Shown here: positions 1 to 64,000 of the stretch, piece after piece | How positions within the stretch are numbered: position 1 is the stretch's first letter | Layout of the letters: the number at the start of each line of letters is the position of its first letter | DNA from: Candidatus Jordarchaeales archaeon | GTDB taxonomy: Archaea > Asgardarchaeota > Jordiarchaeia > Jordiarchaeales > Freyrarchaeaceae | Reading direction: 5' to 3' | DNA length: 64,000 nucleotides | NCBI GenBank assembly: GCA_038889235.1 | Contig: JAWAHN010000001.1 | Location: forward strand, 631,459-695,458 | Program-made: the position numbers and the translations under genes | Notes under the pieces: model-generated | The model's input: only the letters and a program-made list of their open reading frames with translations | The model's database searches: none | What the model was told of the DNA's origin: nothing

Positions 1-138
1 GGAATGAGGAAGAAGCTTTTCGCCGCTATTGAAGCACTAAAAATTGGAGTACCTACCGTAGTGATATGTAACGGGGCCGCGGAAAATTCTGTGGTTAAAG
101 CCGCTAGGCTGGAACATGGAACGGTGATCACTAAATGA
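1..138 (+). CDS. 3' fragment of an amino-acid kinase family gene (acetylglutamate kinase ArgB / LysZ-like), truncated by window edge
   Basis: Frame 1 reads ...GMRKKLFAAIEALKIGVPTVVICNGAAENSVVKAARLEHGTVITK*, stop at 136-138 overlapping the ATG of the next gene; resembles an ArgB/LysZ C-terminus; context is the arginine/lysine cluster. Confidence 0.45.
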   Translation, partial: GMRKKLFAAIEALKIGVPTVVICNGAAENSVVKAARLEHGTVITK

Positions 139-1217
139 TTAACGCTATAGAGTTTCTGAAGGAGCTCTTAGAAATACCAAGTCCTTCGGGAAGTGAAGGT
201 GAAGTTGCCCTTTTCCTTTCGAAAAGATTGGATAAGTGGGGGTATCACGTAGAAGTTGACCGTGCTGGGAATGTTGTGGCCCAGTTGGGCGAGGGGGAAC
301 CGGTATTACTTCTGGCTTCACATTTGGACACAGTTCCGGGACACTTTCCAGTGAGGGAGGAAGGGGGCAAAATATTTGGTAGAGGTGCTGTCGACGCTAA
401 AGCATCCGTTGCCGCTATGGCTATAGCCGGAGTGGAGGCGGCCCGCTCAGAAATAAGGGGGAAGATAGTGTTTGCAGGAATAGTGGAGGAGGAAACAAGT
501 CTTAGGGGTATTCAAACACTTCTTGAAGAGCTCCCAAGTATCAATTACGCTATTTTCGGTGAGCCGACGGGAAAAAGCAGGGTTTGTTTAGCTTCCAAGG
601 GAAGGTTATTATTAAAAATAGATGTACGAGCCACTGACAGCGGCCATGTGGCTTGCTCTTGGAGGTATAAGAATGCCATCGAAGAAGCCTTTAATCTTTG
701 GACCCTGTTGAAGAAAGAGCTTTCGAAGATGGGGGGCTCATATTTTTCATCCACAATACCTAACTTGACCATTTTTCAGGGAGGCAACGCCCCCAACATT
801 ACTCCTGAGCAGTGTTCGTTCTATGTGGACGTTAGGTTTCCGCCAGGCATGAACTCAGCGCAACTTTTGAAAGTTAGTGATGACGTAATAGAAGCTTTTA
901 GGAAAAGCAGCGGTTTAAAGGTCGATTACAACATTTTGAGCCAAATAGAAGGATTTAGAACTAGCAAGCAAACTGTACTTGTGGAAGCGTTAGTGCGAGC
1001 GATAAAAGAAGAGTTAGGAGAAGAAGCGAAATTTATTAAGAAGACAGGGACATGCTTCATGAACCTGATAGGAAAACACTTCAATGTCCCAGTTGTTTGT
1101 TACGGTCCAGGAGACCCTGCACTTGAACATTCTCAAGAAGAAAGCATAGATGCGGAGGAATACTTAGCAGCAATAAGGGTATTGACTAGAACGATATGCT
1201 ATGTATTGTCGAACTAG
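135..1217 (+). CDS. M20-family metallo-deacylase (acetylornithine deacetylase ArgE / [LysW]-lysine hydrolase LysK-like)
   Basis: 360 aa; N-terminal LLEIPSPSGSEGEVA, HLDTV and GRGAVDAKA motifs typical of ArgE/DapE/LysK M20 peptidases; start overlaps stop of upstream kinase-like gene. Confidence 0.8.
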   Translation: MINAIEFLKELLEIPSPSGSEGEVALFLSKRLDKWGYHVEVDRAGNVVAQLGEGEPVLLLASHLDTVPGHFPVREEGGKIFGRGAVDAKASVAAMAIAGVEAARSEIRGKIVFAGIVEEETSLRGIQTLLEELPSINYAIFGEPTGKSRVCLASKGRLLLKIDVRATDSGHVACSWRYKNAIEEAFNLWTLLKKELSKMGGSYFSSTIPNLTIFQGGNAPNITPEQCSFYVDVRFPPGMNSAQLLKVSDDVIEAFRKSSGLKVDYNILSQIEGFRTSKQTVLVEALVRAIKEELGEEAKFIKKTGTCFMNLIGKHFNVPVVCYGPGDPALEHSQEESIDAEEYLAAIRVLTRTICYVLSN

Positions 1218-2200
1218 ATTATCATTAATAAGACCGCTTTTTGAACATGTAACCTGTTTTCAGCTTCGTCGTAAATTACGGAGTGAGGACCGTCGATTAC
1301 GCCATCAGTAGCCTCCACGTTTCTCCGTATAGGGAGGCAGTGCATAAAGATCGAGTCTTTCTTGGTCAAACTCATCAAGTACTCGTTGCATATCCAATCT
1401 CGAAACTTAACACGCAGCTTTTTCTCTTCTTGCGGGTTACCATAATACTTTAGCGAGCCCCAAGATTTAACATAGACGACATCAGCTCCATCGTATGCCT
1501 CTTCAACGTTGCTCGTAACTTCTAGGCTGCCTCCAGATTCTTCGGCGTTCTTTTTCGCCCACTCCATGATCTGCTGGTCGAGCTCGAAGCCTTCGGGGTG
1601 GAGAAGCGTAACGTCCATCCCGAAACGGGTTGAAATTAAGAGGGCTGAGTTTGGAACACTGCACGGGAGAGGGTTGGGGTGGTAAACCCAGCTTAAAAGG
1701 AACTTTTTTCCATGAGGGTCTCCCTTTTTCTCTATTATCGTCATTATGTCTGCTAGCTCTTGGCATGGGTGGAACATGTCGCATTCCATGTTTATTACCG
1801 GAACGTCAGCCCACATGGCGAATTCGCGTACAACCCGGTTGCTTTCCCCATAGCGCCACCCTGTCACGTTAGGAAATATTCTTATTGATATAGCATCGCC
1901 GTAGCGGGCCATAACGGAAGCAGTATCTTTTATTGACTCTGACCCTCTACCAATCCAACCAGACTCAGCTTCCATGTAGACCGCATGACCGCCTAGCTGT
2001 GTCATCCCTATTTCGAAAGAAAGGCGGGTTCTAGTGCTCGGATTAAAGAAAAGCATAATCAACGATTTTCCTCTGAGAGCGTCAGAGTAGCTTTGAGGCC
2101 TCTTTTTCACATCAAATGCCAGTTTTAGGGTATCTTCTATTGCTTCGAGCTCCCATTCTTGTGTTGTTATGAGGTCTTTGCCTTTCAAGTCGCTTCTCAA
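1214..2200 (-). CDS. Carbamoyltransferase of the OTC/ATCase family (ornithine carbamoyltransferase-like, atypical central region)
   Basis: 328 aa; STRTR carbamoyl-phosphate motif, HPCQ and HCLP motifs; central segment diverges from canonical ArgF. Confidence 0.75.
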   Translation of the reverse strand: MRSDLKGKDLITTQEWELEAIEDTLKLAFDVKKRPQSYSDALRGKSLIMLFFNPSTRTRLSFEIGMTQLGGHAVYMEAESGWIGRGSESIKDTASVMARYGDAISIRIFPNVTGWRYGESNRVVREFAMWADVPVINMECDMFHPCQELADIMTIIEKKGDPHGKKFLLSWVYHPNPLPCSVPNSALLISTRFGMDVTLLHPEGFELDQQIMEWAKKNAEESGGSLEVTSNVEEAYDGADVVYVKSWGSLKYYGNPQEEKKLRVKFRDWICNEYLMSLTKKDSIFMHCLPIRRNVEATDGVIDGPHSVIYDEAENRLHVQKAVLLMII

Positions 2201-2257
2201 AATAACACCGCCTCGGGCCCCATGGTTACCTGAAGGAAAAATTGAGTCACTTTAAAT

Positions 2258-2611
2258 TCAGTCCATAACGCACCTCTCTATCATTCCACTTTCCTCAAGA
2301 CGCTTAACTATTTGATTGTACTTAGCCTTGTTGTTTAACATTTCATTTATTGCTTCTTCGTTTATGTGTGTTCCGGGCTTCACTTTAACTTCGACGTCTA
2401 CTCCAAGCTTATCCTCTAACACCTTCTTTATTATGACTCCTATGATGCCACCCATAGGACACATGGAAGATGTCGGGGTAAACACCACAGTGACCTTGTT
2501 TCTTTCTACTGTTATGTCATCTTCGCTAACTATTCCTAGGTCGACAACTGACATGGGTAGTTCTGGGTCGCTTACCTTCTTTAAAACTTCGAGAACATCA
2601 CCTTTGTTCAT
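2258..2611 (-). CDS. DUF59/MIP18-family Fe-S cluster assembly protein
   Basis: 117 aa; N-terminal VLEVLKKVSDPELPMSVVDLGIV and conserved Cys (SSMCPMGG) typical of the DUF59 (SufT/PaaD-like) family. Confidence 0.65.
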   Translation of the reverse strand: MNKGDVLEVLKKVSDPELPMSVVDLGIVSEDDITVERNKVTVVFTPTSSMCPMGGIIGVIIKKVLEDKLGVDVEVKVKPGTHINEEAINEMLNNKAKYNQIVKRLEESGMIERCVMD

Positions 2612-2659
2612 GTCGTTTCCACCAAATTCCTTTTCAAGACGAATGAGGGGGAATAGAAT

Positions 2660-3901
2660 TTAAACGTTTTCCCCCACTTTTCGCCTAGGTAAAAAACACC
2701 GTTCAAACTCGCCTAGCAATTCCCTGACACTTTTCCCCGTTGCTTCGGACACCTTCCTTAGATCCTCGAATTCCGGCTTAACTCTAAGCACTCTGCCCTG
2801 TTTATCCCTCGCCACTTTCACATTAATAGGGTACCTCTTCCCTTCGACCTCAAGATCAAAAGTAATCATCTCTTTTTCTAAAATTAGCCTTTTGACTTGA
2901 TGAAGACGCACACCTAAAGTTCCAGTCTCCTTGATTAATTTTTCCGCTATGCTGGTATAGTTTTCGGGTGTACATATGACTTGTAAAATGCATCCTGGTC
3001 TCCCTTTTTTCGCGATGGTAGGTATGATAGTCACGTCTCTTGCTCCAGACTTTAGAAGCAATGTTGAAACGTGGGCGATCACTTCTCCTGAAATGTCGTC
3101 TACGTTTGTCTCGACAACAACCATCTCTTCCTCGTATAGTGAAGAAGTGTTGCCAATTATCACTCTAAAAACGTTCGGGAGGTCGGCTAAATCTCGCTCT
3201 CCAGCCCCATACCCCGCTTTTATAGGCGTAACTGGTGGCATCACGCTAAACGGTTCTGCTTTCAACGCAGCAAGTATTGCTACACCTGTCGGTGTTGCAA
3301 GCTCACAGTTAGATAAGCCAGCCAGCATAGTCATCCCGGCTTCCCGCAATATCTCAACAGTTGCAGGGGCGGGTATTGGCAGTGAACCGTGGGATGATCG
3401 AATTACGCCACATCCGACTGCTACTGGGCTAGTAAACCACTTTGCATCAAGTAAACCGAGCTTTTCGCACATGAGTGCAGCACCCACTATGTCAAATATA
3501 GTGTCTGCTGAGCCAAGCTCATGTAGATGTACTTCTTCGACGTTTTCGCCATGAACCTTCGCCTCCGATTTAGCGAGAAGGAAGGCAATGCTGGTTGCCA
3601 TGTTCAGAGCACGCTTTGAAAGTGAGAGTTCTTGAGCAGTTTTTTCAACAAAATCCAGTAATTCTTTACCAGTAAAGCCTTTCTCTTCCTTAACGAAAAG
3701 GGAGACTTTCGTAGCCGCGATATCTTTTCGCCTAACTTTTTCGACTCTAACTTCAGCTTCCGAACATTTATTTACTACTTTAGGTAAAACACTAGCCAGT
3801 TCTTCGAGTTCACTCCACTCTCCACACAAGTCGACGAGCGCACCCAAGAACATGTCACCGGAAACACCAGCAATGGACGAATCGGCTATAGCTATTGACA
3901 C
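2660..3901 (-). CDS. larC: LarC-family nickel insertion protein (DUF111; pyridinium-3,5-bisthiocarboxylic acid mononucleotide nickel chelatase)
   Basis: 413 aa; N-terminal SGDMFLGALVDLCG motif and overall DUF111 architecture; adjacent to LarB-like gene. Confidence 0.75.
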   Translation of the reverse strand: MSIAIADSSIAGVSGDMFLGALVDLCGEWSELEELASVLPKVVNKCSEAEVRVEKVRRKDIAATKVSLFVKEEKGFTGKELLDFVEKTAQELSLSKRALNMATSIAFLLAKSEAKVHGENVEEVHLHELGSADTIFDIVGAALMCEKLGLLDAKWFTSPVAVGCGVIRSSHGSLPIPAPATVEILREAGMTMLAGLSNCELATPTGVAILAALKAEPFSVMPPVTPIKAGYGAGERDLADLPNVFRVIIGNTSSLYEEEMVVVETNVDDISGEVIAHVSTLLLKSGARDVTIIPTIAKKGRPGCILQVICTPENYTSIAEKLIKETGTLGVRLHQVKRLILEKEMITFDLEVEGKRYPINVKVARDKQGRVLRVKPEFEDLRKVSEATGKSVRELLGEFERCFLPRRKVGENV

Positions 3902-3904
3902 TTT

Positions 3905-4705
3905 TCACCCCCCGGGTATTTTTTCTCTAAACATTGCTGCCCTGTTAGCTATCAAAGCCGCGATTACGCCTGCTCCAACCCCGTTGTCAATGTTAACAAC
4001 GGCGACTCCGGGAGCGCATGTTTGAAGCATCGTGAAAAGGGCGCCAACGCCGCCTCCTCCAAACCCGTACCCCGTGCTTGTTGGAACACCTATTACCGGA
4101 AGGTTCACGAGTCCTGAAACTACGGAGGGGAGCGCGCCCTCCATTCCAGCGACAACAACTATTACATCTACCCCGTTTCTGACCATGTCGGCAAGCGGCT
4201 TAAATACTCTGTGAATTCCTGCGACCCCAACGTCATAGGCGACGTAAACTTCGCACCCCATACATCTTGCAGTTAGCCTGACTTCTTCGGCTACAGGTAT
4301 GTCTGCTGTACCTCCGGTTAGGACACCTACCTTTCCGCCGGTCTTAGTCAGTTTGTAATCCGGCCTCCTGACGTAAATAGTTCCAGTTTCTTCTATCACT
4401 TCTAGCGAAAACATGCTCTCCGGAAACTCTTTTCTTAACAAGGACAACTGTTCCTCGTTGCACTTGGTTACAATAACGTAACCTTTCTCTTCAACAACTC
4501 TTCTAGCGATCTCAACAAGGTACTCTTTTCGCTTACCTTTAGCATAAACAATTTCCGGCGTACTCGAGCGGAGCTCCCTCTTCACGTCTATCTTGGCGAT
4601 ATTACCAACTTCCAGTATTTGAAAGAAACGAATTGCCCTTTCAGCTTCATCTAAGCTAATTTCGCCTTTAACTAGCTTCTCGAGGATCTCCCTTAACTGG
4701 CTTAT
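3905..4705 (-). CDS. larB: LarB-family PurE-like protein (nickel-pincer cofactor biosynthesis carboxylase/hydrolase)
   Basis: PurE-like core GGKVGVLTGGTADIPVAEEV...VIVVVAGMEGALPSVVSG preceded by a LarB-type N-terminal region (SQLREILEKLVKGEISLDEAERAI). ORF track begins at 4855, but that extension would swallow the divergent promoter; a GGAGGGAG motif is followed 6 nt later by in-frame ATA (4705-4703), giving 266 aa. Start is uncertain. Confidence 0.65.
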   Translation of the reverse strand: MSQLREILEKLVKGEISLDEAERAIRFFQILEVGNIAKIDVKRELRSSTPEIVYAKGKRKEYLVEIARRVVEEKGYVIVTKCNEEQLSLLRKEFPESMFSLEVIEETGTIYVRRPDYKLTKTGGKVGVLTGGTADIPVAEEVRLTARCMGCEVYVAYDVGVAGIHRVFKPLADMVRNGVDVIVVVAGMEGALPSVVSGLVNLPVIGVPTSTGYGFGGGGVGALFTMLQTCAPGVAVVNIDNGVGAGVIAALIANRAAMFREKIPGG

Positions 4706-4740
4706 AGCACTCTCCCTCCGGCCGGGCAGGACGTGATGGC

Positions 4741-4750
4741 TATTTAAATA
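4741..4750. promoter_or_regulatory. Palindromic TATA-like element (TATTTAAATA) in the divergent larB/queC intergenic region
   Basis: TTTAAATA matches the archaeal TATA consensus on both strands; lies between the inferred starts of the divergent genes. Confidence 0.35.
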
Positions 4751-4797
4751 TCTCAACGATAATACCTTAAAAGTGTAGTGCGCTGGAGGGGAATAAT

Positions 4798-5544
4798 ATA
4801 CAGGCAAAGATCGGAGTAGTCCTTTTAAGTGGAGGGTTAGATTCGACGGTAACATTGTGGTGGGCTAAGGAAAAAGAAAGATATAGTGAGATACATACTT
4901 TAACGTTCCTTTACGGTTCCAGGGAAGAAAAAGTCGTGAAAAAGGTTTGTGAAAGGCTGTCTTCTCTTTCCGGGGCCAAGAAACAAGTCTTCCTAGAGTT
5001 ACCTTGGCTCAAAGAGTTCTCCGCTAAAGCTGGAACAGCTTTGATAGAAGGAGGTAACCTGCCACCTAAATTAACTATTCAAATGCTTGATGATAAAAGT
5101 GCTGTGAGAGAGACGTCTAGGAGTGTTTGGGTTCCGGCGAGAAACCTTTGCTTTATAGCTATAGCTGCGGCGTATGCAGAGACGTTAGGTGGTGAGATCG
5201 AAATAATTACAGGCTTTAATAAAGAGGAGGCTGAAACATTCCCCGACAACTCTCTTACCTTCACTGAAAGAGCGAACGCGTTACTTGAAACGTCAACTCT
5301 CAAAGCTAGGGTCTCCTTAAAAACTCCTATTATACATCTCAACAAGAAGGAGATATGCGTGTTAGCAAAGTCGCTCAATGTCCCCGTTGAGTACACAAAC
5401 TCCTGCTACAACCCAATCGGCATAACTGAGGACGGGAAACCCATTCATTGCGGCGTTTGTGAGAGCTGCACGAGGAGGAGACGTGCTTTCTTGGAAGCCA
5501 TAGGTTCAGACCCTACTATTTACGCTTACAATCAAACGACTTAA
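4798..5544 (+). CDS. queC: 7-cyano-7-deazaguanine synthase QueC (PP-loop ATPase)
   Basis: C-terminal zinc motif HCGVCESCTRRRRAF typical of QueC; the PP-loop SGGLDS (KIGVVLLSGGLDSTVT) is in frame upstream of the track start (TTG 4855) with no ATG/GTG/TTG before it; GGAGG at 4785-4789 followed by in-frame ATA at 4798. Start is inferred. Confidence 0.7.
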   Translation: MQAKIGVVLLSGGLDSTVTLWWAKEKERYSEIHTLTFLYGSREEKVVKKVCERLSSLSGAKKQVFLELPWLKEFSAKAGTALIEGGNLPPKLTIQMLDDKSAVRETSRSVWVPARNLCFIAIAAAYAETLGGEIEIITGFNKEEAETFPDNSLTFTERANALLETSTLKARVSLKTPIIHLNKKEICVLAKSLNVPVEYTNSCYNPIGITEDGKPIHCGVCESCTRRRRAFLEAIGSDPTIYAYNQTT

Positions 5545-5661
5545 TTAGTAAAACAGGATTGCAGCCCAGAAAAAGCGGATTAGAACTCATAAAGAAATTT
5601 GGGAGTTGGAAAAACAAGGAGACATGGAAGCTTTGCAGTGTAAGCGCATATCTTAGGTAAA

Positions 5662-7008
5662 TTATGCCGTTCCTTCTCTCCACCCTCTGAGGTATGCCAT
5701 TTGTTCCTTCGTGAGTTGTTCTAACTCTATTCCCATGGCCTTGCACTTCAATTCCGCCACGGTCATGTCTATTTCCTTTGGTATGTCGAGAACCACGTTT
5801 CCTAACTTCTTAAGCTCGTCTCTGTGTTTAACAATCCATTCAACAGCTAAAGCTTGGTCGCTAAACGACATGTCCATAACAGAGCTGGGGTGTCCTTCAG
5901 CAGCGACAAGGTTTACTAGACGACCTTTACAGAGCAAGTATATTCTCCTTCCATCTTTTAGCCGATACTCTTCAACATTAGGCCTTATTTCTTCCTTGCT
6001 TACAGCCAGACTTTCTAGGTCCTTTAAGTTTATTTCGACGTCAAAGTGCCCTGCATTAGCAAGTATGGCGCCATCCTTCATTTTTTCGATGTGCTCCTTT
6101 CTTATAACGTCTTTGCAGCCAGTAGCCGTTATGAATATGTCCCCCACTTCTGCGGCTTTGTACATCGGCATCACGTCTATACCTTCAAGCGCAGCGGTAA
6201 GCGCTCTATGTGGGTTTATCTCTGTTACTATAACTCTCCTAGCGCCTAAACCTTTAGCCCGCAAAGCGATCCCGCGGCCGCAATGTCCGTATCCGGCAAC
6301 CACAACCACTTTTCCTGCTATTAGTTCAGAAGTCGCTCTCATTATTCCGTCGAGTGTTGACTGGCCAGTCCCCCACACGTTGTCAAATTCCCACTTGGTA
6401 GGGGTATCGTTCGTTGCAAGTATGGGGTACGGCAATTTCCCCTCTTCAGCCATGGCGCGGAGCCTTATTACTCCCGTAGTGGTTTCCTCGGCGCCACCCC
6501 AAACGTTACTCCACCAGTCGCCTCCTTCTCCCAGCACTTTCTTAACTATTTTTATTTCTTCTCCGCCTTCCTTGTGCTTTAGCTTGGCTATCGTAGAAAC
6601 TAAGTCAGCCCCGTCGTCCAGCGTCACGTTTGGCCGGGCTTTTATAACGTTCGCTATAGACCTATAGTAACCTTCAGTGTCCATGCCGTACCAGGCGTAA
6701 ACACCTATTCCATGCTTAACTAGGGCAGCCGCTACAGGGTCTTGTGTTGAGAGCGGGTTAGAAGCACAAAGGTAAACGGTTGCTCCTCCTGCTTGGAGTG
6801 TTCGAACTAAAACGGCAGTTTCTTTCGTTACGTGCAGACAAGCACCAACTACCACGTTTTTAAGTGGTTTTTCTTTCTCGAAACGCTCCCTTATCATTTT
6901 TAAGACTGGCATGTGGTCTTCTGCCCATCGAATGAGTTTTTCTCCCTGCGACGCGAGGCCTATGTCTTTTATCTCGTAATTTTTTCCAACCTGAGTCATC
7001 ACGTCCAC
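5662..7008 (-). CDS. ahcY: S-adenosyl-L-homocysteine hydrolase (adenosylhomocysteinase)
   Basis: 448 aa; NAD-binding GYGHCGRG motif, conserved N-terminus (YEIKDIGLASQGEKLIRWAEDHMPVL); possible ATG start at 6999. Confidence 0.9.
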   Translation of the reverse strand: MDVMTQVGKNYEIKDIGLASQGEKLIRWAEDHMPVLKMIRERFEKEKPLKNVVVGACLHVTKETAVLVRTLQAGGATVYLCASNPLSTQDPVAAALVKHGIGVYAWYGMDTEGYYRSIANVIKARPNVTLDDGADLVSTIAKLKHKEGGEEIKIVKKVLGEGGDWWSNVWGGAEETTTGVIRLRAMAEEGKLPYPILATNDTPTKWEFDNVWGTGQSTLDGIMRATSELIAGKVVVVAGYGHCGRGIALRAKGLGARRVIVTEINPHRALTAALEGIDVMPMYKAAEVGDIFITATGCKDVIRKEHIEKMKDGAILANAGHFDVEINLKDLESLAVSKEEIRPNVEEYRLKDGRRIYLLCKGRLVNLVAAEGHPSSVMDMSFSDQALAVEWIVKHRDELKKLGNVVLDIPKEIDMTVAELKCKAMGIELEQLTKEQMAYLRGWREGTA

Positions 7009-7049
7009 CTCTCTCTGCTAAATTTTCAAGGAGTTTTAAATTTGTTGGT

Positions 7050-8741
7050 TTACGCGATTCTTCCCTCTTCTAGTGCTTTTAATTCGGCCTGTATCTCTTC
7101 TTCTGTGATCTTTCTGAATAATGGTTTCGGCTGCTTGATCAAATGTCCAGGTTTTATGTTGAATCTCTTCGCAGATTCCCAGTTTTGTAGCTTAGTGTTA
7201 AGCATCTCGAAAAGCTGCTCCATGGATGTGGGGATTACAGGGTAAAGGCAGGTTGCCGCCGAGTAGAGGAAGTTCACGCAAATGTAGAGCGTGGTTGCAG
7301 CATTTTTTTCTTCTCCTTTTTTCATGGCGTCCCATGGTGCTTTGGCTGTAAAATAGCTGTTTGCTTTTTTGAACGTCTCGACTATGCGCCGTATAACTTT
7401 TGAGAAGTCACACTTTTCATACTCTCTTTCTACTTCTTCGACCATTTGCATGAAAGTTGAGGTGAAGTCTTCGTCTTGTTCATCTGTCTCGCCTGGTTCT
7501 GGGACCCTCTTTTCGAACCATCTGGAAATGAATGACAAGACACGGTGGGTGAAGTTTCCTATGTTGTCCACCAGATCTCCGTTCACTTTGTTCATGAACT
7601 CGGCCCAGCTGAAGTCGTTGTCGCTAATGTTGTTGGCTACTTTTGAGGCTAAATAGAAGCGGATGTAATCCGCGGGGAACTTATCGAGGACGCGTTTGAG
7701 GGGGACGAACCACTTCCTGCTCTTACTCATTTTCCGTCCTTCGAGCGTAAGATAGCCATTTATAACATACTTCCCTGGGAGGGTATAACCTCCAACACCC
7801 ATTAGCATTGCAGGCCAGAAGAGGAGGTGGTGGTATATTATGTCTTTGCCTATGAAGTGAGTTATTAGACAGTCCCCCATCCAGTAGTCCTTCCAGTCCC
7901 GCCCGGTTTTTTTACTCCAGTTAACCGTCGAAGCGATGTAACCTATGGGGGCATCAAACCACACGTACACATATTGGTTGTCCTTGGCGTCCTCATAAGG
8001 TAACTTGAAACCCCAGTAGTCCTCTCTCGTTATATCCCAATCTTGTAATCCAGACTTGATCCATTGGACAACATAATTAACAACTTCCCTGGAGAGTTCA
8101 TCGCTGCTTTTAGATTCCATCCATTCGAGCAACCTTTGTGAAAAGGCACTCAGCTTGAATATGAAGTGTTCTTCAGTCCTGATAGACGGAGGAGAACCGC
8201 ACACAACACAACGCGGTTCAAGCATCATGCCGGGTTCTATCGTTCTTCCGCACAATTCACAAGCGTCGCCGTACTGGTCTTCTGCTCCACAGTACGGGCA
8301 CTTGCCTTTGATCATACGGTCGGGTAGGTACATTTTGTCTGTCTCACAGTAGAAAAGTCTAACTTCTTTCTTGTAGATGTACCCGTTTTTTCTCAATTTT
8401 AGCAGGAATTCTTCTGTTAGCTTCCTGTTTTCCTCACTGTGAGTTCTGTGATAGTTATCAAAGCTTATGCCAAGTTTCTCCAAATCCTCTATTTGGCGTT
8501 TTCTGTAGTATTCGACGTGTTCTAGAGGTGTGTGACCTGCCTCTCTAGCTGCAACCGATATGGGGGTTCCGTGCTCATCGCTTCCGCAAACAAAGACTAC
8601 ATCTAATCCCTTGATCCTACAAAAGCGGGTGAAAATGTCTGCCGGTATGTAAGTGCTAAAGGCGTGGCCGAGGTGAAGGTCGGAATTAGCATATGGTAGC
8701 GCTGCTGTAACCAGCACTCTGCGCAACTTAGATCCCTCCAA
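7050..8741 (-). CDS. metG: Methionyl-tRNA synthetase
   Basis: 563 aa; class I HLGH and KMSKS motifs, zinc knuckle CPYCG...CELCG; a likelier start is TTG at 8726 preceded by GGAGGG. Confidence 0.9.
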   Translation of the reverse strand: MEGSKLRRVLVTAALPYANSDLHLGHAFSTYIPADIFTRFCRIKGLDVVFVCGSDEHGTPISVAAREAGHTPLEHVEYYRKRQIEDLEKLGISFDNYHRTHSEENRKLTEEFLLKLRKNGYIYKKEVRLFYCETDKMYLPDRMIKGKCPYCGAEDQYGDACELCGRTIEPGMMLEPRCVVCGSPPSIRTEEHFIFKLSAFSQRLLEWMESKSSDELSREVVNYVVQWIKSGLQDWDITREDYWGFKLPYEDAKDNQYVYVWFDAPIGYIASTVNWSKKTGRDWKDYWMGDCLITHFIGKDIIYHHLLFWPAMLMGVGGYTLPGKYVINGYLTLEGRKMSKSRKWFVPLKRVLDKFPADYIRFYLASKVANNISDNDFSWAEFMNKVNGDLVDNIGNFTHRVLSFISRWFEKRVPEPGETDEQDEDFTSTFMQMVEEVEREYEKCDFSKVIRRIVETFKKANSYFTAKAPWDAMKKGEEKNAATTLYICVNFLYSAATCLYPVIPTSMEQLFEMLNTKLQNWESAKRFNIKPGHLIKQPKPLFRKITEEEIQAELKALEEGRIA

Positions 8742-8887
8742 GCAACGAAAGTAAAACAGGCAATTAAATATTACACTCAGAGGGGTTTTGCTTTAACTTT
8801 CAACCTTCAAGCATCTGATGAAGGACAAAATGCCCATTAACCTTTTAAACCCGTCTGTGTGGAGTAGTATTCTGAAGGGGATGTATC

Positions 8888-9292
8888 ATGCCTAAAGAAT
8901 TCACATATAGAGGGTACACACTGGAAGAGCTCCAGAAAATGCCAATGGATGATTTCATAAAACTGTTGCCTGCGAGACAGAGGAGAAGCTTGATCAGAGG
9001 GTTACCACCACGCCACAAGAAGTTATTGGAAAAGATAAGAAGAGCGAGGAGAGCGCTTAAAAAGGATAAGAAAGTCATTGTGAAAACACATAACAGGGAC
9101 CTCATAATCCTGCCGGAAATGGTGGGACTAACCATTGCAGTGTACAACGGTAAGGAGTTTGTACCAGTAGAGATAAGGCCTGAGATGATCGGCCATTACC
9201 TCGGAGAGTTCGCCCTAACGTGCAAAAGAGTCGTACACGGTGCTCCAGGGATTGGAGCAACGCGTTCATCGATGTACGTTCCACTTAAGTAA
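8888..9292 (+). CDS. rps19: 30S ribosomal protein uS19 (S19p/S15e)
   Basis: 134 aa; C-terminal [33 protein letters not shown] typical of archaeal/eukaryotic uS19. Confidence 0.85.
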
Positions 9293-9341
9293 GGCGCTGC
9301 TGCCGTCCCGAATTTTCGTAGAAGACGTGCTAGCTTGTTCT

Positions 9342-10502
9342 TTACATTCCTATTTTTGAGAGGGTGTCCATACTTCGTACTTTTCCCACTAATTTTGAAA
9401 CCCCAGGGTCAACTCTCCTCAAGAGGGCTAAATAAAACGCTTGCCACTCTAAAGGTACTGCGTACAGTGGAGGGGAGAGGAAGTTTTCTATAATGCCGTC
9501 TGGGAATGGTATTTTTTCGTCGATCTCCTGAGGGGAGACTTCGAGTATTTTCTCTGTTCCCGCATGTCGCATCCAAAGGTGTTTAATGAACTGGGAGGTT
9601 TTCAGAGATTTTGCCTGGTTTGGGGGCTTAAGTATTATGAGCGGTTTTTTGTCTCTGTTCTCTTCCTCAAGCGTCTCGATTAACGAGTGCACGAATTCCT
9701 CCATTCTTACGTCACAGGCATCTGCTTTGACTCCTTCCATAAGCATTATGAGCGCGTGCTTTCTAGCTATGGGATATCTTGGCCCGTCACCCATCACATA
9801 GAACATTTTGTCAACGTACTTGAACCCCCACTCTGCCGCACTTTTACCCCACTCGAGTACTTTGTCAGACTTACTTAATTTGTCAATAAGGTCAGGTATA
9901 GTCTTGGTCTGCAATTCCAACGCTTTTTCGATTTCGGCATCACGCTGAGAAAAAGCAAGCAGTTCCAGCAAAAGGATGTTTAGAAGCGCTAGGGTAGCGT
10001 GAAATGTTCCAGTTGAGGGGAGAGGTTTCTCAGGGTACGGTTTAGTTCTAGTTCTAACGACAAAACCCCCCTCCTCCTCCAAGTCGAGAAGCGAGCGCCC
10101 AGAAGGCCTTTCCCACCTGTTGGTTATAGCCACGCACGTACTACCTCTCGAAAGGCAGAGTTCCATAGCGTCTAAAGTGTCTTTAGTAGTCCCAGACTGG
10201 GAAAGAAGTATGGCGAGAGTATTTCTTCCAACCCACTTTGGGGGGTTGTCCGCCAGTGTTCTGGCGTGCAGCGTTTTTATCGGTATTTCAGAAAAATGCT
10301 CCCAAAGGTATTCTGAAATCATAGGTATCAGATACTTATCTCCCGCACCCGTCATCAAAATGTTTTTGAACTTGACACTTCCAGCAATTTCCAAAATAAC
10401 TTTGTAACTTTCCTTTATAGATTGTTTAACGCTCTCTCCCTGAAGTAAGATGGCCTCTTTCATGCCTGTTGAGTCAAGTTTTTCAAGTTCTCCCCAATCC
10501 AA
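9342..10502 (-). CDS. SIS-domain sugar-phosphate isomerase family protein (two SIS-like halves)
   Basis: 386 aa; SQSGTT phosphosugar-binding motif; architecture like GlmS isomerase domain / PGI-PMI family. Confidence 0.6.
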   Translation of the reverse strand: MDWGELEKLDSTGMKEAILLQGESVKQSIKESYKVILEIAGSVKFKNILMTGAGDKYLIPMISEYLWEHFSEIPIKTLHARTLADNPPKWVGRNTLAILLSQSGTTKDTLDAMELCLSRGSTCVAITNRWERPSGRSLLDLEEEGGFVVRTRTKPYPEKPLPSTGTFHATLALLNILLLELLAFSQRDAEIEKALELQTKTIPDLIDKLSKSDKVLEWGKSAAEWGFKYVDKMFYVMGDGPRYPIARKHALIMLMEGVKADACDVRMEEFVHSLIETLEEENRDKKPLIILKPPNQAKSLKTSQFIKHLWMRHAGTEKILEVSPQEIDEKIPFPDGIIENFLSPPLYAVPLEWQAFYLALLRRVDPGVSKLVGKVRSMDTLSKIGM

Positions 10503-10624
10503 CCCTTCTCCTCCTCTTTAAAACGGCTTTCTTGAAATGAACCGCTAAAATAGTTTTTAATACGACTAGTTTATAATTTCTGTGTCAGCTCCTTGGAGTG
10601 ACATCTTTTTACTGGGGGGAAACT

Positions 10625-11791
10625 TTGAAGGCCGTGATTTTGGCGGCTGGAAAGGGTACAAGGATGCGGCCTCTTACTTTCACTAGGCCGAAACATATGC
10701 TACCTATAGCTGGGAAGCCGATCTTGGAGCATATAATAAATTTCCTGCGTTTAGGGGGTATAAACGACATAGTCATAGTTGTTAGTCCTGATGGTGATTT
10801 CATAATGGATTATTTCGGTGACGGCACTCGTTTTGACGTGAACATAGAGTATGCAGAGCAAAGGAAGCCTTTAGGCCTTGCTCACGCTGTCTCTGTAGCG
10901 CGCAGTCTACTGGAGGATGAGGAGCGATTCATTACGGTTTTGGGGGATGTGCTCTTCAAACTTAACCTGAAGGACATGTTGGCTTTTCACCTTAAGAAAG
11001 AGGCTAAAGCCACCATAGCCGTTTCCGAGGTTGCGGACCCAACGCCTTTCGGCGTGGTTAAGGTTTCGGATGGCTTTAGAATAGAGAAGCTTGTTGAAAA
11101 ACCAAAGATTCCGCCGTCAAACTTCATTATCGCCGGAATATACATTTTTGAAAAGGAGTTTTGGGATTGCCTAAAGGACCTCAAACCGTCGTGGAGAGGG
11201 GAGTACGAGATCACGGATGCTATTCAACTTATGGTGGATAGAGGGTACTCTGTATACGGATACCTCACCAGGAAGTGGTGGAAAGATACCGGAAAGCCAA
11301 CAGATCTCCTAGAGGCTAGTAGAAAGTTTCTCTCCGAACTCTCAGAATTTTATGTGCTGGGCGAGGTTCAGAAAAGAGCAGAAATACGTGGTCCTGTCCA
11401 GATAGGGCGCGGAACAGTAATTTATGAGGGAGCAAAAGTCTTTGGCCCCACAGTTATAGGCGAGAGGTGTGAGATTGGACCAGACTGCGTTATAGGACCT
11501 AATGTTGAAATAGGAAATGACGTTAAACTGATAGAAAAAGTTGAGCTGCGGAACACCATAGTAATGGCGCATACCCTTATATCAAACAACGTGCGATTAA
11601 GTGACAGCGTAATAGGAGAAAATTGCAAGATAGGCTCCGGCGTTAGAGCTTGCGGAGATGAGAACACGTTCGGTGTCGTAATAGGTGACAATTCCGTCAT
11701 AGGTCCAGGAATTTCGTTTTCCCCTGGGAGTATGCTCGGCCCTAACTCGTCAATAAAGATAAAGTGGGAGGAGGTGGAACATGAAGGGTAA
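10625..11791 (+). CDS. Sugar-1-phosphate nucleotidyltransferase with C-terminal left-handed beta-helix (GlmU-like)
   Basis: KAVILAAGKGTRMRPLT nucleotidyltransferase motif plus C-terminal hexapeptide-like repeats (IGxxxxIG); track start GTG 10598, likelier TTG 10625 after GGGGGG. Confidence 0.8.
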   Translation: MKAVILAAGKGTRMRPLTFTRPKHMLPIAGKPILEHIINFLRLGGINDIVIVVSPDGDFIMDYFGDGTRFDVNIEYAEQRKPLGLAHAVSVARSLLEDEERFITVLGDVLFKLNLKDMLAFHLKKEAKATIAVSEVADPTPFGVVKVSDGFRIEKLVEKPKIPPSNFIIAGIYIFEKEFWDCLKDLKPSWRGEYEITDAIQLMVDRGYSVYGYLTRKWWKDTGKPTDLLEASRKFLSELSEFYVLGEVQKRAEIRGPVQIGRGTVIYEGAKVFGPTVIGERCEIGPDCVIGPNVEIGNDVKLIEKVELRNTIVMAHTLISNNVRLSDSVIGENCKIGSGVRACGDENTFGVVIGDNSVIGPGISFSPGSMLGPNSSIKIKWEEVEHEG

Positions 11792-12785
11792 ACGCGTACT
11801 AGTGACTGGTGGTGCTGGTTTTATAGGTTCTCACATAGTCGACAAGTTAATTGAGAATAACGAAGTCGTAGTGCTCGACAATCTTTCAAGCGGAAAAATC
11901 AGCAACATACAACACCACTTAGGACGTGAAGGGTTCACTTTTATTAAGGGAGATATTCTTGATAAGGACACTGTTAAAGAAGCCGTTAAAGGAGTGGACG
12001 TAGTTATACATCAGGCGGCCGTGGTTGGTGTTAAAAAATATGTCAAGAATCCTCTGAACGTGCTGACCACAAACATTTTCGGGACACATAACTTGATAGA
12101 AGAGAGTCTTAGAGAGGGCGTGGAAAGGTTCGTTTTCGCATCAACAAGCGAGATCTACGGTAAAAATGAGAAGGTCCCATTCAAGGAGGATGGAGACAGG
12201 GTTCTTGGGGCGACAAACATTGCAAGGTGGTGTTATTCAACTTCTAAAGCTGTGGACGAGCACTTCCTTTTCGCGTATTATGAGACTTATGGTTTTCCAA
12301 TGGTTATCCTGCGTTATTTTAACATATACGGGCCTAGGCAGGAAACCAGTGATTATAGTGGAGTCATACCAATCTTCATTAGGAGGGTCTTGAGCGGCGA
12401 GCCGCCATTGATTCATGGAGATGGCAAGCAAACTAGAGCTTTTACATACATCACGGATGCTGTGGAAGCTACGGTGCTAGCTGTTAGCAACAAGAGTGCT
12501 GTGGGAGAAGCTTTTAACATTGGGAGTAAAGAAGAAGTCACAATAGAACAACTTGCATACATGATTATAGAACTTGCAGGCAACAATTCAATTAAGCCAA
12601 AGTACATACCTTACGAAGAGTTCTACGGAAAGAGCTACGAAGACGTAAGGCGAAGAGTGCCGGATGTGGAGAAAGCCGAAAAAGTGCTCGGATTTAGAGC
12701 GAAGATACCTTTACGCGAAGGACTTAAGAAGACAATAGAGTGGTACAAAAGGTCCTTGCTTAGCGGCTCGGATATGATTCAGTAA
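11781..12785 (+). CDS. NAD-dependent nucleotide-sugar epimerase/dehydratase (SDR family)
   Basis: 334 aa; VLVTGGAGFIGSHIVDKL Rossmann motif and YxxxK catalytic dyad region; overlaps upstream gene by 11 bp. Confidence 0.85.
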   Translation: MKGKRVLVTGGAGFIGSHIVDKLIENNEVVVLDNLSSGKISNIQHHLGREGFTFIKGDILDKDTVKEAVKGVDVVIHQAAVVGVKKYVKNPLNVLTTNIFGTHNLIEESLREGVERFVFASTSEIYGKNEKVPFKEDGDRVLGATNIARWCYSTSKAVDEHFLFAYYETYGFPMVILRYFNIYGPRQETSDYSGVIPIFIRRVLSGEPPLIHGDGKQTRAFTYITDAVEATVLAVSNKSAVGEAFNIGSKEEVTIEQLAYMIIELAGNNSIKPKYIPYEEFYGKSYEDVRRRVPDVEKAEKVLGFRAKIPLREGLKKTIEWYKRSLLSGSDMIQ

Positions 12786-12987
12786 TCTCCTTTAATATTT
12801 TCAAGGTTTCCTCGGCTTCTTCTGGCCTAATTTTTTCGATCGCATATCCCGTATGAATCATTACATAATCGCCAACTTTAACCTCGTCGAGCAAGGTAAT
12901 GTATGCTTCCCTAGTTACCCCCCCAAAGTCTACTAGCGCTTTTTCGCCACGAATCTCCAAAACCTTCGCTGGAACGCCGAGGCACAT
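12760..12987 (-). CDS. hypC: HypC/HupF-family (NiFe-hydrogenase maturation chaperone-like) small protein
   Basis: Internal start gives MCLGVPAKVLEI..., the signature N-terminal Met-Cys of HypC; about 75 aa; track ORF is N-terminally over-extended. Confidence 0.6.
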   Translation of the reverse strand: MCLGVPAKVLEIRGEKALVDFGGVTREAYITLLDEVKVGDYVMIHTGYAIEKIRPEEAEETLKILKEITESYPSR

Positions 12988-13041
12988 GAGGGATTCCCCT
13001 GGGGAGAACTTTCTAGTAACTGGGAGGGCATTCGGTGGCAT

Positions 13042-13635
13042 TTAAGTTTTCCCTTTACTAGGCAAGAATCTTTGCGAGATGTGTGGGTCACTCTTAGGAA
13101 GCGTTTCTAGCGCTATCTCTAAGTATGATCTAAGCTCGAAGCCTTCTACGGGGATGCCCAGCTTTTCAGCTTTAAGTAGTAACTCGTTGCGTTTAGTTTC
13201 GACCTCGCTTTCACTTTCAACGATCGTTTCGATTTCCACGAAAAAACCTATGCCGTCAACGTCGTCAAGATGTAGGAGGATTTCGTTCAGCGCGTAGGTT
13301 TTCCTGTTTTTGACTATCTTAGCCACTCGGAGGAAGCCCAGTTTTTCGAAAAGAAGTATGGTTTTAGAGAAGTTATCAACCTCGACTTTTACTTCTTCCC
13401 TAGTCTTTGACTTCGGATCAATCCTCGGACCCTTGTACGTGATTTCCGTCTTGTTTCCAACGCGTCTAACCCTCAGCGCTTCGTCTGTTAACGCAAAGTT
13501 CCTTGAAGGATGTTGGAAGTATATGTCCTCTTGGATTTCTTCGCCAACAAATACGCCACCCATAGAAGTTACCCTTGAGAGGATTTGCTCTACAGAATCC
13601 TTTGGAACCCTGTATTTGATCTCAACTTCTATCAT
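13042..13635 (-). CDS. CYTH-domain protein (triphosphate tunnel metalloenzyme / CyaB-like)
   Basis: Starts MIEVEIKYRV (ExExK signature of the CYTH family); about 197 aa from the internal Met. Confidence 0.7.
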   Translation of the reverse strand: MIEVEIKYRVPKDSVEQILSRVTSMGGVFVGEEIQEDIYFQHPSRNFALTDEALRVRRVGNKTEITYKGPRIDPKSKTREEVKVEVDNFSKTILLFEKLGFLRVAKIVKNRKTYALNEILLHLDDVDGIGFFVEIETIVESESEVETKRNELLLKAEKLGIPVEGFELRSYLEIALETLPKSDPHISQRFLPSKGKT

Positions 13636-13659
13636 TCTGCTTCCATCTCCCTTACCCAC

Positions 13660-13911
13660 TTAGGTCTCTGAAACGTTTATTCTTATGGCGCCTCTAGGGC
13701 AGGCCTCAACACACTTGTAACATGCTATGCAAAATCTTTGAAATGATGGGACAATCCTGTAATGTGTTGGTTCTTTGTTAGGTTCCCTATCTGTCGCATA
13801 CCTGACGAAAACTGTGCAAGGGCATACTTCTAGACACTTTCCACAGTTTTGTGGCTCGGGACATTTGTCTTCAAACCATTCTATCGAAACCTTCACTGTC
13901 AGTTTCACCAT
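13660..13911 (-). CDS. 4Fe-4S ferredoxin-like protein
   Basis: Cys clusters CPEPQNCGKCLEVCP and CIACYKCVEACP; start taken at internal Met (MVKLTVKV) so it overlaps the upstream gene by only 7 bp. Confidence 0.6.
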   Translation of the reverse strand: MVKLTVKVSIEWFEDKCPEPQNCGKCLEVCPCTVFVRYATDREPNKEPTHYRIVPSFQRFCIACYKCVEACPRGAIRINVSET

Positions 13912-14744
13912 TCCTCCTTCAGTCCTGGTATGCTTTCCCTTGGAACAAGAGTAATAGCGTTTTCTGGGCATGCTGCTCGGCAAACGCCGCAGCCAAAACA
14001 CTTCCAAAGATCAATGTACGCCTTACCAAGTGTCGGGCGGAGCTTGGCGGCGCTGAACTGGCAACGCATCACGCAATTTCCGCAACCTATACATTTATCT
14101 AAGTCTAGCATAGCTACATAGTGCCCTTTTAACAAGTGGCGAACGTTAAAGTCGATTCTTGGTCTAAGAGCGATGCATTCTGGGTATTCGCAGTTACAAA
14201 GGGCAAACGCAAACGGGAGAGGGGTGCCAGCGATCGTGTGAACTAACCCTTTCTCGTAGCACTCGTCCAAGAAGGCTTTTGCCTCTTCTACGCTAAGAAT
14301 TTCAACACCTTTTGGAGCATGATCAGGGAAAGTTCTTGCTGTTTCCCCATGAAGACCTAAAGGCATGCACATGTAAACCTTCTCATTCCTGTTCATCCAC
14401 CGGCATGGACACATAACTCGATAAACTTCTCCAGAAATCTCGACAACTTTCTTCGCTTCTTCAACCGTTATTACTTGTCCAAGGTGTCCTTCAGGAAAGG
14501 AGCGAGCGCCTTCATCTTTTTGTATCATTGCTTCGATCATCCTTTTCGTTGGTTCTGCGAGGTTTGGATCATTAATCACGTCGGACAACATTTTAGCGGC
14601 ATCACCGTAAACCTTGTCGATCAATTTCCAATGGTCTAGCTCCCAAAGTTCGTAACCCAGCTCTCTTGCTAGTTTTACAGAAAGATTCCTCTCGTTCAGG
14701 TACCACTTCTTGCCTCCACCATGTTTGTAGCAAAACTTACACAA
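13905..14744 (-). CDS. Fe-S cluster-binding protein with C-terminal 4Fe-4S dicluster domain, function unknown
   Basis: 279 aa; N-terminal MCKFCYKHG, CPCRW, and CIGCGNCVMRC...CFGCGVCRAACP ferredoxin-type motifs. Confidence 0.6.
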   Translation of the reverse strand: MCKFCYKHGGGKKWYLNERNLSVKLARELGYELWELDHWKLIDKVYGDAAKMLSDVINDPNLAEPTKRMIEAMIQKDEGARSFPEGHLGQVITVEEAKKVVEISGEVYRVMCPCRWMNRNEKVYMCMPLGLHGETARTFPDHAPKGVEILSVEEAKAFLDECYEKGLVHTIAGTPLPFAFALCNCEYPECIALRPRIDFNVRHLLKGHYVAMLDLDKCIGCGNCVMRCQFSAAKLRPTLGKAYIDLWKCFGCGVCRAACPENAITLVPRESIPGLKEEW

Positions 14745-14907
14745 AATTCCACCTCACTTGCAGCGAGCGAACACTAGGAAATATGAAGTAGCAGTAATAA
14801 AAAGGCTTAGTTTAATCCTTGCGCCACGATATGTGAAGAGAATACTTATATACTTCTTGGAAATAATCTAAGATTCGCCTCTTTCAGTATAAAGGAGGGG
14901 AACTGAG

Positions 14908-15690
14908 ATTTCAGGGAAGAATCACGACGGAAAAATATTTCTCTTAGACCTTGACGGAACGCTTGGCTTGTCGTTGATACCCGAAGAGGACGCGATACTG
15001 GAAACGCTCGACTTCATAGCCAGTGAAGTCGCCAGACGTTTTAACAAAAAAATTGATAGGGGTACTTTGTACGACTTGTACGTGGAAACGAAAAAGGAGC
15101 AGTATCGCTTATATCCCCTCAACCCGAAGAGACATGACAAAAACCTAAGATGGGAGATGCTACTCAGGAAACTGGGAGAGAAATTGGGTTGCAAGATATC
15201 CGAGGAGCTTTTTGAGGACGTCAAGAAAGTTTACTGGAATCTCTTCGAAAGCAAAGCCAGGCCTTATCCAGATACACATGAAACGCTAGAGAAACTCATG
15301 GAGAAATTCAATGTAGTCATAGTCACCAACAACGATTATGCAGAAGCTAAGAAGAAGATTAAGCTATTCGGATTAGAGGAAGGAAAACACTACGACGTTT
15401 TGGTTACATCGGAGGATTTTAATGTTTGCAAGCCTTCACGAGAGTTTCTCGAAAAACTTATCCCATTCCTCGAGGAGAAGCTAGGGCGGAGGGTAAAGCC
15501 CGAGCACATAGTCGTGGTTGGAGATGACCCTATAAATGACATAGCTTGGGCTAAAAGCGCTGGGCTTAAAGCGATAAGAGTTAAAAGGGACCTTTTGGCG
15601 CCACGTGAACCTAACAATGAGAAAGAGAAAGCAGATTACGATATAGAAAAACTTTTTGAGCTGCTAGAAATTTCTGAAAAAATCCAATAA
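14908..15690 (+). CDS. HAD-superfamily hydrolase
   Basis: HAD motif I FLLDLDGTL lies in frame upstream of the track start (TTG 14968) with no ATG/GTG/TTG before it; C-terminal VVVGDDPINDIAWAKSAGLKAI (motif IV). Start inferred at ATT 14908 (9 nt after GGAGG) or ATA 14935. Confidence 0.65.
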   Translation: MSGKNHDGKIFLLDLDGTLGLSLIPEEDAILETLDFIASEVARRFNKKIDRGTLYDLYVETKKEQYRLYPLNPKRHDKNLRWEMLLRKLGEKLGCKISEELFEDVKKVYWNLFESKARPYPDTHETLEKLMEKFNVVIVTNNDYAEAKKKIKLFGLEEGKHYDVLVTSEDFNVCKPSREFLEKLIPFLEEKLGRRVKPEHIVVVGDDPINDIAWAKSAGLKAIRVKRDLLAPREPNNEKEKADYDIEKLFELLEISEKIQ

Positions 15691-15734
15691 AGGTTGCCTG
15701 GCACCGAGTTATCAGCATTAAGGGAGGTCCACAG

Positions 15735-17030
15735 ATGAGTGTCCTTGAACATGTTTTTTCTAAGATAGGGTTAGAGTTTGACGAGGAAATAGGAACATAT
15801 GCCCACGTGAAGACGAAAATTCCTCTGACGGTTTATTACGACGACGAGAAAGAGGAGCTGGTTTTGTTAGATCAAACTAAGCTTCCATTTGAAGTCACTG
15901 TGTGGAAGACTAGGGATTGGAGGGAGGCTGGAAATCCAGGAATAAAAGGGATGATAGTTAGGGGAAGCCAGGCGATAGGATGCGCCGCCGGGTACGCTAT
16001 GCTGCTTGCAGCTAACAGCTTTAAGAGTTTTGGAAGGAAGGAGTTCATGGAGAAGCTTGGTGAAGCAGCATCTTTCCTACGTGCTACAAGGCCTACTGCT
16101 TCACCTTTAAAGTGGGCTGTGGACTTATGTGAGAGAGCGGCGCGGAACGCGCTCCGGGATAAAGGGGTCAACGAGGCTGTTGATGCAGTGAAGGAAACAG
16201 CAGACTACATACTCGCCTCCGACTTAATTATGAATTGGTACTTGAGACAAGAGGGTAAGCCTTTCATAAAGGATGGCGACGTAATAATGACGCATTGTAA
16301 TGGTGGAAGCCTTTCGTCAACTTTCGGAGGACACGCACTTGGGATCATTGAGGAGGCTTATGCTGAGGGGAGAGAAATCATGGTGGTTGCTAAGGAAACA
16401 CGTCCAAGGAGTCAGGGGTACAAGCTCACAACGTGGGAGCTTAACAGAGCAGGGGTCCCGGTGGTAATAATAACGGATAATATGATATCGTCTGCTATAG
16501 AGAGGTTTGGGGTAACTAAAGTATTGCTTGGAGTAGACAGAGTGGCGAGGGATGGGTCGGTAGCTAATAAGATAGGTTCAGCAGACATAGCGCGTGTTGT
16601 GGCATTATACGAAAACATAGAGTTTTACTATGCAACATCCTACAGCACGATAGACTTAGAAACACTAGAGGGGAAGAACATTCCAATAGAGGAGAGGAGT
16701 ATAGACGAGGTCACTTACCCATATGAACTTGAAGCTAAAGACAAGAAAGAGAGGGGCATACTTTCAAGCAAAAGTCTAGACAGGTGGCCGCCCCGAGAAC
16801 TCCTCGTTCAAGGAAAGCCTGGAAGAGGACAAATAGCAATATATAATCCCGCCTTTGACGTCACTCCTCCCAAACTCATAGACTTGATAATAACCGACAT
16901 AGGTGTTTTTGCGCCTCAACAGATAAGGACGCTAACCGAGGAAAAAATAACATTAATGGTGAAAGAGCGCCTTGAGAAGCAAGGGATAAGCATGCCTAAA
17001 TATATAGCTGCCACCCGCAACGAGACGTGA
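15735..17030 (+). CDS. eIF-2B alpha/beta/delta-family isomerase (ribose-1,5-bisphosphate isomerase / methylthioribose-1-phosphate isomerase-like)
   Basis: 431 aa; LDQTKLP motif and overall similarity to MtnA/e2b2 family. Confidence 0.7.
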   Translation: MSVLEHVFSKIGLEFDEEIGTYAHVKTKIPLTVYYDDEKEELVLLDQTKLPFEVTVWKTRDWREAGNPGIKGMIVRGSQAIGCAAGYAMLLAANSFKSFGRKEFMEKLGEAASFLRATRPTASPLKWAVDLCERAARNALRDKGVNEAVDAVKETADYILASDLIMNWYLRQEGKPFIKDGDVIMTHCNGGSLSSTFGGHALGIIEEAYAEGREIMVVAKETRPRSQGYKLTTWELNRAGVPVVIITDNMISSAIERFGVTKVLLGVDRVARDGSVANKIGSADIARVVALYENIEFYYATSYSTIDLETLEGKNIPIEERSIDEVTYPYELEAKDKKERGILSSKSLDRWPPRELLVQGKPGRGQIAIYNPAFDVTPPKLIDLIITDIGVFAPQQIRTLTEEKITLMVKERLEKQGISMPKYIAATRNET

Positions 17031-17075
17031 AAAACATTTATTATCCTTTGAAGAATCATAGAAATCCTGGAGCTG

Positions 17076-17222
17076 GCGGGGGTTGCCTAGTGGCTAGCTT
17101 AAAAGCCCGCAAAAGGCGCTGGCCTGGAGCCCGATGACTGAAAGCCAGTGACCCGAAAACTCGCGTGGCTAACACGCGTAGCCGGAGGGGTCGCGTGGGT
17201 TCGAATCCCACCCCCCGCGCCA
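17076..17222 (+). tRNA. tRNA-Ser (anticodon GGA or UGA), intron-containing, CCA encoded
   Basis: Acceptor GCGGGGG/CCCCCGC with discriminator G and CCA; T-arm GTGGG-TTCGAAT-CCCAC; anticodon stem CTGGC/GCCAG with a 13-nt insert in the loop; long variable arm with a further hairpin insert; D-region insert. Folded by eye. Confidence 0.6.
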
Positions 17223-17304
17223 AACTCATTTTCACTGAGGCTGTGTCTCAGGGGACTTAAAGAGAAAAATATAATGTTATTCTAGTTTGAACGGGCTCCG
17301 CCAC

Positions 17305-17733
17305 TTATATGTCAAGAACGAAAACCAGGCGGACTTTGCCTTCTTTGACGTCGATCTCCATTTCGTGGTATGTCGCCGCTTTGACGTGTGTTTTTGACAC
17401 GTGTTTTTCGTGGTTAAATTTTTCTCCTTTGGCAGTTGCAACAAGTTTGTAGCCCCCGTCCTCCTTTGTTATCTTTTTTACTTTGAAATCTGAAAAGACA
17501 AGACGTTCAGAATCTGTTAGGTATATGAATTCTTCAAGCCAGTTATACAATAGGTTTTCCAAGTCGCTGCCCTCAACTTCTATCTTCTTTTCTACAACAG
17601 GGGTTACCTTAGAAATGTCCGTCATTAACTCGTAAAGTCCTCTTGCTGCCTCCTCGAAAGCCTCTTCAAGCGTTTTTCCCTCAGCCTCTATTTTAACATC
17701 TGCCGTGTGCTCGAGGAACCTGAATTGTCCCAT
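17305..17733 (-). CDS. Archease (RtcB tRNA ligase cofactor)
   Basis: Internal start MGQFRFLEHTADVKIEAEG, the archease N-terminal signature; GGAGGG precedes this ATG. Confidence 0.8.
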   Translation of the reverse strand: MGQFRFLEHTADVKIEAEGKTLEEAFEEAARGLYELMTDISKVTPVVEKKIEVEGSDLENLLYNWLEEFIYLTDSERLVFSDFKVKKITKEDGGYKLVATAKGEKFNHEKHVSKTHVKAATYHEMEIDVKEGKVRLVFVLDI

Positions 17734-17876
17734 GTTTTTCCCTCCACGCAAGAATTTTGACATAACTTAGCTCGTTATGAAGGAAAAACTTTCCCCCTAC
17801 GATGAGAGGAGGGGGCTAGGCATCAAGAAAAAGATCCCGGTGGTGTCCTTGATAATACTAAGTTTCAAAATAGGCG

Positions 17877-18407
17877 ATGGCGAGAAGACAATCCGAAAAA
17901 GTGTCGGAGGATTCCTGGTTGAAGTATGTTAAAGTGGTCTTTTTGGGGTTGCCCTCGGTTGGCAAGACGAGCATTATAACGCTTTTGAGTGAAAACAGAG
18001 TTGTTAGAAGCTACGATCCAACGATAGGCGTCGATTTTGGTTCAGTGTCCATCGGCGAGTGTGAGGTCTCATTGTGGGATCTTGCAGGACAAGAGAGGTT
18101 TCAATTTCTCTGGGATGACTTCATAAAGGGCGCGAAGATCATTTTCGCGGTTAGTGATTCAACGCCGAAGAATGTTTTGCAAACGAAAAAGATAATAGAT
18201 GAGATTAGAGGGAAAACTGATGCTCTTATAATAGGTATAGCTAACAAGCAAGACCTTCCGGGAGCTATGAAGCCAAGTCAAGTTGAGAGTATACTTAAGG
18301 TTCCAACTTACGGTATGGTCGCAATAGACCCTAGGAAGAGAGTTAAAATGTACAGTATTTTGAGGCAAGCTTTAGAGCAGACTGTTCTAGCTGTGGCGAG
18401 CAATTAG
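17877..18407 (+). CDS. Ras-superfamily small GTPase, Rab-like
   Basis: 176 aa; P-loop GLPSVGKTS, switch I TIGVDF, switch II WDLAGQERF, NKQD. Confidence 0.8.
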   Translation: MARRQSEKVSEDSWLKYVKVVFLGLPSVGKTSIITLLSENRVVRSYDPTIGVDFGSVSIGECEVSLWDLAGQERFQFLWDDFIKGAKIIFAVSDSTPKNVLQTKKIIDEIRGKTDALIIGIANKQDLPGAMKPSQVESILKVPTYGMVAIDPRKRVKMYSILRQALEQTVLAVASN

Positions 18408-18474
18408 CTGTCATCACTTCTCTCCGCGAAACTTTTTATGCTAACTTTGGCTGACATGGTTTTGGGGTCTGTAA

Positions 18475-18828
18475 GTGAGCCCGTTTGAGTATGGATCACT
18501 GGGTAAGCCTCCGGTGAAGCCGCATGCCGTTCCTAAGGACATTAAGGACATTTCACCATCTGATGGACTTGTTAGGGTTATTGGTGTCGTCGTGGAGTCC
18601 ACTCCCGGATACATCCTCATCGATGATGGAACTGGGGTGATCAGAGTGGCCTTAACGGGAGATACACCCACCCCTGAAATAGGGAAGGTTGTCAGAATTT
18701 TTGGTTCTGTGGCGAAGAACAGCAGAGGGGATACATACATTAATGCTGAAATTGTGCAGGATATGAGCGTCCTAGACCTGGGGCTTTATAGGAGAGTAAA
18801 GAACATTAAAAAACGTGGTTTAACATGA
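18475..18828 (+). CDS. OB-fold protein (putative ssDNA-binding, RPA-associated-like)
   Basis: 117 aa; beta-rich VRVIGVVVESTPGYILIDDGTGVIRV pattern typical of OB folds; immediately upstream of PCNA. Confidence 0.4.
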   Translation: MSPFEYGSLGKPPVKPHAVPKDIKDISPSDGLVRVIGVVVESTPGYILIDDGTGVIRVALTGDTPTPEIGKVVRIFGSVAKNSRGDTYINAEIVQDMSVLDLGLYRRVKNIKKRGLT

Positions 18829-18858
18829 AAATTAAAGGGGAAGTAAGGAGGGGAAAAA

Positions 18859-19614
18859 ATGCCGTTTAGAGCGAAGTTCTCAGACGCGCGAACTTGGAAG
18901 AAGGTTATTGACGCTATAGAGGTGCTCGTAGACGAGGCTGTCTTTAGGGCAAACAAGGAGGCTTTGAAAGTTAGAGCCATGGATCCAAGCCACGTTGCTA
19001 TGGTGGATGTTTACCTGCCTGCAGCGATATTCGACGAATACGAGTGCAGTGGCGATGTGGCAATAGGCGTTAGTCTCGACGAGATGAGGAAAGTAATGCG
19101 TAGGGCTAGCTCAAATGACGAGCTAGAACTAGTCCTAGACGAGTCAGCAGGTAATTTGCGTGTGCACCTTAAGGGAGCTACCAGTAGAACTTTTAGACTT
19201 TCCCTTCTAGATATAGGAAGAGAGGAGCCGCCCACACCGTCAATTAAGTTCAACGTCGAAGCAAAACTGCTATCTGACGCATTGGTCCAGGCATTAAAGG
19301 ATGCCGAGCTTTTCAGTGAACACGTCCAGATCTCTGCGACGCCGGAAGGTGTGCGAATTACTGCCTCCGGGGATACTAGCGGAGTAGAAGTCAAAATAGA
19401 CAAAGGAAGCGAGGCGCTTTTAGAGCTGAATGTCACCGAGAGCGCTAGGGCAATATACGCCCTCAGCTACCTCTCAGACATGGTTAAAGCTGCTTCAGCA
19501 AGTGAGACAGTAACTGTCAGTTTCTCCACAGACATGCCTTTAAAGCTCGAGTTCAGAGTTCTCGGGGAAGGCAGAATAACCTACTGGCTTGCTCCAAGAA
19601 TAGAGGCAGAATGA
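18859..19614 (+). CDS. pcn: DNA polymerase sliding clamp PCNA
   Basis: 251 aa; ATG preceded by GGAGGGG; PCNA-like N-terminus (MPFRAKFSDARTWKKVIDAIEVLVDEA) and two-domain length. Confidence 0.85.
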   Translation: MPFRAKFSDARTWKKVIDAIEVLVDEAVFRANKEALKVRAMDPSHVAMVDVYLPAAIFDEYECSGDVAIGVSLDEMRKVMRRASSNDELELVLDESAGNLRVHLKGATSRTFRLSLLDIGREEPPTPSIKFNVEAKLLSDALVQALKDAELFSEHVQISATPEGVRITASGDTSGVEVKIDKGSEALLELNVTESARAIYALSYLSDMVKAASASETVTVSFSTDMPLKLEFRVLGEGRITYWLAPRIEAE

Positions 19615-19668
19615 TGGCGGGATTTTCGAGGAAAACTTCGAAGACACTTTCTCACCCTGACAAACTAA

Positions 19669-20775
19669 ATGAGAGAGGAGCGGTCAGAAATCATTTCTCG
19701 CTACTTTATCGCCAAGTACCCATTCACCGTTGAAGCACAGGCTTGGCTTAGGGAGAGGAAGATTGACTTAGACTTCCTGGTTAAGGAGATGCCTGCCGTA
19801 TTAGTCAGGGCAAGAGACAGAGTGATAAAAGCTCTTGAAGAAGGAGTTGCACCGTCGATTTTAGATGACCCTGAAGCTGAATTCCTCTCGTTCCCTATAG
19901 CAAGAATGATTGTCGAAATAGTTGGAGACCCATTTTTACGCCACAGGTTCGCAGTAGCTGAGGCGAAAAGAGCTCAAGGCTTTTTCAAGGAAGAAGATGT
20001 GGAAACGTTAACTGTCATAGCTACACGGACCTTCGGGATCGACTGTCAGCCTGTCAAGAAAGATATCAGTGGAAGAGTGTATTCGTTCAAAATTCACTTC
20101 GCGGATTACTTAAGGTATGCCTCCGGCTTTCATGACCCTTACTGGAAGCTCGTTAACAGGGTTCTTTCTAAAGGATATGTCTTTCTCGCTAAAGATGATT
20201 TTACGAGAATACTAGCTGGTGCAGTTGAAAAAAGGCTGCTTGAGCCACGTGAGCCGCCTTTGAAGGTGCCCTCGGAGATCAAACAAATTGTCGACGAGGT
20301 TGTGTCCAAAGTTATGGCCAGACGGGAGAGATATGTACTGGAAGAAGTCGAGGGAGGAGAAGTAGTGGAGGAGGCGTTCCCTCCCTGTATATCAGCACTA
20401 ATTCTAGCTCTAAGGAAGAACCAGCCTCTGCCTCATAGCGCTAGGTTTACTCTGACCTCGTTCCTACTTAGCGTCGGGTACTCTGTTGACAGAATTATTT
20501 CTCTGTTCAGTGAGATACCAGACTTCAAGGAGGAAATAACGAGGTATCAAGTTGAGCACATTGCAGGAATAAGAAGCGGCACGAGGTACACGCCCCCGAA
20601 ATGCGAAACTATGAAAACCTACGGGTTATGCTTGTTTCATGAAAAATGCAGAAACATAAGGCACCCCTTGGAATACTATAGGAAATACAAGCGCCACCGT
20701 TCTAAGGAGGCTGTGAAACTTGATTCCGGAGGACAAGCGGGTGAGGAACGAAATATTCCTCAAGGGTCTCTTTAG
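19669..20775 (+). CDS. priL: DNA primase large subunit PriL
   Basis: 368 aa; conserved Fe-S domain with FPPC, HIAG, PPKCETMKTYGLC motifs; 3' end overlaps priS by 56 bp. Confidence 0.8.
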   Translation: MREERSEIISRYFIAKYPFTVEAQAWLRERKIDLDFLVKEMPAVLVRARDRVIKALEEGVAPSILDDPEAEFLSFPIARMIVEIVGDPFLRHRFAVAEAKRAQGFFKEEDVETLTVIATRTFGIDCQPVKKDISGRVYSFKIHFADYLRYASGFHDPYWKLVNRVLSKGYVFLAKDDFTRILAGAVEKRLLEPREPPLKVPSEIKQIVDEVVSKVMARRERYVLEEVEGGEVVEEAFPPCISALILALRKNQPLPHSARFTLTSFLLSVGYSVDRIISLFSEIPDFKEEITRYQVEHIAGIRSGTRYTPPKCETMKTYGLCLFHEKCRNIRHPLEYYRKYKRHRSKEAVKLDSGGQAGEERNIPQGSL

Positions 20776-21967
20776 GAAGTATTACCAGGAGAACAAGGTC
20801 AGTCCACCTCTTTCCATCGAGAAAAGGGAGTTTGGGTTCATGTTTTTTGGTTCACAAAACATGGTGCGGCACTTGTCCTTTACCAACGCTGAAAGTCTTC
20901 AGCAGTTCATGTTTTCCAGGGTACCGTCTAACGCATTCTACTCTGCAGCTTACTACTCGAAGCCCGACGCAGCGAAAATGGATGAGAAAGGATGGGAGGG
21001 GTGTGACCTCATATTTGACATTGACGCAGACCACCTTAGAACGCCTTGCAAGGAAACACATGACAAATGGGTTTGCCAGAACTGTGGAGAAAGTGGATTA
21101 GGAGGAAGACCTGAAAAGTGTCCGCGGTGCGGGGGACAAAACATAGAAGAGAGGACGTGGCTGTGCGAAACATGCTTAGAGACAGCAAAGAACGAACTGA
21201 TAAAACTCATAGAAGATTTTTTGATGGCTGACTTTGGAATTAGTGCGGACGAATTAAGAGTGGTTTTCTCGGGTCACAGAGGTTATCACGTTCACATAAC
21301 TTCACGGGTATTACTGGACTTGGACCAAAACGCGAGGCGCGAAATAATAGACTATATAAAAGGTGTAGGAATAGAACCATACTACCATGGGCTTATGGAG
21401 GTACGAGAAGGAAGAAGTAAAATCCTGAAGGGGCCACGTGTTAGCGAGGAAGGGTGGAGAGGAAGATTAGCTAGAGGAGTAATTAAAACAATATTATCAA
21501 TGAGCGAGGAAAGCATTCCACAGGATAGAAAAGTAAGGGCGGCTTTGCAAAAACTGCTCAAGGATAGAAGCCGGGTAGTCGCATCTTTGGGGGAAGGCAT
21601 ATGGGACCCTGTGAGGGGGGTCAGCTTAGACGCTTGGAAGTACGTAGTGAAGACTGCCATTGAGGAAGTTGGAGGGAAAGTTGACGAACCTGTAACTTCC
21701 GACGTTAGGAGATTAATAAGGCTCCCAACTTCTTTGCATGGAAAAACAGGATTTAAAGTATCTTTAGTCAAACTGGGAGAAATCTCCAATTTCGATCCAT
21801 TTAGGCATGCTTTAGCTTTTAAAGGAGAAGTTACCGTTCACGTGAATGAAGCTCCGAGATTCAGAATAGGGGAAGAAGAATTTGGACCATTTAAGGATGA
21901 AGACGTGGAACTCCCCCTCTCGGCGGCAGTTCTCTTACTGTGTAAAAGTGTTGCCTACTTGAAGTAG
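20720..21967 (+). CDS. priS: DNA primase small (catalytic) subunit PriS
   Basis: 415 aa; catalytic DLIFDIDADH motif, zinc knuckle CQNCG...CPRCG. Confidence 0.85.
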   Translation: MIPEDKRVRNEIFLKGLFRKYYQENKVSPPLSIEKREFGFMFFGSQNMVRHLSFTNAESLQQFMFSRVPSNAFYSAAYYSKPDAAKMDEKGWEGCDLIFDIDADHLRTPCKETHDKWVCQNCGESGLGGRPEKCPRCGGQNIEERTWLCETCLETAKNELIKLIEDFLMADFGISADELRVVFSGHRGYHVHITSRVLLDLDQNARREIIDYIKGVGIEPYYHGLMEVREGRSKILKGPRVSEEGWRGRLARGVIKTILSMSEESIPQDRKVRAALQKLLKDRSRVVASLGEGIWDPVRGVSLDAWKYVVKTAIEEVGGKVDEPVTSDVRRLIRLPTSLHGKTGFKVSLVKLGEISNFDPFRHALAFKGEVTVHVNEAPRFRIGEEEFGPFKDEDVELPLSAAVLLLCKSVAYLK

Positions 21968-21976
21968 GAGGGAGCT

Positions 21977-22513
21977 GTGGTGTACAAGGAGATACGCGAA
22001 GCGTGGCTTGCCGAACAAAAAGAGGGGGGCATTCGGACGTTGGACAGCGAGTTCTTCGAGAGGGCAGCAGGATATCTTAGACGCTTAGAAGCTTTAGAGG
22101 AAGAGAGTGAGCTGGTCAAGGTTAAAAGGGAAAGAGTACGGTACATGCTGATGGATCTTATCGAGCTACGATTAGAGAAGATGTTTTCGAGCATAATTAT
22201 TAGTACTCCAATAAATCCCGGGGCACTAACCCAGAAGGAAAGAGAGATCTATGGTGAGCTTCAAGGGTTATTTGAGACGAGAGAGAGCGAGGAAGAGTTG
22301 GGTGAGGAGGAATATGTATTGGTACGCATGCTAGTCGACTTACCAGAGATTGTTGGAGTAGATCTTCAAATCTATGGTCCATTCAAAGCAGAGGACATAG
22401 TAACGCTTCCCAGGGACAATGCGATTGCTCTCATAAGAAAGGGTGTGGCTGTTCCCATAATGGTAGACAGCAAGAGAAATTCCAAGGTGAGTGAGCTACC
22501 TACTCAAAGTTAA
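21977..22513 (+). CDS. GINS complex subunit (Gins15/Gins51-like)
   Basis: 178 aa; acidic coiled N-terminal half and C-terminal GPFKAEDIVTLPRDNAIALIRKGVA; position directly after priS is where archaeal gins15 is typically found. Confidence 0.55.
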   Translation: MVYKEIREAWLAEQKEGGIRTLDSEFFERAAGYLRRLEALEEESELVKVKRERVRYMLMDLIELRLEKMFSSIIISTPINPGALTQKEREIYGELQGLFETRESEEELGEEEYVLVRMLVDLPEIVGVDLQIYGPFKAEDIVTLPRDNAIALIRKGVAVPIMVDSKRNSKVSELPTQS

Positions 22514-22661
22514 AGAGCTGGATGTTTTTCAACATAGCACCGCAAAAACTTTTTAAGTGTCCCGGCTGTTGTTCTTTCTAAAACTAGATAATGAGTGCTT
22601 TATAACTGTCAACTTGTGTTCTTCTCATAAGAGTTTAAAATGAAAAAAAGGGTGAAACGTA

Positions 22662-23147
22662 TTGGGCAAGGTTACCGTTGAGGCGCTCGTTGAGGGAGGA
22701 AAGGCGACTGCTGGCCCACCGATAGGACCAGCCTTAGGCCCTACGGGAGTAAATCTGTACCAAGTAGTCCAAAAGATAAATGAGCTGACAGCTAAGTTTA
22801 AAGGACTTAAAGTTCCCGTAAAGATAACGGTTGACACAGATGACAAATCCTTTGAAGTAGAGGTGGGCGTCCCGCCCACTTCAGCTTTGATCTTAAGCAA
22901 GTTAGGGAAAGAAAAAGCCACCGGAAGCCCGGGAAAGGAGGTTACAGGTGACATTTCGATGAAAGATATAGTTGAGATAGCAAAGATGAAGCGCAGCCAG
23001 TTGACGGCTAAAACTTTGGCTGGAGCGGTGAGGACGGTACTCGGAACCTGTGTTTCTATGGGGATCACTGTGGACGGCAAGGATCCAAGGGTTGTCCAGA
23101 AAGAGGTGCTAGAAGGCAAGTATGACCATCTTCTAGTTGAGGATTAA
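22662..23147 (+). CDS. rpl11: 50S ribosomal protein uL11
   Basis: 161 aa; GGKATAGPPIGPALGPTGVN signature. Confidence 0.9.
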   Translation: MGKVTVEALVEGGKATAGPPIGPALGPTGVNLYQVVQKINELTAKFKGLKVPVKITVDTDDKSFEVEVGVPPTSALILSKLGKEKATGSPGKEVTGDISMKDIVEIAKMKRSQLTAKTLAGAVRTVLGTCVSMGITVDGKDPRVVQKEVLEGKYDHLLVED

Positions 23148-23181
23148 TTTCGAGCACTAAGGGAAATAAAGGGGGTTTACA

Positions 23182-23844
23182 ATGCCCATCGACAAAAAGG
23201 AATTAATTGAGGCGTTGAAAAAGGTCGATGAGATTTCGAAAAAAAGAAACTTCGTGGAAGCTATAGAGTTGATGGTTAATCTGAAGGATATTGACCTTAA
23301 AAAGCCGGAAAACCGCATAAACACCGAGCTTGTTCTTCCGAATGAGATTGGCGGAGAACCAAATGTTTGTGTTATCGCCTCAGGAGAGCTGGCAGTAAAA
23401 GCTAAGGATCTCAATGTGAGGGTGTTAGACAAAGATGAGCTCCAAAGTCTGGCGGGTAATAAGAAAGCTATAAAGAAGCTTGCTAAGACGTACGATTTCT
23501 TCATAGCATCAGTAGATCTTATGCCTCTCGTTGGTAAAATCCTTGGTGCCATTCTTGGGCCTAGGGGAAAGATGCCTAAACCAGTACCCCCTAACACCGA
23601 CCTAAGAGCTGTGCTTGAAAACTATAAGAAAACTGTTAGGTTGAGAATGAGAGATAATCCTTGTATACACGCCAAGGTTGGCACCAGAGGGATGGATAAA
23701 GAAAAGCTGGCTGAAAACATTAATGCGATTTTGTCTTTCCTTGAGGAGAAACTCGAGCGGGGACCTAGCAACATAAAGTCCATTTATTTGAAGACAACCA
23801 TGGGGCCCTCTGTTAAAGTGCCATACGTGAGGAGTAAGAGGTGA
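23182..23844 (+). CDS. rpl1: 50S ribosomal protein uL1
   Basis: 220 aa; conserved L1 fold motifs (LGPRGKMPKPV). Confidence 0.9.
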   Translation: MPIDKKELIEALKKVDEISKKRNFVEAIELMVNLKDIDLKKPENRINTELVLPNEIGGEPNVCVIASGELAVKAKDLNVRVLDKDELQSLAGNKKAIKKLAKTYDFFIASVDLMPLVGKILGAILGPRGKMPKPVPPNTDLRAVLENYKKTVRLRMRDNPCIHAKVGTRGMDKEKLAENINAILSFLEEKLERGPSNIKSIYLKTTMGPSVKVPYVRSKR

Positions 23845-23850
23845 AAGAGA

Positions 23851-24864
23851 GTGCAGGTTGAACTAACTGCAAGGGGAAGGCCTGTTCCAGAATACAAGGT
23901 GAAAAGAGTAAGTGAAATTAAGCGGCTTATGGAAACATATAAAGTCATAGGTATTGCCAATATAGAGGGGATAGGAGCGAAGCAGCTTCAGGAGTTAAGA
24001 AGCAAGCTAAGAGGGCAAGTTCTGATAAAAGTGGAGAAAAACACGTTGGTCAAAAAAGCTATAGAGAAACTCGCCAGGTCAAAGAAGGGAATAGAACTGC
24101 TTATGGAGCACATCAAAGGACCTATAGCGCTTATTTTCACCAATATGAATCCAGTTAAACTTAACATGATATTCGAAAAGAACAAGACCAAGGCGCCGAT
24201 TAAACCTGAATCGGTTACACCTGTAGACATAATAGTTCCAGCTGGAAATACAGGTCTTCCTCCTGGACCTATAATAAGTGAGCTTGGAAGCGTGGGACTT
24301 CCTACAAGGGTGCAATCTGGAACCATATGGATAACCAAAGATACACTTGTGGCTAGGGCGGGGGAAGTTGTATCGAAAAACCTTGCAGAAGTTTTAAGAA
24401 AACTGAAGATAGAGCCGTTAGAAATTGGATTGGCTTTATCTGCGGCTTACGCTGATGGAATAGTGTTTACGGAGAAGGATTTGAAGATTAACATTCAAGA
24501 CGTTCTTGATGAGGTCAAGAAAGCACACGTTGAAGCGGTAAATCTTGCTGTTTCAGCGCAGGCGGCTATTCCAGAAGTAATGCCATTCATTCTTCAGAAA
24601 GCGTACCAGGAGGCGTTTAACCTTGCAGTTAACGCTGCTATTCCTACGGTTGAAACCTTGCCGCACATCTTGAAGATAGCTGAGAGTAGGGCAATGAGCC
24701 TAGCTGCTGCCGTGGCAAGTAAGAGGCCAGACGCTGTTCCAGAGGATGTTTTCAAAGCGGCAAAAGCTGAGGGCGAAAAAGTTCCAGAAAGAAAAGAGGA
24801 AAAAGAAACTAAGAAGGAGGAAGCTGAAGAAGAAATCGGCGGTCTGGGTATGTTATTTGGCTAA
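23851..24864 (+). CDS. rpl10: 50S ribosomal protein uL10 (acidic stalk protein P0)
   Basis: 337 aa; L10/P0 N-terminal domain and acidic C-terminal tail ending GGLGMLFG. Confidence 0.85.
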   Translation: MQVELTARGRPVPEYKVKRVSEIKRLMETYKVIGIANIEGIGAKQLQELRSKLRGQVLIKVEKNTLVKKAIEKLARSKKGIELLMEHIKGPIALIFTNMNPVKLNMIFEKNKTKAPIKPESVTPVDIIVPAGNTGLPPGPIISELGSVGLPTRVQSGTIWITKDTLVARAGEVVSKNLAEVLRKLKIEPLEIGLALSAAYADGIVFTEKDLKINIQDVLDEVKKAHVEAVNLAVSAQAAIPEVMPFILQKAYQEAFNLAVNAAIPTVETLPHILKIAESRAMSLAAAVASKRPDAVPEDVFKAAKAEGEKVPERKEEKETKKEEAEEEIGGLGMLFG

Positions 24865-24926
24865 ATGTGTGAAACCTTTAAAAGTACTCATCGAAATTAG
24901 AAGTTGACAAAAAGGGGTGAAGTGAA

Positions 24927-25241
24927 ATGGAGTATATATATGCTGCAATGCTTCTTCACCGTGCGGGGAAGGGTATAAACGAAGAGAATATGAAAAAAGT
25001 TCTAACTGCTGCAGGGATATCTCCTGACGAGGTTAGGGTCAAAGCACTGGTCGCAGCTCTGGAAGAGATAAATATTGACGAAGCAATTAAGAGCGCAGTA
25101 ACGATGCCTATGGTGGCAGCGGCTGCAGCGCCGCAGCAAGCAGAGGTGCCAACAGCTAAGGAAGAAAAGAAAGAGAAAGAAAAGAAAGAAGAGAAGAAGG
25201 AAGAAGAAGTATTAGAGGGACTTGGTGCTCTCTTCGGTTAA
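24927..25241 (+). CDS. rpl12: 50S ribosomal stalk protein P1 (L12e)
   Basis: 104 aa; [11 protein letters not shown]... N-terminus, Ala-rich hinge, KE-rich tail ending EGLGALFG. Confidence 0.9.
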
Positions 25242-25268
25242 TTAAACAGCGCAAATCAATGCTTGTTT

Positions 25269-28091
25269 TCAACTTTTTAGAGATTTACGGAGCAGTTCCA
25301 GCGCTCTTCTCATTGCTTCATCAATTTTTTCTACGAGTTCTCCCCCGCCCATGGCTATGTTTTCTTTGCCACCACCAGACCCACCTACAACCACTGATAT
25401 CTCTCTGACTATTGCAGATACATCTACCGGTACTTTGTTCCCTCTCATTCCGACAACTTCTACTTTCCCGTTCCTCCCTAAGAGAATTACAACCAAGTTC
25501 TCGTTCTTTTTAACTAACGAGTCGGCTATTTTTACGAGAGTTTCCCTATCAGTATCTACTCTTTCTACGATTGTAACATATTCCTCTAAAGGTATAACTT
25601 TATTGAGAAGCCTCTCAGCTTCCATCTTAGCCAAGTAGTTTTTGAGTTTTTCAATTTCCTTTCCTCGATCCTTCCACTCTTCAAAGAATCTTTTAGCAGC
25701 GTCTAAGACGTTTTCCTTTGGAACTTTGAAGACTGATGCAACGCTGTTAAGGAGCCTATCGATGTCTTGAATGTAGCGGATAGCAGCGTCGCCGGCCTTG
25801 AACTCAAACCTAACCACTCCGTCCTGTATTCTTTCAGTTTTCACTATTTTGATAATTCCAACTTCACCCGTGTAGTCTACATGTATTCCTCCGCAGGCTT
25901 CTACGTCCCATCCTTCTACGTCAACTATTCTAAGCTCTCCGCCGGGAACCGCGCCTCCTTGGTATATTGTGAAGCCAAACTTGTTCTCAGCTTCGTCTCT
26001 AGGCATGACATACTTGCTTACCCGGCGGTTCTCCATAACGATTTTATTGGCCAGCTCTTCTATTCTTGCAACTTCCTCGTTGGTTAAAGGTTTGTAGTGT
26101 GTTACGTCTAACCTTGCTTCATCAAATCTTTTCTCTGCACCAGCCTGCCAGACGTGGGGGCCTAGTACTCTTCTCGCCGCACCATTAAGTATGTGTGTTG
26201 CGGTGTGATGTCTCATGAGGGCAATTCTCCTTTCCCAGTCTATCTTCCCCTTAACCTCTTGTCCTACATGGAACTTAGAAACGTCGTTTACTTGATGGAG
26301 AATTACGTTTCCGACTTTTTCAACCTTGACCACGGTTTCGCCGTTAAGGCTGCCAACGTCGTACAGCTGGCCTCCCCCGGTAGGATAAAACAAGGTTCTG
26401 TCAAGGATTACGTATGGCCCAATTATGGCTATGACTCGCCCAGTGAACTCAGAGTCATATGGTCTGTCGTAGTAAAGTGGGTAAGTTGGAGGAATGTTTT
26501 CGTCTATCACAATACCCGGAGAAACAACGCCTCTATCTTTTTTCTCTTGTCTACCACCAAGTTCGAGGTAAAAGTTGCTTGGAACCTCGATCTTAATTCC
26601 CATTTCTTCGCCTATTTCTTGAACCATTTCGGGTGTGATCCCATTTGATTCATAGAGTTTAATGAGGGTTTCAACGTCCAGTGACTTCTTCTTTAGGAGA
26701 CGTTCAACCTGGCTGCGACCTTTAGCCAGCGACTGCAAGTATCTTTCCTTTTCGACAGCAAAAACGTCATCTATTATTTCAGCCGCAACCTTCAAGTGCG
26801 GGTAACTCCTGCTGAAGTACTCTATTTGCTTGTGGAAAAGCTCTGTGAAGTTTAATTCGAAACCATAAAGCTTATCCAAGCTAAGCGCCCTTCGAAGTAT
26901 CACGCGGAGGTTGTAACCTCCACCGACGTTTGAAGGAATGCCGCCATCAGCTACGGCGAAGACCAGGGTGCGCGTGTGGTCAGCTATAGCATAGAGGGCT
27001 TCTAGGGGGAGAAGCTGTCTCTTGAGCTCTTCCGTGGAGACGTCAAGCTTAGAAGCTATTTCGCGCACCACTTTTTCAAGATCTTGCATCTCGGTTGCAT
27101 CGAAAACTCCCGCAAGAGCGAAGTACCTCAGGATGAGGTCCTCGTCGACGGTCACCCCGGCCTCCTTTTTCAACCACTCCAAAATGGGGCCGAAGGCGGC
27201 CTCATATATTGTTGGGGTTCCTTGCATGAACCAACTAACCCGCTCGATCCCCCAACCTACATCTATCACTCTTATTTTAAGTTCTCTCCAGCTTCCATCC
27301 GGATTGAAAGCATACTGCATGAAGACATTATTTACTATTTCTAGGCCGCGGCCAAAGGCTTCTAGGGACGGGCCGAATGTTCCCCCGCCACTCCAAACAT
27401 CTTCCTTATAGGTTATTTCCTCCTTTTCCAGATTGAGGACTTTGGTTAAGAATTCGAAGTTGAGCTCCATGCATCTGTCCATCCAGTAACCCTCACCGTT
27501 ATAGTTGAAAGCATGTTGGCCTCCCATTATGAAGAGGGAGAGGTGTCTGCCCGTTCTACCGACGTTGTCTATGTCGCAAAAGCCTTTACCTCCAAACCTT
27601 ATGCAGGGCTGTGGGACAACAAGTGGATTTGCAGGAGGTCTCACGACGCCTTCAACTACGTACGGCTGGAAGTCGGCTATCGATGCTATGGTGAAAGCTA
27701 TGTCGTCCCTCCATCTAGCCACAACAGGATAAGCCTTTATTCTTTTATGGCCTCTTTCCTCGAAAAACCTACACCACTTTTCTATAGACTCGTGGAAATC
27801 CCATGCCATGCTAGTCTTCTTTCCCAGGAAGAGGTATCCTCCAACACACTTGGTGTCACCGCAGTTCTTTCGGTCAGGGTCCAGGGTCCAAAAGTAGTCG
27901 CCGCAAACTTCGCACCTATTTCTGACGAATCCTTCTCGCCTGAAAAGTTCTACTTCGTACTTTTCTTTACCGAAGTTTTTCCTAAGCTCCTCTTTAGAGA
28001 CAGTCAACGGGAACACCTCTTTGTGAGGGCGAGGGATGCTTTCTTGTTGCAAGTAAATTTTGAGGCGGGAAAGTCTAAAAACCTTCCTCAC
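25269..28091 (-). CDS. alaS: Alanyl-tRNA synthetase
   Basis: 940 aa; archaeal AlaRS N-terminus (CEVCGDYFWT), class II catalytic core, editing-domain HxxxH region, C-terminal DHH-like domain. Confidence 0.9.
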   Translation of the reverse strand: MRKVFRLSRLKIYLQQESIPRPHKEVFPLTVSKEELRKNFGKEKYEVELFRREGFVRNRCEVCGDYFWTLDPDRKNCGDTKCVGGYLFLGKKTSMAWDFHESIEKWCRFFEERGHKRIKAYPVVARWRDDIAFTIASIADFQPYVVEGVVRPPANPLVVPQPCIRFGGKGFCDIDNVGRTGRHLSLFIMGGQHAFNYNGEGYWMDRCMELNFEFLTKVLNLEKEEITYKEDVWSGGGTFGPSLEAFGRGLEIVNNVFMQYAFNPDGSWRELKIRVIDVGWGIERVSWFMQGTPTIYEAAFGPILEWLKKEAGVTVDEDLILRYFALAGVFDATEMQDLEKVVREIASKLDVSTEELKRQLLPLEALYAIADHTRTLVFAVADGGIPSNVGGGYNLRVILRRALSLDKLYGFELNFTELFHKQIEYFSRSYPHLKVAAEIIDDVFAVEKERYLQSLAKGRSQVERLLKKKSLDVETLIKLYESNGITPEMVQEIGEEMGIKIEVPSNFYLELGGRQEKKDRGVVSPGIVIDENIPPTYPLYYDRPYDSEFTGRVIAIIGPYVILDRTLFYPTGGGQLYDVGSLNGETVVKVEKVGNVILHQVNDVSKFHVGQEVKGKIDWERRIALMRHHTATHILNGAARRVLGPHVWQAGAEKRFDEARLDVTHYKPLTNEEVARIEELANKIVMENRRVSKYVMPRDEAENKFGFTIYQGGAVPGGELRIVDVEGWDVEACGGIHVDYTGEVGIIKIVKTERIQDGVVRFEFKAGDAAIRYIQDIDRLLNSVASVFKVPKENVLDAAKRFFEEWKDRGKEIEKLKNYLAKMEAERLLNKVIPLEEYVTIVERVDTDRETLVKIADSLVKKNENLVVILLGRNGKVEVVGMRGNKVPVDVSAIVREISVVVGGSGGGKENIAMGGGELVEKIDEAMRRALELLRKSLKS

Positions 28092-28111
28092 GAATAGGAT
28101 TTTTTAACAGT

Positions 28112-28810
28112 ATGAATAACTGTGGTATGGTGTTTAGTGGTGAAAGTAGGTTGTTTGAGTTAGATGAAGCGAAATTGAGGAGAGCGGCTGAAGAGGTAAG
28201 ATACCTTTTGAACAGGGGGTATAATAGAGAAAGTGTTCTCAAATTCGTTGCAGATCACCACCATCTTGACAAGGTGCATAGAACAATCCTCATGAGAAGT
28301 GTCTTTAGTAGTGGTGAAATAGAGGAAAGGAGGAGGAAAACCGTCTCATTCAAAGACCTTAATGGTGAAACGCTTTCCGTCGATGGGTATAATGTACTGA
28401 TAGTCATTGAAACGATGATGAGAAACGGACTTCTGATAGAGGGGGATGATGGATATATAAGAGACATGTCGGGAGTTCATGGAAAGTACAGGGCGACGAA
28501 TCTAACAGCTGAAGCTCTAAGCATTATCTTGGAAAAGCTCGAGAGTGCTAACCCAAAAAAAGTCTTGATATTCTTTGACAAGCCGGTAAGCAAAAGTGGG
28601 GAGTTAGCTAAAGCTACAAGACAGCTCATGAAAGAACATAGAATAGAAGGAGATAGTTTAACTGTAAGACGAGCAGATAGCACTGTGCTAAAAGCAGGAG
28701 GTGTAGCGCTCACAAGCGACAGCGTGATTCTACAGAAAGCCAGAAAATGTTTTGATATAGCGGGGCACATAGTCAAGGAAAGAGGCTATAGGAAAATCCT
28801 AAAACTGTGA
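28112..28810 (+). CDS. Conserved hypothetical protein
   Basis: 232 aa uninterrupted ORF with typical codon usage; no family recognised with confidence. Confidence 0.5.
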   Translation: MNNCGMVFSGESRLFELDEAKLRRAAEEVRYLLNRGYNRESVLKFVADHHHLDKVHRTILMRSVFSSGEIEERRRKTVSFKDLNGETLSVDGYNVLIVIETMMRNGLLIEGDDGYIRDMSGVHGKYRATNLTAEALSIILEKLESANPKKVLIFFDKPVSKSGELAKATRQLMKEHRIEGDSLTVRRADSTVLKAGGVALTSDSVILQKARKCFDIAGHIVKERGYRKILKL

Positions 28811-29099
28811 GCAAATTGATATGATGCGTACAAGAGTCATTTCAGAAATCATTGTAAGTATCTGAATTTCGGTTTTCTGACGTGTTTCATCGAAGCTACC
28901 GATGGTTGAGTAGCTAGCTCAAAGTAGTTGTCTGCCGGCATCATGGTTGTTGCATAGGGTAAGAAAGGTCAATGTTTCTTGGGATGGTGAAAACTGGACG
29001 CGATGTGATCCTCGAATCTCTTAACATGAAAAACACGAAGAAGAACACGAAGAGGCATAACATATAAAAACTTGTCGAGAAATACCACTCTTGAGTGGC

Positions 29100-29232
29100 G
29101 GTCCCGTCGCCTAGCCAGGAGAGGAAACTGAAAGGGCGCCGACCGGGTGGGCGTAAGCCTTCTAAGCCGGAATTCCCGGGTTCAAGTGTTTCCGCCTTTG
29201 GGGCGGAATTGAAAGTCCCGGCGGGACCGCCA
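29100..29232 (+). tRNA. Intron-containing tRNA (possibly tRNA-Arg UCU), CCA encoded
   Basis: Acceptor GGTCCCG/CGGGACC with discriminator G and CCA; T-arm CCGGG-TTCAAGT...CCCGG with insert; one fold gives anticodon stem CCGG[11-nt insert]C / GCCGG and loop CTTCTAA; D-arm ambiguous. Confidence 0.45.
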
Positions 29233-29256
29233 TCAATTTTCCCTTCCTGTCGTCGT

Positions 29257-30225
29257 CTATTGATGCCTGAAGTGTTCGTAACCTCTCCAATTGACCTTGA
29301 TCCACCCCTTTTCAGGGTGCTTGAATATTATCTCGTTTTCAGACGTCACGCGTCCTATTCGATGTAATGAGCCACCGGCCTTTTCTATAGCCTTCACAGC
29401 CTCGCCCCATTTTGCTTCTGGTATTGTGACAACTAACTCGTATTCTTCACCTCCGTAAAATGCAAGCTCGTAGGGATCCAGTCCATTTCTTTGAGCGAAA
29501 AATAGAACTTCAGGTGGAATGGGAACAGTTTCTATGGAGAAACCAACATTGCTTGCTCTCGCTAATTCATGGAGGGATACGGCCAGCCCGTCGCTACTAT
29601 CTATGCATGAGGAGGCATAACCTCCCTTGGCAAGGACCACTCCTTCTTTCACCCTAGGTTCAGGCTGGTATACTGCTTTTAAACAGCGTTTTCCTTCATC
29701 CCCCGCCTCTAATCCTTCAAGAAGTATTTTTAGCCCAGCTGCTGTTAGTCCGAATGGACCTGTCACTGCAACGACTTCGCCTGGCTTAGCTCCCGTTCTC
29801 GGTATAAATCTTTCAGTCACGCCTAACACCGCGCCGGAGATGACAACCTCGTCAGACTCGTTAACGTCTCCTCCGAGGTAGTGCGCTCCGTAGAAATTAG
29901 AGGCTTCCTTTATTCCACTAGCGATTTCAAGAGCATCATCCACTTTAAACCATCTTGGAAGACCAAAAGCATAAAGTCCACCTATGGGTTCAGCTCCCTT
30001 GGCAGCTAAATCGCTTAAATTCATCGCTACGACTTTCCATCCCACCTGTTTCCAGGTCATTCCTGGGGGGACGTCTGTTCTTGCAACGAGCATGTCCGAG
30101 CTGAAAACCAGTGTTACATTGCCAAGTTGGATTACCGCAGCGTCTTCACCATAAGAGCGTTCATCGTCTATGAAGGCCAGAAGTTGTTCAACCAGTTTTC
30201 TCTCACCTAACCTACTCAACTCCAT
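29257..30225 (-). CDS. thiL: Thiamine-monophosphate kinase ThiL (PurM-like)
   Basis: Internal ATG start gives MELSRLGERKLVEQLLAFIDD...GEDAAV, the typical ThiL N-terminus; the track's N-terminal extension would run through the adjacent tRNA. Confidence 0.75.
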   Translation of the reverse strand: MELSRLGERKLVEQLLAFIDDERSYGEDAAVIQLGNVTLVFSSDMLVARTDVPPGMTWKQVGWKVVAMNLSDLAAKGAEPIGGLYAFGLPRWFKVDDALEIASGIKEASNFYGAHYLGGDVNESDEVVISGAVLGVTERFIPRTGAKPGEVVAVTGPFGLTAAGLKILLEGLEAGDEGKRCLKAVYQPEPRVKEGVVLAKGGYASSCIDSSDGLAVSLHELARASNVGFSIETVPIPPEVLFFAQRNGLDPYELAFYGGEEYELVVTIPEAKWGEAVKAIEKAGGSLHRIGRVTSENEIIFKHPEKGWIKVNWRGYEHFRHQ

Positions 30226-30754
30226 AAAATAAACACCCCACCTAAGGAGGGCGAGAAGAAAAAATAAATTTCGCGAAAAAGATGGCGAAGAGCACACTTA
30301 GTAGCTTAGCTGTTCAACTTTCTGCGGAATTTAACAACACACAGTGCAAGGCACACATCTTTGTGGCTGTTCGGTCGACATACTTTTCCAGCAGTCTACT
30401 GAAAGCCTAGAACTACCACCACTCACATTCAGCTACGCGCCTAAGTCACTTTGCTAGCGTAACAACCGCCAGTTCCGATTCGTCATCTCCTCTAAAGACT
30501 CACAATACTCTATCGCAGCTTTTTTCACTTCACCAGAAAACTTGTACAAATCTTCCAGTAAATTACTGGCCACGCACTTAACGGCCCCCTTTAACTTTTT
30601 CTATTTCAAGCGTATCTTGAAACACTCTTTTAAAGAAACGAACAAGAGAACATTCGGTTTCCTGATGATTTTTCAATAGAGAAGTCAGAATTTCCGTTTT
30701 GCCAAGAGAGCCATGTAAAAGACGACAGCTCCTCGACAAAACTTTCTCGTTAGG

Positions 30755-30870
30755 TGGAGCCCCGGGCGGGTTTTTCTACAGCGACTCGAACCCGCGGCCT
30801 GCGGCTTACGAGGCCGCCGCTCTACCGGTTGCCCGCCAATTTCAAAAAGACGCTCTGAGCTACCGGGGCT
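30755..30870 (-). tRNA. tRNA-Thr (anticodon CGU), intron-containing, CCA encoded
   Basis: Minus strand: acceptor GCCCCGG/CCGGGGC, discriminator U, CCA; D-stem GCTC/GAGC with insert in D-loop; anticodon arm GCGGC-CTCGTAA-GCCGC; T-stem GCGGG/CCCGC with about 13-nt insert after the TTCGAGT loop. Confidence 0.65.
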
Positions 30871-31109
30871 CTAATCCATTTTTCATGGATTGAAGCATAT
30901 TAATCTTTCCCATTTTTAACCTACCGTGCTTCATGAAGAGACCGATCTTGGTTCGTTGTTCTTTTTCGCTTTTGGAAGTGATTCCATTTTAGAACTGATA
31001 ATTGGTGTTTAAATTTCCTTGAGGAAAAGAGCTAAAAAGAGTTAAATATCTGTGTCTTTTCCCTTTTTTAGGAACCTTTGTTTTTTATGTCTTTTAAGGG
31101 TGAAGTGAA

Positions 31110-32471
31110 ATGGTTTTGGATGCTTTGGGTGAGGGGCTGAGGAACGCCATTAGTAAGCTTCTTCGTTCGACTGTTGCGGATAGGGAGGCTGTTAGAGAGC
31201 TTGTAAGGGAAATGCAGCGTGTTTTACTTTCCTCCGACGTCAATGTTGAGCTTGTGCTCCGCCTCTCAGAAAATATTGAGAGGAGGGCGCTCGAGGAGGA
31301 GCTACCCTTAGGTATTAGTAGAAGAGAACATATTGTTAAGATCGTTTACGATGAGTTGGTGAAGATTTTAGGTGGTAGACCGCGTGGTTTGAATATTAAG
31401 CCTGGACGATTAAATGTTATAATGCTGGTTGGGATACAGGGTTCCGGGAAAACAACCACGGCAGCTAAGCTAGCGAAGTATTTAGTTAAACGGGGATTCA
31501 AGGTTGGGCTCGTTTGTGCAGACACATTCCGCTTAGGGGCCTATGAGCAACTCAGCCAGCTGGCTGAGTCTATTGGTGTACCTTTCTTTGGGGACGTTAA
31601 TAGCAAGAGCAGCGTTGATGTCGCCAGAAGGGGGATTGAGTTCTTCCGGGAAAAGGGGGTTGACGTAGTAATAGTTGATACCGCTGGAAGGCATAAGAAC
31701 GAAGCAGACCTTATGGAGGAAATGAAGGAAATCGCTAATGCCATTAAGCCTACTGAAATAATACTTGTTGTTGATGGAACTTTAGGTCAGCAAGCGATGG
31801 TTCAAGCTAAGGCGTTTAAAGAAGCCACAGATATAGGCTCAATAATTGTAACGAAACTTGATGGCACTGCTAGGGGTGGAGGGGCGCTTTCAGCGGTAGC
31901 TGCAACGGGTGCGCCTATAAAATTTATAGGGATAGGAGAAAAACTGGACGACATAGAAGCCTTTGACCCTGTTGGCTTTGTAGGGCGGCTTCTGGGAATA
32001 AGCGATTTGCGTGCGCTCCTTGAAAAAGTAAGAGAAGCGGAAATTAAGCCCGAAAAAGAGGAAGTAGTGGCTTTACTCACAGGTCGCTTCACATTGAAGG
32101 ACTTCTTCAGGTGGATGGAGCAGGCTAGGAAAATGGGACCTGTGGGGAGGATCTTTGAGCTAATGGGCTTATCTGGCATACCAAAAGAGCTTAGAGAGGT
32201 CGCTGAGACAAAACTTGAAAGGTGGAAAGTTATAATGCAGTCTATGACAAAAGAAGAACTGGAGAACCCTAAGATACTTAACAGGTCGAGGGTGAACAGA
32301 ATTGCAAGAGGGTCTGGGACTACGCCTAAAGAGGTCAAGGAACTAATAGACCAATATTTTGCGGCGAAAAAAATGGTTAAGGTACTAGGCAAGAGGAGAA
32401 TGCGTGGAAAGGGATTGCCACTTCACGGCTTTTCCTTAGACCAAATGGGGAAGCTAGTGGGAAAAACATGA
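31110..32471 (+). CDS. srp54: Signal recognition particle protein SRP54
   Basis: 453 aa; N domain, G domain with GIQGSGKTT P-loop and DTAGR, C-terminal M domain. Confidence 0.9.
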   Translation: MVLDALGEGLRNAISKLLRSTVADREAVRELVREMQRVLLSSDVNVELVLRLSENIERRALEEELPLGISRREHIVKIVYDELVKILGGRPRGLNIKPGRLNVIMLVGIQGSGKTTTAAKLAKYLVKRGFKVGLVCADTFRLGAYEQLSQLAESIGVPFFGDVNSKSSVDVARRGIEFFREKGVDVVIVDTAGRHKNEADLMEEMKEIANAIKPTEIILVVDGTLGQQAMVQAKAFKEATDIGSIIVTKLDGTARGGGALSAVAATGAPIKFIGIGEKLDDIEAFDPVGFVGRLLGISDLRALLEKVREAEIKPEKEEVVALLTGRFTLKDFFRWMEQARKMGPVGRIFELMGLSGIPKELREVAETKLERWKVIMQSMTKEELENPKILNRSRVNRIARGSGTTPKEVKELIDQYFAAKKMVKVLGKRRMRGKGLPLHGFSLDQMGKLVGKT

Positions 32472-33034
32472 GACATTTCTATATAGTATTGAATGCTATC
32501 CCTGTGATTTCAAAAAGGGAAGTCGATCACGGGCAGTTGAGCGACGAAGTGGCTGAACTTTGTTCCTGTATTAGAGCGGCGCTTTTCCTCTCTCACGACA
32601 TAAGACGTGATGTTAGAGTCCACCTCATACTACTCGGAGAGAGAAAAGACGTGGTAATTTCCGGTGAAAGTGTCAGGTACCTCTCTCCTGACGAGAGGTC
32701 GCTTTGCATGCTTTTAATTAAGTTCAGTGAGAGGAAAACTAGGAAACCTTGGAGAGGCGTTTGCGTAAAAGAATTCGCTTCCCTCCGAGAGATATTCCCC
32801 TCAGACGGTGTGCTAATAGTTCCTAATGATGAAAGAGACGAACTTCAGCAAGTAGAAAATTTGAAAGAGGTCATGTTAATTGTTCCATTGAATCCATTAG
32901 GAAAGTTAGAAAGAGAGTTGGATAATGTAAAAAAGCTGCATGTTAAAGTTTGCGGTAAACTTGACCCAAGTAGTCTTATAACTGTTATAAACAACCGAAT
33001 CGATATAACGGAGGAGCAACAATGTTCCCTCTAA
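32468..33034 (+). CDS. trmY: tRNA (pseudouridine54-N1)-methyltransferase TrmY (DUF358, SPOUT family)
   Basis: 188 aa; LSHDIRRDV motif characteristic of archaeal TrmY; coupled to the downstream Pus10 gene. Confidence 0.7.
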   Translation: MRHFYIVLNAIPVISKREVDHGQLSDEVAELCSCIRAALFLSHDIRRDVRVHLILLGERKDVVISGESVRYLSPDERSLCMLLIKFSERKTRKPWRGVCVKEFASLREIFPSDGVLIVPNDERDELQQVENLKEVMLIVPLNPLGKLERELDNVKKLHVKVCGKLDPSSLITVINNRIDITEEQQCSL

Positions 33035-34392
33035 ATAAAGCCCTTGAAATGCTCGAAAGAACCCCGCTTTGCAACAGCTGCTTAGGTAGACAGTTCGCCC
33101 TTTTAGGAATGGGGTCAAACAACCCGAACAGAGGGTATGCACTTAAAATGGTTCTAACCATGGCCGCAGCACATATGCTCAGAGATAAACCAGAAGAGGG
33201 GACGAGAATACTCAGGATACTTGCAACGAACGGCATGTTTCAGCCAGCTGTTGAGACCCTAGAGAAAGAGGGTATGAAAGTTGAGAAAGATGAGAAAAAA
33301 TGCTACATCTGCGGTGGACTTATGATGAAGAAAAAAGAGATAGCAGAGAAAGTCGTAGAAGTGCTGAAAAACTACGATTACAGAAACTTCCTCATCGGAT
33401 GCCACGTCCCCTCGTCACTGACAGAAAAAGATGATGAGCTTAAGGCGACACACCAAATAGACACCGGCGAAACGATAAAGGCGGAATTTAATAGAGAAGT
33501 TGGAAAGATAGTTTCAGCAATGACGGGAAAACCTGTTGATTTCAAGAACCCCGATGTGGTCGCCATAGTAAACCTCGAAAGTCTAGACGTCACAGTAAAT
33601 TCTAACCCACTGTACATAGGAGGACGTTACCTAAAACACGTCAGAGGCATACCGCAAACCAAGTGGCCCTGCAGAGTCTGCAAGGGTAAAGGATGCCCGA
33701 GATGCGGGGGAACCGGGAAGATGTACAGCGAGTCTGTTGAAGAGTTAATCCTCCCACCTATACTTGAGGAAACAAGAGGGGACGAGGGGAAATTCCATGG
33801 AGCAGGAAGGGAAGATATAGATGCAAGAATGCTTGGAACAGGTAGACCGTTCATAGTTGAAATTAAGAACCCGAAGAGGCGCAACATAGACTTAAAGCTC
33901 CTAGAAGAGAAGATAAACGCTTATGCCCAAGGGAAAGTGGAAGTGCATTCCCTGCAATTTGCAGTAAAGGAAAACGTGCGACAACTTAAAGCATTATCAC
34001 AATTTGCCCCTAAGACTTACAGGGCGCTTGTTAAACTAGACAGAGAAGTAACACCACAGGAGCTAGAAGAATTAGAGAAGCGACTTGCAGGACAAACAAT
34101 AAGGCAAAAGACACCTAGGAGGGTCGCTCATAGAAGAGCAATAAAGACCAGGCTCAAAAAAGTTTACCAAGTTCAGGCTAAACAAATAGACCCACAAACC
34201 ATAGAGTTAACAGTAACATGCCAGGGAGGATTGTACGTAAAAGAACTTGTGACCGGCGACAAAAGAAGAACCAGGCCAAGCGTGGCAGAAATCCTCCAAA
34301 CGAAAGCAGAGTGCGTGGAATTAGACGTTATAGACGTTGGTACCGCGATTCCACAAGAAACAGTACAGCAAAACGAGAAAAAAGCCACGTAG
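33022..34392 (+). CDS. pus10: tRNA pseudouridine(54/55) synthase Pus10
   Basis: 456 aa; N-terminal zinc ribbon CNSCLGRQF, THUMP-like region, second zinc motif CRVCKGKGCPRCGG, catalytic domain. Confidence 0.8.
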   Translation: MFPLNKALEMLERTPLCNSCLGRQFALLGMGSNNPNRGYALKMVLTMAAAHMLRDKPEEGTRILRILATNGMFQPAVETLEKEGMKVEKDEKKCYICGGLMMKKKEIAEKVVEVLKNYDYRNFLIGCHVPSSLTEKDDELKATHQIDTGETIKAEFNREVGKIVSAMTGKPVDFKNPDVVAIVNLESLDVTVNSNPLYIGGRYLKHVRGIPQTKWPCRVCKGKGCPRCGGTGKMYSESVEELILPPILEETRGDEGKFHGAGREDIDARMLGTGRPFIVEIKNPKRRNIDLKLLEEKINAYAQGKVEVHSLQFAVKENVRQLKALSQFAPKTYRALVKLDREVTPQELEELEKRLAGQTIRQKTPRRVAHRRAIKTRLKKVYQVQAKQIDPQTIELTVTCQGGLYVKELVTGDKRRTRPSVAEILQTKAECVELDVIDVGTAIPQETVQQNEKKAT

Positions 34393-34443
34393 AAAGAGGG
34401 CAAAAAATTTATCTAAGACTCATCTACTTTCTTTCATGATGGT

Positions 34444-34554
34444 GGGCCCGTAGCTCAGCTAGGTAGAGCGGCAGAAAATGAACGCCGAAGCTCATAACCT
34501 GTTGGTCCAGGGTTCGAATGTGATAAAACGCCGAAAATCCCTGCGGGCCCACCA
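34444..34554 (+). tRNA. tRNA with CAU anticodon (elongator Met or Ile2), intron-containing, CCA encoded
   Basis: Acceptor GGGCCCG/CGGGCCC, D-arm GCTC-AGCTAGGTA-GAGC, loop CTCATAA, anticodon stem split by about 15-nt insert at 30/31, T-arm CAGGG-TTCGAAT with 19-nt insert before CCCTG. Confidence 0.6.
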
Positions 34555-34624
34555 CCATTCAAAATGTTAAAGCAAGCAATCCTAAAAGCTTTTAAATCCG
34601 TTTTCTATTCTATTTCGTGCTAGT

Positions 34625-34755
34625 GCCTCGGTGGTGTAGCCCGGCCAAATTTAATGATGCTGAAAGCATAAGGGGCTTAGGAGTAAATCCGCCCAATCGA
34701 CCCCTTGACCCGGGTGGTTAAGAGCCAGGGAATTCAAATCCCGGCCGAGGCACCA
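34625..34755 (+). tRNA. tRNA-Glu (anticodon UUC most likely), three introns of about 18 nt, CCA encoded
   Basis: Acceptor GCCTCGG/CCGAGGC, disc A, CCA; Glu-type D region (GTGTAGCCCGGCCAA); inserts in D-loop, anticodon loop and between T-stem and T-loop; anticodon depends on exact splice sites (UUC if intron is at 34/35; UAG or UAC also formally possible). Confidence 0.55.
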
Positions 34756-34882
34756 ATCACTTCTAATTTTTGACAAAGCTAAAGTTATTACAAGAAACTA
34801 AACGAGATTCCCTCTTTGTTAGGAGCCGCGAGAAAAAGTCCAAAATGTTCTGGAAATGGGCTTTAGGGAAAATATGATGTAA

Positions 34883-35020
34883 TGGCGCCGGGGGCAGGAT
34901 TTCCGTGGGAGGACCCCATCTCGAACTTCCGCCCTTTTTAGGGGCTGCGACCACCGGGTTAACAGCCCGGCGCTTTAGGCTACTTTAAGCGGTGATCTAC
35001 CTGGTCTGAGCTACCCCGGC
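34883..35020 (-). tRNA. tRNA-Asn (anticodon GUU), intron-containing, CCA encoded
   Basis: Minus strand: acceptor GCCGGGG/CCCCGGC, disc G, CCA; anticodon arm CCGGG-CTGTTAA-CCCGG; D-loop insert; T-arm region carries about 38 nt of insert and could not be folded cleanly. Confidence 0.5.
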
Positions 35021-35246
35021 TCATGTTTAGTATTATGCTTCGTGTTCTTAAATGTTTCTAGTGCCGCTTTTCTATACCTTGTTTATGAAGGTTGCACGCT
35101 TCTTTGCGGCTTTTAGAAAACGGCGGAAATGTTATAGTGGAGGTTTTGGATGTTGTGGTGCTTGCTATGCTGTACATTTAAAGGAAAACTATAAAAGTTG
35201 CATTGTTCAAGGTTTTTAGTAGCTTGAAGAAGGAGGTTTTTGTCTT

Positions 35247-35453
35247 TTGTCTAAGAAGAGGAGGAGTGATGAGGCGCCTCTTCCTGCAACAAGCGCAGGC
35301 CTTATAAGGTTTTTCGAGGAAGAGAGCGCAGGTATAAAAATTAGCCCGTTCACGGTGGTTATTATAGCGGTCTTCATAATTATTGTTGTTGGCTTTGCAG
35401 TTTACCTGAGTAGTGGAGGAGAAGTATTGAAACAATTAGTTACATTTCGCTAG
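35247..35453 (+). CDS. secG: Preprotein translocase subunit Sec61beta (SecG)
   Basis: 68 aa; TSAGLIRFFEEE motif followed by a single C-terminal transmembrane helix; TTG start after GAAGGAGG. Confidence 0.8.
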   Translation: MSKKRRSDEAPLPATSAGLIRFFEEESAGIKISPFTVVIIAVFIIIVVGFAVYLSSGGEVLKQLVTFR

Positions 35454-35462
35454 CCTTTTAAC

Positions 35463-36113
35463 TTATAAGTCTTGTTGCAGTTCACTTGCTCCTTTTGGTC
35501 TAAGAAGAATATAGGGTCCCATTCTAAGGCGGCTTGCTTCTTCTTCAGACATTTCTTCTACTTTAATTTTTTCTTGGTCTTGCGGTATTATCATTCCGTT
35601 TCCGAGAGGATCCTCTAGGATTATTGTGAATTTCAGGTGTCCGTCTATTGCTTTCTGGATGCTTTGTATTGCTTGCTGGCACTTTTGAGTCTCTTGGGGT
35701 GTTGTTGACCAGTTTTTCAACGTTTGTGCAATGTCCAGAAAACGGTGTAAGACACCTTCCACGTTTGTTATGAATGGCTGTGCTGCTGGTCCCGGTTCTA
35801 GGATTGCACCGAGTTCTGGGATTCTTATGGTGCTTGTAACGGAACGTATTACTTTGGATGAGAGATCTGATGGTTCCCTAACTTGTAGAATGTACCTCAT
35901 GGGTTTTCCAAATCTCATGCTCACCACGTCACTTACTCTTAGATTGCAGTTACTGCATTTAACGGTTACTAGCAACACTTCGTGGAAAAACGGTACATCT
36001 ACATGCACTTGAGTCGTCTTTGCTTTACTACCGCAGGATGGGCATGTAATTTCCTCTTCTACTGCTTCTTCAGATGCGTGATTCGAGGTATTCGATGAGT
36101 TTTTCGGCTTCAT
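35463..36113 (-). CDS. ZPR1-type zinc finger protein
   Basis: 216 aa; CPSCG...CSNCN C4 zinc finger followed by a ZPR1-like beta domain. Confidence 0.65.
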   Translation of the reverse strand: MKPKNSSNTSNHASEEAVEEEITCPSCGSKAKTTQVHVDVPFFHEVLLVTVKCSNCNLRVSDVVSMRFGKPMRYILQVREPSDLSSKVIRSVTSTIRIPELGAILEPGPAAQPFITNVEGVLHRFLDIAQTLKNWSTTPQETQKCQQAIQSIQKAIDGHLKFTIILEDPLGNGMIIPQDQEKIKVEEMSEEEASRLRMGPYILLRPKGASELQQDL

Positions 36114-37773
36114 CCTCTGGGCTCGCCTCCTTGAATGAGTAAACTATAAGCGTAGTTTTACCAGTCGAAGGGTTAAATATAGCCTTAGCCGTTAGAACTA
36201 ACTCTTTGCCTTCCAGGAAGGAGGCTCTCGTTTTTAGTAAAGGTGAGATGTCTCCCTCTTTTCTCATGAACTCGTATGCTTCTTTCGCGGTTACCCCTAA
36301 AAGCTTTTCAGCTTCTTTACCAAAGAAAATAGCCTTCACTACACTTGTTCCATCATCAATCAACACGTGGGCGGCAAGGAGTAGTTTGGGTTCAACTGTT
36401 TTACAGGTACTGCACAGTCTTTCGGAGACTAATCTCTTGCTACAAATTGGGCATATTTCGTAAACGATTCTCTTTCGCATAAGGCGTATTATCGTCCCTC
36501 TAACTTCCACGAATTCACCGTCTTCCAACTGGGAGAGGAACTTACGCGATGGAAGTTTCTTTGGGGGGGCTTGTTCAAGCGGTTCTTCCAATGGTATAAG
36601 CTCGACTTTTGAAAAGCGTCCTATGTGAACTTCCACCTTCCCCTCTAACCCTATTTTAGTATAGCCACCCTTTATCTTCAGCGTATCACCTATCTCCGCG
36701 TTAGCGACGATTTCAGCTTGCTCCCCCCACGCAACCACTCTCACTTTCCCCGTGTCATCTGCTATTACGAGAGAAGACATTACCCCTACAGATCCATCTA
36801 TTCTAGTAAATTCCTTCGTGCTTGGTAACTCGACAACTTTACCCTCTACGTCTACCGCTAACATTCCTGGTTCCAAGTCGTTTATTTTTGCCAGTTTCCC
36901 TTTCTCGGACTCTTTGCCTGGGATGATGGTTACCCGCGCAAGTCTCCCGGCGTGGATTTCCACGTCTCCCTGAAGACCAAGCTTAGTGTATCCTCCTTCT
37001 ATCCTCAATATGTCTCCTTCCTTGACTGTGTCTACGACATCAGCATTCTCATCCCAGAAAACCGCTCTCACACTTCCAGTTTCGTCAGAAAGTATGATGG
37101 ATTTTCTTTTTCCCTCTCCAAGCTCTCTGCTAAACACGGTTGTTGGATAAACTCTTTGAACAACGGCCTCCACGTCTACATCCCACATTTCAGGTAGAAG
37201 GTCGCCTAGCCTAAACAACCTTTTCTCTGTCAATGGGTATTCTCTTTCATCAACGTCGCCCGGTTCAATGTCTAGAAAGCCGCCTTTCCCTAAGTGGACC
37301 TCTAACTCCCCCCTTAGCCCCTCCCGAATATACCCCTTAACAACGCGCACTATCATGCCTTCCTTTATAGCTCCTTTCTCCACGAGACTAACGTGGTCCC
37401 CCCACAACACTACGCGAATGTCGCCCGTTATGTCACTTATGACTATGCTGGCAACCTTACCTTGTACGCCTCTTTTTTCGAAAACTCTTACTGGGTGAAT
37501 GCGTTTCACTCTTCCCGTGATGGTAACATTTCGCATATCGGGTTTCAAGTCCCTCACATATATCTTAACCGGTTTATATTCGTCTATTTCGGAAAGGTCG
37601 ACCCCGAGGTCTCTTGCGACGAGATGTAGAGCACCTTCATCGCTGATAAGGTCTCCCATCGCTCGCTTTTTCCTTTCAATGAGGTTCTGGAGCTCTGTTC
37701 TAGATACACCAGCCTTCTCGACCACGAACCTTACTTTCTCTTCCAAACTCAAAGAACACACCTGACACCGCAT
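36070..37773 (-). CDS. rpa: Replication protein A (RPA) with multiple OB folds and a C4 zinc ribbon
   Basis: 567 aa; repeated OB-fold blocks (GxVxxI..., KIKGGYTKIGLEGKVEVH repeated with variation) and CPICSKR...CSTCK zinc ribbon. Confidence 0.75.
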   Translation of the reverse strand: MRCQVCSLSLEEKVRFVVEKAGVSRTELQNLIERKKRAMGDLISDEGALHLVARDLGVDLSEIDEYKPVKIYVRDLKPDMRNVTITGRVKRIHPVRVFEKRGVQGKVASIVISDITGDIRVVLWGDHVSLVEKGAIKEGMIVRVVKGYIREGLRGELEVHLGKGGFLDIEPGDVDEREYPLTEKRLFRLGDLLPEMWDVDVEAVVQRVYPTTVFSRELGEGKRKSIILSDETGSVRAVFWDENADVVDTVKEGDILRIEGGYTKLGLQGDVEIHAGRLARVTIIPGKESEKGKLAKINDLEPGMLAVDVEGKVVELPSTKEFTRIDGSVGVMSSLVIADDTGKVRVVAWGEQAEIVANAEIGDTLKIKGGYTKIGLEGKVEVHIGRFSKVELIPLEEPLEQAPPKKLPSRKFLSQLEDGEFVEVRGTIIRLMRKRIVYEICPICSKRLVSERLCSTCKTVEPKLLLAAHVLIDDGTSVVKAIFFGKEAEKLLGVTAKEAYEFMRKEGDISPLLKTRASFLEGKELVLTAKAIFNPSTGKTTLIVYSFKEASPEDEAEKLIEYLESRI

Positions 37774-37858
37774 TCTTCACAGAATAACACTTCAAGATAT
37801 TCTTTTAAGGTTCACGAGAAGGTTTGTTTGAAACAAAGGAAACGTTTATGGTGAAATA

Positions 37859-38722
37859 ATGTTGGATGAAAAAACACTTGAAAATGTGGTCGTCGAAGGC
37901 ATTAGGAGAGCTGTTTGCACGGTTCCTTTTGACGTTAAATGTGCGTTAAATGATGCTTTAAAAAGAGAAAGCAATGATGTAGCCAGAATACAGCTTGAAG
38001 CTATGGTAGAAAACATAAAACTGGCCGAGGAGAGAGGGATGCCTATTTGTCAAGACACCGGCATACTACACTTCTACGTATCTTTACCACAATGTACAGA
38101 TGCAGGACTCATTAAGAGGACGTTGGTGAACGCTACCATTAGAGCGACGCGTGAAATCCCTTTAAGGCCGAACGCGATTAACCCGCTAACTGGTGAAAAC
38201 AGTGGAAACAATGTCGGTTTTAATGTGCCATGGATAGAATTTGAGCCAAGTTTTAATGAGAATATTGAGATAACAGTTTTCGCTAAAGGCGGAGGGGCGG
38301 ACAACGCCAGCATGTTAATGTTTCTTCCCGTAGGAGACGGGCTGGAAGGTGTTAAACGAGGGGTTCTTGAAGCCGTTTTAAGGAGCGGGGGCGGGCCATG
38401 CCCCCCCGTAGTTTTAGGCGTTGGCTTTGGAGGAGGAGCATATATAGCTATGAAGCTGGCTAAAAAGGCGCTTATGCGCCCACTTTTTGAAAGAAACAAT
38501 GATCCAAGGATTGCGCAACTAGAAAGCGAGATACTTAGAGAGGTTAACAGAACAGGGATAGGACCTATGGGTCTTGGAGGGAAGACCACGGCTTTAGGGG
38601 TGAACATTGAAGTTGCGCACAGACACCCGGCGTCGTACCCGATAGTTATCTTGTTTAACTGCTATGTTGTGAGGAGAGCTAGGATCAAGATTTTTCCAGA
38701 TGGAGGGTGGTCAATTGAGTGA
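37859..38722 (+). CDS. fumA: Class I fumarate hydratase / Fe-S hydro-lyase, alpha subunit
   Basis: 287 aa; Fe-S hydro-lyase tartrate/fumarate alpha-type domain with conserved Cys (CQDTG). Confidence 0.75.
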   Translation: MLDEKTLENVVVEGIRRAVCTVPFDVKCALNDALKRESNDVARIQLEAMVENIKLAEERGMPICQDTGILHFYVSLPQCTDAGLIKRTLVNATIRATREIPLRPNAINPLTGENSGNNVGFNVPWIEFEPSFNENIEITVFAKGGGADNASMLMFLPVGDGLEGVKRGVLEAVLRSGGGPCPPVVLGVGFGGGAYIAMKLAKKALMRPLFERNNDPRIAQLESEILREVNRTGIGPMGLGGKTTALGVNIEVAHRHPASYPIVILFNCYVVRRARIKIFPDGGWSIE

Positions 38723-39299
38723 CGGGAGAAACGTTGTGGGAAAAGAGATGAAGACACCGTTGCTTGAGAAAGATATTAGATCGTTACATGTTGGAGATGT
38801 GGTGTTTCTCTCAGGAGTTGTAGTTACAGCCAGAGATGCAGCGTATAGAAGGATGGCTGAATGCATCCGTTTGGGGAAACCTATCCCAGTGAATTTAAGG
38901 GACGGGGTGATATACCACTGCGGCCCCATAGTTAGAGAGATTGAAGGAAAAATGGAGGTTGTCTCTGCGGGGCCCACTACGAGTTCCAGAATGGACGCAT
39001 TTGAACCCCTTATAATAGAACGACTCGGGGTTAGGATGATTATTGGTAAGGGAGGAGTTGGAGAGGCAACTGTCGAAGCGATGAAGCGGTTTGGAGCAGT
39101 TTATGCAGCGTTCCCTGGAGGAGCAGGTGTCCTTGCTGCTTCGAAAATTAAGAGAGTTATTGGAGTCGAGTGGGCAGACTTAGGAATGCCCGAAGCGTTG
39201 TGGTCCTTGGAAGTTGAAGCTTTCGGACCTTTAATAATCGCGGTAGACTCTCATGGAAGGTCTCTTTACGCCAGGAAATCTGTAAGTTTTTTCGAGTGA
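38700..39299 (+). CDS. fumB: Class I fumarate hydratase / Fe-S hydro-lyase, beta subunit
   Basis: 199 aa; beta-subunit swivelling-domain motifs (LHVGDVVFLSGVVVTARDAAYRR); overlaps alpha gene by 23 bp. Confidence 0.75.
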   Translation: MEGGQLSDGRNVVGKEMKTPLLEKDIRSLHVGDVVFLSGVVVTARDAAYRRMAECIRLGKPIPVNLRDGVIYHCGPIVREIEGKMEVVSAGPTTSSRMDAFEPLIIERLGVRMIIGKGGVGEATVEAMKRFGAVYAAFPGGAGVLAASKIKRVIGVEWADLGMPEALWSLEVEAFGPLIIAVDSHGRSLYARKSVSFFE

Positions 39300-40045
39300 G
39301 ATTCTTTAACAATTTCAGCGCACTTTTGAGGTGAGAGAACTTTAAACTCTAATCCGTGTTTTTCAAGCAAGAGAAGAGCTTTCTTAGAGGCGGAGGGAGC
39401 CGCCAAAATCCCTCTTACACAGCGTGTGCCACGCTTTTTAACTTCTTCAACGTACCTCGAAAGCTGGAGGACGTCTTCGCTCGTGGCGGTTTTTCTCTTA
39501 AGTTCTATAACGACGATATTGCCTTCTTTGTCCACGGCATAAACATCAACGAAGCCCGATTCAACAATTTTCTCCTTAGTTATGGGTTTGAGTCCCTCCT
39601 CTATAAGTCCGGGATTCGCTATTACCGCTTTTTGCATGTCTTCCTCGCTAGCATACATTATGAACTCTGCCTCGTCAACTAGATCAAGAGCAATAACGGC
39701 ATAGAGTTCCTTGAACTCGATTTCCAGCAGCTCTTTGGGCTTCATTCTGACACTTTTAACAACAAGATTGCCTTTCTTACTCATTGATTGCAAAACAGAC
39801 CCGGAAGGCTGCCAGTTAACCGGTTGCGCGTCCCATGCCCTATGAACGAGGATGCTCCCATCTCTCTTAATTATTACTAGTCTTTCTCCCCAATCCAGGG
39901 ACGAGCTTGCTCGACCTTTATAGTCGACTTTACACAGCCCGATAAGTAACAACAGTGAACCCTTCTTTATGGCATAGTTTATCATGTGAACGGCCTCATC
40001 TAAGGACGGGTGGAGAATTAACTTGGATTTATGCAAGAACATCAC
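39266..40045 (-). CDS. nucS: NucS/EndoMS mismatch-specific endonuclease (RecB-like nuclease, DUF91)
   Basis: 259 aa; N-terminal ssDNA-binding domain, C-terminal RecB-like nuclease motifs (GNIVVIELKRKTATSEDVLQLSRYV); C-terminal tail KKLTDFLA resembles a PCNA-interaction motif. Confidence 0.75.
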   Translation of the reverse strand: MMFLHKSKLILHPSLDEAVHMINYAIKKGSLLLLIGLCKVDYKGRASSSLDWGERLVIIKRDGSILVHRAWDAQPVNWQPSGSVLQSMSKKGNLVVKSVRMKPKELLEIEFKELYAVIALDLVDEAEFIMYASEEDMQKAVIANPGLIEEGLKPITKEKIVESGFVDVYAVDKEGNIVVIELKRKTATSEDVLQLSRYVEEVKKRGTRCVRGILAAPSASKKALLLLEKHGLEFKVLSPQKCAEIVKESHSKKLTDFLA

Positions 40046-40076
40046 CCTTTTATCCCTTTAAATAGTATTCCATCAT

Positions 40077-40595
40077 ATGCCTAAAGGTTTGATCAAAAAG
40101 GCGCGGCTTTACAATGAAACGGCGTGGCTATATGATAAGCGTTACGGGGCTCAACAAAGCTTAAAACATTCCCTTGCACTGCTGGAACTGCCGATCGAAA
40201 AAGGGGATGTTGTAATTGATTTAGGCTGTGGGACAGGAGACCTCTTAACGAGGATCACGAAGGTTTGCCATTCCTGTCTAGGGATAGATTTCTCTATCGG
40301 GATGCTTTTGGAGGCAAGGAGAAAGTATACAAACCTCGACCTAGTACTAGCTGATGTTCATAACCTCCCTCTGAGAAAGGGTGCATGTAACAAGTTCTTT
40401 GCCATCACATTACTCCAAAACATCAACGAGCAAAAGCTTTTCAATGAATTGGTCAGGGTGTGCCGCCCAGGGAGCCGGGGTGTGGCGTCAACTATACGGA
40501 AAAAGGTGCGTTCACACTCTCTTTTCAAAAAACACGCTGAGAAAATTTTGGAGGTAGACGAAGACCTGATGTTCCTGGTTAGGCTCCCTATGTGA
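40077..40595 (+). CDS. Class I SAM-dependent methyltransferase
   Basis: 172 aa; VIDLGCGTGDL SAM-binding motif I. Confidence 0.75.
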   Translation: MPKGLIKKARLYNETAWLYDKRYGAQQSLKHSLALLELPIEKGDVVIDLGCGTGDLLTRITKVCHSCLGIDFSIGMLLEARRKYTNLDLVLADVHNLPLRKGACNKFFAITLLQNINEQKLFNELVRVCRPGSRGVASTIRKKVRSHSLFKKHAEKILEVDEDLMFLVRLPM

Positions 40596-40610
40596 CATTG
40601 CTCCGGGGAA

Positions 40611-41336
40611 TCATATTCCACTACTGGGAAGAATTATTATTCCCCTTTCACTGATCTCGAATGGCATTACTTTAAGGGAATGTTTTGTGAACCTCAGTTT
40701 TCTAACAACTAGCGACCTCTTAAGCTCGCCTCTCTCTTCATTCAGGTAGAGAACTATTATTCCTTGAGCTATAAACTCCTCCACTCCGAACCTTGAAAGC
40801 TCGTTTTTTGAAGTTATTTCAGAGGTCAAGAGACTTGTTGTATTTAAATCATTCAGCAGTGACGCGATCTTGAATATAGCGGTTCTAATGGCCGTCATAG
40901 ACTCAAACCTTATTCCGAGACTTGAGAGCGAGTCTATCACAACGCGTTCAGCGTTTATCTCTTTTGTAGCTCTATATATCTCCTGAGCTAACGTGCTTAT
41001 GTCAAAGCCTCTTTTCAGGGTGTAGGGCTCAGAGGTGGGTATTCCGGCTTTACTGGACGCGGCATCTATTATGATGAGTTTCCCTTCGTTTTCTAGTTTC
41101 TTAAGATCCCAGCCAAACTGCATAGCTTCCCGTCTTAGATCGTCTGGTCGCTCTTCGAGGGTTACGAAAACGCCAGGTTCGTCGTACTCTTTAGCTCCGT
41201 AGTAGAGGAACTGCATGCAGAAGATAGTTTTTCCAGTTCCCGCTCCACCTGTAACTAAAATGTTAGTTCCTTTAACGAAGCCCCCATTCGTTATTTCGTC
41301 GAGTCCAGGTATACCTGTTTTAACTCTTTCAATCAT
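40611..41336 (-). CDS. KaiC-domain / RecA-superfamily ATPase
   Basis: 241 aa; GIPGLDEITNGGFVKGTNILVTGGAGTGKT Walker A in a KaiC/RadA-paralogue context; GGGAGGGG precedes the ATG. Confidence 0.75.
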   Translation of the reverse strand: MIERVKTGIPGLDEITNGGFVKGTNILVTGGAGTGKTIFCMQFLYYGAKEYDEPGVFVTLEERPDDLRREAMQFGWDLKKLENEGKLIIIDAASSKAGIPTSEPYTLKRGFDISTLAQEIYRATKEINAERVVIDSLSSLGIRFESMTAIRTAIFKIASLLNDLNTTSLLTSEITSKNELSRFGVEEFIAQGIIVLYLNEERGELKRSLVVRKLRFTKHSLKVMPFEISERGIIILPSSGI

Positions 41337-41349
41337 TGTAAACCCCTCC

Positions 41350-41838
41350 CTACTTTTCTTTTTCGCTTATTAACCCTATTATTTCTTCTCCTTTCAACAG
41401 CTCGTTCAAACGCCACACGCTTACTTCTTGAACGTCTGGACTTCTTCTAAAGTTTGAAATTATAGATTCAAGTTCTTCATTAGATCTAGCAACAATCACT
41501 AGATAAAGTTCGTTTCCTTCGCCGCCGACACCAATTAACCTTACAAAGTCGTTTTTCAGTAAGCTTTCAGCGATCTCTCTTGTTCTTTTGAGGGTTAAGT
41601 CTCTAACGATATGACCTCCCACGATTAGCCGAACAAGAGCCAAAGTGTTATACCCAAGCTTTTCAGCCGAAACAGCCACAGTAAACTTCCGGATTATGCC
41701 TCGCTCGACAAGTTTACGAACCCTAAAATGTACTGTTGTGTCAGGCACTTGAAGCTGCTTAGCAATCTGGGTAAAAGGGGTTCTCGAATCATTCTGAAGT
41801 ATTTTCAATATTTCAATGTCAAGAGAATCCATTTCCAT
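41350..41838 (-). CDS. Lrp/AsnC-family transcriptional regulator
   Basis: 162 aa; N-terminal HTH (LDIEILKILQNDSRTPFTQIAKQLQVPDTTVHFRVRKLVERGII) and C-terminal RAM domain. Confidence 0.85.
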   Translation of the reverse strand: MEMDSLDIEILKILQNDSRTPFTQIAKQLQVPDTTVHFRVRKLVERGIIRKFTVAVSAEKLGYNTLALVRLIVGGHIVRDLTLKRTREIAESLLKNDFVRLIGVGGEGNELYLVIVARSNEELESIISNFRRSPDVQEVSVWRLNELLKGEEIIGLISEKEK

Positions 41839-41954
41839 AAATGTGACACCTCTTCTTTCGATTAACTCAAAAGAAACATAGTTCTTTTTGTTAAAAATTT
41901 AGTTTACCATAAATTAAAATGTTTCTCTCATTAAACCCAGTTTAAAGGTAAAAT

Positions 41955-43478
41955 TTATTCGGATATTCTACCTAAAAGCATACCCTCAACTCTAACTGGG
42001 ATAAGGGAGTAAGCGAGCTCTAAGGCTTTGGAAAGCCTGTGTTCACTCCCAGAGTAAATCTCCAAGAGCGTATCTCCCTTAGACACCTTATAACCTCTTT
42101 TAAACCTTAGAACAACGCCTGCACCTTTATCCGCCGGAGCTCCAGCAGCCCTAGCTATAAGTTTCACAGCTTCATTATCGACCTCAACGACATACCCGCC
42201 ACTTTCCGCCTTGACCGCCGCAGTATAGTTACCGACAGGGATTTCCTCCGGTTTAATATTAGGATCACCGCCTTGTGCAGCGATTATTTCCCTCATTTTC
42301 GAAAGCGCCCTACCATTCTCAAGAATGCTTTTAGCTACAGAGTAACCTTGTCCTACCCCGGCTTTGCCTCCCATTTCCAGGAGGATCCCTGCTAAAGATG
42401 TCGCTTTTTCGATTAAGCTCATGGGACCACTTCCCATAAGTGCTTCTAGCGCCTCTTTCGCCTCTAGAGAGGGGCCGACAGTATAGCCGACGGGCTGCCC
42501 TCCATAAGTGATCCCGCACTGGATCTTTATGCCTAGCTTTTTACCTATTTTTATGACTCTAGATGCTAGTTCTTCTGCTTCGTTCATGCTTTGTACCTTG
42601 CACCCCTTTCCCACCGGTATATCTAAAACCATGTTGTTCACGCCCACAGCGAGTTTCTTGGCTAGAATGCTTGCTATCATTTGAGGAGTCGGATCGACCA
42701 TTAATGGATGCTCTACTTTGATTATTATGTCGTCGGCTGGCGCTATGTTTAAGCCACCCCCCCACACTATGGCGCCTTTCACGTGTTCAACGATTTCTTT
42801 AAACTCGTCGATGGTGAAGCACACTGGAGCCAGAACTTCCATCGTGTCTGCCGTCCCGCTCGGACTTGTGATAGCCTTACTGCTGGTCTTGGGAATCAGG
42901 AGGCCTGAGGCGGCCACTATGGGTACTACTAGCAAACTTACTTTGTTCCCGGGAACGCCGCCGATAGAGTGTTTGTCGTAAGTTTCTTCGTTAAAACGCA
43001 ATTTTTCCCCGCTCTCCGCCATAGAAATGGTTAGAGCTTCTATTTCTCGGTCACTCATCCCGTTAAAGTATTGCGCCAAAATAAATGCCGCTATTTCGAT
43101 CGGGCTTAGCTCTCCTTTAACTATGCTTTGGACTATAATGGAGATTTCATCACGGGATAATTCTTCCCCCCGCATTTTCTTCCTTACATGTTCAAGCGCA
43201 GGAGTGGAGGGTGCTGTGTCTAAGATAATGGATTCACCGTCAGACAGGTTAATTAGCTTGCTTAAACGTTTAGGGATGCCTATCTCTCCCCTCCCCACCA
43301 TAGAATCGGAGAGGGCTACGTTAACCGTTAACTCACGCCCATCGGCGATAAGCTTAACCCTGTCTCCCACTTCAGCGTGAATTTCACTAGCGTCATGAAC
43401 GTTCATAACTATTGTCGCAGATTCGAAATCGATGTCTACGATGCGCGTCTCGAACTCTTTCAAATATGCAACCTCCAC
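41955..43478 (-). CDS. AMP phosphorylase (thymidine phosphorylase family, archaeal long form)
   Basis: 507 aa; N-terminal extension plus pyrimidine-nucleoside phosphorylase core (HSIGGVPGNKVS, TSSKAITSPSGTADTME). Confidence 0.75.
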   Translation of the reverse strand: MEVAYLKEFETRIVDIDFESATIVMNVHDASEIHAEVGDRVKLIADGRELTVNVALSDSMVGRGEIGIPKRLSKLINLSDGESIILDTAPSTPALEHVRKKMRGEELSRDEISIIVQSIVKGELSPIEIAAFILAQYFNGMSDREIEALTISMAESGEKLRFNEETYDKHSIGGVPGNKVSLLVVPIVAASGLLIPKTSSKAITSPSGTADTMEVLAPVCFTIDEFKEIVEHVKGAIVWGGGLNIAPADDIIIKVEHPLMVDPTPQMIASILAKKLAVGVNNMVLDIPVGKGCKVQSMNEAEELASRVIKIGKKLGIKIQCGITYGGQPVGYTVGPSLEAKEALEALMGSGPMSLIEKATSLAGILLEMGGKAGVGQGYSVAKSILENGRALSKMREIIAAQGGDPNIKPEEIPVGNYTAAVKAESGGYVVEVDNEAVKLIARAAGAPADKGAGVVLRFKRGYKVSKGDTLLEIYSGSEHRLSKALELAYSLIPVRVEGMLLGRISE

Positions 43479-43577
43479 GTATTAGCTAGCTTCTTATGGA
43501 AAACCAATTTTTTGGGGTATTTTGATAAGGTATTTATCAGTGCAAAGAAAAAGTTTTCCATTGGGGGTATATTCAGC

Positions 43578-45365
43578 ATGCTGTTCTCTAAAATAGCAGA
43601 TTTTTATGAGAAAATAGAGGCTACGACAAAACGGTTGGAGATGATAGACCTACTTGTTAACCTGTTCCTAGAGACGCCAAAAGAGATAATTGACAAGGTA
43701 GTTTACCTGACGACGGGGAGAATTTACCCGATGTTTGTTCCAATAGAGCTTGGTATTTCTGAAAAGTTGGCCATGCGAAGCATCGCTATGATTGCTGGAG
43801 TGAGTATTAAGGATGTTGAAAACACCTTTAAAGAGGTTGGTGACATAGGCCTTGTTGCCGAAATATTCACGAAAAAGAAGAAGCAAGCCTCCCTATTCCG
43901 GACGCCTTTAACAGTCGAGGTGGTTTATGAAACACTAGATAAGATAGCGAAGGAAAGTGGGGAGGGGTCGGTAGAAGCCAAAATAAGACATCTTTCGAAG
44001 CTGCTACTTGACGGTACACCTAAAGAAGCCAAGTATATTGCGAGGATGGTTGTAGGAAAGCTCCGCCTTGGGATAGCAGATTATACAATTCTTGACGCGT
44101 TGGCCGTGGCTTTCACAGGGTCTAGAGAAAACAGACCCATCCTTGAGAGGGCTTACAACATCACATCTGACTTAGGACTAATAGCTAAGGTGGTTGCAAC
44201 AGAGGGGCTTAACTCTGTTAAAAACTTCAAGATCACCGTTGGAAGACCTATAAGGATGATGCTTGCTCAAAGAGCGACATCTCCCGAAGAAATTCTTGAG
44301 CGCATGGGTGGCCGTTGCTCAGCCGAATATAAACTTGACGGGGAACGAATGCAAATACACAAGGACGGAAGTAGAGTGGAAATATTTTCTAGGAGACTTG
44401 AGAACATAACGTACCAGTACCCAGACGTAGTTAAACTTGTCATAGAAAACCTGAAAGCAGAGAGAGCGATAGTTGAAGGAGAATGCGTGGCCATAAATCC
44501 TGATACCGGGGAAATGCTTCCCTTCCAGCAATTGATGAGAAGGAAAAGAGTGTACGGCATAGAGGAAGCCGTAGAGAAGTACCCTGCTATGATCTATCTT
44601 TTCGACGCGCTTTTGGTAGAAGATGAAGATTTAACGGATAAACCCTACCCTGAACGCAGAAAGAGACTTGCGGAAATAGTTCGAGAAAACGAGCGTATAA
44701 AGTTAGTTAGAGCAGAGCTGCTCGACAGCGTGGAAGCCATAGAGAAATTTTTTGACGCTGCAGTCGAGGAAGGATGCGAAGGTATAATGGCGAAATCCAT
44801 CCAATCCGACTCCATATATGAGGCTGGAAGTAGAGGATACAAGTGGCTCAAGTTCAAACGAGAGTACAAGACAGAGATGACCGACACTATAGATGCAGTT
44901 ATAGTTGGAGCGTTTATGGGTAAAGGCAAACGGGCAGGATCCTATGGAGCGCTGCTCGTCGCGGTTTACGACGAGGATTCAGACATGTTCAAAACCATCT
45001 GCAAAGTTGGTACAGGCTTTAGTGATGAAGATTTAGAAAGACTGCCGGAGATTCTTAGGCCTTACCAGATACCACACAAACACCCGAGAGTAGATTCAAA
45101 GCTAAAGGCAGACGTATGGTTCACTCCAGCCAAAGTTATCGAGATTATTGGGGCTGAATTAACAATAAGCCAAGTTCATACATGTGCCTTGGGATACGCT
45201 AAGAAAGACAGCGGGATAGCAGTTAGGTTCCCAAGATTTACTGGTAGGTGGAGGGATGACAAGGGACCAGAAGAAGCTACAACTGTTAAAGAAGTAATCG
45301 AGATGTACGAACAACAGAAAAAAGTGAAGGTGGCTGAAACAGTAGAAGAAGACACGGCTAAGTAA
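43578..45365 (+). CDS. lig: ATP-dependent DNA ligase
   Basis: Adenylation domain (KxDG context: EYKLDGER), OB domain; conserved N-terminus MLFSKIADFYEKIEATTKRLE begins at ATG 43578; the track start 43377 is an upstream extension overlapping the divergent gene. Confidence 0.9.
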   Translation: MLFSKIADFYEKIEATTKRLEMIDLLVNLFLETPKEIIDKVVYLTTGRIYPMFVPIELGISEKLAMRSIAMIAGVSIKDVENTFKEVGDIGLVAEIFTKKKKQASLFRTPLTVEVVYETLDKIAKESGEGSVEAKIRHLSKLLLDGTPKEAKYIARMVVGKLRLGIADYTILDALAVAFTGSRENRPILERAYNITSDLGLIAKVVATEGLNSVKNFKITVGRPIRMMLAQRATSPEEILERMGGRCSAEYKLDGERMQIHKDGSRVEIFSRRLENITYQYPDVVKLVIENLKAERAIVEGECVAINPDTGEMLPFQQLMRRKRVYGIEEAVEKYPAMIYLFDALLVEDEDLTDKPYPERRKRLAEIVRENERIKLVRAELLDSVEAIEKFFDAAVEEGCEGIMAKSIQSDSIYEAGSRGYKWLKFKREYKTEMTDTIDAVIVGAFMGKGKRAGSYGALLVAVYDEDSDMFKTICKVGTGFSDEDLERLPEILRPYQIPHKHPRVDSKLKADVWFTPAKVIEIIGAELTISQVHTCALGYAKKDSGIAVRFPRFTGRWRDDKGPEEATTVKEVIEMYEQQKKVKVAETVEEDTAK

Positions 45366-45477
45366 AATAATATGCTAGTGCAGAAGAGCGCATTAAAAAG
45401 CTTTGCAAAAAATTTTAATAACATCAAAAACATAGGTAGCTTGAAATGCGTTTTTCTTTAAGAAATTGTGAAAGAGG

Positions 45478-45882
45478 TTGTTAAAATTGTCTGTCGAGCA
45501 AATAATTTCCGTCATAAATGAGCTTCTTTCAACAAACGAAAACATAACTGCAGCCGCAGTTATCACAAATGACGGGCGTATAATATACCAGACAAACAAC
45601 TGGGACGTTAGTGTTGACGCGCCGAGTCTAATTGCTTCTTGGAGGGAAAAGGCGCCAGCCATATCGGTTCAGGGTATAAAGTACTCTGTTCTTCAAACAA
45701 CTGAGGAGAGACTCGTTGCGACAAACGTTAGCGGACTCGGACATATAATACTTGCAACAATACAGAGACGCGGCTTTCTAATGGTTTACGTGACACCTCA
45801 AGGGGATGCTGGTGGGAGCTACGTGGACGTCAGTCGGGCAGCAATGAAGCTCGCTCCAATTTTGCAAGCGATGGGTTACTGA
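45478..45882 (+). CDS. Roadblock/LC7-domain protein (MglB-like)
   Basis: 134 aa; alpha-beta pattern (AAAVITNDGRIIYQ...KYSVLQTTEERLVATNVSGLGHIILAT) characteristic of Roadblock/LC7. Confidence 0.65.
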   Translation: MLKLSVEQIISVINELLSTNENITAAAVITNDGRIIYQTNNWDVSVDAPSLIASWREKAPAISVQGIKYSVLQTTEERLVATNVSGLGHIILATIQRRGFLMVYVTPQGDAGGSYVDVSRAAMKLAPILQAMGY

Positions 45883-45913
45883 ATACTTTAAATCAAAGAT
45901 CCTCCCCCTCTTT

Positions 45914-46603
45914 TTAGTAAATCCTCCTGACGAGACGTACTTCTTCGCTCTCTAAGTCATATTCTACGAGGTTGGCTTTGGCCAGGTCGTAAATGCTTTT
46001 CAGTATGATTGCTGGCTGGAAACCAGCGGCCTCAGTTATTTCTTTCCGTTTCATGATGTTTTTATCTCCATGCAACAAGTATAGTACTTTGGCGTGAGGC
46101 TGTCCACCGAAAACTTCCTCGAGAAGAGTGATATATATTGAAAGGAGGTGCCTTACGTCCTCGATTTCCTCTTTTTCCTTAGTAATTTCTCGGTACATCT
46201 TTGACAGCCTTGATAGCTGTTCCTTTATGTAGTTTAGCTCTTCTTCGAGCTTACGTTTTTCGTTCAACACACTGGAAAGCTCTTCGTCTTTTGCAGCTAA
46301 CTTTTCCTTAGTCTCTTTCAGAGAGCGTTCCAAGCTCATTATTTGTTCCTTTAGAGAAACTATTTCTCTCTGAGAAGATTCAAGGGTGGACTTTAACTTT
46401 TCAGTTTCTTCTTCCTTGCTCTTCAGTAAAAAGATGAGTTCATTCATTTTTTCATCTTTTTCCTTAATCTCCCTTTCTTTGGCTGCAAGGGCATTTGCCA
46501 TTCCCGTGACTTCATCGACGATAAGTTCCATTCTATTATAGAGGTCTTTTATCGCCGCACAGATACTACTTACTTTTTCCACAGCGTTAGTGTTCACATT
46601 CAC
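45914..46603 (-). CDS. Coiled-coil protein with C-terminal winged-helix-like domain
   Basis: 229 aa; long heptad-rich E/K/L segment followed by KVLYLLHGDKNIMKRKEITEAAGFQPAIILKSIYDLAKANLVEY. Confidence 0.5.
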   Translation of the reverse strand: MNVNTNAVEKVSSICAAIKDLYNRMELIVDEVTGMANALAAKEREIKEKDEKMNELIFLLKSKEEETEKLKSTLESSQREIVSLKEQIMSLERSLKETKEKLAAKDEELSSVLNEKRKLEEELNYIKEQLSRLSKMYREITKEKEEIEDVRHLLSIYITLLEEVFGGQPHAKVLYLLHGDKNIMKRKEITEAAGFQPAIILKSIYDLAKANLVEYDLESEEVRLVRRIY

Positions 46604-46694
46604 TCCTCCCCGCTAGCGGATCACCACAAAAACTTGGAAGAAATTCAACTATTATTTCAACTCGTAATTTTCAGCTTTCGATAATTTTTAAAGG

Positions 46695-47636
46695 GTGTCT
46701 GTTATTTATAAGGTTGATCAGAGAGAATTCATTCAGGCGGTTGGAGGCTCAATGGAGGAGGACCTAAGGAATGTTATAGAAAGGGTGATCGGAGAAAGTG
46801 TTCAAAGAAGCATAGAACCATTTATACGCGCTCTTTTGAAGAGCATAAAGATAATCAGAGATGAAGTCGCTTCGATAGGAGTGGAGCTGGAGACGCGATC
46901 CAAGGACCTTTTGAGCCAATTAAACGGATTATCGAACCTGCTTCGGACAATTTACGAGCATGTGGAAAGAATAGAGAAGACGCAGGGTGAAGCGGAGCAA
47001 CGGCTACTTATAACTCCCCCCTCTGAGCAAAGAAATGTAGAGAGTCTTGTAGAAAGCAAAGTTAGAAGCTTGATTGAACCTCTAGGTAAAACTCTTCAGA
47101 AGATCGTGGATCAACAAATTACGCTGATAAATACCATCGAGCAAATTGTCGGAAAAATGGAGAGCATCGAAAGGAGCATGTTAGAACTTAAGACGAGTGC
47201 ACCTAAAATCCCAATTCAGCTGGGTTCAGAGGTGGATGAGGAAGAGAGGGCAGAAACAACTTCAGACGTTTTTAAAAGTGAAGTTTTCTCTAAATTAGAA
47301 GGTGCAGTTAAGACGCTTCTGGAAAAAACCGAGGAAGCAGAAAAGGTCAAAGAGACGGAGGAAGCAGAAGGGGGACCAGAATTTGAAGAACATTTAACAG
47401 AAACCGAAAAGCTAGAGCTTCAATCCGCTTCAAGAGAAGCCGCTGGTAGCGAGGAATTAACTATTGACAAATTACAGGAGAGGGTGGCAGAAATAGATCG
47501 GGAAATAACTGACTTAACTTTTGATAGAATGAGAGGGCTTCTAAGTGAAGAAGAATATCAAGAGAAAAAGGAGACATTAATAAAGGAAAAGGAGATTTTG
47601 AAAAAGAAAATCGAGGAGCTGACTCTTAAGATGTAA
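46695..47636 (+). CDS. Coiled-coil protein, function unknown
   Basis: 313 aa; extended predicted coiled-coil and acidic segments; first gene of a three-gene co-directional unit. Confidence 0.5.
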   Translation: MSVIYKVDQREFIQAVGGSMEEDLRNVIERVIGESVQRSIEPFIRALLKSIKIIRDEVASIGVELETRSKDLLSQLNGLSNLLRTIYEHVERIEKTQGEAEQRLLITPPSEQRNVESLVESKVRSLIEPLGKTLQKIVDQQITLINTIEQIVGKMESIERSMLELKTSAPKIPIQLGSEVDEEERAETTSDVFKSEVFSKLEGAVKTLLEKTEEAEKVKETEEAEGGPEFEEHLTETEKLELQSASREAAGSEELTIDKLQERVAEIDREITDLTFDRMRGLLSEEEYQEKKETLIKEKEILKKKIEELTLKM

Positions 47637-47679
47637 AGGAAGAGAAACCTAAGATTTACGGGTGGAGGAATGCTGAAGT

Positions 47680-47985
47680 TTGGAAAAGACTGTGGATATA
47701 TGGGAATATTACCCAACCTATTCCGTCGATAAGAGCGGTAAAAAAGTGTTGATTATACGGGCTCTTACTTCCTTAAGCGATCTCAGCAAATTCGATATTC
47801 AAAATTATGAACAAATCAAGAAGTTGTGGTTTTCGGTTCTTTTAAGCATCCCTCTTCTAAAGAAGAAAAATTTTGACGACTCCTTACTCGAGGTGAAGAT
47901 TGAGGGGGAAACTGTTGAAGTTCGTGTAACAATCCCTCAAGATTATATTGAAGATGGTTCGACTCTTGGGGGAGAAAAGAGTTGA
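47680..47985 (+). CDS. Small hypothetical protein
   Basis: 101 aa; sits between two genes of the same unit and overlaps the next start by 4 bp. Confidence 0.4.
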   Translation: MEKTVDIWEYYPTYSVDKSGKKVLIIRALTSLSDLSKFDIQNYEQIKKLWFSVLLSIPLLKKKNFDDSLLEVKIEGETVEVRVTIPQDYIEDGSTLGGEKS

Positions 47986-48602
47986 TCCACGCTATCTACA
48001 TTATAGATGGAAGAAGTGGGGTACACTTCCTTTCCCAGAGATATGGAGAAATAGAACTGGATGAAGCGCTAATTGCTGGATTTTTAACAGCTATCAAGCA
48101 TTTTTCATGTGAATTGAAAAAGAGTAAAAGAGAGGGGGAGACTGATGCAGTTCAAGAAATAGAAATGAAAACGTACAAAATTGTTATTCATGCTTCTGAG
48201 GAAAACATCCTTGTAGCTGCAATAACCGACTGGGAGGATTCCACGCAGCTTGTTAGGAAAGCTTTGACGGAAGTTGCTTCAAGCTTTTCAGGAAGGTATA
48301 GATCAATTTTGAATAATTGGAACGGAGATTCATCATTATTTTCAGACTTTGTTCCCGAACTCGACAGGATTTTAATGGAGGGGCGTATTGGGGAAGCGCT
48401 TAAAAAACCGAAACTTAAAGGGAAACTTATGAAGAGTATGGTTAGAATGGGATTTATAAGTGAGGACGCGTTTAGGATAAGCGAGCTATGTGACGGAAGA
48501 CACACAAAAGAAGCGATTGCCGACAAGCTTAAACTCCCCTTAGAAAAAGTTATTGAAGCAATAGGGGAGCTTGAGAAAAAGAACCTCCTCGAGTGGGTTT
48601 AA
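47982..48602 (+). CDS. Longin/Roadblock-like domain protein with C-terminal winged helix
   Basis: 206 aa; N-terminal MIHAIYIIDGRSGVHFLSQ...KIVIHASEENILVAAITD (SNARE-like/longin-type pattern), C-terminal HTH-like RISELCDGRHTKEAIADKLKLPLEKVIEAIGELEKKNLL. Confidence 0.5.
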   Translation: MIHAIYIIDGRSGVHFLSQRYGEIELDEALIAGFLTAIKHFSCELKKSKREGETDAVQEIEMKTYKIVIHASEENILVAAITDWEDSTQLVRKALTEVASSFSGRYRSILNNWNGDSSLFSDFVPELDRILMEGRIGEALKKPKLKGKLMKSMVRMGFISEDAFRISELCDGRHTKEAIADKLKLPLEKVIEAIGELEKKNLLEWV

Positions 48603-48631
48603 AGGTTTCCTGAACTGAAAGATGACTATTT

Positions 48632-49489
48632 TTACTCCGCTTCGTATTGTACTCCGGAAGTTATCAAGATTAACGACAAAACAATTATAACGGGTGAAAT
48701 GAAGATAACTATTTCTCCGAGAAGGGATTTTATGATAGCGGCTTGCATAGTTCGACCCACATAGTAACACATGAAGCCGACCCCTAACAAGGAAGCCCTC
48801 CTTCTTATCACACCCGCGCTATTCAATGCCACGTAAAAGAATAGTAATGGGATAAACAGCGAGTAAATAGACGAGAGAACGTAGTTTATGGCAAAGTATA
48901 CTGCTCCACTTGGTTGGTAGACTATAGCAAGCCTTTGAGGGAACCAGGGACTAAATGGGTCGAAGCCAAGCCAGAAAAGTACTCCTTGAGTTTCTGAGCC
49001 GGGCTGGGGTACTAGGAAGCGGACTTCATCTATAACGTAATTGAAAAGAAGCTCTCCCGGTAAGAGAAGTAAAGCAAGTCCGGCAAGCAACGGGGGAATA
49101 TGAAGTGTACGTCTCAGCCACTTATTTTCAAGCCACACGTAAGCGATGCCCAGGGATATGAATGAAAGACTGAGCCATTCCCAAAAAGATGCCAGCCGCC
49201 AATCCCAAGTGTTACATATGAACACAGCTTCAACAAATGGAGTATATGCACTGGACAAGACGGGAGCCAAAAAAATTACTGCAGGTTTGTCGTAGAAATC
49301 GTATAAAAGAAAGAAAACTCTACCTACTGCAAGCGTCAGGAAGAATAACGAGAGCGATAAATTGAAAAAGTTTCGGTTCTTTCTCCACTTGAAGAGAAAA
49401 AGGTACAAGAAAAGGAGGACATAATAACCCACTATAGTAAACCAAAGTCCTATGGCGAAAGTATATGGAACATATTGTGACGGGATCAA
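48632..49489 (-). CDS. Polytopic integral membrane protein, function unknown
   Basis: 285 aa; several hydrophobic helices, aromatic-rich. Confidence 0.55.
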   Translation of the reverse strand: MIPSQYVPYTFAIGLWFTIVGYYVLLFLYLFLFKWRKNRNFFNLSLSLFFLTLAVGRVFFLLYDFYDKPAVIFLAPVLSSAYTPFVEAVFICNTWDWRLASFWEWLSLSFISLGIAYVWLENKWLRRTLHIPPLLAGLALLLLPGELLFNYVIDEVRFLVPQPGSETQGVLFWLGFDPFSPWFPQRLAIVYQPSGAVYFAINYVLSSIYSLFIPLLFFYVALNSAGVIRRRASLLGVGFMCYYVGRTMQAAIIKSLLGEIVIFISPVIIVLSLILITSGVQYEAE

Positions 49490-49567
49490 ATTCCCCCTTC
49501 CATTCCTGGAATATAGGGAGGTTAGATATAAAAATGTTTATCCGGTAACGAGTTATGAGGAGGTTGC

Positions 49568-50395
49568 ATGGAACGAGTTATAGGGGTTTCTTCTGGATGC
49601 TTTCTGTTCAGAGGGAATGGCTACGTAAAACCAAAACCTATTCCGTTTGAGCTTAGAAAGTACCAATTTGAACTGCAGGTTGGGAGGGGTTATTTCTTCG
49701 AAGACATTGAAAATATTGTTACGGTGCATCTGCCATTTCGCGAGTATCACGCTGCTTCTATTAATGGAGAAAAACTGTTTATCGAGGGGAGGAACGTCAA
49801 CATAGCTACGTTAAATGGTAGTTTGAGAAAAGCTTGGTTAAAAGAGTTCACAGGAATAATATTCGAGGCGGCCTCTAGAAATGCAAGCGTTGCAGTGTTG
49901 CATTATGGTGTTTGTGATTGCCAAGATGAGAACGTTCTTAATGAAAGCCACAGAGTGAGACACTGGAAAGCCGAAGCTTCTTTTTTGGGAGAAATCTCGA
50001 AAGTATGCGATGATGTGGGGATATCGCTCTTAGTTGAAAACCACCCTTACGATGAAACCATCTTTTTAAACCATCTAAAACACATGGAAGCAGTAGTCGA
50101 GGAGGGGTTTGCTAAAATATGCTTAGATTTTCCTCATGCATATTATAGGGAGTTTAAAGGGGAAGATAACATAGAAGCCTTGGCAAGTGCACTCAGAGAT
50201 GAAATTTTGGAAGTTCACTTAGCTGATGGGAACGGGCTAAGCCATGAACCTCTCCAGGTAGGAGAGGGAAGTATTAACTTCGAGAAGGTGTTAAAAAAGC
50301 TGACAAGAACAAAGTTTTTCATAATTGAGGTGAGAGGAGACCCAACTCCATCGATTAAAGCAGCTAGAGAACTCTTAGAAAAAACAACCTTGTGA
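49568..50395 (+). CDS. Sugar phosphate isomerase/epimerase (xylose isomerase-like TIM barrel)
   Basis: 275 aa; conserved acidic/His residues in a TIM-barrel pattern (LLVENHPY, EVHLADGNG). Confidence 0.55.
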   Translation: MERVIGVSSGCFLFRGNGYVKPKPIPFELRKYQFELQVGRGYFFEDIENIVTVHLPFREYHAASINGEKLFIEGRNVNIATLNGSLRKAWLKEFTGIIFEAASRNASVAVLHYGVCDCQDENVLNESHRVRHWKAEASFLGEISKVCDDVGISLLVENHPYDETIFLNHLKHMEAVVEEGFAKICLDFPHAYYREFKGEDNIEALASALRDEILEVHLADGNGLSHEPLQVGEGSINFEKVLKKLTRTKFFIIEVRGDPTPSIKAARELLEKTTL

Positions 50396-50439
50396 AGTGA
50401 TGAATGTATCTATAAAGAGTCACTTTTTGCTGCTTGTTG

Positions 50440-51723
50440 CTAGAAAATTCTGGCCTCCAAATCCATTACTACCTCTTGGAAGGCTCGGTATAACACGTCT
50501 AAAAAAGAGGCCAATACTCTTCCTATCTTGTCTTTTAGTGGAGCCTTTTCGGGATAACCTAAGTCGTAAAGTGGTTTGTTAAGAAGTGCTTCCAATCCTA
50601 CAGGTATAGATGCTTTCGCCATAAGCGATAAGTTAGAAAGGACTCTCACACCGTGCTTTTCTAGGTATTTTTCTGGTTCGAGAAGGCTCTCTCTTTTGAG
50701 GTCATAAATCCGTTTTATCGTTGAATCAAGGAGAAGCTGTAGCTTTCGGAGCTCATCTGTAATATCGCTACTTAGGATGCTGCCATGTTCACTTAAGAAG
50801 CGATCAATTTCGGAAGAAATAGAGAGGATAGGACGCTGCCAAAGTATGTTTAAAAGCTTGTCAAACACCACCATATTTTTCCTGCTGCCAGTTTTTTCTT
50901 TGCTGATCCTCGCTTTCAGATCTCTAATCTTCTTATCTAGGGAAATTATCATACTTGAAATACTTTCTAGGTCCATTTTAAACCCGCTTTTAAGTTCCTC
51001 GTGTTCTATGAGATAGAACCTGTGTATTTCTTGTTCAAGAATGAAACCCATTTTCTCCGAGAAGTTTCTCACTCTGTGCAACAAAAAATCTAGGAATATG
51101 TTTAAATAAAGCTTCCTTAGAAGACCCGCTAACCTCTCCCATATCTCCTTAAACATTACTATCCTTTCCTTTTTCAAGAGGATCAAAGCGTGATCTCCGG
51201 GTTTTAAGTAAAAACAATAGTCTTTGAGCGCCTCTTTAAGACTGTTTTTTTCCCCCAACTTGTTTATGAAGATGGATGGATAACCGTGAGCAGCCGTGTT
51301 GACGTAGTAGTAAAGCCGTTTACCTTCATTCGTGGGGTAGCTAAAAACTATAATGCGCTCCAAATCTCCTGGATGGTGGGCTTTTCCGGGAGCTATAGTG
51401 AAACCCTTACTGTACGACAGCATTACGTAGATTGAATACCTTTCTTCCCCCTCAGTTAGTCCTGGAAACCTTAACAGGAAACCTAATTTTTCTAATACGC
51501 TTCTTTTATCTTTAGCCCATTCAGATGCTAATAAGTAGAAGCTACGCTTCTCTACATCTCCAACTATAACTCTGAAGAGCCCTAAAGTATCTCGTTTCTC
51601 GACATATTCATGTAATTTGTCAAAAAGCTTGCTTAACTCTCTCATGCTTCTTTTAAGCACAAATTCACGACTTTTCTCTTCATATATCGCAACTCTTTTC
51701 GGGAGGTAAACTTCGACTTCCAA
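50440..51723 (-). CDS. Hypothetical protein (427 aa)
   Basis: Long uninterrupted ORF; no family recognised. Confidence 0.5.
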   Translation of the reverse strand: MEVEVYLPKRVAIYEEKSREFVLKRSMRELSKLFDKLHEYVEKRDTLGLFRVIVGDVEKRSFYLLASEWAKDKRSVLEKLGFLLRFPGLTEGEERYSIYVMLSYSKGFTIAPGKAHHPGDLERIIVFSYPTNEGKRLYYYVNTAAHGYPSIFINKLGEKNSLKEALKDYCFYLKPGDHALILLKKERIVMFKEIWERLAGLLRKLYLNIFLDFLLHRVRNFSEKMGFILEQEIHRFYLIEHEELKSGFKMDLESISSMIISLDKKIRDLKARISKEKTGSRKNMVVFDKLLNILWQRPILSISSEIDRFLSEHGSILSSDITDELRKLQLLLDSTIKRIYDLKRESLLEPEKYLEKHGVRVLSNLSLMAKASIPVGLEALLNKPLYDLGYPEKAPLKDKIGRVLASFLDVLYRAFQEVVMDLEARIF

Positions 51724-51821
51724 GGGTAAAAACCCCCACTATAAATTACACATGTTTTGCCGAAAAACGTGGTATATACACCATGATCATTTCTGGACAT
51801 CCCCTCTTAAAGGTGTTCTCT

Positions 51822-52262
51822 TTACTCCTTCAACTTTCTGACCCGCACGAAAATTATGGTTGCAGCGATGGAGTAGAAGAGAAGCACAAGAAGTAAAAAC
51901 GTGTAAATGCTTATGAATCTCGTAAAGGTTATTCCAAAGCCAAGTAAGAAACCCGTAATAACGCGTAACCAATTTTTGCTCTCTCTTCTAAAAACGCTTT
52001 GTGTACCCCAGTCAAGTAAAGCAGGCATTAACGAAAAAATCACCAAAGCCACTGCTGTCGCTTCGCTTAAGAAAAGCCACTTCCAGAAGCAGTAATAAAC
52101 CGCAATTCCAAAAATGAAGCCTAACGTCAAACCACTACACCTAGCACATAGACGAACTTCGCTAGAAAAAAAGCGTATACGCAAGGTTCTATGAGCATAC
52201 TCTTCAGAGTGGTGAGAAAGCAGGAATAACAGAATTTTCTTAATACTTCTCAAGGAAGACAC
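51822..52262 (-). CDS. Membrane protein with CxxC motif (DUF2085-like)
   Basis: 146 aa; CARCSG motif followed by four hydrophobic helices. Confidence 0.5.
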   Translation of the reverse strand: MSSLRSIKKILLFLLSHHSEEYAHRTLRIRFFSSEVRLCARCSGLTLGFIFGIAVYYCFWKWLFLSEATAVALVIFSLMPALLDWGTQSVFRRESKNWLRVITGFLLGFGITFTRFISIYTFLLLVLLFYSIAATIIFVRVRKLKE

Positions 52263-52342
52263 CCTAACAAAAGGATTTTAATTTAAAAAAATAAGATGTG
52301 ATGTATGCCTGTCTTCTCTGAGACTCTTTTTATGTCAAAAGT

Positions 52343-52543
52343 TCACCTGACTATCAAGTACACTATTAGCCCTATAATGCCGGTTAACAAGACTATCAAC
52401 AACCAAAGTTCCCCAGATTTTCCACGAGATTCAGCGTCTCTGTAAACCCACACGGCGAGAGCGAGCGCTATGATACACCAGGCCACTAATATTATCAACG
52501 AAAGACTTATTCCGAGCAATTCGAATTGCAGTGGGAGCAACAA
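52343..52543 (-). CDS. Small two-helix membrane protein (PLD N-terminal-like)
   Basis: 66 aa; two transmembrane helices flanking WVYRDAESRGKSGELW. Confidence 0.45.
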   Translation of the reverse strand: MLLPLQFELLGISLSLIILVAWCIIALALAVWVYRDAESRGKSGELWLLIVLLTGIIGLIVYLIVR

Positions 52544-52718
52544 AGGGCTTCCTCCTTTATCAAGAAGTTTTGTATCTACATTTTTGGTATAACTTAGAAA
52601 TAAATTTTGTGGATGCTTGCAGGACTTAGCGTTTCAAAACAATTTTAAAAGAAAAATTTTATTTCCATTTAAGTGATACTTTAAAGTAAGCTTTTAAAAG
52701 GTAGGGAGAGGGAGCAGA

Positions 52719-53297
52719 TTGACAGGGACTAAGATATGTAGCGTTTTGTTTGAAACACCAGGCCCTGCGAACACGGATGAAACATTGAAAATAGCTAAAG
52801 AATTTGCGGATAACAATCAAGTGAAGGATATAGTTATTGCTTCTACTACAGGGAATACTGCTCTCAAGGCGCTTAGATTGTTTTCTCCGGACAAGTTTAA
52901 CTTGGTGGTGGTTACTCATAGTTACGGTTTTGTAAAACCAGGAGAGCAAGAGTTTGATAGTGAAGTTAGAGCGGAGCTTGAAAAGAAAGGTGTTAAGGTT
53001 TTGACGTGCGTGCACGCTCTTTCTGGGGTTGAAAGAGCATTTAGGAACAAACTTGGCGTCTGGATGCCGATCGACCTAATTGCTAGAACACTTAGATCCA
53101 TACTGGGCGACGGATTTAAGGTTTGCGTGGAGATTGCTCTCATGGCTGCCGATGCAGGACTTATTCCAATAGATAGGGACGTAATCGCAATAGGAGGGAC
53201 AGGGCGGGGGGCGGATACTGCAGTGGTTCTTAGGCCTTCAAACACGTCCAACTTCTTAGATTTACGTGTCAAGGCCATTCTTTGTAAGCCCATCTGA
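52719..53297 (+). CDS. Conserved hypothetical protein (alpha/beta fold)
   Basis: 192 aa; no confident family assignment. Confidence 0.45.
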   Translation: MTGTKICSVLFETPGPANTDETLKIAKEFADNNQVKDIVIASTTGNTALKALRLFSPDKFNLVVVTHSYGFVKPGEQEFDSEVRAELEKKGVKVLTCVHALSGVERAFRNKLGVWMPIDLIARTLRSILGDGFKVCVEIALMAADAGLIPIDRDVIAIGGTGRGADTAVVLRPSNTSNFLDLRVKAILCKPI

Positions 53298-54113
53298 TAA
53301 ATACTTTTTTAGCGGTCTTTTGCACGAGGGACACTTATCTTTTTGTTTAAAGTAATCGTTTAAATGCTTTTCACATGCCTTATTAAAACAAAAGGGACAT
53401 GTGAAATGCTTAGAGTCTGGCGGCAGTTTATCTCCGCACACCATGCATTTTTCTTCTTCAACCTCACTGCGCAATGCCCTTTCTATCCATTCAAACTCTT
53501 CTGGTGAGCCGATTTCGTACACGCCGTTCTCTATTAACATGTCTCTAACGTAAATTCTGTACTCTTGAGGTGCGTCTTCAGAAACCAAGAGAAGTTTCTT
53601 TGCTTCTTCAAGAAGAGAGATCCCATTCAATCTTGACGAAACCATTTTCCACACATATCTTAAGATCAATGGATTCCTTACGAGGGAACCATAGAGAAAA
53701 TTCGCGCACTCGTAGCTTCGCCCCTCGTTAAAATAGTAGTCTACGGCTTCCTTAAAGAGGCCAACTCTGAGCAGTTGTAGAACCGGGTGACCGACCCCTT
53801 CTTTTTCGTATTTGTCTAAGAGTTTTTCGGCCTGCCTCGTTCTAATGACAGAGTAGAGGGCGCAGGATAACGTGCATAAAAGGAAAAATATGCTTAATGT
53901 TGGAAAAACTGTAGGGTATTGTGTTGGGGCCACGTTTAAACTAATTAGCAACATATTGTAAGCCAACCACGCGAAAAAAGATTCGTAAGTATTACGAGTG
54001 AAGTATAGATAGATATCTATCGCACAATAAGCTGCAATGCTAAAAGACAACAAGAGGAGAATTGAAAGTCTGCGCTTCAACTTGGACTTAGCGAGTTCCG
54101 TCAAAACAATCAC
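53262..54113 (-). CDS. Membrane protein with C-terminal zinc-ribbon domain
   Basis: 283 aa; N-terminal transmembrane helices, C-terminal CMVCGDKLPPDSKHFTCPFCFNKACEKH...CPSCKRP. Confidence 0.5.
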   Translation of the reverse strand: MIVLTELAKSKLKRRLSILLLLSFSIAAYCAIDIYLYFTRNTYESFFAWLAYNMLLISLNVAPTQYPTVFPTLSIFFLLCTLSCALYSVIRTRQAEKLLDKYEKEGVGHPVLQLLRVGLFKEAVDYYFNEGRSYECANFLYGSLVRNPLILRYVWKMVSSRLNGISLLEEAKKLLLVSEDAPQEYRIYVRDMLIENGVYEIGSPEEFEWIERALRSEVEEEKCMVCGDKLPPDSKHFTCPFCFNKACEKHLNDYFKQKDKCPSCKRPLKKYLSDGLTKNGLDT

Positions 54114-54244
54114 CGCTAGGGTAACTTACTTTTCGTAGAAAAATTAATTTTTTGGAAGTTTTAGTATTCTCACTCACCAAACTAATGAGGATTTTTTATT
54201 ACTTGTAGTAATAATTTTGCAGAAAGATTTATATGAATTAAGTA

Positions 54245-55819
54245 ATGGAACTTTTAACTAAGACCCAGGGGGCACCTATTGTGAAAGTGAAAACACCGCA
54301 TGCAGAACTGGAAAAAGTTGACGATAAACCAATAAGAAGCTACGATGAAATAAACGAGAAAATAAAGCGGGGGGACGTCATAGTAGTTACAGCAGAAGAG
54401 ATGGTTAAAATAGTTGAGGAAGAGGGAGTAGCTAAGGCTGCTAAGGAAATAGATGTGGTTACAACGGGAACCTTTGGACCGATGTGCTCGAGTGGGGCAT
54501 TCTTGAATTTCGGTCATGCGGATCCGCCGATAAAAATGGAAAGGGTGTGGATTAACGATGTTGAAGCGTATCATGGAGGAGCAGCCGTGGACTGCTATAT
54601 AGGCGCCACAAAGATGAGCCAAACCAACCCATTTAAGTATGGTGGAGGACACGTAATAGAGGATTTAGTGGCAGGTAAGGAGGTAGAAGTTAGGGCTATA
54701 GCGTACGGCACTGATTGTTACCCCAGGACGCGTATAGAAACCACTGTAACTATAGAAGATCTTAACCAGGCTATTCTTTGTAATCCTAGAAACGCGTATC
54801 AAAGGTATAATGCTGCAACGAACGGACGCGATGAAGTAATATACACATATATGGGGAAATTGCTCCCCAATTATGGAAACGTTACTTTTTCTGGGTCAGG
54901 TTGCCTTAACCCGCTTTGCAACGATCCCGACTATGAAACTATAGGTATTGGTACGCGCATATTTTTGGGGGGTGGAATAGGTTACATTATAGGGGAGGGA
55001 ACTCAGCATAATCCACGCGAGCAATTTGGGACCTTGATGGTTAAGGGAGATCTTAAAAAGATGAGTCCTAGGTATTTGAGGGGGGCGGCTTTCACGAAGT
55101 ATGGTACAACAATGTTTGTCGGGGTCGGTGTTCCCATACCTATTCTGAATCAACGCTTAGCATTGAAAACGGCTGTAAGTGATGACGAGATAACAACTAA
55201 GATCCTCGATTACGGTGTTCCAAGACTTCAGAGACCTGTCATCAGAGAGGTGACATACAGCGAGTTGAAATCTGGGAGAGTGGAACTTAATGGTGAAACC
55301 GTTAAAGTTTCTCCTCTTTCGAGCATAAGCATGGCGCGTGAAATAGCTGAAACCCTCAAGAAGTGGATAGAAAACGGGGAATTCTTCCTTTCAGCTCCTG
55401 TGGAAAGACTGCCTCGAGATACTGTCTTTAAGCCTATGAAAATGACTAAGGAAGTAAAGTACGTTAAGTCTTTTATGAGGCCGGCTGTCACGTGTAGAAG
55501 CAGTAATTCCATAGAAGATGTGGCAAAGATCATAGTTTCTAGGAGCGTCAACCACGTAGTAGTTGTAGACGAGGAGGGCAAATTGGAGGGGATAGTGACG
55601 TCTTTCGACATAACTAGAGCGGTTGCTGAGAAGAAAACAAATCTAGCGGAGATAATAACTAGGAAAGTTATCTCAATAAGTCCCGAGGAACCCATAGAGG
55701 TGGCATCTAGGAAAATGAAGGAGCATGACATTTCGGCACTTCCAGTCATAGATGAGCGGAAGAAGGTGCTTGGCATAATTACTAGTGAAGACTTGTCTAA
55801 GCTGATCGGTGGGGAGTGA
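54245..55819 (+). CDS. Homocysteine biosynthesis protein (DUF39 domain + tandem CBS; L-aspartate-semialdehyde sulfurtransferase family)
   Basis: 524 aa; DUF39-type N-terminal domain with conserved Cys, followed by two CBS domains; partnered with downstream NIL-ferredoxin. Confidence 0.7.
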   Translation: MELLTKTQGAPIVKVKTPHAELEKVDDKPIRSYDEINEKIKRGDVIVVTAEEMVKIVEEEGVAKAAKEIDVVTTGTFGPMCSSGAFLNFGHADPPIKMERVWINDVEAYHGGAAVDCYIGATKMSQTNPFKYGGGHVIEDLVAGKEVEVRAIAYGTDCYPRTRIETTVTIEDLNQAILCNPRNAYQRYNAATNGRDEVIYTYMGKLLPNYGNVTFSGSGCLNPLCNDPDYETIGIGTRIFLGGGIGYIIGEGTQHNPREQFGTLMVKGDLKKMSPRYLRGAAFTKYGTTMFVGVGVPIPILNQRLALKTAVSDDEITTKILDYGVPRLQRPVIREVTYSELKSGRVELNGETVKVSPLSSISMAREIAETLKKWIENGEFFLSAPVERLPRDTVFKPMKMTKEVKYVKSFMRPAVTCRSSNSIEDVAKIIVSRSVNHVVVVDEEGKLEGIVTSFDITRAVAEKKTNLAEIITRKVISISPEEPIEVASRKMKEHDISALPVIDERKKVLGIITSEDLSKLIGGE

Positions 55820-56213
55820 AAAAGTGAAAATGCGAGTTAGGTTTAGCACGGACAAGATTAAGGAAGCGGTTACAGCAGATGTAATCCTGGAAACAGGGGT
55901 GCGTATAAATATACTCAGCGCTATGCTTAACGAGCGAGGGGGAGAAGTGCTGCTTGAAGTGCCAGATGATAAGGCGAAAGAAGTGCAGGATGCTTTCAAA
56001 CGGCATGGTGTGGATGTTGAAGAAGACAGGAAACGCGTGGAAATTCTTAAGGATCGTTGCGTAAATTGCGGTTCATGTTACTCCCTCTGCCCCGTTGACG
56101 CCATACGACTTGACCCGAAAACCTTCGAAATAGACCTAATCAAAGAACTGTGCATTGGATGCATGAGGTGCATCGACGCATGTCCGCTTGAAGCAATAGT
56201 TAGAGTCAAATAG
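55809..56213 (+). CDS. NIL-domain 4Fe-4S ferredoxin (sulfurtransferase partner)
   Basis: 134 aa; N-terminal NIL-like domain and C-terminal CVNCGSCYSLCP...CIGCMRCIDACP; overlaps upstream gene by 11 bp. Confidence 0.7.
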   Translation: MGSEKVKMRVRFSTDKIKEAVTADVILETGVRINILSAMLNERGGEVLLEVPDDKAKEVQDAFKRHGVDVEEDRKRVEILKDRCVNCGSCYSLCPVDAIRLDPKTFEIDLIKELCIGCMRCIDACPLEAIVRVK

Positions 56214-56404
56214 CATGTGTACTTTTGGCGAACTACTATTGTCCTCTTAACTTTAGAGAAGAGGTAAGCTTACGTTTTTATTAAAATGGCAGCCTTTAAG
56301 AGATGTATATCAAGTAATTTCTTAGCTAGTTTTAGAAAATCCACGACATTAAATACCGGTTTTTCCGTTAAACGAGTTTAGTTGATGGAGGGGATGCTTT
56401 TCAG

Positions 56405-57436
56405 ATGGACGTAAGTAGGTACTTGTCTCTAAAAAGGGTTACCCTGTTTTTCAATGGAGGAGCCTTAATGGAGTACGAGGGGCAAATTCCAGTTAAGGAC
56501 GAGGATACATTGTACATGATGGCTGTTGACTTGAACATTGCTGAACAAGTTTTTTCAACTTTGAATGTAAGCGACCTCGACGGAGGAGCTGTAACTGAAA
56601 TAGTGTACCAGCTCCCTGCTGAGTTGTCTTGCAGTTATGACGTTAAATTTGACAACTTCATGCGGAGCTTACTCCCCAAACTCGTAGGGAGAACCATCAG
56701 CTTAGGAGTAAAAAGTGGAGAGAACATTTCAGGGATCCTTCTGGGCTTTGACGAAACAAAAAATGGCGGCAACGATGAAGTTTTCCTCGATGTTCTCTCA
56801 TCGGACAAGCTTTACAGAGTCAACATGGCGTCAGTAGAACATATTTCTTTGGGAAAAAACTGCTCTCTTGAGTTAAAAAACCTTGCTAAAGGGGAATTGA
56901 AGGCTTACGTCGGTTGGAGAATAGACCCGGGGACTGTAGTAAAAGAAAAACATTTGGTTAATGTAAAACATTTTCAGTCGCTGGGTGAGAAATGGAGACC
57001 CTTTTATCATCTTTATGTTTCAGATGAGATGTGGGTTTTGATAGTGTGGTGCGAAATCACAAACCCAACGTCAAAGGATTGGAAAGACGTGTCGATTACA
57101 CTTACAACCGGAGCAATGCTACTGCTAGGATCTTGTGAACTGCGAAGTGATGAAGTTGCCGAGTACAATATCACTGGACCAGTTACTATTCCCAAGTTTT
57201 CGAGAGTTCTCATCCCTGTCTCTAAATTTGAAGTTAAAGGCGAAGTACAGTTGCAAACAGGTGATTCAGAGAAAAATGTGGTGAAGGTGAGTATAATAAA
57301 CGACAGCGGTAAAGTGTGGCTTCCAGGAAAAATTATAGTGTGGAGAGAGGGACGGCTCCTTGGAATTGGTGAATTACAGTTTGTCAAGAAAGGCGGAGTT
57401 GCGGTGGTTGAGGTAAGCGTGAAGACAAGTAATTGA
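56405..57436 (+). CDS. Hypothetical beta-rich protein (343 aa)
   Basis: Long ORF upstream of the giant coiled-coil operon; no family recognised. Confidence 0.5.
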   Translation: MDVSRYLSLKRVTLFFNGGALMEYEGQIPVKDEDTLYMMAVDLNIAEQVFSTLNVSDLDGGAVTEIVYQLPAELSCSYDVKFDNFMRSLLPKLVGRTISLGVKSGENISGILLGFDETKNGGNDEVFLDVLSSDKLYRVNMASVEHISLGKNCSLELKNLAKGELKAYVGWRIDPGTVVKEKHLVNVKHFQSLGEKWRPFYHLYVSDEMWVLIVWCEITNPTSKDWKDVSITLTTGAMLLLGSCELRSDEVAEYNITGPVTIPKFSRVLIPVSKFEVKGEVQLQTGDSEKNVVKVSIINDSGKVWLPGKIIVWREGRLLGIGELQFVKKGGVAVVEVSVKTSN

Positions 57437-57570
57437 AAACATTTAAAAAAATAAAAAGAATTTTGTATTTTTAACATTTTAAAAATTAAGAAAAGTTTAT
57501 TTTTCTACAGATTTTAACATTTCTTGCCCGGTTAACTAGGATTGTTTTGCTGTTAATGGAGTGAGCAGTA
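57437..57570. promoter_or_regulatory. AT-rich intergenic region with three AACATTT copies, upstream of the 57571-62829 operon
   Basis: AACATTT at 57438, 57473 and 57516; exact 11-mer TTTTAACATTT at 57469-57479 and 57512-57522. Confidence 0.3.
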
Positions 57571-58455
57571 ATGAAAGGTAGGTATGTAAAATACGCAAAC
57601 AAGGTTTTAGAGGTGTTCTGCAATGGAAAAGACGCATTGATATTTGCTCCCCTACTGAAGTTACTTGTGGAGCACATGGAAGAAGTATGTGAAATGTGCA
57701 TGGAAAACAAAATGGTCTGCACACTGCGGCCTATGTGTCCTGAAAGAAGATGGCTTAGCTTTCTCATAATGATAGGAGCACAAAAAGAGGATCTTCCAGC
57801 TTTTTGTTTCAAAACCAGGATTAATGAAGTTAAAGCGATAATAGAGAGGACTAGCCATATTCATTTCAGCGATGCCATACTTCAAATAGACGTTTTTCTC
57901 AATATTCTTTCTGGCGGAAGGTCACGCTTAATAGAGCCTTTCAGAAGCGGTGATCTTGAAAGGTTTATTGAGGGGCTTGAGGCAGAGTTTAAACGCCACA
58001 CAAAAAACATTTCGTTGCTTGTTAATGATAGATGTATCTTCATCTTGGTGGACGAAAACCTAGTAATGATGTATTTGGATAAAGGGTTTGTCTTGATAAA
58101 TCCTGAGGAGAAAGTGTTTGATTCCGCAGAAGAATTAGTTAATTTAGTGCTTGCTTTTAAAAATCATTATGATGTACCAATTCAAGTGGAGGAAGAATTT
58201 GCCGGGTTCCCTCGAATTACGGTAAGAATTCCTCATAAACCTTATGTAGAAGATTTAGTGAACAAATTCGTTGAAAAAATGGTTAAAAACGCCGGACACG
58301 TAAATTTCTTCCCTGAAAATGATAGCTTAATGTTAGAGGTAGAATTTGACTTAGTCAATTCCCCTCTTAAGTTTAGGAAGGTTCTTCACGTATTAAACGA
58401 TATTAAATCACTCTACCAGGAAGTGATTGGTAAAGGCGAGGGGGGTAAGACTTGA
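57571..58455 (+). CDS. Hypothetical Cys-rich protein (294 aa)
   Basis: N-terminal CEMCMENKMVCTLRPMCPE cluster; stop overlaps start of the giant coiled-coil gene by 4 bp. Confidence 0.5.
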   Translation: MKGRYVKYANKVLEVFCNGKDALIFAPLLKLLVEHMEEVCEMCMENKMVCTLRPMCPERRWLSFLIMIGAQKEDLPAFCFKTRINEVKAIIERTSHIHFSDAILQIDVFLNILSGGRSRLIEPFRSGDLERFIEGLEAEFKRHTKNISLLVNDRCIFILVDENLVMMYLDKGFVLINPEEKVFDSAEELVNLVLAFKNHYDVPIQVEEEFAGFPRITVRIPHKPYVEDLVNKFVEKMVKNAGHVNFFPENDSLMLEVEFDLVNSPLKFRKVLHVLNDIKSLYQEVIGKGEGGKT

Positions 58456-61400
58456 CCGAGAAGGTTGTGTCACTTATTGCTAGTAGGCTTGGACTTAAAG
58501 ATAATGAAGCCAGGGTCTATGAAATACTTCTTTCTTATAGGGTTCTTACAGCAGGAGAGATATCGTACTACACGTCTTTTCCAATATCCGAAGTTAATGC
58601 AATTCTCCACTCTCTCATAAACAAGGGGTTAGTTATTCGTATACCGGGAGTTGTCGAAAAATACATGCTCATTACTCCTTTTAAGGTGTTTTTCGAGACT
58701 GCTGGTGAGACTTCGAAAGTTGCTAGAGGAGTAGAGGAGAGACTGGAGAAGTACTCGGAAGTTATTAAAACAGACTTGGGAAGCTTCATTGAAAGTTTTA
58801 AGTCCAAACTAGAAAGTTTTGTGAGCAGAGAAACGCAGAATATAAAAAGTAAAGCCGGTGAGACTAGTGCTCTCTTGGAAGCGCTGACTACACAAGAAAA
58901 GGCGAAATTGGGTGACGCAGCAAAAGACGTAGATTCTTGCTTCGAAGTAGAGTTAGAAACACATAGAAAACTTAGTGAAGATTTATTGGCCAACTTTAGA
59001 GGTGAAGTAGAAAAGAAAATAGAAGATTCCTTAAAAAAAGTAGAGGGCTCTGTCAAACAGAGCGCGGTAAAAGCGTTGAGCGCCTTTACATCCACTATGG
59101 GTGACTTGAGCGCTCAGTTAGGGAGTTTTGAAAAGAAGATATTAAACGAGATTACCGTGATATCGAAGGAAGTTGACTCGCTTCCGGAAAAAATTGCTGA
59201 AAAAATAACTGATGCCAAGAAAGAGTTCGATACTAAAGTAAGAAACGTTTTAGAGAGTTCCAAAGAGCAAACTTCGAGTGTTGTAAACGCGTTAAAAAAT
59301 GAGATTAACGAGCATGTGAAGGCTGTGGAAAGGCTTACGTTTGAAAGCATTAGAAGGGACGCCTTAAAGTTGAGGGAGCATGTTGAAAAAATAGGACGAG
59401 AGCTAGAGACGTTTATAAATGATTCGACGTCAAATACCGCGAAAAGCGTTTCATCCATTTACACGGCGGTTTCAAAACCTCTTCGATCCTTAAAGGTAGA
59501 GTATGAAAGAGAGATGCAAAAAATTTTAGAACAGATGGGTAGACTCACGGATAGCAGCGTTCGCCGTTTTTCTTCGATTATTGATGAAACGAAAACTAAA
59601 GTGGCTGAGCAGATTAAGTCATACGTTGAACTCCAAAAGGATGTTTTAGACGAATTTAAGTCAAAAATAGATGGACATATATTATCCAGTATTAAAGAGT
59701 TCAGTACGGCTTCTTCTTCGATAAAGGAGCGTTTCAAAGAAGTTGTAATGGAGGAGAAAAGTACTACAAGTAAAGTTTTTGAGTGGACAAGAGAGGTGGT
59801 TAAGTCACTTATTCTGGAGCACACTGACGTGGTAAAGAGCACTTTAAGGGAGATTGAAAAGAAACTTCACGACGCATTGATCATGGAAAGTGAAAGTGAG
59901 GAAAAAGATTACTCCAAATTCAAAGACACATTCTCTTCCATGCTGGAAGTTTCTAAGCGAGAAATACTGGAAGTAGCAAAAGTAACGTCTAGAAGCGTGC
60001 TCAGAGAGATACATACTCAGACGGATGTAATTATAAGTGAACTGAGAAAGTTAAGGGAGAAAGTTTTCGAAAATATTAAGGAAGAATTGAGGAAAATCAA
60101 GTGGGAGGCTGAGGAGGCAAGGAGGAGCGTTGAAAGGCTTCTATCTCAACGTGTCGCATACATGGAGGAACAAGCTGAGCTCATGAGGCAACGATTAGAC
60201 GAAACAATCAAAAAGAAGCTCGAGGAGATAAACTCCAATTTTGGAGTTATAAGGGCAGGATTTCTTGAAGTGATGGACGGAATATTGGCTAGGTTTGCCG
60301 AAATTGTGGAAGAAACCAAGAACAGTTTTTCGCTATCAATTAATTCTCAATTCTCTTTCTTTAAGGAGAGCCTCGAGAAACTTGACCTAGCGCTCACAGA
60401 AGAACTGAAACAGCAAGTGGAAGCCGCCAAAGCGGAGGCCAACGAGTTTCTCTTAAGTTTTTCGAAAGAGTTGGAGGGAAGAATCCTAAAGGTGGAGGAG
60501 CTCACGAAGCAAATCATCGATAACATAGAGGGCACATTTAAAAAGCAGGAGAAGATTAGTAGGAACCTTAGAAACACAGTTTCGTCTTACTTTGTCCAAG
60601 AGTTGAGACGATACATAGATGCGTTCTCTAATACTACCCTACTGCTTAACGAGCGTTTGACTTCGCTCTTAGATGCGAGAATAAAAACCCTGGAAAGACT
60701 TAGAAGCAGGCTCGAAAAGGAAATTTCATCTTTAATTGCTAGCAAAGAGGAGCTAATAGAGGAGAAAAATGCCAGTTTAAGAGACACAGTGGATGCGCAC
60801 ATTTCGGAGAGATACAAAGAGTATACAGAGTTGCTGGAAAACACTATTAGGGAAATTGAAAAGATGCTTTACGAGCATGTAGAGCGATTCAAAGGTCACA
60901 TGGAGGAGGTTTCAAGGAAGCTGGCAGAAACCGTCAGGGAAACTCTGGGAAAGATATCTAAGATTTCCGATAGTAGCACAAGGGAGTTGGCGGCTTTGCT
61001 GAGCGTTGAACAAGAAACCGTTGTTAACGAAACGAAAAATTTGATTGAGGAAGCAAATAAGACATTTGAACAATATGTTAGAGCTCTGAGAAATAGCATT
61101 GCAACTTGTCTAGATAATTTAGTGGAAGAAGTGGCGAAACAGATAGAGAGCCTGAAAGATAAAAGGGATTATCTTGCGACAGCATTGAAAGGCAGTATGA
61201 TAGCGAGTATTGAACAATTTGAAACTACACTTAAAGAATTAGAGAGCGATTTAACTTTAGGCATGGAAGGTGAATTAAAGAAAGTTGATTCATTGACTGC
61301 ACAGCTAGAAGTAAGGTTGCAATCTTTGCTTGATAAGCTGAAAAGTGACGGATGGGCATATTCGGATTACTTACTAGAAGAAAGCGCAAATATACTTAAG

Positions 61401-62378
61401 AGAAGCGCTGAAAGTGTGAGAACTATTCTGGAGTCTGCAAGTCGAAAAATTACTGAAATCATAGTGGAAGACAAAAAGGTTTTGGGTTCGAAGACTGATG
61501 AAGCAAGAAACTTGATTGAAGGAATAACGAAGGAGACAATAGAAGAAATTGAGAGCGCGGCGCGTAGAATACATGACGAGATAACTATTCTCGTAAGTAG
61601 GTATCGTGAAGAGACGGAAAAAATTATGCATGAAACCAGGAAGCGCATAGTTAGTGAGTTTAAAAGATGCGTTGAAAAACAAGAGAAGGACGTTGAGGAT
61701 GTTAGCCGCAACATAACGGAAATGCTTGCCCAGTTAGTGGAGAGCTACGAAAAAATGCTGAAGGAGTTCAGCAACGATTTGTCGGTTCATGTAAGCGAGT
61801 TCTACAAGAGAGTGGTTGAGAACGTAAGAGGAACAACGGATACTCTATGTGAAAGCATCAGAAAGTTGCTAGAGGAGTTAAAGTATACTGAGGAAATTAT
61901 GCAACTAACGTGGAGCGAAGTAACAAAAGCGCCTTTGGCTTTAGAAAAAACCTCGTTCGTAGTGACACGAGAAGCGGCGCGCGTACGAGTAAAGGACATG
62001 GTGGCACGGGCTAAAAAGTCACTAGTAGTTGTGGCTCCTAACCTGGAGGAGCTCCCGGTGCAGGAAATACTAGAATTGAAGCCTTCGGTAAGAGTATATC
62101 TGTTTACAGATTTCGAATTACCAAGGCAAATTGACACGTTGAGGAGTTTGGTGAGTAAAAGTGGTGTGCGTTTGTGGAGAAGAGAAGAAAAGGAATTTTT
62201 CATATGTCTGCGAGACGATGAAGAAATGTTTATCGCTCCAGTGTCAAAAGAGGAGCCTTTAGTAGCTGTGGTGAGTGAAGAACAAAGTTACATCGAAGCG
62301 TATAAACGTTCACTGCTACCTCTCATTAGGTCAACGTCCAAAGAAGTGAGATTGGAAGATATACAGAGCGCCAAGTGA
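58452..62378 (+). CDS. Giant coiled-coil protein with N-terminal TrmB-like winged helix and TrmB-like C-terminal domain
   Basis: 1308 aa single ORF; N-terminal RVYEILLSYRVLTAGEISYYTSFPISEVNAILHSLINKGLV (wHTH), roughly 1000 aa of low-complexity E/K/L-rich heptad sequence, C-terminal globular domain (SLVVVAPNLEELPVQEILELKPSVRVYLFTD). Confidence 0.6.
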   Translation: MTEKVVSLIASRLGLKDNEARVYEILLSYRVLTAGEISYYTSFPISEVNAILHSLINKGLVIRIPGVVEKYMLITPFKVFFETAGETSKVARGVEERLEKYSEVIKTDLGSFIESFKSKLESFVSRETQNIKSKAGETSALLEALTTQEKAKLGDAAKDVDSCFEVELETHRKLSEDLLANFRGEVEKKIEDSLKKVEGSVKQSAVKALSAFTSTMGDLSAQLGSFEKKILNEITVISKEVDSLPEKIAEKITDAKKEFDTKVRNVLESSKEQTSSVVNALKNEINEHVKAVERLTFESIRRDALKLREHVEKIGRELETFINDSTSNTAKSVSSIYTAVSKPLRSLKVEYEREMQKILEQMGRLTDSSVRRFSSIIDETKTKVAEQIKSYVELQKDVLDEFKSKIDGHILSSIKEFSTASSSIKERFKEVVMEEKSTTSKVFEWTREVVKSLILEHTDVVKSTLREIEKKLHDALIMESESEEKDYSKFKDTFSSMLEVSKREILEVAKVTSRSVLREIHTQTDVIISELRKLREKVFENIKEELRKIKWEAEEARRSVERLLSQRVAYMEEQAELMRQRLDETIKKKLEEINSNFGVIRAGFLEVMDGILARFAEIVEETKNSFSLSINSQFSFFKESLEKLDLALTEELKQQVEAAKAEANEFLLSFSKELEGRILKVEELTKQIIDNIEGTFKKQEKISRNLRNTVSSYFVQELRRYIDAFSNTTLLLNERLTSLLDARIKTLERLRSRLEKEISSLIASKEELIEEKNASLRDTVDAHISERYKEYTELLENTIREIEKMLYEHVERFKGHMEEVSRKLAETVRETLGKISKISDSSTRELAALLSVEQETVVNETKNLIEEANKTFEQYVRALRNSIATCLDNLVEEVAKQIESLKDKRDYLATALKGSMIASIEQFETTLKELESDLTLGMEGELKKVDSLTAQLEVRLQSLLDKLKSDGWAYSDYLLEESANILKRSAESVRTILESASRKITEIIVEDKKVLGSKTDEARNLIEGITKETIEEIESAARRIHDEITILVSRYREETEKIMHETRKRIVSEFKRCVEKQEKDVEDVSRNITEMLAQLVESYEKMLKEFSNDLSVHVSEFYKRVVENVRGTTDTLCESIRKLLEELKYTEEIMQLTWSEVTKAPLALEKTSFVVTREAARVRVKDMVARAKKSLVVVAPNLEELPVQEILELKPSVRVYLFTDFELPRQIDTLRSLVSKSGVRLWRREEKEFFICLRDDEEMFIAPVSKEEPLVAVVSEEQSYIEAYKRSLLPLIRSTSKEVRLEDIQSAK

Positions 62379-62481
62379 GTAAGAGTGGATATTTCGTTCA
62401 TCATACTCGGCCTTATAAGATGCAATGCTTCTAGAGATGAAACGAAGTAAAAGGGCAGAAAAGAGAGCTAGGTAGATCTCA

Positions 62482-62829
62482 ATGATAAAGTGGGAGACTC
62501 CAAGTGATGAAGAGGCACTAAGAGAGGTCGAGACGCTTAAGAAGTTCGTGAAAGGTGACTATGTGAAAATAGCAATACTAGAGCAGCTTATCAAGGGTGG
62601 TTGGTGTACTTTAAGCGAGTTGTGTAGAGCGGCGAAGGTGTACGATAGGTATGTTGGACAGGTAAGGGTAGCAACCATTTTGCAATACCTAGAAAGCATA
62701 ACTAGGGGGCTTCTAGAGAGGGATGAAGGAGATTTTTGCGTGAGGTGGAGGATTAAGCCTGAAAGGAAAAAGATAATTGAAAAATGGATTGAAGAAATCA
62801 AATCCGCACCTTACCGTAAAAGCTTCTGA
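62482..62829 (+). CDS. Small winged-helix DNA-binding protein
   Basis: 115 aa; KIAILEQLIKGGWCTLSELCRAAKVYDRYVGQVRVATILQYLES wHTH-like segment. Confidence 0.45.
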   Translation: MIKWETPSDEEALREVETLKKFVKGDYVKIAILEQLIKGGWCTLSELCRAAKVYDRYVGQVRVATILQYLESITRGLLERDEGDFCVRWRIKPERKKIIEKWIEEIKSAPYRKSF

Positions 62830-62835
62830 AAATTT

Positions 62836-63447
62836 TTAATCCACTTTTAATTCCTCAATGCTATTTTTGGTTATCTTAAATATCTGGATGGGGCCTCCTG
62901 ACGCCGTATCGCGTGATCTGGCCGCTTTTATTGCTCGTTCGGCTAAAGCGACCGCTTCATCTACGGTTATGCCTTCTTTGTATTCGTCTTCTAAAACTCC
63001 AAATGCTATTACTGAGCCGGACCCCGTTGCACCGAACTTATCTTCTTCTATTATGCTCCCTAAGGGGTCTAGGGTGAATATGTGGGGGCCTGTGTCGTCC
63101 ACCCCACCTAAGATTAACATGCTGACATATGGGAAGAGCCTGTTTTGGAAGAGGATTAATGATGCGAGGCGGGCTGCGGCTTTAACAGAAACATCCCTTT
63201 TGAGCTCTAGCTTCAAGAGTGCAAGGTTTGCTTTTAGCACATCCACGACATGCTGGCAGTCTGCAACGGAGCCACTTATCGTTACTGCAATTCTATCTGC
63301 AATTTTGAATATCTTTGGAGCAGAAGTGCTTGCAATAATATTCCCCATTGTTGCTTGAGATTCCGTCGCGAGCACAACGCCATCTTTGCATACAATTCCG
63401 ACGGTTGTCGTACCACTCATAAAAACTTTTGAATTATCTCGTTGCAT
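62836..63447 (-). CDS. psmB: Proteasome beta subunit
   Basis: 203 aa; propeptide followed by GTTTVGIV catalytic N-terminal Thr motif. Confidence 0.9.
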   Translation of the reverse strand: MQRDNSKVFMSGTTTVGIVCKDGVVLATESQATMGNIIASTSAPKIFKIADRIAVTISGSVADCQHVVDVLKANLALLKLELKRDVSVKAAARLASLILFQNRLFPYVSMLILGGVDDTGPHIFTLDPLGSIIEEDKFGATGSGSVIAFGVLEDEYKEGITVDEAVALAERAIKAARSRDTASGGPIQIFKITKNSIEELKVD

Positions 63448-63580
63448 GGGGACCCCCTTCGCCTTCCCTTCATTGAACTTAAAGCATTAAGTCCAAAGAA
63501 TAAATGAAGGTATATAAACTCTTCTTCATCAGTACAGTAACCAAGAAATGTAGTTTATAAAGTAAATTTACAGGATGTTT

Positions 63581-63671
63581 TGGTGGGCGGGCCAGGATTT
63601 GAACCTGGGACCTCCACGGTGTCAACTTCGCCCTTTCTGTGTGGCGTCATAACCAGCTAGACTACCCGCCC
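63581..63671 (-). tRNA. tRNA-Val (anticodon GAC), one intron, CCA encoded
   Basis: Minus strand: acceptor GGGCGGG/CCCGCCC, disc A, CCA; T-arm CCAGG-TTCAAAT-CCTGG; anticodon stem CCAC[14-nt insert]G / CGTGG with loop TTGACAC. Confidence 0.65.
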
Positions 63672-63689
63672 ACAAGTGTAAAATGTGAT

Positions 63690-63828
63690 TGGTGGACCCC
63701 GCGGGACTTATTCAGCTTTTTGTGAGCCTTTGAATTCGCGGCCTCCTGGGCTCCCGCGGCCTCCGCGATGCCGACGCGCCTCCTTTTCGGAGGAAACGCG
63801 GTGCTCTACCAGGCTGAGCTAGGGGCCC
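63690..63828 (-). tRNA. tRNA-Ala (anticodon UGC or GGC), intron-containing, CCA encoded
   Basis: Minus strand: acceptor GGGCCCC/GGGGTCC giving the G3:U70 Ala identity pair, disc A, CCA; D-arm GCTC-AGCCTGGTA-GAGC; anticodon stem CCGCG/CGCGG with about 22-nt insert; T region carries about 40 nt of insert. Confidence 0.6.
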
Positions 63829-64000
63829 ACCGTGATTGAGAAAATAATTGAGGGCATTTAAGTATTTTTCGGGGGGATTTGAGGACAAGATAACTATTGG
63901 AAAGGTCTTGGAAGTGATTTCGCCTTTGGATTGAATGATTGATTTTTACAAGCTTTTTATGCCTTTTTAACTACAGTTGATGCTTAGTAATAGGGGGGCG

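Follow-up and report, generated by a model that had tools for sequence, protein, structure and literature searches.

A nickel-pincer nucleotide cofactor locus without larE in a Jordarchaeales archaeon

Background

To our knowledge, the nickel-pincer nucleotide (NPN) is the sole biological pincer complex, and its three-enzyme synthesis is generally regarded as universal. LarB adds a carboxylate at C5 of the pyridinium ring of nicotinic acid adenine dinucleotide and then, by hydrolysis, yields P2CMN; a LarE-type PP-loop enzyme converts both carboxylates to thiocarboxylates, yielding P2TMN. Finally, LarC CMPylates P2TMN and loads the nickel, and the resulting NPN is received by a LarA-family 2-hydroxyacid racemase or epimerase. 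The Lactiplantibacillus plantarum lar operon comprises larA, larB, larC1/C2, larD and larE; its LarB and LarC are homologous to the proteins described here, its pathway logic (LarB to LarE to LarC to LarA) applies to our locus too, and the LarC2 domain of our LarC matches PDB 6bwo. However, larA, larD and larE are missing from our locus, and the frameshifted larC1/larC2 pair of L. plantarum is replaced by one fused open reading frame. While the L. plantarum LarE is of the sacrificial single-Cys type, the LarE proteins of Jordarchaeia relatives are of the CxxC...C [4Fe-4S] type. They carry SGGVDS and CYYC...C motifs (seen at locus L007 and in the sequences P0121 and P0137) and so belong to the catalytic, cluster-dependent type, like the [4Fe-4S]-dependent LarE of Thermotoga maritima (PMC9283937); their larE gene is missing from the clade studied here.

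We analysed a stretch of 64 kb (the window) from the metagenome-assembled genome of a Jordarchaeales (Asgard) archaeon; its DNA is 99.87% identical to assembly GCA_038822405.1. We conclude that its lar locus is an ordinary but truncated NPN cofactor cluster. The families involved are already known, and standard annotation already names them correctly; the locus is thus a lineage-specific variant and a modest evolutionary curiosity, not a new system.

Identity of LarC and LarB

An earlier sequence-only reading had proposed larC, larB and a downstream DUF59 gene on the minus strand, and we find all three open reading frames in place and matched by profiles. The larC gene (2660..3901, minus strand, 413 aa) begins with GTG 3 nt past the larB stop and encodes a nickel insertase (CTP-dependent cyclometallase) with LarC1 and LarC2 domains in one protein. 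It scores 378.8 bits against PF01969, 167.5 bits against NCBIfam LarC1 (TIGR00299; cutoff 90) and 123.4 bits against LarC2 (NF052512; cutoff 50), which bears out its identification. With the full-length LarC of Moorella thermoacetica (PDB 12bi, 184 bits; PMC13510736) it shares the two-domain architecture, the histidine patch and the acidic pocket, although identity is only about 35-40%. The activity of that enzyme requires D15, E104, H108, H116, H118, E119, D124, D128, H160 and E187 (PMC13510736), for which the window protein has D16, E113, H117, H125, H127, E128, D133, D137, H171 and E200, respectively, the first eight (D16 to D137) placed by alignment counting and H171 and E200 matched by local motif. 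M. thermoacetica R71 apparently corresponds to a lysine, a conservative change.

The larB gene (3905..4705, minus strand, ATA start) matches NCBIfam NF033503 with 249 bits (cutoff 175). The match spans 3905-4705/4756 on the minus strand, and the mechanical open reading frame extends to an ATG at 4855. The alignment to L. plantarum LarB (PDB 7mj0/8soq, 172 bits) covers residues 5-256, including the N-terminal helical extension ahead of the PurE-like domain. The segment MLQTCAPG aligns with MLNSCASG, and the cysteine of the MLxxC(A/S)xG motif, which we take to be the catalytic Cys221 of the L. plantarum enzyme, is kept. LarB does belong to the PurE/AIRC superfamily, as its match to PF00731 confirms, and the earlier reading had named as its own refutation the case that both genes are paralogues of the PurE and DUF111 kind with no part in Lar function. 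We find this scarcely credible: PurE scores only 49 bits against the 249 of the LarB equivalog, PurE structures reach at most 49 bits, both LarC domains exceed their equivalog cutoffs with matching functional residues, and the relatives' genes are co-operonic with bona fide LarE. The profile scores effectively refute it.

Loss of larE

Sister Jordarchaeia loci have the order larE-larB-larC-DUF59, and in every larE-bearing Jordarchaeia-type locus that we read (L007, labelled Lokiarchaeia at NCBI, L008-L012, L021-L024, L028, L029 and L032) larE lies between larB and queC or heads the operon. The LarE of L007 scores 287.5 bits against TIGR00268 and carries the CxxC...C motif; queC, larE and larB occur together in L007, L028 and L029. 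In the window, in L001-L006 and in L025-L027, larE is missing from this site, and queC directly adjoins larB in every larE-less lineage. As the earlier reading had it, the window holds no larE: tblastn with a verified Asgard LarE gave no match in the window or in a further 7 kb of flanking sequence. Since larE sits exactly between larB and queC in the sisters, its absence here is a lineage-specific deletion, and we conclude that a single clean deletion removed larE in the family-level clade to which the window belongs. The ancestral arrangement of the class is larE-larB-larC followed by the DUF59 gene, and the deletion brought queC, a pre-existing divergent neighbour, against larB.

We also asked where sulfur insertion might now be encoded. 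No LarE of the larE-less clade could be traced among the 120 best relatives of the Jordarchaeia LarE (all at least 48% identical), and yet the clade is well represented, with QueC matches P0001-P0009 coming from NCBI, JGI, ENA and Logan. A vertically inherited LarE elsewhere in these genomes is therefore unlikely. Four sequences of intermediate identity, considered as a relocated LarE, were rejected: P0144 because its contig, from another assembly, has 33.5% GC, P0146 and P0147 because they cluster with Helarchaeota, and P0174 because it falls with Thorarchaeota. A contig scan with the Asgard LarE returned seven bacterial loci, mostly from Lachnospiraceae, and one from Heimdallarchaeota, Jordarchaeales genomes being outside its view. 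Of 22 metagenomic larC loci flanked by 3 kb or more on either side, eight have no larE. We infer that sulfur insertion would depend on a gene beyond the roughly 71 kb analysed, most likely a LarE homologue of a type other than that of Jordarchaeia, which would be a more distant relative. Taken as a whole, a truncated NPN cluster that lost larE once in the clade, with LarE and the client enzyme encoded elsewhere, is probably the best explanation of the locus. With its conserved operon minus larE and with larB and larC under selection, the clade is a concrete test case for whether LarE can be replaced or relocated.

Selection on the remaining genes

Synonymous change in the larE-less clade has reached saturation (pS 0.61-0.85, against pN 0.11-0.30), larC has a dN/dS of about 0.10 (L006 versus L026), and there is no lar-specific excess in rate over an M20 peptidase control. 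A relaxation of constraint on larB and larC once larE had gone was rejected, since their divergence beyond that of OTCase is matched by the M20 peptidase and dN/dS is low. Both genes have thus been under strong purifying selection since larE was lost. Given that the tested catalytic residues are also intact, the pathway seems still to be in use in the clade.

These observations bear on the proposal that the genes are decaying remnants, with the non-AUG start of larB as a first step of pseudogenisation. The missing larE, the ATA or ATT start of larB throughout the clade and a QueC score slightly below the TIGR00364 cutoff would fit decay, which we nevertheless regard as highly improbable: full-length reading frames are kept at a dN/dS of about 0.1 despite saturated synonymous sites, the catalytic residues are intact, and a strong Shine-Dalgarno sequence is conserved ahead of the ATA or ATT. 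What looks like a split of larB in L006 is a gap in the scaffold, a run of N with no frameshift.

The DUF59 neighbour

Downstream of larC lies a gene for a small DUF59/MIP18 (CIA2)-type protein of 117 aa (2258..2611, minus strand), which scores 49.8 bits against PF01883 (cutoff 23.5). In the PDB it is closest to Drosophila galla-2 (E 1e-13) and human FAM96A (1e-10), aligned with both over the full length, in support of the MIP18-type assignment made from sequence. The cysteine of the TPT..CP motif is conserved, and the C-terminal extension reads GTH..E.A.N..L..K...C. The protein has in common with the MIP18/CIA2 family (galla-2, FAM96A/B) both PF01883 and the eukaryotic-type C-terminal extension, and with bacterial DUF59 proteins (SufT, TM0487, PaaD) the PF01883 domain; it differs from the MIP18/CIA2 family in being a stand-alone archaeal protein with no CIA partners in view. 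The gene has its own ATG behind GGTGGA, 48 nt from the larC stop, and past its own stop lie a T5 run and a TTTAAAG box; in most lineages the larC-DUF59 gap contains a TATA-like box and T-runs.

Co-occurrence of DUF59 with larBC had been suggested as a check on the association, and here the outcome was unfavourable, as no independent lineages show it. The adjacency was found only in Jordarchaeia-type loci, and in about 74 further larC loci a Jordarchaeia DUF59 profile gave no match, even with the threshold relaxed to E<1. A DUF59 homologue search with a word index returned four matches only, a figure that is no measure of distribution. The adjacency being confined to Jordarchaeia, and DUF59 usually carrying a promoter-like element of its own, a functional link is no more than a possibility; this conserved neighbour may at most support Fe-S or sulfur handling.

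DUF59 is nevertheless kept beside larC in each larE-less lineage whose contig runs past larC, and this enters into the idea that cofactor synthesis in the clade dispenses with LarE-family enzymes altogether, another sulfur-transfer enzyme having taken over thiocarboxylate formation. The replacement may be another PP-loop/[4Fe-4S] sulfurtransferase or a system involving the retained DUF59. The purifying selection on larB and larC speaks for this idea, as does the lack of a clade-derived LarE among the 120 relatives in spite of good sampling. It depends, however, on an absence seen within about 71 kb of genome, unlinked larE genes are common in other lineages, the same 71 kb contain no candidate replacement gene, and DUF59 has no ATP-binding or adenylating domain. 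We consider such a takeover unlikely and prefer a LarE encoded elsewhere.

The divergent PP-loop gene is queC

Divergent from larB, the gene at 4798..5544 (plus strand, 248 aa, apparent ATA start) encodes a 7-cyano-7-deazaguanine synthase, QueC. The earlier reading had judged this PP-loop protein to be QueC-type and probably not LarE, and our results agree. It scores 146 bits against Pfam QueC (PF06508; cutoff 22), retains 48/48 of the columns with 90% or more conservation across other archaeal QueCs, and finds QueC structures only among its PDB matches. The LarE profile TIGR00268 does not match it at E<=0.01. The PP-loop SGGLDS occupies residues 11-16, and the cysteines C203, C218, C221 and C224 form the C-x14-C-x2-C-x2-C zinc motif of QueC. 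The PP-loop, the zinc Cys4 site and all conserved columns are shared with the QueC of Pyrococcus horikoshii (P0041; about 50% identity), from which the window gene differs in its apparent AUA start and in scoring just below the cutoff of TIGR00364 (147.8 bits for the ATA-start model, cutoff 150.3; 178.9 for the L007 QueC and 174.7 for that of Pyrococcus). The queC DNA is identical in GCA_038822405.1. We conclude that the gene is a canonical archaeal queC, whose product is an enzyme of the preQ0/archaeosine pathway; no QueD, QueE or ArcTGT was seen among the window open reading frames scanned.

QueC and LarE are both PP-loop enzymes, and each adenylates an aromatic-ring carboxylate. By this analogy of chemistry, and because queC lies directly beside larB in every larE-less lineage, QueC might moonlight as the sulfur insertase. 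We hold this to be very unlikely: the adjacency of queC to lar genes is older than the loss of larE, as L007, L028 and L029 show; the conserved columns are unchanged in the clade and give no sign of a new function; the four cysteines are a zinc site and not the CxxC...C cluster of LarE; no LarE profile or structure matches; and in the window species the queC start codon has weakened to ATA.

LarA and the client enzyme

The absence of LarA from the window, also claimed earlier, was confirmed with Pfam: no Lar_N/LarA domain was found in 37 window open reading frames, a set that took in every one of at least 275 aa not already annotated in L001. Nor was a LarA homologue found in about 71 kb around the lar genes, and the complete set of LarA, LarB, LarC and LarE does not occur within the window and extra flank. 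LarA was no recurrent neighbour in the 22 metagenomic larC loci; its absence beside lar genes is the norm in archaeal loci. A search of 105 neighbouring open reading frames of 370-520 aa with a crude LarA motif gave no match, a result of no evidential weight. We would expect NPN to be passed on to a LarA-family 2-hydroxyacid racemase or epimerase whose gene lies elsewhere. Two published accounts of Freyarchaeia and Jordarchaeia do not mention a racemase or Lar genes. LarA homologues occur in 87.5% of the Asgard species surveyed (PMC11770544), and up to 13 genes for D-lactate dehydrogenase are encoded in Jordarchaeia (PMC9723677), which makes a lactate or hydroxyacid racemase a plausible client.

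Start codons and promoter-like elements

The larB start at 4705 is ATA, in register with Met1 of relatives. Each of the four larE-less lineages begins larB with AUA or AUU, and GGAGGGAG or GGGGGGAG is conserved as a strong Shine-Dalgarno sequence 3-6 nt before it; in the window GGAGGGAG (4712..4719, minus strand) lies 6 nt upstream of the ATA codon. Translation of larB would thus begin at a weak AUA codon offset by a strong Shine-Dalgarno sequence. A broader alternative includes this feature: the clade would have no LarE-family enzyme, an unrecognised sulfur insertase would thiocarboxylate P2CMN, and the AUA/AUU codon would set the expression of the remodelled operon. The insertase may be QueC acting on a second carboxylate substrate, or an Fe-S/PP-loop enzyme aided by the MIP18-type DUF59. 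We rate this combination as quite unlikely, and retain the preferred reading of a larE deletion with LarE encoded elsewhere.

The SGGLDS motif of queC lies upstream of the first canonical start (TTG 4855), from which it follows that queC begins at about 4798. In alignments its ATA matches the ATG start in L026 (MQTKIGVV) and in P0003, and is preceded at 6 nt by a Shine-Dalgarno-like GGAGGGG (4785..4791, plus strand). Besides queC, a HAD hydrolase gene in the window also has an AUA/AUU start behind a strong Shine-Dalgarno sequence. The putative non-AUG starts stand at 4705 (AUA), 4798 (AUA) and 14908 (ATT). Together with the conserved AUA/AUU start of larB, the two further non-AUG starts in the same 64 kb point to a systematic gene-calling problem in these Asgard genomes: callers that accept ATG, GTG and TTG only cut off catalytic N-termini, such as the PP-loop of QueC and motif I of the HAD hydrolase.

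An Rfam search over 1-9500 gave no RNA family at E<=1, and a scan for sigma-70 promoters and intrinsic terminators, models not applicable to an archaeon, returned chance-level matches only and was set aside. In the 92-bp larB-queC intergenic region we read a palindromic TATA-like box, TATTTAAATA (4741..4750, strand not assigned). The two ATA starts are close by, that of larB at about 40 nt and that of queC at about 52 nt, so the box may serve both genes. Similar boxes, AATATTTAAAG and ATATTTAAGT, are present in L026 and L006.

LarB, LarC and a divergent QueC

The sequence-only reading had placed three genes on the minus strand, and Pfam and NCBIfam profiles confirmed each at its position: a DUF59 gene (2258-2611; PF01883), larC (2660-3901; Pfam nickel-insertion family, 379 bits) and larB (open reading frame ending at 3905, with an apparent ATA start at 4705). 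The larC product passes both NCBIfam LarC models (LarC1 equivalog 167.5 bits, cutoff 90; LarC2 equivalog 123.4 bits, cutoff 50), and the larB product scores 249 bits with the LarB equivalog (cutoff 175) versus 49 bits with PurE. In comparisons with the PDB, the window LarB matches L. plantarum LarB at 172 bits, with its MLxxC(A/S)xG cysteine aligned, and PurE structures at no more than 49 bits, while LarC matches full-length M. thermoacetica LarC at 184 bits. All ten residues whose substitution reduces the activity of the M. thermoacetica enzyme (D15, E104, H108, H116, H118, E119, D124, D128, H160 and E187; PMC13510736) are aligned with identical residues in the window LarC, and the same ten are invariant across eight Jordarchaeia LarCs. 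Because profiles, structural matches and activity residues all fit Lar proteins, we reject the alternative, raised in the earlier reading itself, that these are PurE/DUF111 paralogues without a Lar role.

The PP-loop gene divergent from larB had been thought probably not to be LarE, and our comparisons agree. The PP-loop is missing from the mechanically called open reading frame (TTG 4855); the same frame upstream reads KIGVVLLSGGLDS. With this N-terminus the protein scores 147.8 bits with the QueC model TIGR00364 (cutoff 150.3), and it has no match to the LarE profile TIGR00268 at E≤0.01. Its PDB matches are QueC structures only, and it is 45-52% identical to Pyrococcus and Thermococcus QueC. 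Among 111 other archaeal QueCs, 48 alignment columns reach 90% conservation or more, SGGLDS and the four zinc cysteines included; the window protein carries the consensus residue in every one, and its sequence shows no sign of a new function. By sequence, then, the gene is queC and not larE.

Over 15.6 kb the window region shares 99.87% identity with JAWBDI010000001.1 (GCA_038822405.1), and its lar locus is also present in GCA_038834185.1 and one Logan assembly. An NCBI entry with an identical QueC is assigned to Candidatus Jordarchaeales, Asgard archaeon. In GCA_038822405.1 and GCA_038834185.1 the queC stop, TAA at 5542-5544, is replaced by TAT, and the protein gains 13 residues, YLVKQDCSPEKAD; QueC of relatives ends as in the window.

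Loss of larE from a conserved operon

We read the gene neighbourhoods of QueC homologues, LarE homologues and 80 metagenomic LarC loci. Jordarchaeia-type loci fall into two groups. In the first, larE-larB-larC is followed by the DUF59 gene, with the same OTCase and LysW-cluster neighbours as in the window; its members are Jordarchaeaceae GCA_038825615.1, GCA_029856435.1, GCA_030587375.2, the closed Freyarchaeum deiterrae genome (CP147778), several Logan contigs and a JGI contig (L032). In three loci of this group (L007, L028, L029) queC lies divergently beside larE. The LarE of L007 (6939-7787, minus strand) is bona fide, at 287.5 bits with TIGR00268, and its SGGVDS and CYYC...C motifs mark the [4Fe-4S]-dependent type; it shares the CxxC...C motif with T. 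maritima LarE, for which this type was described (PMC9283937). A CxxC...C LarE heads the operon in L007, L008, L009, L011, L021, L024, L028, L029 and L032.

In the second group, consisting of the window, L004/L005/L027, L006 and L025/L026, larE is absent and queC abuts larB. LarC identity is 57-80% within this group versus 41-47% between the groups. By similarity the larE-less lineages are monophyletic, and a single larE deletion is the simplest history; tblastn with LarE found no remnant at the site.

The LysW-type lysine/arginine biosynthesis cluster that flanks the lar genes (135-2200 in the window; 13764-15736 in the related locus L001) is syntenic across Jordarchaeia and comprises LysW, LysX, an amino-acid kinase, an M20 deacylase and a carbamoyltransferase, the last scoring as N-acetylornithine carbamoyltransferase (383 bits).

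Comparisons among larE-less lineages show saturation at synonymous sites (pS 0.61-0.85) alongside a pN of 0.11-0.30, and larC dN/dS is about 0.10 for the closest pair. LarB and LarC show no specific acceleration: the adjoining M20 peptidase is equally extra-diverged relative to OTCase. As far as sequence can tell, the Lar pathway is still in use in this clade. In L006 larB looks split, but only because a run of N interrupts it.

Sulfur insertion and the client enzyme

The claim that the window lacks LarE held up: tblastn found no LarE-like sequence in it or in the 7 kb beyond its start. The protein database samples the larE-less clade well, with nine QueC matches from NCBI, JGI, ENA and Logan. 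Even so, not one of the 120 best matches to a Jordarchaeia LarE was traceable to this clade, which makes it unlikely that these genomes encode a vertically inherited LarE at another site. Jordarchaeia LarEs of known context all lie within larEBC operons. Candidates of intermediate identity belong to other organisms and were rejected. Sulfur insertion must then be carried out by a more distantly related LarE or by another kind of enzyme. More widely, it is not rare for larE to be unlinked: of the metagenomic larC loci flanked by 3 kb or more on each side, 8 of 22 have no larE nearby. We consider a distant LarE encoded elsewhere in the genome most likely, and rank below it the alternative that something new performs the step. 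In another lineage, a 3.5-kb contig (L105; GCA_016294945.1, 33.5% GC) carries a stand-alone LarE that shares about 60% identity with the Jordarchaeia protein and has no lar neighbours.

LarA is likewise out of view, as had been noted: no Lar_N/LarA domain occurs in the 37 window open reading frames scanned or among the annotated genes of L001. Among the metagenomic larC loci (L025-L104), the commonest archaeal arrangement has larB divergent from larC-larE. Recurrent neighbours in the 80 metagenomic loci, named by reading cluster representatives without a profile check, are cysteine desulfurase (8 loci), malate/lactate dehydrogenase (7), a CbiO-like ATPase (7), NikR (6) and CbiM (5). No LarA-like family recurs there; lar loci in archaea thus normally have no LarA in view. 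LarA homologues are reported from 87.5% of surveyed Asgard species (PMC11770544), and up to 13 D-lactate dehydrogenase genes from Jordarchaeia (PMC9723677); one may reasonably expect the genome to encode a putative racemase of lactate or another hydroxyacid outside the window.

The DUF59 gene

The DUF59 protein is of the MIP18/CIA2 type and aligns end to end, C-terminal extension included, with its best solved relatives, Drosophila galla-2 and human FAM96A. Its adjacency to larC is confined to Jordarchaeia: the gene follows larC in all Jordarchaeia-type loci extending past larC, larE present or not, and a search with a Jordarchaeia DUF59 profile, even one as permissive as E<1, detected it in none of some 74 further larC loci. 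Because synteny extends over the whole neighbourhood, OTCase and LysW cluster included, this adjacency is not independent functional evidence, and a role for DUF59 in supplying the LarE cluster is conceivable but unsupported.

The larC-DUF59 spacer is 141-157 bp in larE-bearing lineages, with T-runs and a conserved CTTTATAAGA box. Within it, AAAAACCTTTATAAGA(A/C)ACAAACCATTATAGA is conserved about 45 nt upstream of the DUF59 start in L007, L008, L009, L011 and L021 and looks like a putative dedicated archaeal promoter of DUF59. The spacers of L004 and L006 have TATA-like boxes of their own; the window alone has a short spacer, of 48 bp, and no such box in it.

Non-canonical start codons

In eight larE-bearing relatives larB starts with ATG AGT CAG (MSQLR...). 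The aligned codon in all four larE-less lineages is ATA (window 4705, L026, L006) or ATT (L004/L027), 3-6 nt after GGAGGGAG or GGGGGGAG. Three of the four have an in-frame stop 5-14 codons upstream and, between it and the aligned codon, no ATG, GTG or TTG; the N-terminal helix that follows the codon is conserved at the protein level. Non-canonical initiation of larB thus seems conserved across the larE-less lineages.

Three window genes lack a usable ATG, GTG or TTG before a conserved or catalytic N-terminus, and in each an ATA or ATT stands 6-8 nt after a strong GGAGG-type Shine-Dalgarno sequence: larB (4703-4705, minus strand); queC (4798-4800, plus strand), where ATA follows GGAGGGG, the relative L026 has ATG and PGAP placed the start at ATC 4810; and a HAD hydrolase gene (14908-15690, plus strand), whose ATT (14908-14910) lies 8 nt after AGGAGGGG and whose catalytic DLDGT motif is upstream of the first canonical start. 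Codons of the AUA/AUU type initiate weakly. From these three genes, initiation outside AUG, GUG and UUG thus seems to be tolerated in the lineage behind a strong Shine-Dalgarno sequence, and gene callers cut short or misplace the starts of such genes. Two features are specific to the lineage: these start codons, and a conserved operon that has lost larE but kept larB and larC. The families are all known already, and related LarE and QueC genes are named as such by routine annotation.

Other genes of the window

A HypC/HupF-family gene (12760-13041, minus strand) and an AIR-synthase-related gene of the PurM/HypE/SelD/ThiL superfamily (29257-30297, minus strand) may represent further nickel or hydrogenase maturation functions. 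A COG1900-type homocysteine biosynthesis sulfur-incorporation enzyme fused to CBS domains (54245-56213, plus strand; PF01837, 508 bits) is followed by a 134-residue open reading frame. A 1308-residue protein (58452-62378, plus strand) combines an N-terminal TrmB-type winged helix with a very long, probably coiled-coil region and weak apolipoprotein-like repeats.

Follow-up and report, generated by a model that had tools for sequence, protein, structure and literature searches.

Three genes in the 64-kb window (the whole stretch of Jordarchaeales DNA that was analysed), larB, queC and a gene for a HAD-family hydrolase, are probably translated from the near-cognate codons AUA, AUA and AUU, respectively, through an initiator tRNA positioned by a Shine-Dalgarno (SD) motif. 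They are the genes of the window that lack a canonical start, about 3 of 56. The unusual codons are genuine and in part ancient, not sequencing errors, because they are kept across several independent assemblies and species. Near-cognate initiation at larB and queC had been proposed in an earlier note from the sequence of the window, and the comparison with relatives supports it: orthologues have ATG or Met at the ATA position, larB carries ATA or ATT in eight lineages, and the N-termini evolve as coding sequence.

The start region of queC

The following features of queC were located.

4798..5544, plus strand: queC (7-cyano-7-deazaguanine synthase), putative ATA start, 248 aa, stop TAA 5542-5544
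4798..4800, plus strand: putative initiation codon ATA of queC, the only AUG-like codon at SD distance
4785..4791, plus strand: SD motif GGAGGGG of queC, with the 6-nt spacer AATAAT before ATA
4768..4770, plus strand: in-frame TAA closing the queC frame upstream; no ATG, GTG or TTG from there to TTG 4855
4855..4857, plus strand: TTG, first canonical codon of the queC frame, 3' of the PP-loop SGGLDS

The product matched Pfam PF06508 with 172.7 bits (cutoff 22), residues 7-233 corresponding to profile positions 3-208, and scored 147.8 with TIGR00364, slightly below the cutoff of 150.3. Both the SGGLDS PP-loop and the C-terminal Cys cluster CGVCESC are present. The QueC chains 2PG3 and 3BL5 in the PDB gave a full-length match, with the alignment running from residue 4-6. 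After TAA 4768-4770 the frame reads AAG TGT AGT GCG CTG GAG GGG AAT AAT ATA CAG GCA AAG ATC GGA GTA GTC CTT TTA AGT GGA GGG. As had been claimed, no canonical start lies between this stop and the PP-loop. The first one is TTG 4855, which we do not regard as the queC start because it is located 3' of the PP-loop.

QueC orthologues begin M-Q-[AT]-[KR]-[IV]-G, and this motif aligns to I-Q-A-K-I-G of the protein read from ATA. The comparison of orthologous start regions, which the earlier note had suggested as a check, revealed ATG at exactly the ATA position in five relatives (L004, L005, L006, L091 and L092), and we take this as positional homology. ATA itself is present in the window, in L001 and L002 and in the sister species L003. 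The SD motif is kept in the relatives, while the spacer varies. Within the 19 codons before TTG 4855, 9 of the 11 changes relative to L003 fall on third positions (9 synonymous, 1 non-synonymous), and the whole gene has a dN/dS of 0.085 at a dS of about 0.9. Judged from these alignments, the ATA start of queC is recent.

The start region of larB

The divergent gene larB and its downstream neighbor larC comprise these features.

3905..4705, minus strand: larB (pyridinium-3,5-biscarboxylic acid mononucleotide synthase), putative ATA start, 266 aa, stop 3907-3905
4703..4705, minus strand: putative initiation codon ATA of larB, 6 nt after GGAGGGAG
4712..4719, minus strand: SD motif GGAGGGAG of larB, then spacer AGTGCT, then ATA 4705-4703
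4583..4585, minus strand: GTG, first downstream canonical codon of the larB frame, residue 41, no SD before it
4754..4756, minus strand: TTG, NCBI-annotated larB start (283 aa), beside or within the TATA region, not conserved
2660..3901, minus strand: larC, GTG start 3 nt past the larB stop, with GGGGGTGA inside the larB 3' end

LarB, a nickel-pincer cofactor carboxylase/hydrolase, was identified with the NCBIfam model NF033503 (249.5 bits against a cutoff of 175) and by larC directly downstream, which matches PF01969 Ni_insertion in the identical locus L001. The NF033503 model starts only at residue 39 of the ATA-start protein. LarB of L. plantarum (PDB 7MJ0/8SOQ) aligns over residues 5-256 (E=1e-49), its residue 5 matching residue 5 of the protein studied here. 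Distant LarB proteins begin 'MSQLR...' where the window reads 'ISQLR...', with Met at the position of the ATA-encoded Ile. The earlier note had called the N-terminal sequence of both proteins catalytically essential. This is appropriate for QueC with its PP-loop (PF06508 position 3 at residue 7), whereas the first 38 residues of LarB can be called conserved only. They do precede any canonical start unless larB is extended through the promoter, again as claimed: GTG 4585 lies downstream, and TTG 4756 and ATG 4855, the upstream canonical codons of a frame that is open to 4864, lie beyond the TATA element.

The same check of orthologous starts gave a different picture for larB. The start codon is ATA in seven Jordarchaeales lineages (window, L003, L004, L005, L006, L091 and L092) and ATT in an eighth (L007), and ATG in the Jordarchaeaceae outgroup L094. 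The larB frame of L003, L005, L006 and L007 is closed by a stop 4-9 codons before the AUH codon, and the codons between include no canonical start. For L091 and L092, where a GTG or TTG in frame overlaps the 5' edge of the SD motif five codons upstream, a canonical larB start is conceivable. No block of the intergenic alignment is better conserved than the larB SD (CTCCCTCC on the plus strand), while its spacer varies. A comparison of codons 2-40 with L003 gave 12 synonymous and 2 non-synonymous codon changes, and the whole gene has a dN/dS of 0.036, again at a dS of about 0.9. AUH has been kept in larB through saturated synonymous divergence and with variable spacers, and the non-AUG start is, on this comparison, old. 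We had also considered the constancy of ATA (7 of 8 lineages) as a statistical argument for selection on the third base, and dropped it as weak, since 58% of Ile codons are ATA and the lineages cannot be counted as independent. The two ATA starts do not form a conserved pair because that of larB is ancient and that of queC recent. They are thus not a coupled unit around the palindrome.

The intergenic region

Two A/T-rich palindromes lie between the divergent genes.

4741..4750, no strand assigned: box A TATTTAAATA, perfect 10-bp palindrome resembling an archaeal TATA box, putative promoter element between the divergent genes
4766..4773, no strand assigned: box B CTTAAAAG (CTTTAAAG in relatives), second small A/T palindrome, possible second TATA element

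Of the shared palindromic TATA element described in the earlier note, the palindrome stands: TATTTAAATA is perfect over 10 bp, and its TTTAAAT core is kept in L003-L006. One shared TATA is not the sole possible promoter layout, because box B is also present, and judging by the distances to the starts each gene could use either box. The larB ATA of L005 and L006 is a mere 24 nt away from box A. Transcription from box A in these two genomes might leave the larB SD out of the transcript; box B as promoter would resolve this problem. An Rfam scan of positions 4500-5000 on both strands (E<=1) returned no match to a known riboswitch or other RNA around the starts. Folding of the three initiation regions (larB, queC and the HAD gene) revealed no structure beyond that of shuffled controls (z = +0.4, +0.9 and +2.4), and we consequently dropped the idea of a start-proximal hairpin or SD sequestration.

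A HAD-family hydrolase with a putative ATT start

The third gene lies about 10 kb further along the window.

14908..15690, plus strand: HAD-family hydrolase, putative ATT start 14908-14910, 7 nt after GGAGGGG 14894-14900

The DxDGT motif of this protein is encoded upstream of the first in-frame TTG (14968). The block AAGGAGGG(G)-ACT-[GA]AG-ATT is conserved in five species. Across these relatives a 1-nt indel in the G-run of the SD breaks any upstream frame, while the nine codons after ATT change mostly at third positions. There is a second non-canonical candidate, ATA 14935, which is the choice of NCBI; the codon at this position is GTG in the HAD relatives.

Start codons in the rest of the window

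Elsewhere in the window, canonical codons follow the SD motifs, as the earlier note had stated for ATG and TTG after GGAGG. We counted about 36 cases of ATG, GTG or TTG after GGAGG- or GGTGA-type motifs. The GGAGG-type motif followed by an in-frame ATA is likewise present at both divergent genes as described, with a spacing of 6 nt in each. The spacing in larB, queC and the HAD gene (6-7 nt) falls in the same range as that of the canonical starts of the window. In nine other ORFs whose canonical start is late or has no SD, a Pfam search revealed no further non-canonical start. A fourth candidate, ORF 43481-41957, in which GGAGGGG is followed after 4 nt by an ATA at codon 66, was ruled out: it encodes an AMP/thymidine-phosphorylase-type enzyme whose N-terminal domain precedes Glycos_trans_3N, and it has an SD with a TTG at codon 6.

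Proposed initiation mechanism

We propose that base pairing between the 3' end of 16S rRNA and the long SD (GGAGGGG or GGAGGGAG), located 6-7 nt upstream, would put the AUH triplet in the P site. Met-tRNAi would pair with the first two bases of AUH, and the mismatch at the third position would be tolerated. The proteins would then begin with Met where orthologues have AUG, namely LarB with M-SQLREILEK, QueC with M-QAKIGVVLLSGGLDSTVTLWWAK and the hydrolase with M-SGKNHDGK. It is known that the SD pre-positions the archaeal pre-initiation complex and that the initiator tRNA samples triplets locally (PMC6237735). Initiation at AUH would be expected to be much weaker than at AUG; in E. coli the efficiency of AUA, AUU and AUC is roughly 0.02-3% that of AUG (bioRxiv 10.1101/063800). 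Since initiation would be far less efficient, we propose that the AUH starts act as a built-in low translation setting. Such a setting would suit enzymes needed sparingly, as in nickel-pincer cofactor synthesis, preQ0/archaeosine synthesis and a phosphatase, and low output may be what selection keeps in larB. The recent change in queC could instead be a tolerated, nearly neutral substitution. Initiation at AUH, the use of the initiator tRNA and the low output are all deduced here from sequence. Two lines of background stand against the proposal: reviews give AUG, GUG and UUG alone for archaea (PMC7531240), and in vitro, according to the summary in PMC4705826, aIF1 of Saccharolobus solfataricus rejects an AUU mRNA.

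Alternative start sites and other readings

Public annotations solve the lack of a canonical start in several ways. Those of larB are extended through the promoter or truncated, those of queC are truncated past the PP-loop or begun at ATC, and that of the HAD gene begins at another ATA.

Another near-cognate codon might be used, that is ATC 4810 (NCBI) or CTG 4783 in queC and ATA 14935 (NCBI) in the HAD gene. We consider this unlikely. The NCBI products begin MGVVLLSGG (QueC) and MFLLDLDGT (HAD), and the GTG of the HAD relatives at the position of 14935 would fit a start. However, ATC 4810 is 18 nt away from the SD, CTG 4783 lies upstream of it, and the ATG of the orthologues aligns to ATA 4798 and not to 4810. 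In the HAD gene it is ATT that the SD precedes and that is invariant in five species, and the third-position bias of the nine codons behind it speaks against a start further downstream. Furthermore, GTG versus ATA at 14935 requires two base changes and is a typical internal Val/Ile replacement.

A change in the decoding system, with AUA read as Met, a dedicated or modified initiator tRNA or a relaxed aIF1, would make AUA and AUU efficient genome-wide. This too appears improbable. The frequency of AUH starts in the window is far above the rates annotated in bacteria, as such a change would predict. Of 366 cells aligned to internal ATA codons, however, 235 hold Ile in the homologues, and the remainder are mostly Val, Leu or Phe, with Met in only 10. 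A variant code with AUA as Met was ruled out, as internal ATA is rarely found at Met positions of homologues. Given this alignment to Ile, and with ATA as the commonest Ile codon, elongation follows the standard code. No lineage-specific machinery is needed either, because AUH starts of the same families occur in unrelated lineages (see below). The tRNA scan found no tRNA genes in the 64-kb window.

Initiation at the next canonical codon downstream (TTG 4855 in queC, GTG 4585 in larB, TTG 14968 in the HAD gene) would yield N-terminally shortened proteins. These are what standard ORF and gene callers give, as in the truncated models P0002, P0124-P0126 and P0242, and the start of the NCBIfam LarB model falls only two residues ahead of the GTG. 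We nevertheless hold this to be very unlikely. QueC would lose its SGGxDS PP-loop and the hydrolase the DxDGT nucleophile motif, and none of the three downstream codons has an SD. The omitted stretches, moreover, show a strong third-position and synonymous bias and can be aligned to the N-terminal ends of the solved LarB and QueC structures.

An upstream canonical start comes into question for larB only, since an in-frame stop lies immediately upstream in queC and the HAD gene. TTG 4756 (NCBI) or ATG 4855 would add 17-50 residues. The frame is indeed open in the window, and NCBI annotates the 283-aa product (P0121, L001 coordinates). This extension crosses the TATA box, enters queC and is absent from all homologues. 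In L003 the TTG is lost and a 1-nt indel and a stop lie between its place and the SD, and in L005, L006 and L007 stops occur 4-8 codons upstream of AUH. We give such a start hardly any credence. The same holds for a reading of the genes as pseudogenes in decay after loss of their start codons. Mutation of a start codon from ATG to ATA is a classic way to inactivate a gene, and the queC change is recent, but the frames are intact and both genes have evolved under the low dN/dS values given above since the split from L003; larB has, in addition, held its AUH through saturated divergence, and larC follows it immediately.

Base-calling, assembly or consensus errors of ATG, the alternative that the earlier note had left standing, can practically be dismissed: a single G-to-A at the third base would give each ATA and the uncultured source organism is known only from metagenome assemblies, but two independent MAGs of the same species (GCA_038822405.1 and GCA_038834185.1, 99.9% identical, each with 5 differences from the window elsewhere) agree with it in both ATA codons, the sister species L003, assembled from a different run (Logan SRR32459162, 84.6% nt identity), keeps both while the adjacent spacers have diverged, and the eight lineages with ATA or ATT in larB come from NCBI, JGI, ENA and Logan assemblies.

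Comparison with known systems

The starts of larB, queC and the HAD gene appear to represent a known kind of near-cognate initiation, here in an archaeon; the literature searched on AUA or AUU starts in archaea and on larB start codons contained no description of such a case. Closest are the AUU starts of E. coli infC and pcnB and the AUA, AUU, AUC and CUG starts permitted by NCBI translation table 11, in which SD-led codons likewise replace the AUG of relatives. As in the bacterial cases, AUH is conserved among related species, and at most a few percent of the output from AUG is expected (bioRxiv 10.1101/063800, PMC4705826). There are also differences. Bacterial initiation uses IF3, while the archaeal system considered here uses aIF1/aIF1A/aIF2. 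The infC product is an initiation factor and LarB, QueC and the hydrolase are not, so that the autoregulatory logic of infC does not apply. Finally, two near-cognate starts were confirmed genome-wide in E. coli, compared with three genes seen in the sequence of 64 kb here.

Within archaea, initiation in Pyrococcus abyssi and S. solfataricus shares the GGAGG-type SD 5-9 nt upstream, the unstructured region and the TATA promoter (PMC6237735, PMC7531240), but AUA and AUU lie outside the accepted archaeal set, and the aIF1 result cited above concerns AUU itself. In haloarchaea, HVO_1510, with a possible CTG start, resembles our genes in that the conserved N-terminus precedes any canonical codon (PMC8305020). 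Harringtonine ribosome profiling of H. volcanii placed about 30% of putative alternative initiation sites at near-cognate codons, which that study set aside as possible false positives (PMC7261190). The haloarchaeal cases involve CTG or unspecified codons in GC-rich, mostly leaderless genomes, whereas in Jordarchaeales AUA and AUU are conserved across species behind a strong SD. Eukaryotic poor-context or non-AUG starts of eIF1 and eIF5 are similar in that a weak start is retained by selection and fidelity acts via eIF1/aIF1 homologues (PMC4705826). They differ in that eukaryotes use scanning, while SD pairing would position the start here, with no regulatory circuit known.

Wider occurrence and implications

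AUH was found at the homologous start in 5 of 71 distant larB loci, i.e. metagenome relatives at <=55% identity among the matches listed, and in 3 of 76 distant queC loci. This recurrence across unrelated lineages points to an undercount of non-canonical starts in metagenome-derived proteomes. With more doubt than confidence, we put forward a broader proposal: AUH behind a strong SD may be a regular, selected mode of expression in Jordarchaeales (about 5% of genes) and, more widely, may be common for low-abundance enzymes of the LarB and QueC type, in Archaea as well as Bacteria. If this were true, AUH starts would have escaped notice through the habit of gene callers of truncating or extending such genes. 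The weak larB codon, held through the whole history of the order, would imply that AUG is selected against and that LarB synthesis has to be very low or factor-sensitive; Asgard archaea would also have a looser start-codon fidelity than the in vitro aIF1 data suggest.

Archaeal initiation is described as restricted to AUG, GUG and UUG, with aIF1 rejecting other triplets, and the putative Jordarchaeales starts fall outside this description. They open the question whether weak start codons set expression levels in archaea. On the practical side, wrong or inconsistent annotations such as those of larB, queC and the HAD gene distort orthologue alignments and pathway calls for uncultured archaea. 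In L125, L136 and L141, sigma-70 promoter scans were of no help, and the extended -10 motifs of these loci were read by eye.

Start sites of queC and larB

The divergent gene pair at 4695-4860 consists of queC on the plus strand and larB on the minus strand, with larC behind larB. The features of this region and of a HAD hydrolase gene are listed by their position in the window (SD, Shine-Dalgarno motif).

Start and promoter features of queC, larB and the HAD hydrolase gene
4768-4770, plus: TAA, upstream in-frame stop, closes the queC frame
4785-4791, plus: GGAGGGG, queC SD, 6 nt before ATA
4798-4800, plus: ATA, putative queC start
4855, plus: TTG, first ATG/GTG/TTG in the queC frame, 3' of the PP-loop SGGLDS
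4719-4712, minus: GGAGGGAG, larB SD, 6 nt before ATA
4705-4703, minus: ATA, putative larB start, opens ISQLREILEKLVKGEISLDEAERAI...
Residue 41, minus: GTG, first canonical codon 3' of the larB ATA, without SD
4741-4750, both strands: box A, TATTTAAATA, perfect palindrome
4766-4773, both strands: box B, small A/T palindrome, CTTAAAAG in the window, CTTTAAAG in the relatives L004-L006
14893-15688, plus: HAD hydrolase ORF (14908-15690 from the putative start), DxDGT motif 5' of the first TTG
14894-14900, plus: GGAGGGG, HAD SD, 7 nt before ATT
14908, plus: ATT, putative HAD start

After TAA the queC frame reads AAG TGT AGT GCG CTG GAG GGG AAT AAT, followed by ATA CAG GCA AAG ATC GGA GTA GTC CTT TTA AGT GGA GGG. 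The earlier note had placed the QueC PP-loop upstream of any canonical start (ATG, GTG or TTG) and an in-frame ATA behind a GGAGG-type motif in both genes. Both observations hold, at the positions listed. As also claimed, larB gains an upstream canonical start only by extension through the TATA region, across which its frame is open in the window as far as ATG 4855.

Alignments support the ATA codons as the probable true N-termini. Position 3 of the Pfam QueC profile falls on residue 7 of the ATA-start protein, and residue 4-6 of solved QueC chains aligns with its residue 5-6. QueC orthologues (64-74% identity) open with M-Q-[AT]-[KR]-[IV]-G, which aligns position by position with I-Q-A-K-I-G of the window. 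Residue 5 of the solved L. plantarum LarB aligns with residue 5 of ATA-start LarB, and LarBs of Jordarchaeaceae, Bathyarchaeia and Aenigmatarchaeota carry M (e.g., MSQLRSILEKF) at the I of ISQLREILEKL. Downstream, larC starts at GTG 3901, 3 nt past the larB stop (window 3898-3911), and GGGGGTGA lies within the larB end; this layout suggests translational coupling inside larBC.

We compared the N-terminal regions with those of a sister species (L003, Logan SRR32459162; 84.6% nucleotide identity, dS ~0.9). In larB, codons 2-40 have 14 changed positions, including 11 third positions; the codon changes are 12 synonymous and 2 non-synonymous. In queC, codons 2-20 have 11 changed positions, including nine third positions (9 synonymous, 1 non-synonymous). 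Whole-gene dN/dS is 0.036 for larB and 0.085 for queC; in the comparison with L004-L006, synonymous divergence has reached saturation. By these patterns, the regions skipped by canonical-start models appear to be translated and both genes alive. Elongation follows the standard genetic code: homologues have Ile at internal ATA codons, and among the Ile codons of this window (44% G+C) ATA is the most frequent, at 58%.

The earlier note had also considered point errors at the two start codons, a reading we reject. Two different assemblies, both MAGs of an Asgard lineage named Candidatus Jordarchaeales archaeon at NCBI (GCA_038822405.1, GCA_038834185.1; contigs 99.9% identical to the window over the 5-7 kb compared), carry ATA at 4798 and 4705, although either MAG shows five differences from the window, the queC stop codon among them. 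L003, from another run and another species, has ATA at both sites as well, while the spacers from SD to start have changed (queC, GAATAAT in the window vs AGGCAAA; larB, AGTGCT vs TGTGTT) and the long larB extension is abolished by a 1-nt indel and a stop. The queC stop (5542-5544) varies among strains: the window has TAA, whereas both MAGs have TAT, so that QueC of the MAGs is 13 residues longer (YLVKQDCSPEKAD), with a total of 257 aa.

Start codons in related and distant lineages

Four further Jordarchaeia loci with divergent larB-queC came from a species-representative genome scan and two more from protein look-ups. Comparison of orthologues for ATG, raised in the earlier note, separates the two genes. 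In queC, the codon at the ATA position is ATG in L004, L005, L006, L091 and L092, and L007 has an ATG three codons downstream; in larB, ATG is found in the Jordarchaeaceae outgroup L094. Because relatives have ATG exactly at this position, the queC ATA is best read as a recent ATG-to-ATA change, common only to the window species and its sister.

The larB start position holds ATA in the window, L003, L004, L005, L006, L091 and L092, and ATT in L007. The AUH codon (AUA, AUU or AUC) lies 5-6 nt past GGAGGGA(G) in all these lineages, with a variable spacer. From upstream stop to AUH, larB reads TAG TTT GTC GAT CGG AGG GAG TGT GTT in L003, TAG CTG ACC ACG GAG GGA GTT GAT in L005, TAG CTG ACC GCG GAG GGA GAA CCG in L006 and TGA GGA GGG AGA AAC in L007, with no canonical start in between in these four. 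L091 and L092 carry an in-frame GTG or TTG that overlaps the first SD base, and a canonical start is possible there. Since the larB feature is old and the queC feature young, the two ATAs are not a conserved pair around the palindrome, and their co-occurrence is coincidence. In L094 (332-2013) larB is not divergent from queC, lying behind a co-directional PP-loop gene resembling larE; the divergent pair is therefore specific to the AUH-start clade.

A metagenome scan returned, among the matches listed, only distant larB loci. Of these, 71 had the N-terminus on the contig, and five (L125, L130, L135, L136, L141; apparently bacterial) have an Ile codon at the initiator position, at ~995-1000 of each locus; in the others the initiator is the M of MD..[ED][RKQ]L. 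One clade (66-74% identity) is made up of L125, L136 and L141; in each of them ATC follows an SD, and a TGnTATAAT-like extended -10 was recognised by eye upstream. L130 has ATC; L135 has ATA after AAGGAG. For queC, 3/76 loci, all Methanobacteriaceae, have ATT after an SD (AAGGTGA or AAGGAG; L079 at ~175-190, L080 and L083 at ~2985-3000), with no ATG, GTG or TTG between upstream stop and PP-loop. In larC on the same contigs, a small control, AUH starts number 0/27. AUH codons at homologous start positions thus recur outside Jordarchaeales, in counts too small to show family-specific enrichment.

Promoter layout

The palindrome that the earlier note described as a shared TATA element is present as box A, although it is not the only palindrome: box B, also conserved, lies between box A and the queC SD and holds the TAA closing the queC frame. 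The distance from TATA to transcription start is usually ~22-26 nt in archaea. Assuming box A as promoter, leaders in the window would be ~25 nt for queC and ~13 nt for larB. In L005 and L006 only 24 nt separate the end of box A from the larB ATA, and the SD would therefore lie outside the transcript; box B as promoter would give a leader of ~20 nt there.

A HAD hydrolase gene and the window-wide screen

We screened 56 ORFs of the window for SD-led starts. As the earlier note had observed of other genes, a GGAGG- or GGTGA-type SD precedes a canonical start in ~36/56, and an AUH codon follows an SD in 3/56. The third case is the HAD hydrolase, whose start region, common to five species, reads AAGGAGGG(G) ACT [GA]AG ATT TCA GGG AA[AG] AA[TC] CA[CT]. 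Changes past the ATT are mostly third-position, and frames 5' of it are broken by a 1-nt indel inside the G-run. Codon 14935, ATA in the window and GTG in relatives, looks like an internal Val/Ile replacement. Whether ATT 14908 or ATA 14935 is used, the gene lacks a canonical start.

A further SD-ATA, in an AMP/thymidine-phosphorylase-type gene (41957-43481, minus; Glycos_trans_3N, Glycos_transf_3, PYNP_C), lies inside the gene and was rejected. This gene and ORF 15678-17028 (plus), syntenic with an IF-2B-family (ribose-1,5-bisphosphate-isomerase-like) gene beside HAD in relatives, both belong to the AMP salvage pathway of archaea. At 35465-36143 (minus) lies a ZPR1-type zinc-finger/jelly-roll protein, of a family best known from eukaryotes.

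Initiation mechanism and database annotation

Near-cognate initiation, suggested in the earlier note for the two ATAs, is probable and well supported by the comparative evidence, and its SD-positioned form is the simplest reading. The long SD would keep AUH in the P site, where Met-tRNAi would tolerate the third-position mismatch. Work on P. abyssi describes pre-positioning by the SD, after which the initiator tRNA samples nearby triplets (PMC6237735). Against near-cognate initiation count the rejection of AUU by S. solfataricus aIF1 in vitro (PMC4705826) and reviews that give archaeal starts as AUG/GUG/UUG only (PMC7531240). Harringtonine profiling in H. volcanii found ~30% near-cognate codons among putative alternative starts, which were set aside there (PMC7261190). 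Initiation outside AUG/GUG/UUG is already known in bacteria and eukaryotes, whereas the present case is archaeal; the literature searched contained no description of conserved SD-led AUA/AUU starts in archaea, including Asgard. No known RNA families or unusual structure were found around the starts. In E. coli, AUA, AUU, AUC and CUG yield ~0.02-3% of AUG output (10.1101/063800). Low output would suit makers of a cofactor or tRNA-modification precursor; that of larB may be maintained by selection, and in queC the young change may be no more than tolerated.

In the NCBI annotation of the two MAGs, larB (3905-4756) starts at TTG 4756 in the TATA/promoter region, queC (4810-5544) at ATC 4810 and HAD (14935-15690) at ATA 14935. 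Gene models of close relatives are too short or too long at the N-terminus, because gene callers find no canonical codon. Given these three ad hoc starts and the truncated or extended models, database N-termini of the larB, queC and HAD families are therefore unreliable.

Follow-up and report, generated by a model that had tools for sequence, protein, structure and literature searches.

A conserved AUU codon as the probable translation start of a HAD phosphatase gene in Jordarchaeia

Which codon initiates translation of a phosphatase gene whose catalytic nucleophile is encoded upstream of every canonical start codon in its frame? This question is raised by a HAD-superfamily gene in a 64,000-nucleotide stretch of DNA (the window) from Candidatus Jordarchaeales, a hot-spring Asgard archaeon. 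A sequence-only reading of the window had proposed a near-cognate start, at either ATT or ATA, after a Shine-Dalgarno-like motif.

The phosphatase gene and its reading frame

The gene lies on the forward strand, as do the other features described for this locus. Its frame is closed upstream by a TAA at 14890-14892, and positions 14938-14964 specify HAD motif I, FLLDLDGTL, in which 14947-14949 encodes the nucleophilic aspartate and 14953-14955 the general acid/base aspartate. Neither ATG, GTG, nor TTG occurs in the 25 codons from 14893 to 14967, and the first canonical codon in the frame, TTG at 14968-14970, is located 3' of the DxD motif (14947-14955). On re-reading the window, we found the positions given in the sequence-only reading to be correct (the TAA, GGAGGGG at 14894-14900, ATT at 14908-14910, and ATA at 14935-14937), and confirmed both that motif I is in frame and that no canonical start codon separates it from the upstream stop. 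We note that a canonical-start-free stretch of 25 codons is ordinary when taken alone, with a chance of P = 0.25 given this window's codon usage. It is in combination that the features exceed chance: the essential motif I lies inside the stretch, the 7-nt sequence AAGGAGG precedes ATT by 9 nt, and all Jordarchaeia orthologs keep this arrangement.

Read from ATT, the gene is a complete coding sequence for a HAD-IA type phosphatase of 260 amino acids plus TAA (14908-15690), as indicated by Pfam matches and invariant alignment columns. The Pfam matches were to PF13419 HAD_2 (66.4 bits, cut-off 23.8) and PF00702 Hydrolase (64.5 bits, cut-off 26.4). Within DLDGT, encoded at 14947-14961, D14, D16, and T18 are invariant in nine orthologs, as is G17 (alignment A1). 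The other motifs, motif II with T140 (15325), motif III with K175 (15430), and motif IV with G205-D206-D207 (15520-15528), fall in the segments T140-N-N, K175-P, and G205-D206-D207-P-x-x-D211, whose named residues are all invariant in the ortholog alignment. The intact ORF and the four invariant motifs, together with change mostly at third codon positions, indicate purifying selection. Judged by its sequence, this is an intact and conserved gene for a HAD-superfamily phosphatase. Assignment to a specific HAD subfamily was rejected, as scores were far below the curated cut-offs both for the best NCBIfam match, TIGR02253 (CTE7; 85.7 bits, cut-off 169.75), and for the second best, NF053830 (ribulose-1,5-bisphosphate 5-phosphatase; 63.5 bits, E = 2.1e-17, cut-off 330).

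Evidence bearing on the start codon

The sequence-only reading had suggested aligning the 5' regions of orthologs, and we compared eight distinct loci, representing species-level variants with 62%-88% protein identity, from JGI, ENA, Logan, and NCBI assemblies. In all eight, AGGAGGG is followed 8-10 nt later by ATT, and in none is a canonical codon found at that position. The Shine-Dalgarno motif in the window is AAGGAGGGG at 14892-14900, with the core GGAGG at 14894-14898. Its AAGGAGG portion (14892-14898) matches the anti-Shine-Dalgarno complement over 7 nt and ends 9 nt before ATT, a spacing comparable to that of about 20 other window genes, in which GGAGG lies 4-11 nt before the start with spacers mostly of 7-8 nt. 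Between the conserved peptide and the stop codon upstream, no near-cognate codon other than ATT at 14908 occurs. Two orthologs (L007 and L012) carry an in-frame TAG four codons before ATT, which leaves ATT as the sole near-cognate codon there. Of the two candidates in the sequence-only reading, the comparative data thus favor ATT, which never varies and follows an invariant GGAGG by 8-10 nt, and near-cognate initiation after a Shine-Dalgarno-like motif is supported.

Patterns of change differ on the two sides of ATT. Of the 76 alignment columns upstream of ATT, nine contain gaps, and the 60 columns that begin at ATT are free of them. One-base indels are confined to sequence 5' of ATT, including two separate 1-nt indels in the spacer between motif and codon (window versus L001 and L007 versus L020), and the codons for the tail S G K N H D G K (14911-14934) align without indels. 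Across codons 2-9, the sites that vary number 3, 2, and 6 at the first, second, and third codon positions (eight sites each), and five of the eight codons vary synonymously only. Over codons 2-20 the counts are 7, 2, and 17, and in the 60 columns upstream they are 12, 13, and 12, without periodicity. We note that the codon-position signal in the eight codons between ATT and the downstream ATA or GTG is only suggestive when taken alone (Fisher p = 0.08), and that the whole 5' region, including the promoter, is highly conserved among orthologs, so that conservation alone is no proof of translation. More distant relatives also carry N-terminal tails. A Sifarchaeum ortholog (44% identical) has GGAGG, 7 nt, and then ATT, with the similar N-terminal peptide DKNSGE, and a Freyarchaeota ortholog has a canonical GTG start and a tail that is longer still. 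An N-terminal tail ahead of strand beta-1 is thus a feature of the family.

The explanation that we consider likely is that the mRNA has a leader and that the Shine-Dalgarno motif positions initiation at AUU 14908, producing a 260-residue HAD phosphatase. Transcription would be driven by a promoter with a candidate archaeal TATA box, TTATATA at 14846-14852, which is invariant in the eight aligned orthologs and is preceded on its 5' side by a conserved, purine-rich AGAGAAYA element. From the general distance between TATA box and transcription start in archaeal promoters, the transcript is predicted to begin near 14875-14880 and hence to carry a leader of about 30 nt. Pairing of AAGGAGG (14892-14898) with the 16S rRNA 3' end would place the AUU, 9 nt on, in the P site, where the initiator Met-tRNA would pair through two of three bases and read the codon as methionine. 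The predicted N-terminal peptide is (M)SGKNHDGKIFLLDLDGTLGLSLIPEEDAILETLDFIASEVAR, giving a 260-residue product that would begin MSGKNHDGK-IFLLDLDGT.

A strong Shine-Dalgarno motif combined with a weak AUU would be expected to hold phosphatase output low and fixed compared with that of the ATG-initiated isomerase encoded downstream, with the low output following from AUU being a weak start. Reviews of archaeal initiation give AUG, GUG, and UUG alone as start codons (PMC7531240). In Escherichia coli, AUU yields about 0.1%-3% of the output of AUG (bioRxiv 10.1101/063800), which leads us to expect low expression from AUU 14908. Both the actual use of AUU and its low translational efficiency are predictions from the sequence. 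For a phosphatase gene, fixed low output is a simpler inference than regulatory feedback. We also considered RNA structure in the leader. A pyrimidine stretch, CCTCTTT at 14878-14884, could pair with the Shine-Dalgarno sequence at 14892-14898, and RNAalifold retained six pairs in eight of eight sequences, with changes restricted to C/U opposite an invariant G. No compensatory changes in this hairpin were found across the eight sequences, and the single-sequence z-score was -1.3, so sequestration of the motif by a weak hairpin is at most a faint possibility. A small CUGA/UCAG hairpin around the AUU was dropped, as it is not kept in orthologs.

The better surviving alternative, which we regard as unlikely, is initiation at the codon directly before motif I, which is GTG in six of the eight orthologs and ATA (14935-14937) in the window and in its closest relative, L010. 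The product would begin MFLLDLDG and have 251 amino acids in this genome, and ATT and the following 24 nt would be untranslated leader, with the Shine-Dalgarno motif acting at long range or inert; a model with two isoforms, from ATT and from GTG or ATA, belongs here as well. In its favor, a HAD fold can start with as few as four residues ahead of its nucleophile, the coding signal of codons 2-9 carries little statistical weight when taken alone, gene callers choose the canonical GTG where it is present, and PGAP settled on ATA for this genome and for four sibling genomes. However, GTG is not conserved, and the window and L010 would still need a near-cognate ATA, for which no Shine-Dalgarno motif of its own was found upstream, nor was one found for the GTG of orthologs. 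The invariant AGGAGGG is 35-36 nt away, beyond the 4-11 nt range of other window genes. Moreover, the indels come to an end precisely at ATT, the changes in five of the eight codons in between are synonymous only, and the tail peptide recurs in the 44%-identical ortholog. We therefore read ATA 14935 as most likely an internal isoleucine codon, and AUU 14908 as the probable start.

Far less probable still is that the missing start reflects artefact or decay (a base-call or assembly error, a frameshift, a pseudogene, or a product from TTG 14968 without the nucleophile): the window comes from a metagenome-assembled genome and Prodigal-type callers give the 240-residue TTG product, but the same ATT and lack of a canonical start appear in JGI, ENA, Logan, and NCBI assemblies covering eight species-level variants, the ORF is intact with change mostly at third positions, the DxD and all four HAD motifs are present and invariant, and the TTG product would lose both catalytic aspartates. 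We looked for a base error or frameshift that would restore a canonical start and found none. Sequencing or assembly error was rejected on the agreement of independent assemblies, and an alternative-frame start on a direct reading of all three frames from promoter to motif I, in which no ATG, GTG, or TTG occurs in any frame at 14860-14950.

Public annotation of the gene across sibling genomes is inconsistent. For this genome and four of its siblings, PGAP places the start at ATA 14935 (251 amino acids; P0001), and for two sibling genomes at ATT (MSGKNHDGK..., 260 amino acids; P0013). The Logan proteins P0011 and P0015 start at TTG, with 240 amino acids and no nucleophile. Across the family, public records that start at an internal codon have 248-251 amino acids, and those that start inside the ribosome-binding site have 265. 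A conserved AUU start would lead standard gene finders to truncate the protein or misplace its start in this way. The NCBI pipeline has already given this gene non-canonical starts.

Near-cognate starts elsewhere in the window and lineage

The sequence-only reading had counted this gene as the third in the window with an apparent near-cognate start, and that count holds. The other two are QueC, with ATA at 4798 and its PP-loop encoded upstream of any canonical start, and LarB, with ATA at 4705 on the minus strand. A relative has ATG at the QueC position, and the same relative keeps the ATA of LarB. When the whole window was scanned for a Shine-Dalgarno motif followed by a near-cognate codon, the HAD gene, QueC, LarB, and possibly PriL were recovered and no others. 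PriL is a possible fourth case, with AUA in at least two species. The codons met were only of the isoleucine type (AUU, AUA, and perhaps AUC), and never CUG or ACG. Neither QueC nor LarB was found within 10 kb on either side of the orthologous HAD loci. The scan gave no further AUH starts among about 18 genes across 20 kb of sibling-genome flanking sequence, so a high genome-wide rate is not established.

These cases hint at relaxed start-codon use in the Jordarchaeales lineage. A broader reading, which we hold as tentative and rather doubtful, is that Jordarchaeia, and perhaps neighboring Asgard classes, have relaxed start stringency at Shine-Dalgarno-led genes, such that AUU, AUA, and AUC form a regular fourth class of starts at percent-level frequency, stably conserved in some families. 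The pattern by family would then be AUU class-wide in the HAD gene, AUA in two species in LarB, AUA in at least two species in PriL, and a recent and tolerated change from AUG to AUA in QueC. If this reading is true, automated annotation would systematically truncate or mis-start a set of proteins in these genomes, and aIF1, aIF2, or the initiator tRNA of this lineage, a near relative of eukaryotes, could be responsible. Of all archaea, the Asgard group is closest to eukaryotes, which make prominent use of near-cognate initiation and control it by eIF1 and eIF5. A class-wide AUU together with two or three AUA/AUC cases in 64 kb would rank among the clearest comparative cases of near-cognate initiation in archaea. 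We found no report on Jordarchaeia in the literature on non-canonical starts in Asgard and other archaea, and the paper in which the class is described is silent on start codons.

Gene neighborhood and comparison with known systems

The HAD gene lies directly 5' of a ribose-1,5-bisphosphate isomerase-type gene of the IF-2B family (PF01008) in all Jordarchaeia loci. In the window, the isomerase gene (15735-17030) has an ATG start with its own GGAGGT motif and begins 44 nt 3' of the HAD gene, and this distance is 40-50 nt across Jordarchaeia loci. In Freyarchaeota, a PfkB kinase gene separates the HAD gene from the isomerase gene downstream. The HAD gene and the isomerase gene are probably co-transcribed as operon partners, and this tight linkage makes the HAD protein a candidate phosphatase of an Asgard pentose-bisphosphate route. 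From its neighborhood, its substrate may be a compound of pentose-bisphosphate metabolism such as ribulose-1,5-bisphosphate. Among the window ORFs that were scanned, Pfam detected no class II aldolase (Ru1P aldolase, FucA) and no Rubisco. Weak initiation would offer a simple means of holding a potentially wasteful phosphatase low within an operon. For RNA genes, a default ARAGORN run returned no tRNA, one tRNA was found at the Rfam gathering threshold, and Rfam searches of the gene-free gaps gave no match at E <= 0.01.

A close enzymatic parallel is haloarchaeal. The gene for the HAD-type ribulose-1,5-bisphosphate 5-phosphatase (Halxa_2271 / VNG_1202C) adjoins that for ribose-1,5-bisphosphate isomerase and, in some genomes, also that for ribose-1-phosphate kinase (PMC9700705). 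In Thermococcus kodakarensis, TK2301 prefers RuBP (PMC11032457). The Jordarchaeia gene is likewise clustered with ribose-1,5-bisphosphate isomerase, but it differs from the haloarchaeal family NF053830 in its score (63.5 bits against a cut-off of 330) and in having no FucA among the scanned window genes. In profile searches, the closest solved structures were of PH0459 from Pyrococcus horikoshii (PDB 1x42), the scaffold of the designed enzyme BH32, with E values of about 1e-14 to 1e-16. PH0459 and the Jordarchaeia protein share the HAD-IA architecture with a helical cap, and the similarity is distant only. The entry name of PH0459 assigns it no physiological substrate.

With respect to initiation, near-cognate codons are genuine and conserved starts that tune protein output in mitochondria and eukaryotes. 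In chloroplasts, starts of the AUA/AUU type, with one mismatch, are likewise genuine and conserved and tune output (PMC9845219). Unlike in eukaryotic near-cognate initiation, the HAD start codon would be set by a Shine-Dalgarno motif rather than by scanning and Kozak context.

In E. coli, infC (encoding IF3) and pcnB have a conserved AUU start at normal Shine-Dalgarno spacing, which the initiator tRNA reads as methionine. These two genes are the sole confirmed non-canonical starts in that species (bioRxiv 10.1101/063800). The HAD gene differs from both in being archaeal, with start selection via aIF1, aIF1A, and aIF2 and not IF3. It differs from infC in encoding a putative metabolic phosphatase rather than an initiation factor, with no obvious counterpart of an autoregulatory loop. 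Like infC and pcnB, it lacks a canonical start that would retain essential residues, its AUU is conserved and placed at functional Shine-Dalgarno spacing, and low output is expected. On the best explanation of its sequence, the HAD gene adds a new and conserved case from archaea to a known phenomenon, near-cognate initiation.

Start codon of the HAD phosphatase gene

Translation of the HAD phosphatase gene (14908-15690, + strand) probably starts at a near-cognate AUU codon at 14908. A Shine-Dalgarno duplex would position this codon and initiator tRNA would decode it, yielding a product of 260 aa that begins MSGKNHDGK. We read the sequence from 14500 to 15900, listing codons from 14830, and found every coordinate of the sequence-only reading to be correct. 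An in-frame TAA (14890-14892) is followed by GGAGGGG (14894-14900), in-frame ATT (14908), in-frame ATA (14935), and HAD motif I, FLLDLDGTL (14938-14964), all on the + strand. Complementarity to the anti-Shine-Dalgarno sequence is complete over AAGGAGG (14892-14898). As that reading had also claimed, in-frame canonical starts are absent between the stop and motif I. We found no ATG, GTG, or TTG in any frame from 14860 to 14950. The first in-frame canonical codon is TTG at 14968, so a mechanical ORF list gave a 240-aa product beginning downstream of both catalytic aspartates. We note that a run of 25 sense codons lacking a canonical start is expected one quarter of the time (P = 0.25, window codon usage), so the gap by itself is unremarkable; the key point is that an essential motif lies inside it.

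We fetched the DNA of all orthologs, listed the codons that precede the nucleophile Asp, and aligned eight distinct Jordarchaeia sequences. AGGAGGG was invariant, and ATT lay 8–10 nt after the GGAGG core in all eight. In-frame stops occur shortly upstream of ATT, a TAG four codons away in two orthologous loci (L007 and L012) and the TAA six codons away in the window; therefore, ATT is the sole frame-opening codon within one mismatch of AUG. Gaps occupied 9 of the 76 upstream columns, the 60 columns beginning at ATT were gap-free, and the spacer between motif and ATT carries two independent 1-nt indels (window versus L001; L007 versus L020). Directly after ATT come eight codons (S G K N H D G K) in which variable sites at codon positions 1/2/3 numbered 3/2/6 of 8, and five of these codons showed synonymous change only. 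Across codons 2–20 the counts were 7/2/17 of 19. The 60 upstream columns had 12/13/12 of 20 and no periodicity. For the eight codons after ATT alone, the codon-position test was suggestive (Fisher p = 0.08).

Further upstream, the alignment contained a conserved promoter element, AGAGAAYA-CTTATATA, approximately 55–60 nt ahead of ATT. By the usual spacing of archaeal promoters, transcription is predicted to start near 14875-14880, leaving a leader of about 30 nt. CCUCUUU (14878-14884) can pair with the Shine-Dalgarno motif, and the pairing is kept in all eight sequences through C/U changes only. Compensatory changes are absent and the z-score is -1.3; we consider this hairpin possible and unproven.

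A start at ATA 14935, alone or as a second isoform, is the main alternative and appears unlikely. Gene callers place ortholog starts at a GTG that aligns with this codon; the window and its closest relative, L010, carry ATA instead. This GTG/ATA codon is separated from the Shine-Dalgarno motif by 35–36 nt, and no other such motif precedes it. Ortholog comparison supported the earlier proposal of ATT or ATA after a Shine-Dalgarno-like motif and narrowed it to ATT. An N-terminal tail is a feature of this protein family, because tails also occur in more distant orthologs. The Sifarchaeum ortholog (44% identical) has GGAGG, 7 nt, ATT, and then a similar peptide (…DKNSGEILVLDLDG), and the Freyarchaeota ortholog pairs a canonical GTG with a still longer tail ahead of strand beta-1.

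The extended ORF scored above Pfam thresholds for HAD_2 (66.4 bits) and Hydrolase (64.5 bits). Protein searches returned an NCBI entry of 100% identity, belonging to a Candidatus Jordarchaeales MAG, and eight further orthologs (43%–88% identity) from Jordarchaeia, Freyarchaeota, and Sifarchaeia. All four HAD motifs were invariant in the alignment of nine orthologs (D14-x-D16-G-T18, T140-N-N, K175-P, and G205-D-D-P-x-x-D211). We interpret the gene as intact and under purifying selection, and with the four invariant motifs we ruled out a pseudogene. Taken together, error, pseudogene, and a start at TTG 14968 have a very low probability, because independent assemblies agree and the TTG product would lack the nucleophile.

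Public annotation and literature

Exact look-up of the HAD protein forms showed that automatic annotation has registered the need for a non-canonical start without resolving it; public calls include both ATA and ATT starts. Among sibling Jordarchaeales genomes at NCBI, a 251-aa form (ATA start) occurs in five accessions and the 260-aa form (ATT start) in two, MEM1728625.1 and MEM4587167.1. Gene calls in the Logan assembly collection give 240 aa from a TTG start. Calls for the orthologs start from an internal GTG (248–250 aa), from a Leu codon inside motif I (246–248 aa), or from a TTG that overlaps the ribosome-binding site (265 aa). Our literature search found no paper discussing the gene's non-canonical start. 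A review of archaeal initiation gives AUG, GUG, and UUG as start codons (PMC7531240), a ribosome-profiling study of H. volcanii set near-cognate sites aside (PMC7261190), and the description of Jordarchaeia does not mention start codons (PMC9723677).

Putative function and genomic surroundings

The closest NCBIfam matches to the HAD protein were TIGR02253 (85.7 bits, cut-off 169.75) and NF053830 (63.5 bits, cut-off 330), the latter being ribulose-1,5-bisphosphate 5-phosphatase; we assigned the gene to neither family because both scores fall below the cut-offs. The nearest solved structures are PH0459 and derivatives. In every Jordarchaeia locus, a gene for an IF-2B-family ribose-1,5-bisphosphate isomerase (15735-17030, + strand, in the window) lies 40–50 nt downstream, and in Freyarchaeota a PfkB kinase stands between the two genes. 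AMP phosphorylase (41958-43481, - strand), the isomerase, and the HAD phosphatase occur together within one 64-kb window. The scanned window ORFs included neither Rubisco nor a class II aldolase. A HAD hydrolase from the same kind of cluster in haloarchaea is an RuBP-specific phosphatase (PMC9700705), and TK2301 of T. kodakarensis prefers RuBP (PMC11032457). By analogy of gene neighborhood, a pentose bisphosphate or a Rubisco side-product is a reasonable but tentative candidate substrate. A weak start codon for the HAD enzyme, upstream of an ATG-initiated isomerase, would hold a potentially wasteful activity low.

Elsewhere in the window, ARAGORN with its intron option found tRNA Ala(CGC), whose 60-nt intron sits at a non-canonical position (17076-17222, + strand), and tRNA Val(GAC) with a 14-nt intron (63581-63671, - strand). 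The default ARAGORN run found no tRNA genes in the window, and Rfam found Val(GAC) only, missing Ala(CGC). Three GC-rich islands (GC >62% versus 44% background) at 29085-29207, 30717-30879 (- strand), and 63684-63859 (- strand) have ends resembling tRNA acceptor, D, and T arms broken by insertions, and probably represent tRNA genes that carry multiple or large non-canonical introns. ARAGORN recognized none of them, nor did Rfam (E ≤ 0.01), whose relaxed-threshold searches covered the first two islands; the third was read by eye only. Two stretches of approximately 0.8 kb (30298-31103, which holds one of these islands, and 34393-35177) had no convincing ORF and no Rfam match.

Apparent near-cognate starts in Jordarchaeia

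The usual mode of initiation in this genome is clearly Shine-Dalgarno-led. A census of GGAGG sites that precede a start codon and a long ORF gave about 20 window genes, with spacers of 4–11 nt, mostly 7–8, a range that includes the 9-nt HAD spacer. Their starts were ATG (about 9), TTG (7), and GTG (3), an unusually high TTG share against the 4.35% given for well-annotated bacteria (bioRxiv 10.1101/063800). The share was similarly high in 20 kb of flanking sequence from a sibling genome (17 genes listed; PGAP starts 5 TTG, 3 GTG, and 9 ATG). Jordarchaeia loci had 5–11 GGAGG-led starts per 20 kb versus one in L021 (20.7 kb of the Freyarchaeota SRVP19 chromosome around the HAD ortholog); these related Asgard lineages appear to differ sharply in their use of Shine-Dalgarno motifs.

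The claim that the HAD start is the third of its kind in the window held up, with apparent ATA starts in QueC and LarB after a GGAGG-type motif. QueC (4798-5544, + strand) reads TAA … CTGGAGGGGAATAAT-ATA, with GGAGGGG, 6 nt (AATAAT), and ATA at 4785-4800, and its PP-loop SGGLDS (4828) precedes the first canonical codon, TTG 4855. We interpret this start as a recent AUG-to-AUA change because in the closest ortholog (L023, 70% identity) this very codon is ATG. Public QueC starts are ATC 4810 or CTG 4783 (PGAP) and TTG 4855 (Prodigal), the last losing the PP-loop. In LarB (3905-4705, - strand; NCBIfam equivalog, 248.7 bits), GGAGG lies 9 nt ahead of ATA 4705-4703, which precedes the conserved N-terminal helix. 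The L023 LarB (80% identical) also has ATA, 8 nt after GGAGG; a TAG closes its frame eight codons upstream, and the interval is free of canonical codons. Public LarB calls use upstream TTG codons, reading through the Shine-Dalgarno motif and overlapping the QueC 5' region.

The DNA primase large subunit PriL (19669-20775, + strand) is a possible fourth case. In two orthologous loci (L017 and L019), an AGGAG-type motif precedes a conserved ATA-ATT-TCT, and no canonical start occurs between the latter and the upstream stop. At this position the window carries ATC (19690), 9 nt after GAGGAG, and an ATG lacking a motif seven codons further upstream. The 20 kb of flanking sequence from the sibling genome (approximately 18 genes) held no further AUU, AUA, or AUC candidates, arguing against a very high genome-wide rate.

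These cases suggest that such starts may be habitual across the Jordarchaeia lineage, and the broader interest of the HAD start hinges on this. The HAD start itself would be a new, well-conserved archaeal case of a known feature type, near-cognate AUU initiation after a strong Shine-Dalgarno motif. The tally of three firm cases and one possible case among approximately 80 genes, a small sample possibly chosen for these cases, is a far higher frequency than in E. coli, with its two confirmed non-canonical-start cases (bioRxiv 10.1101/063800).
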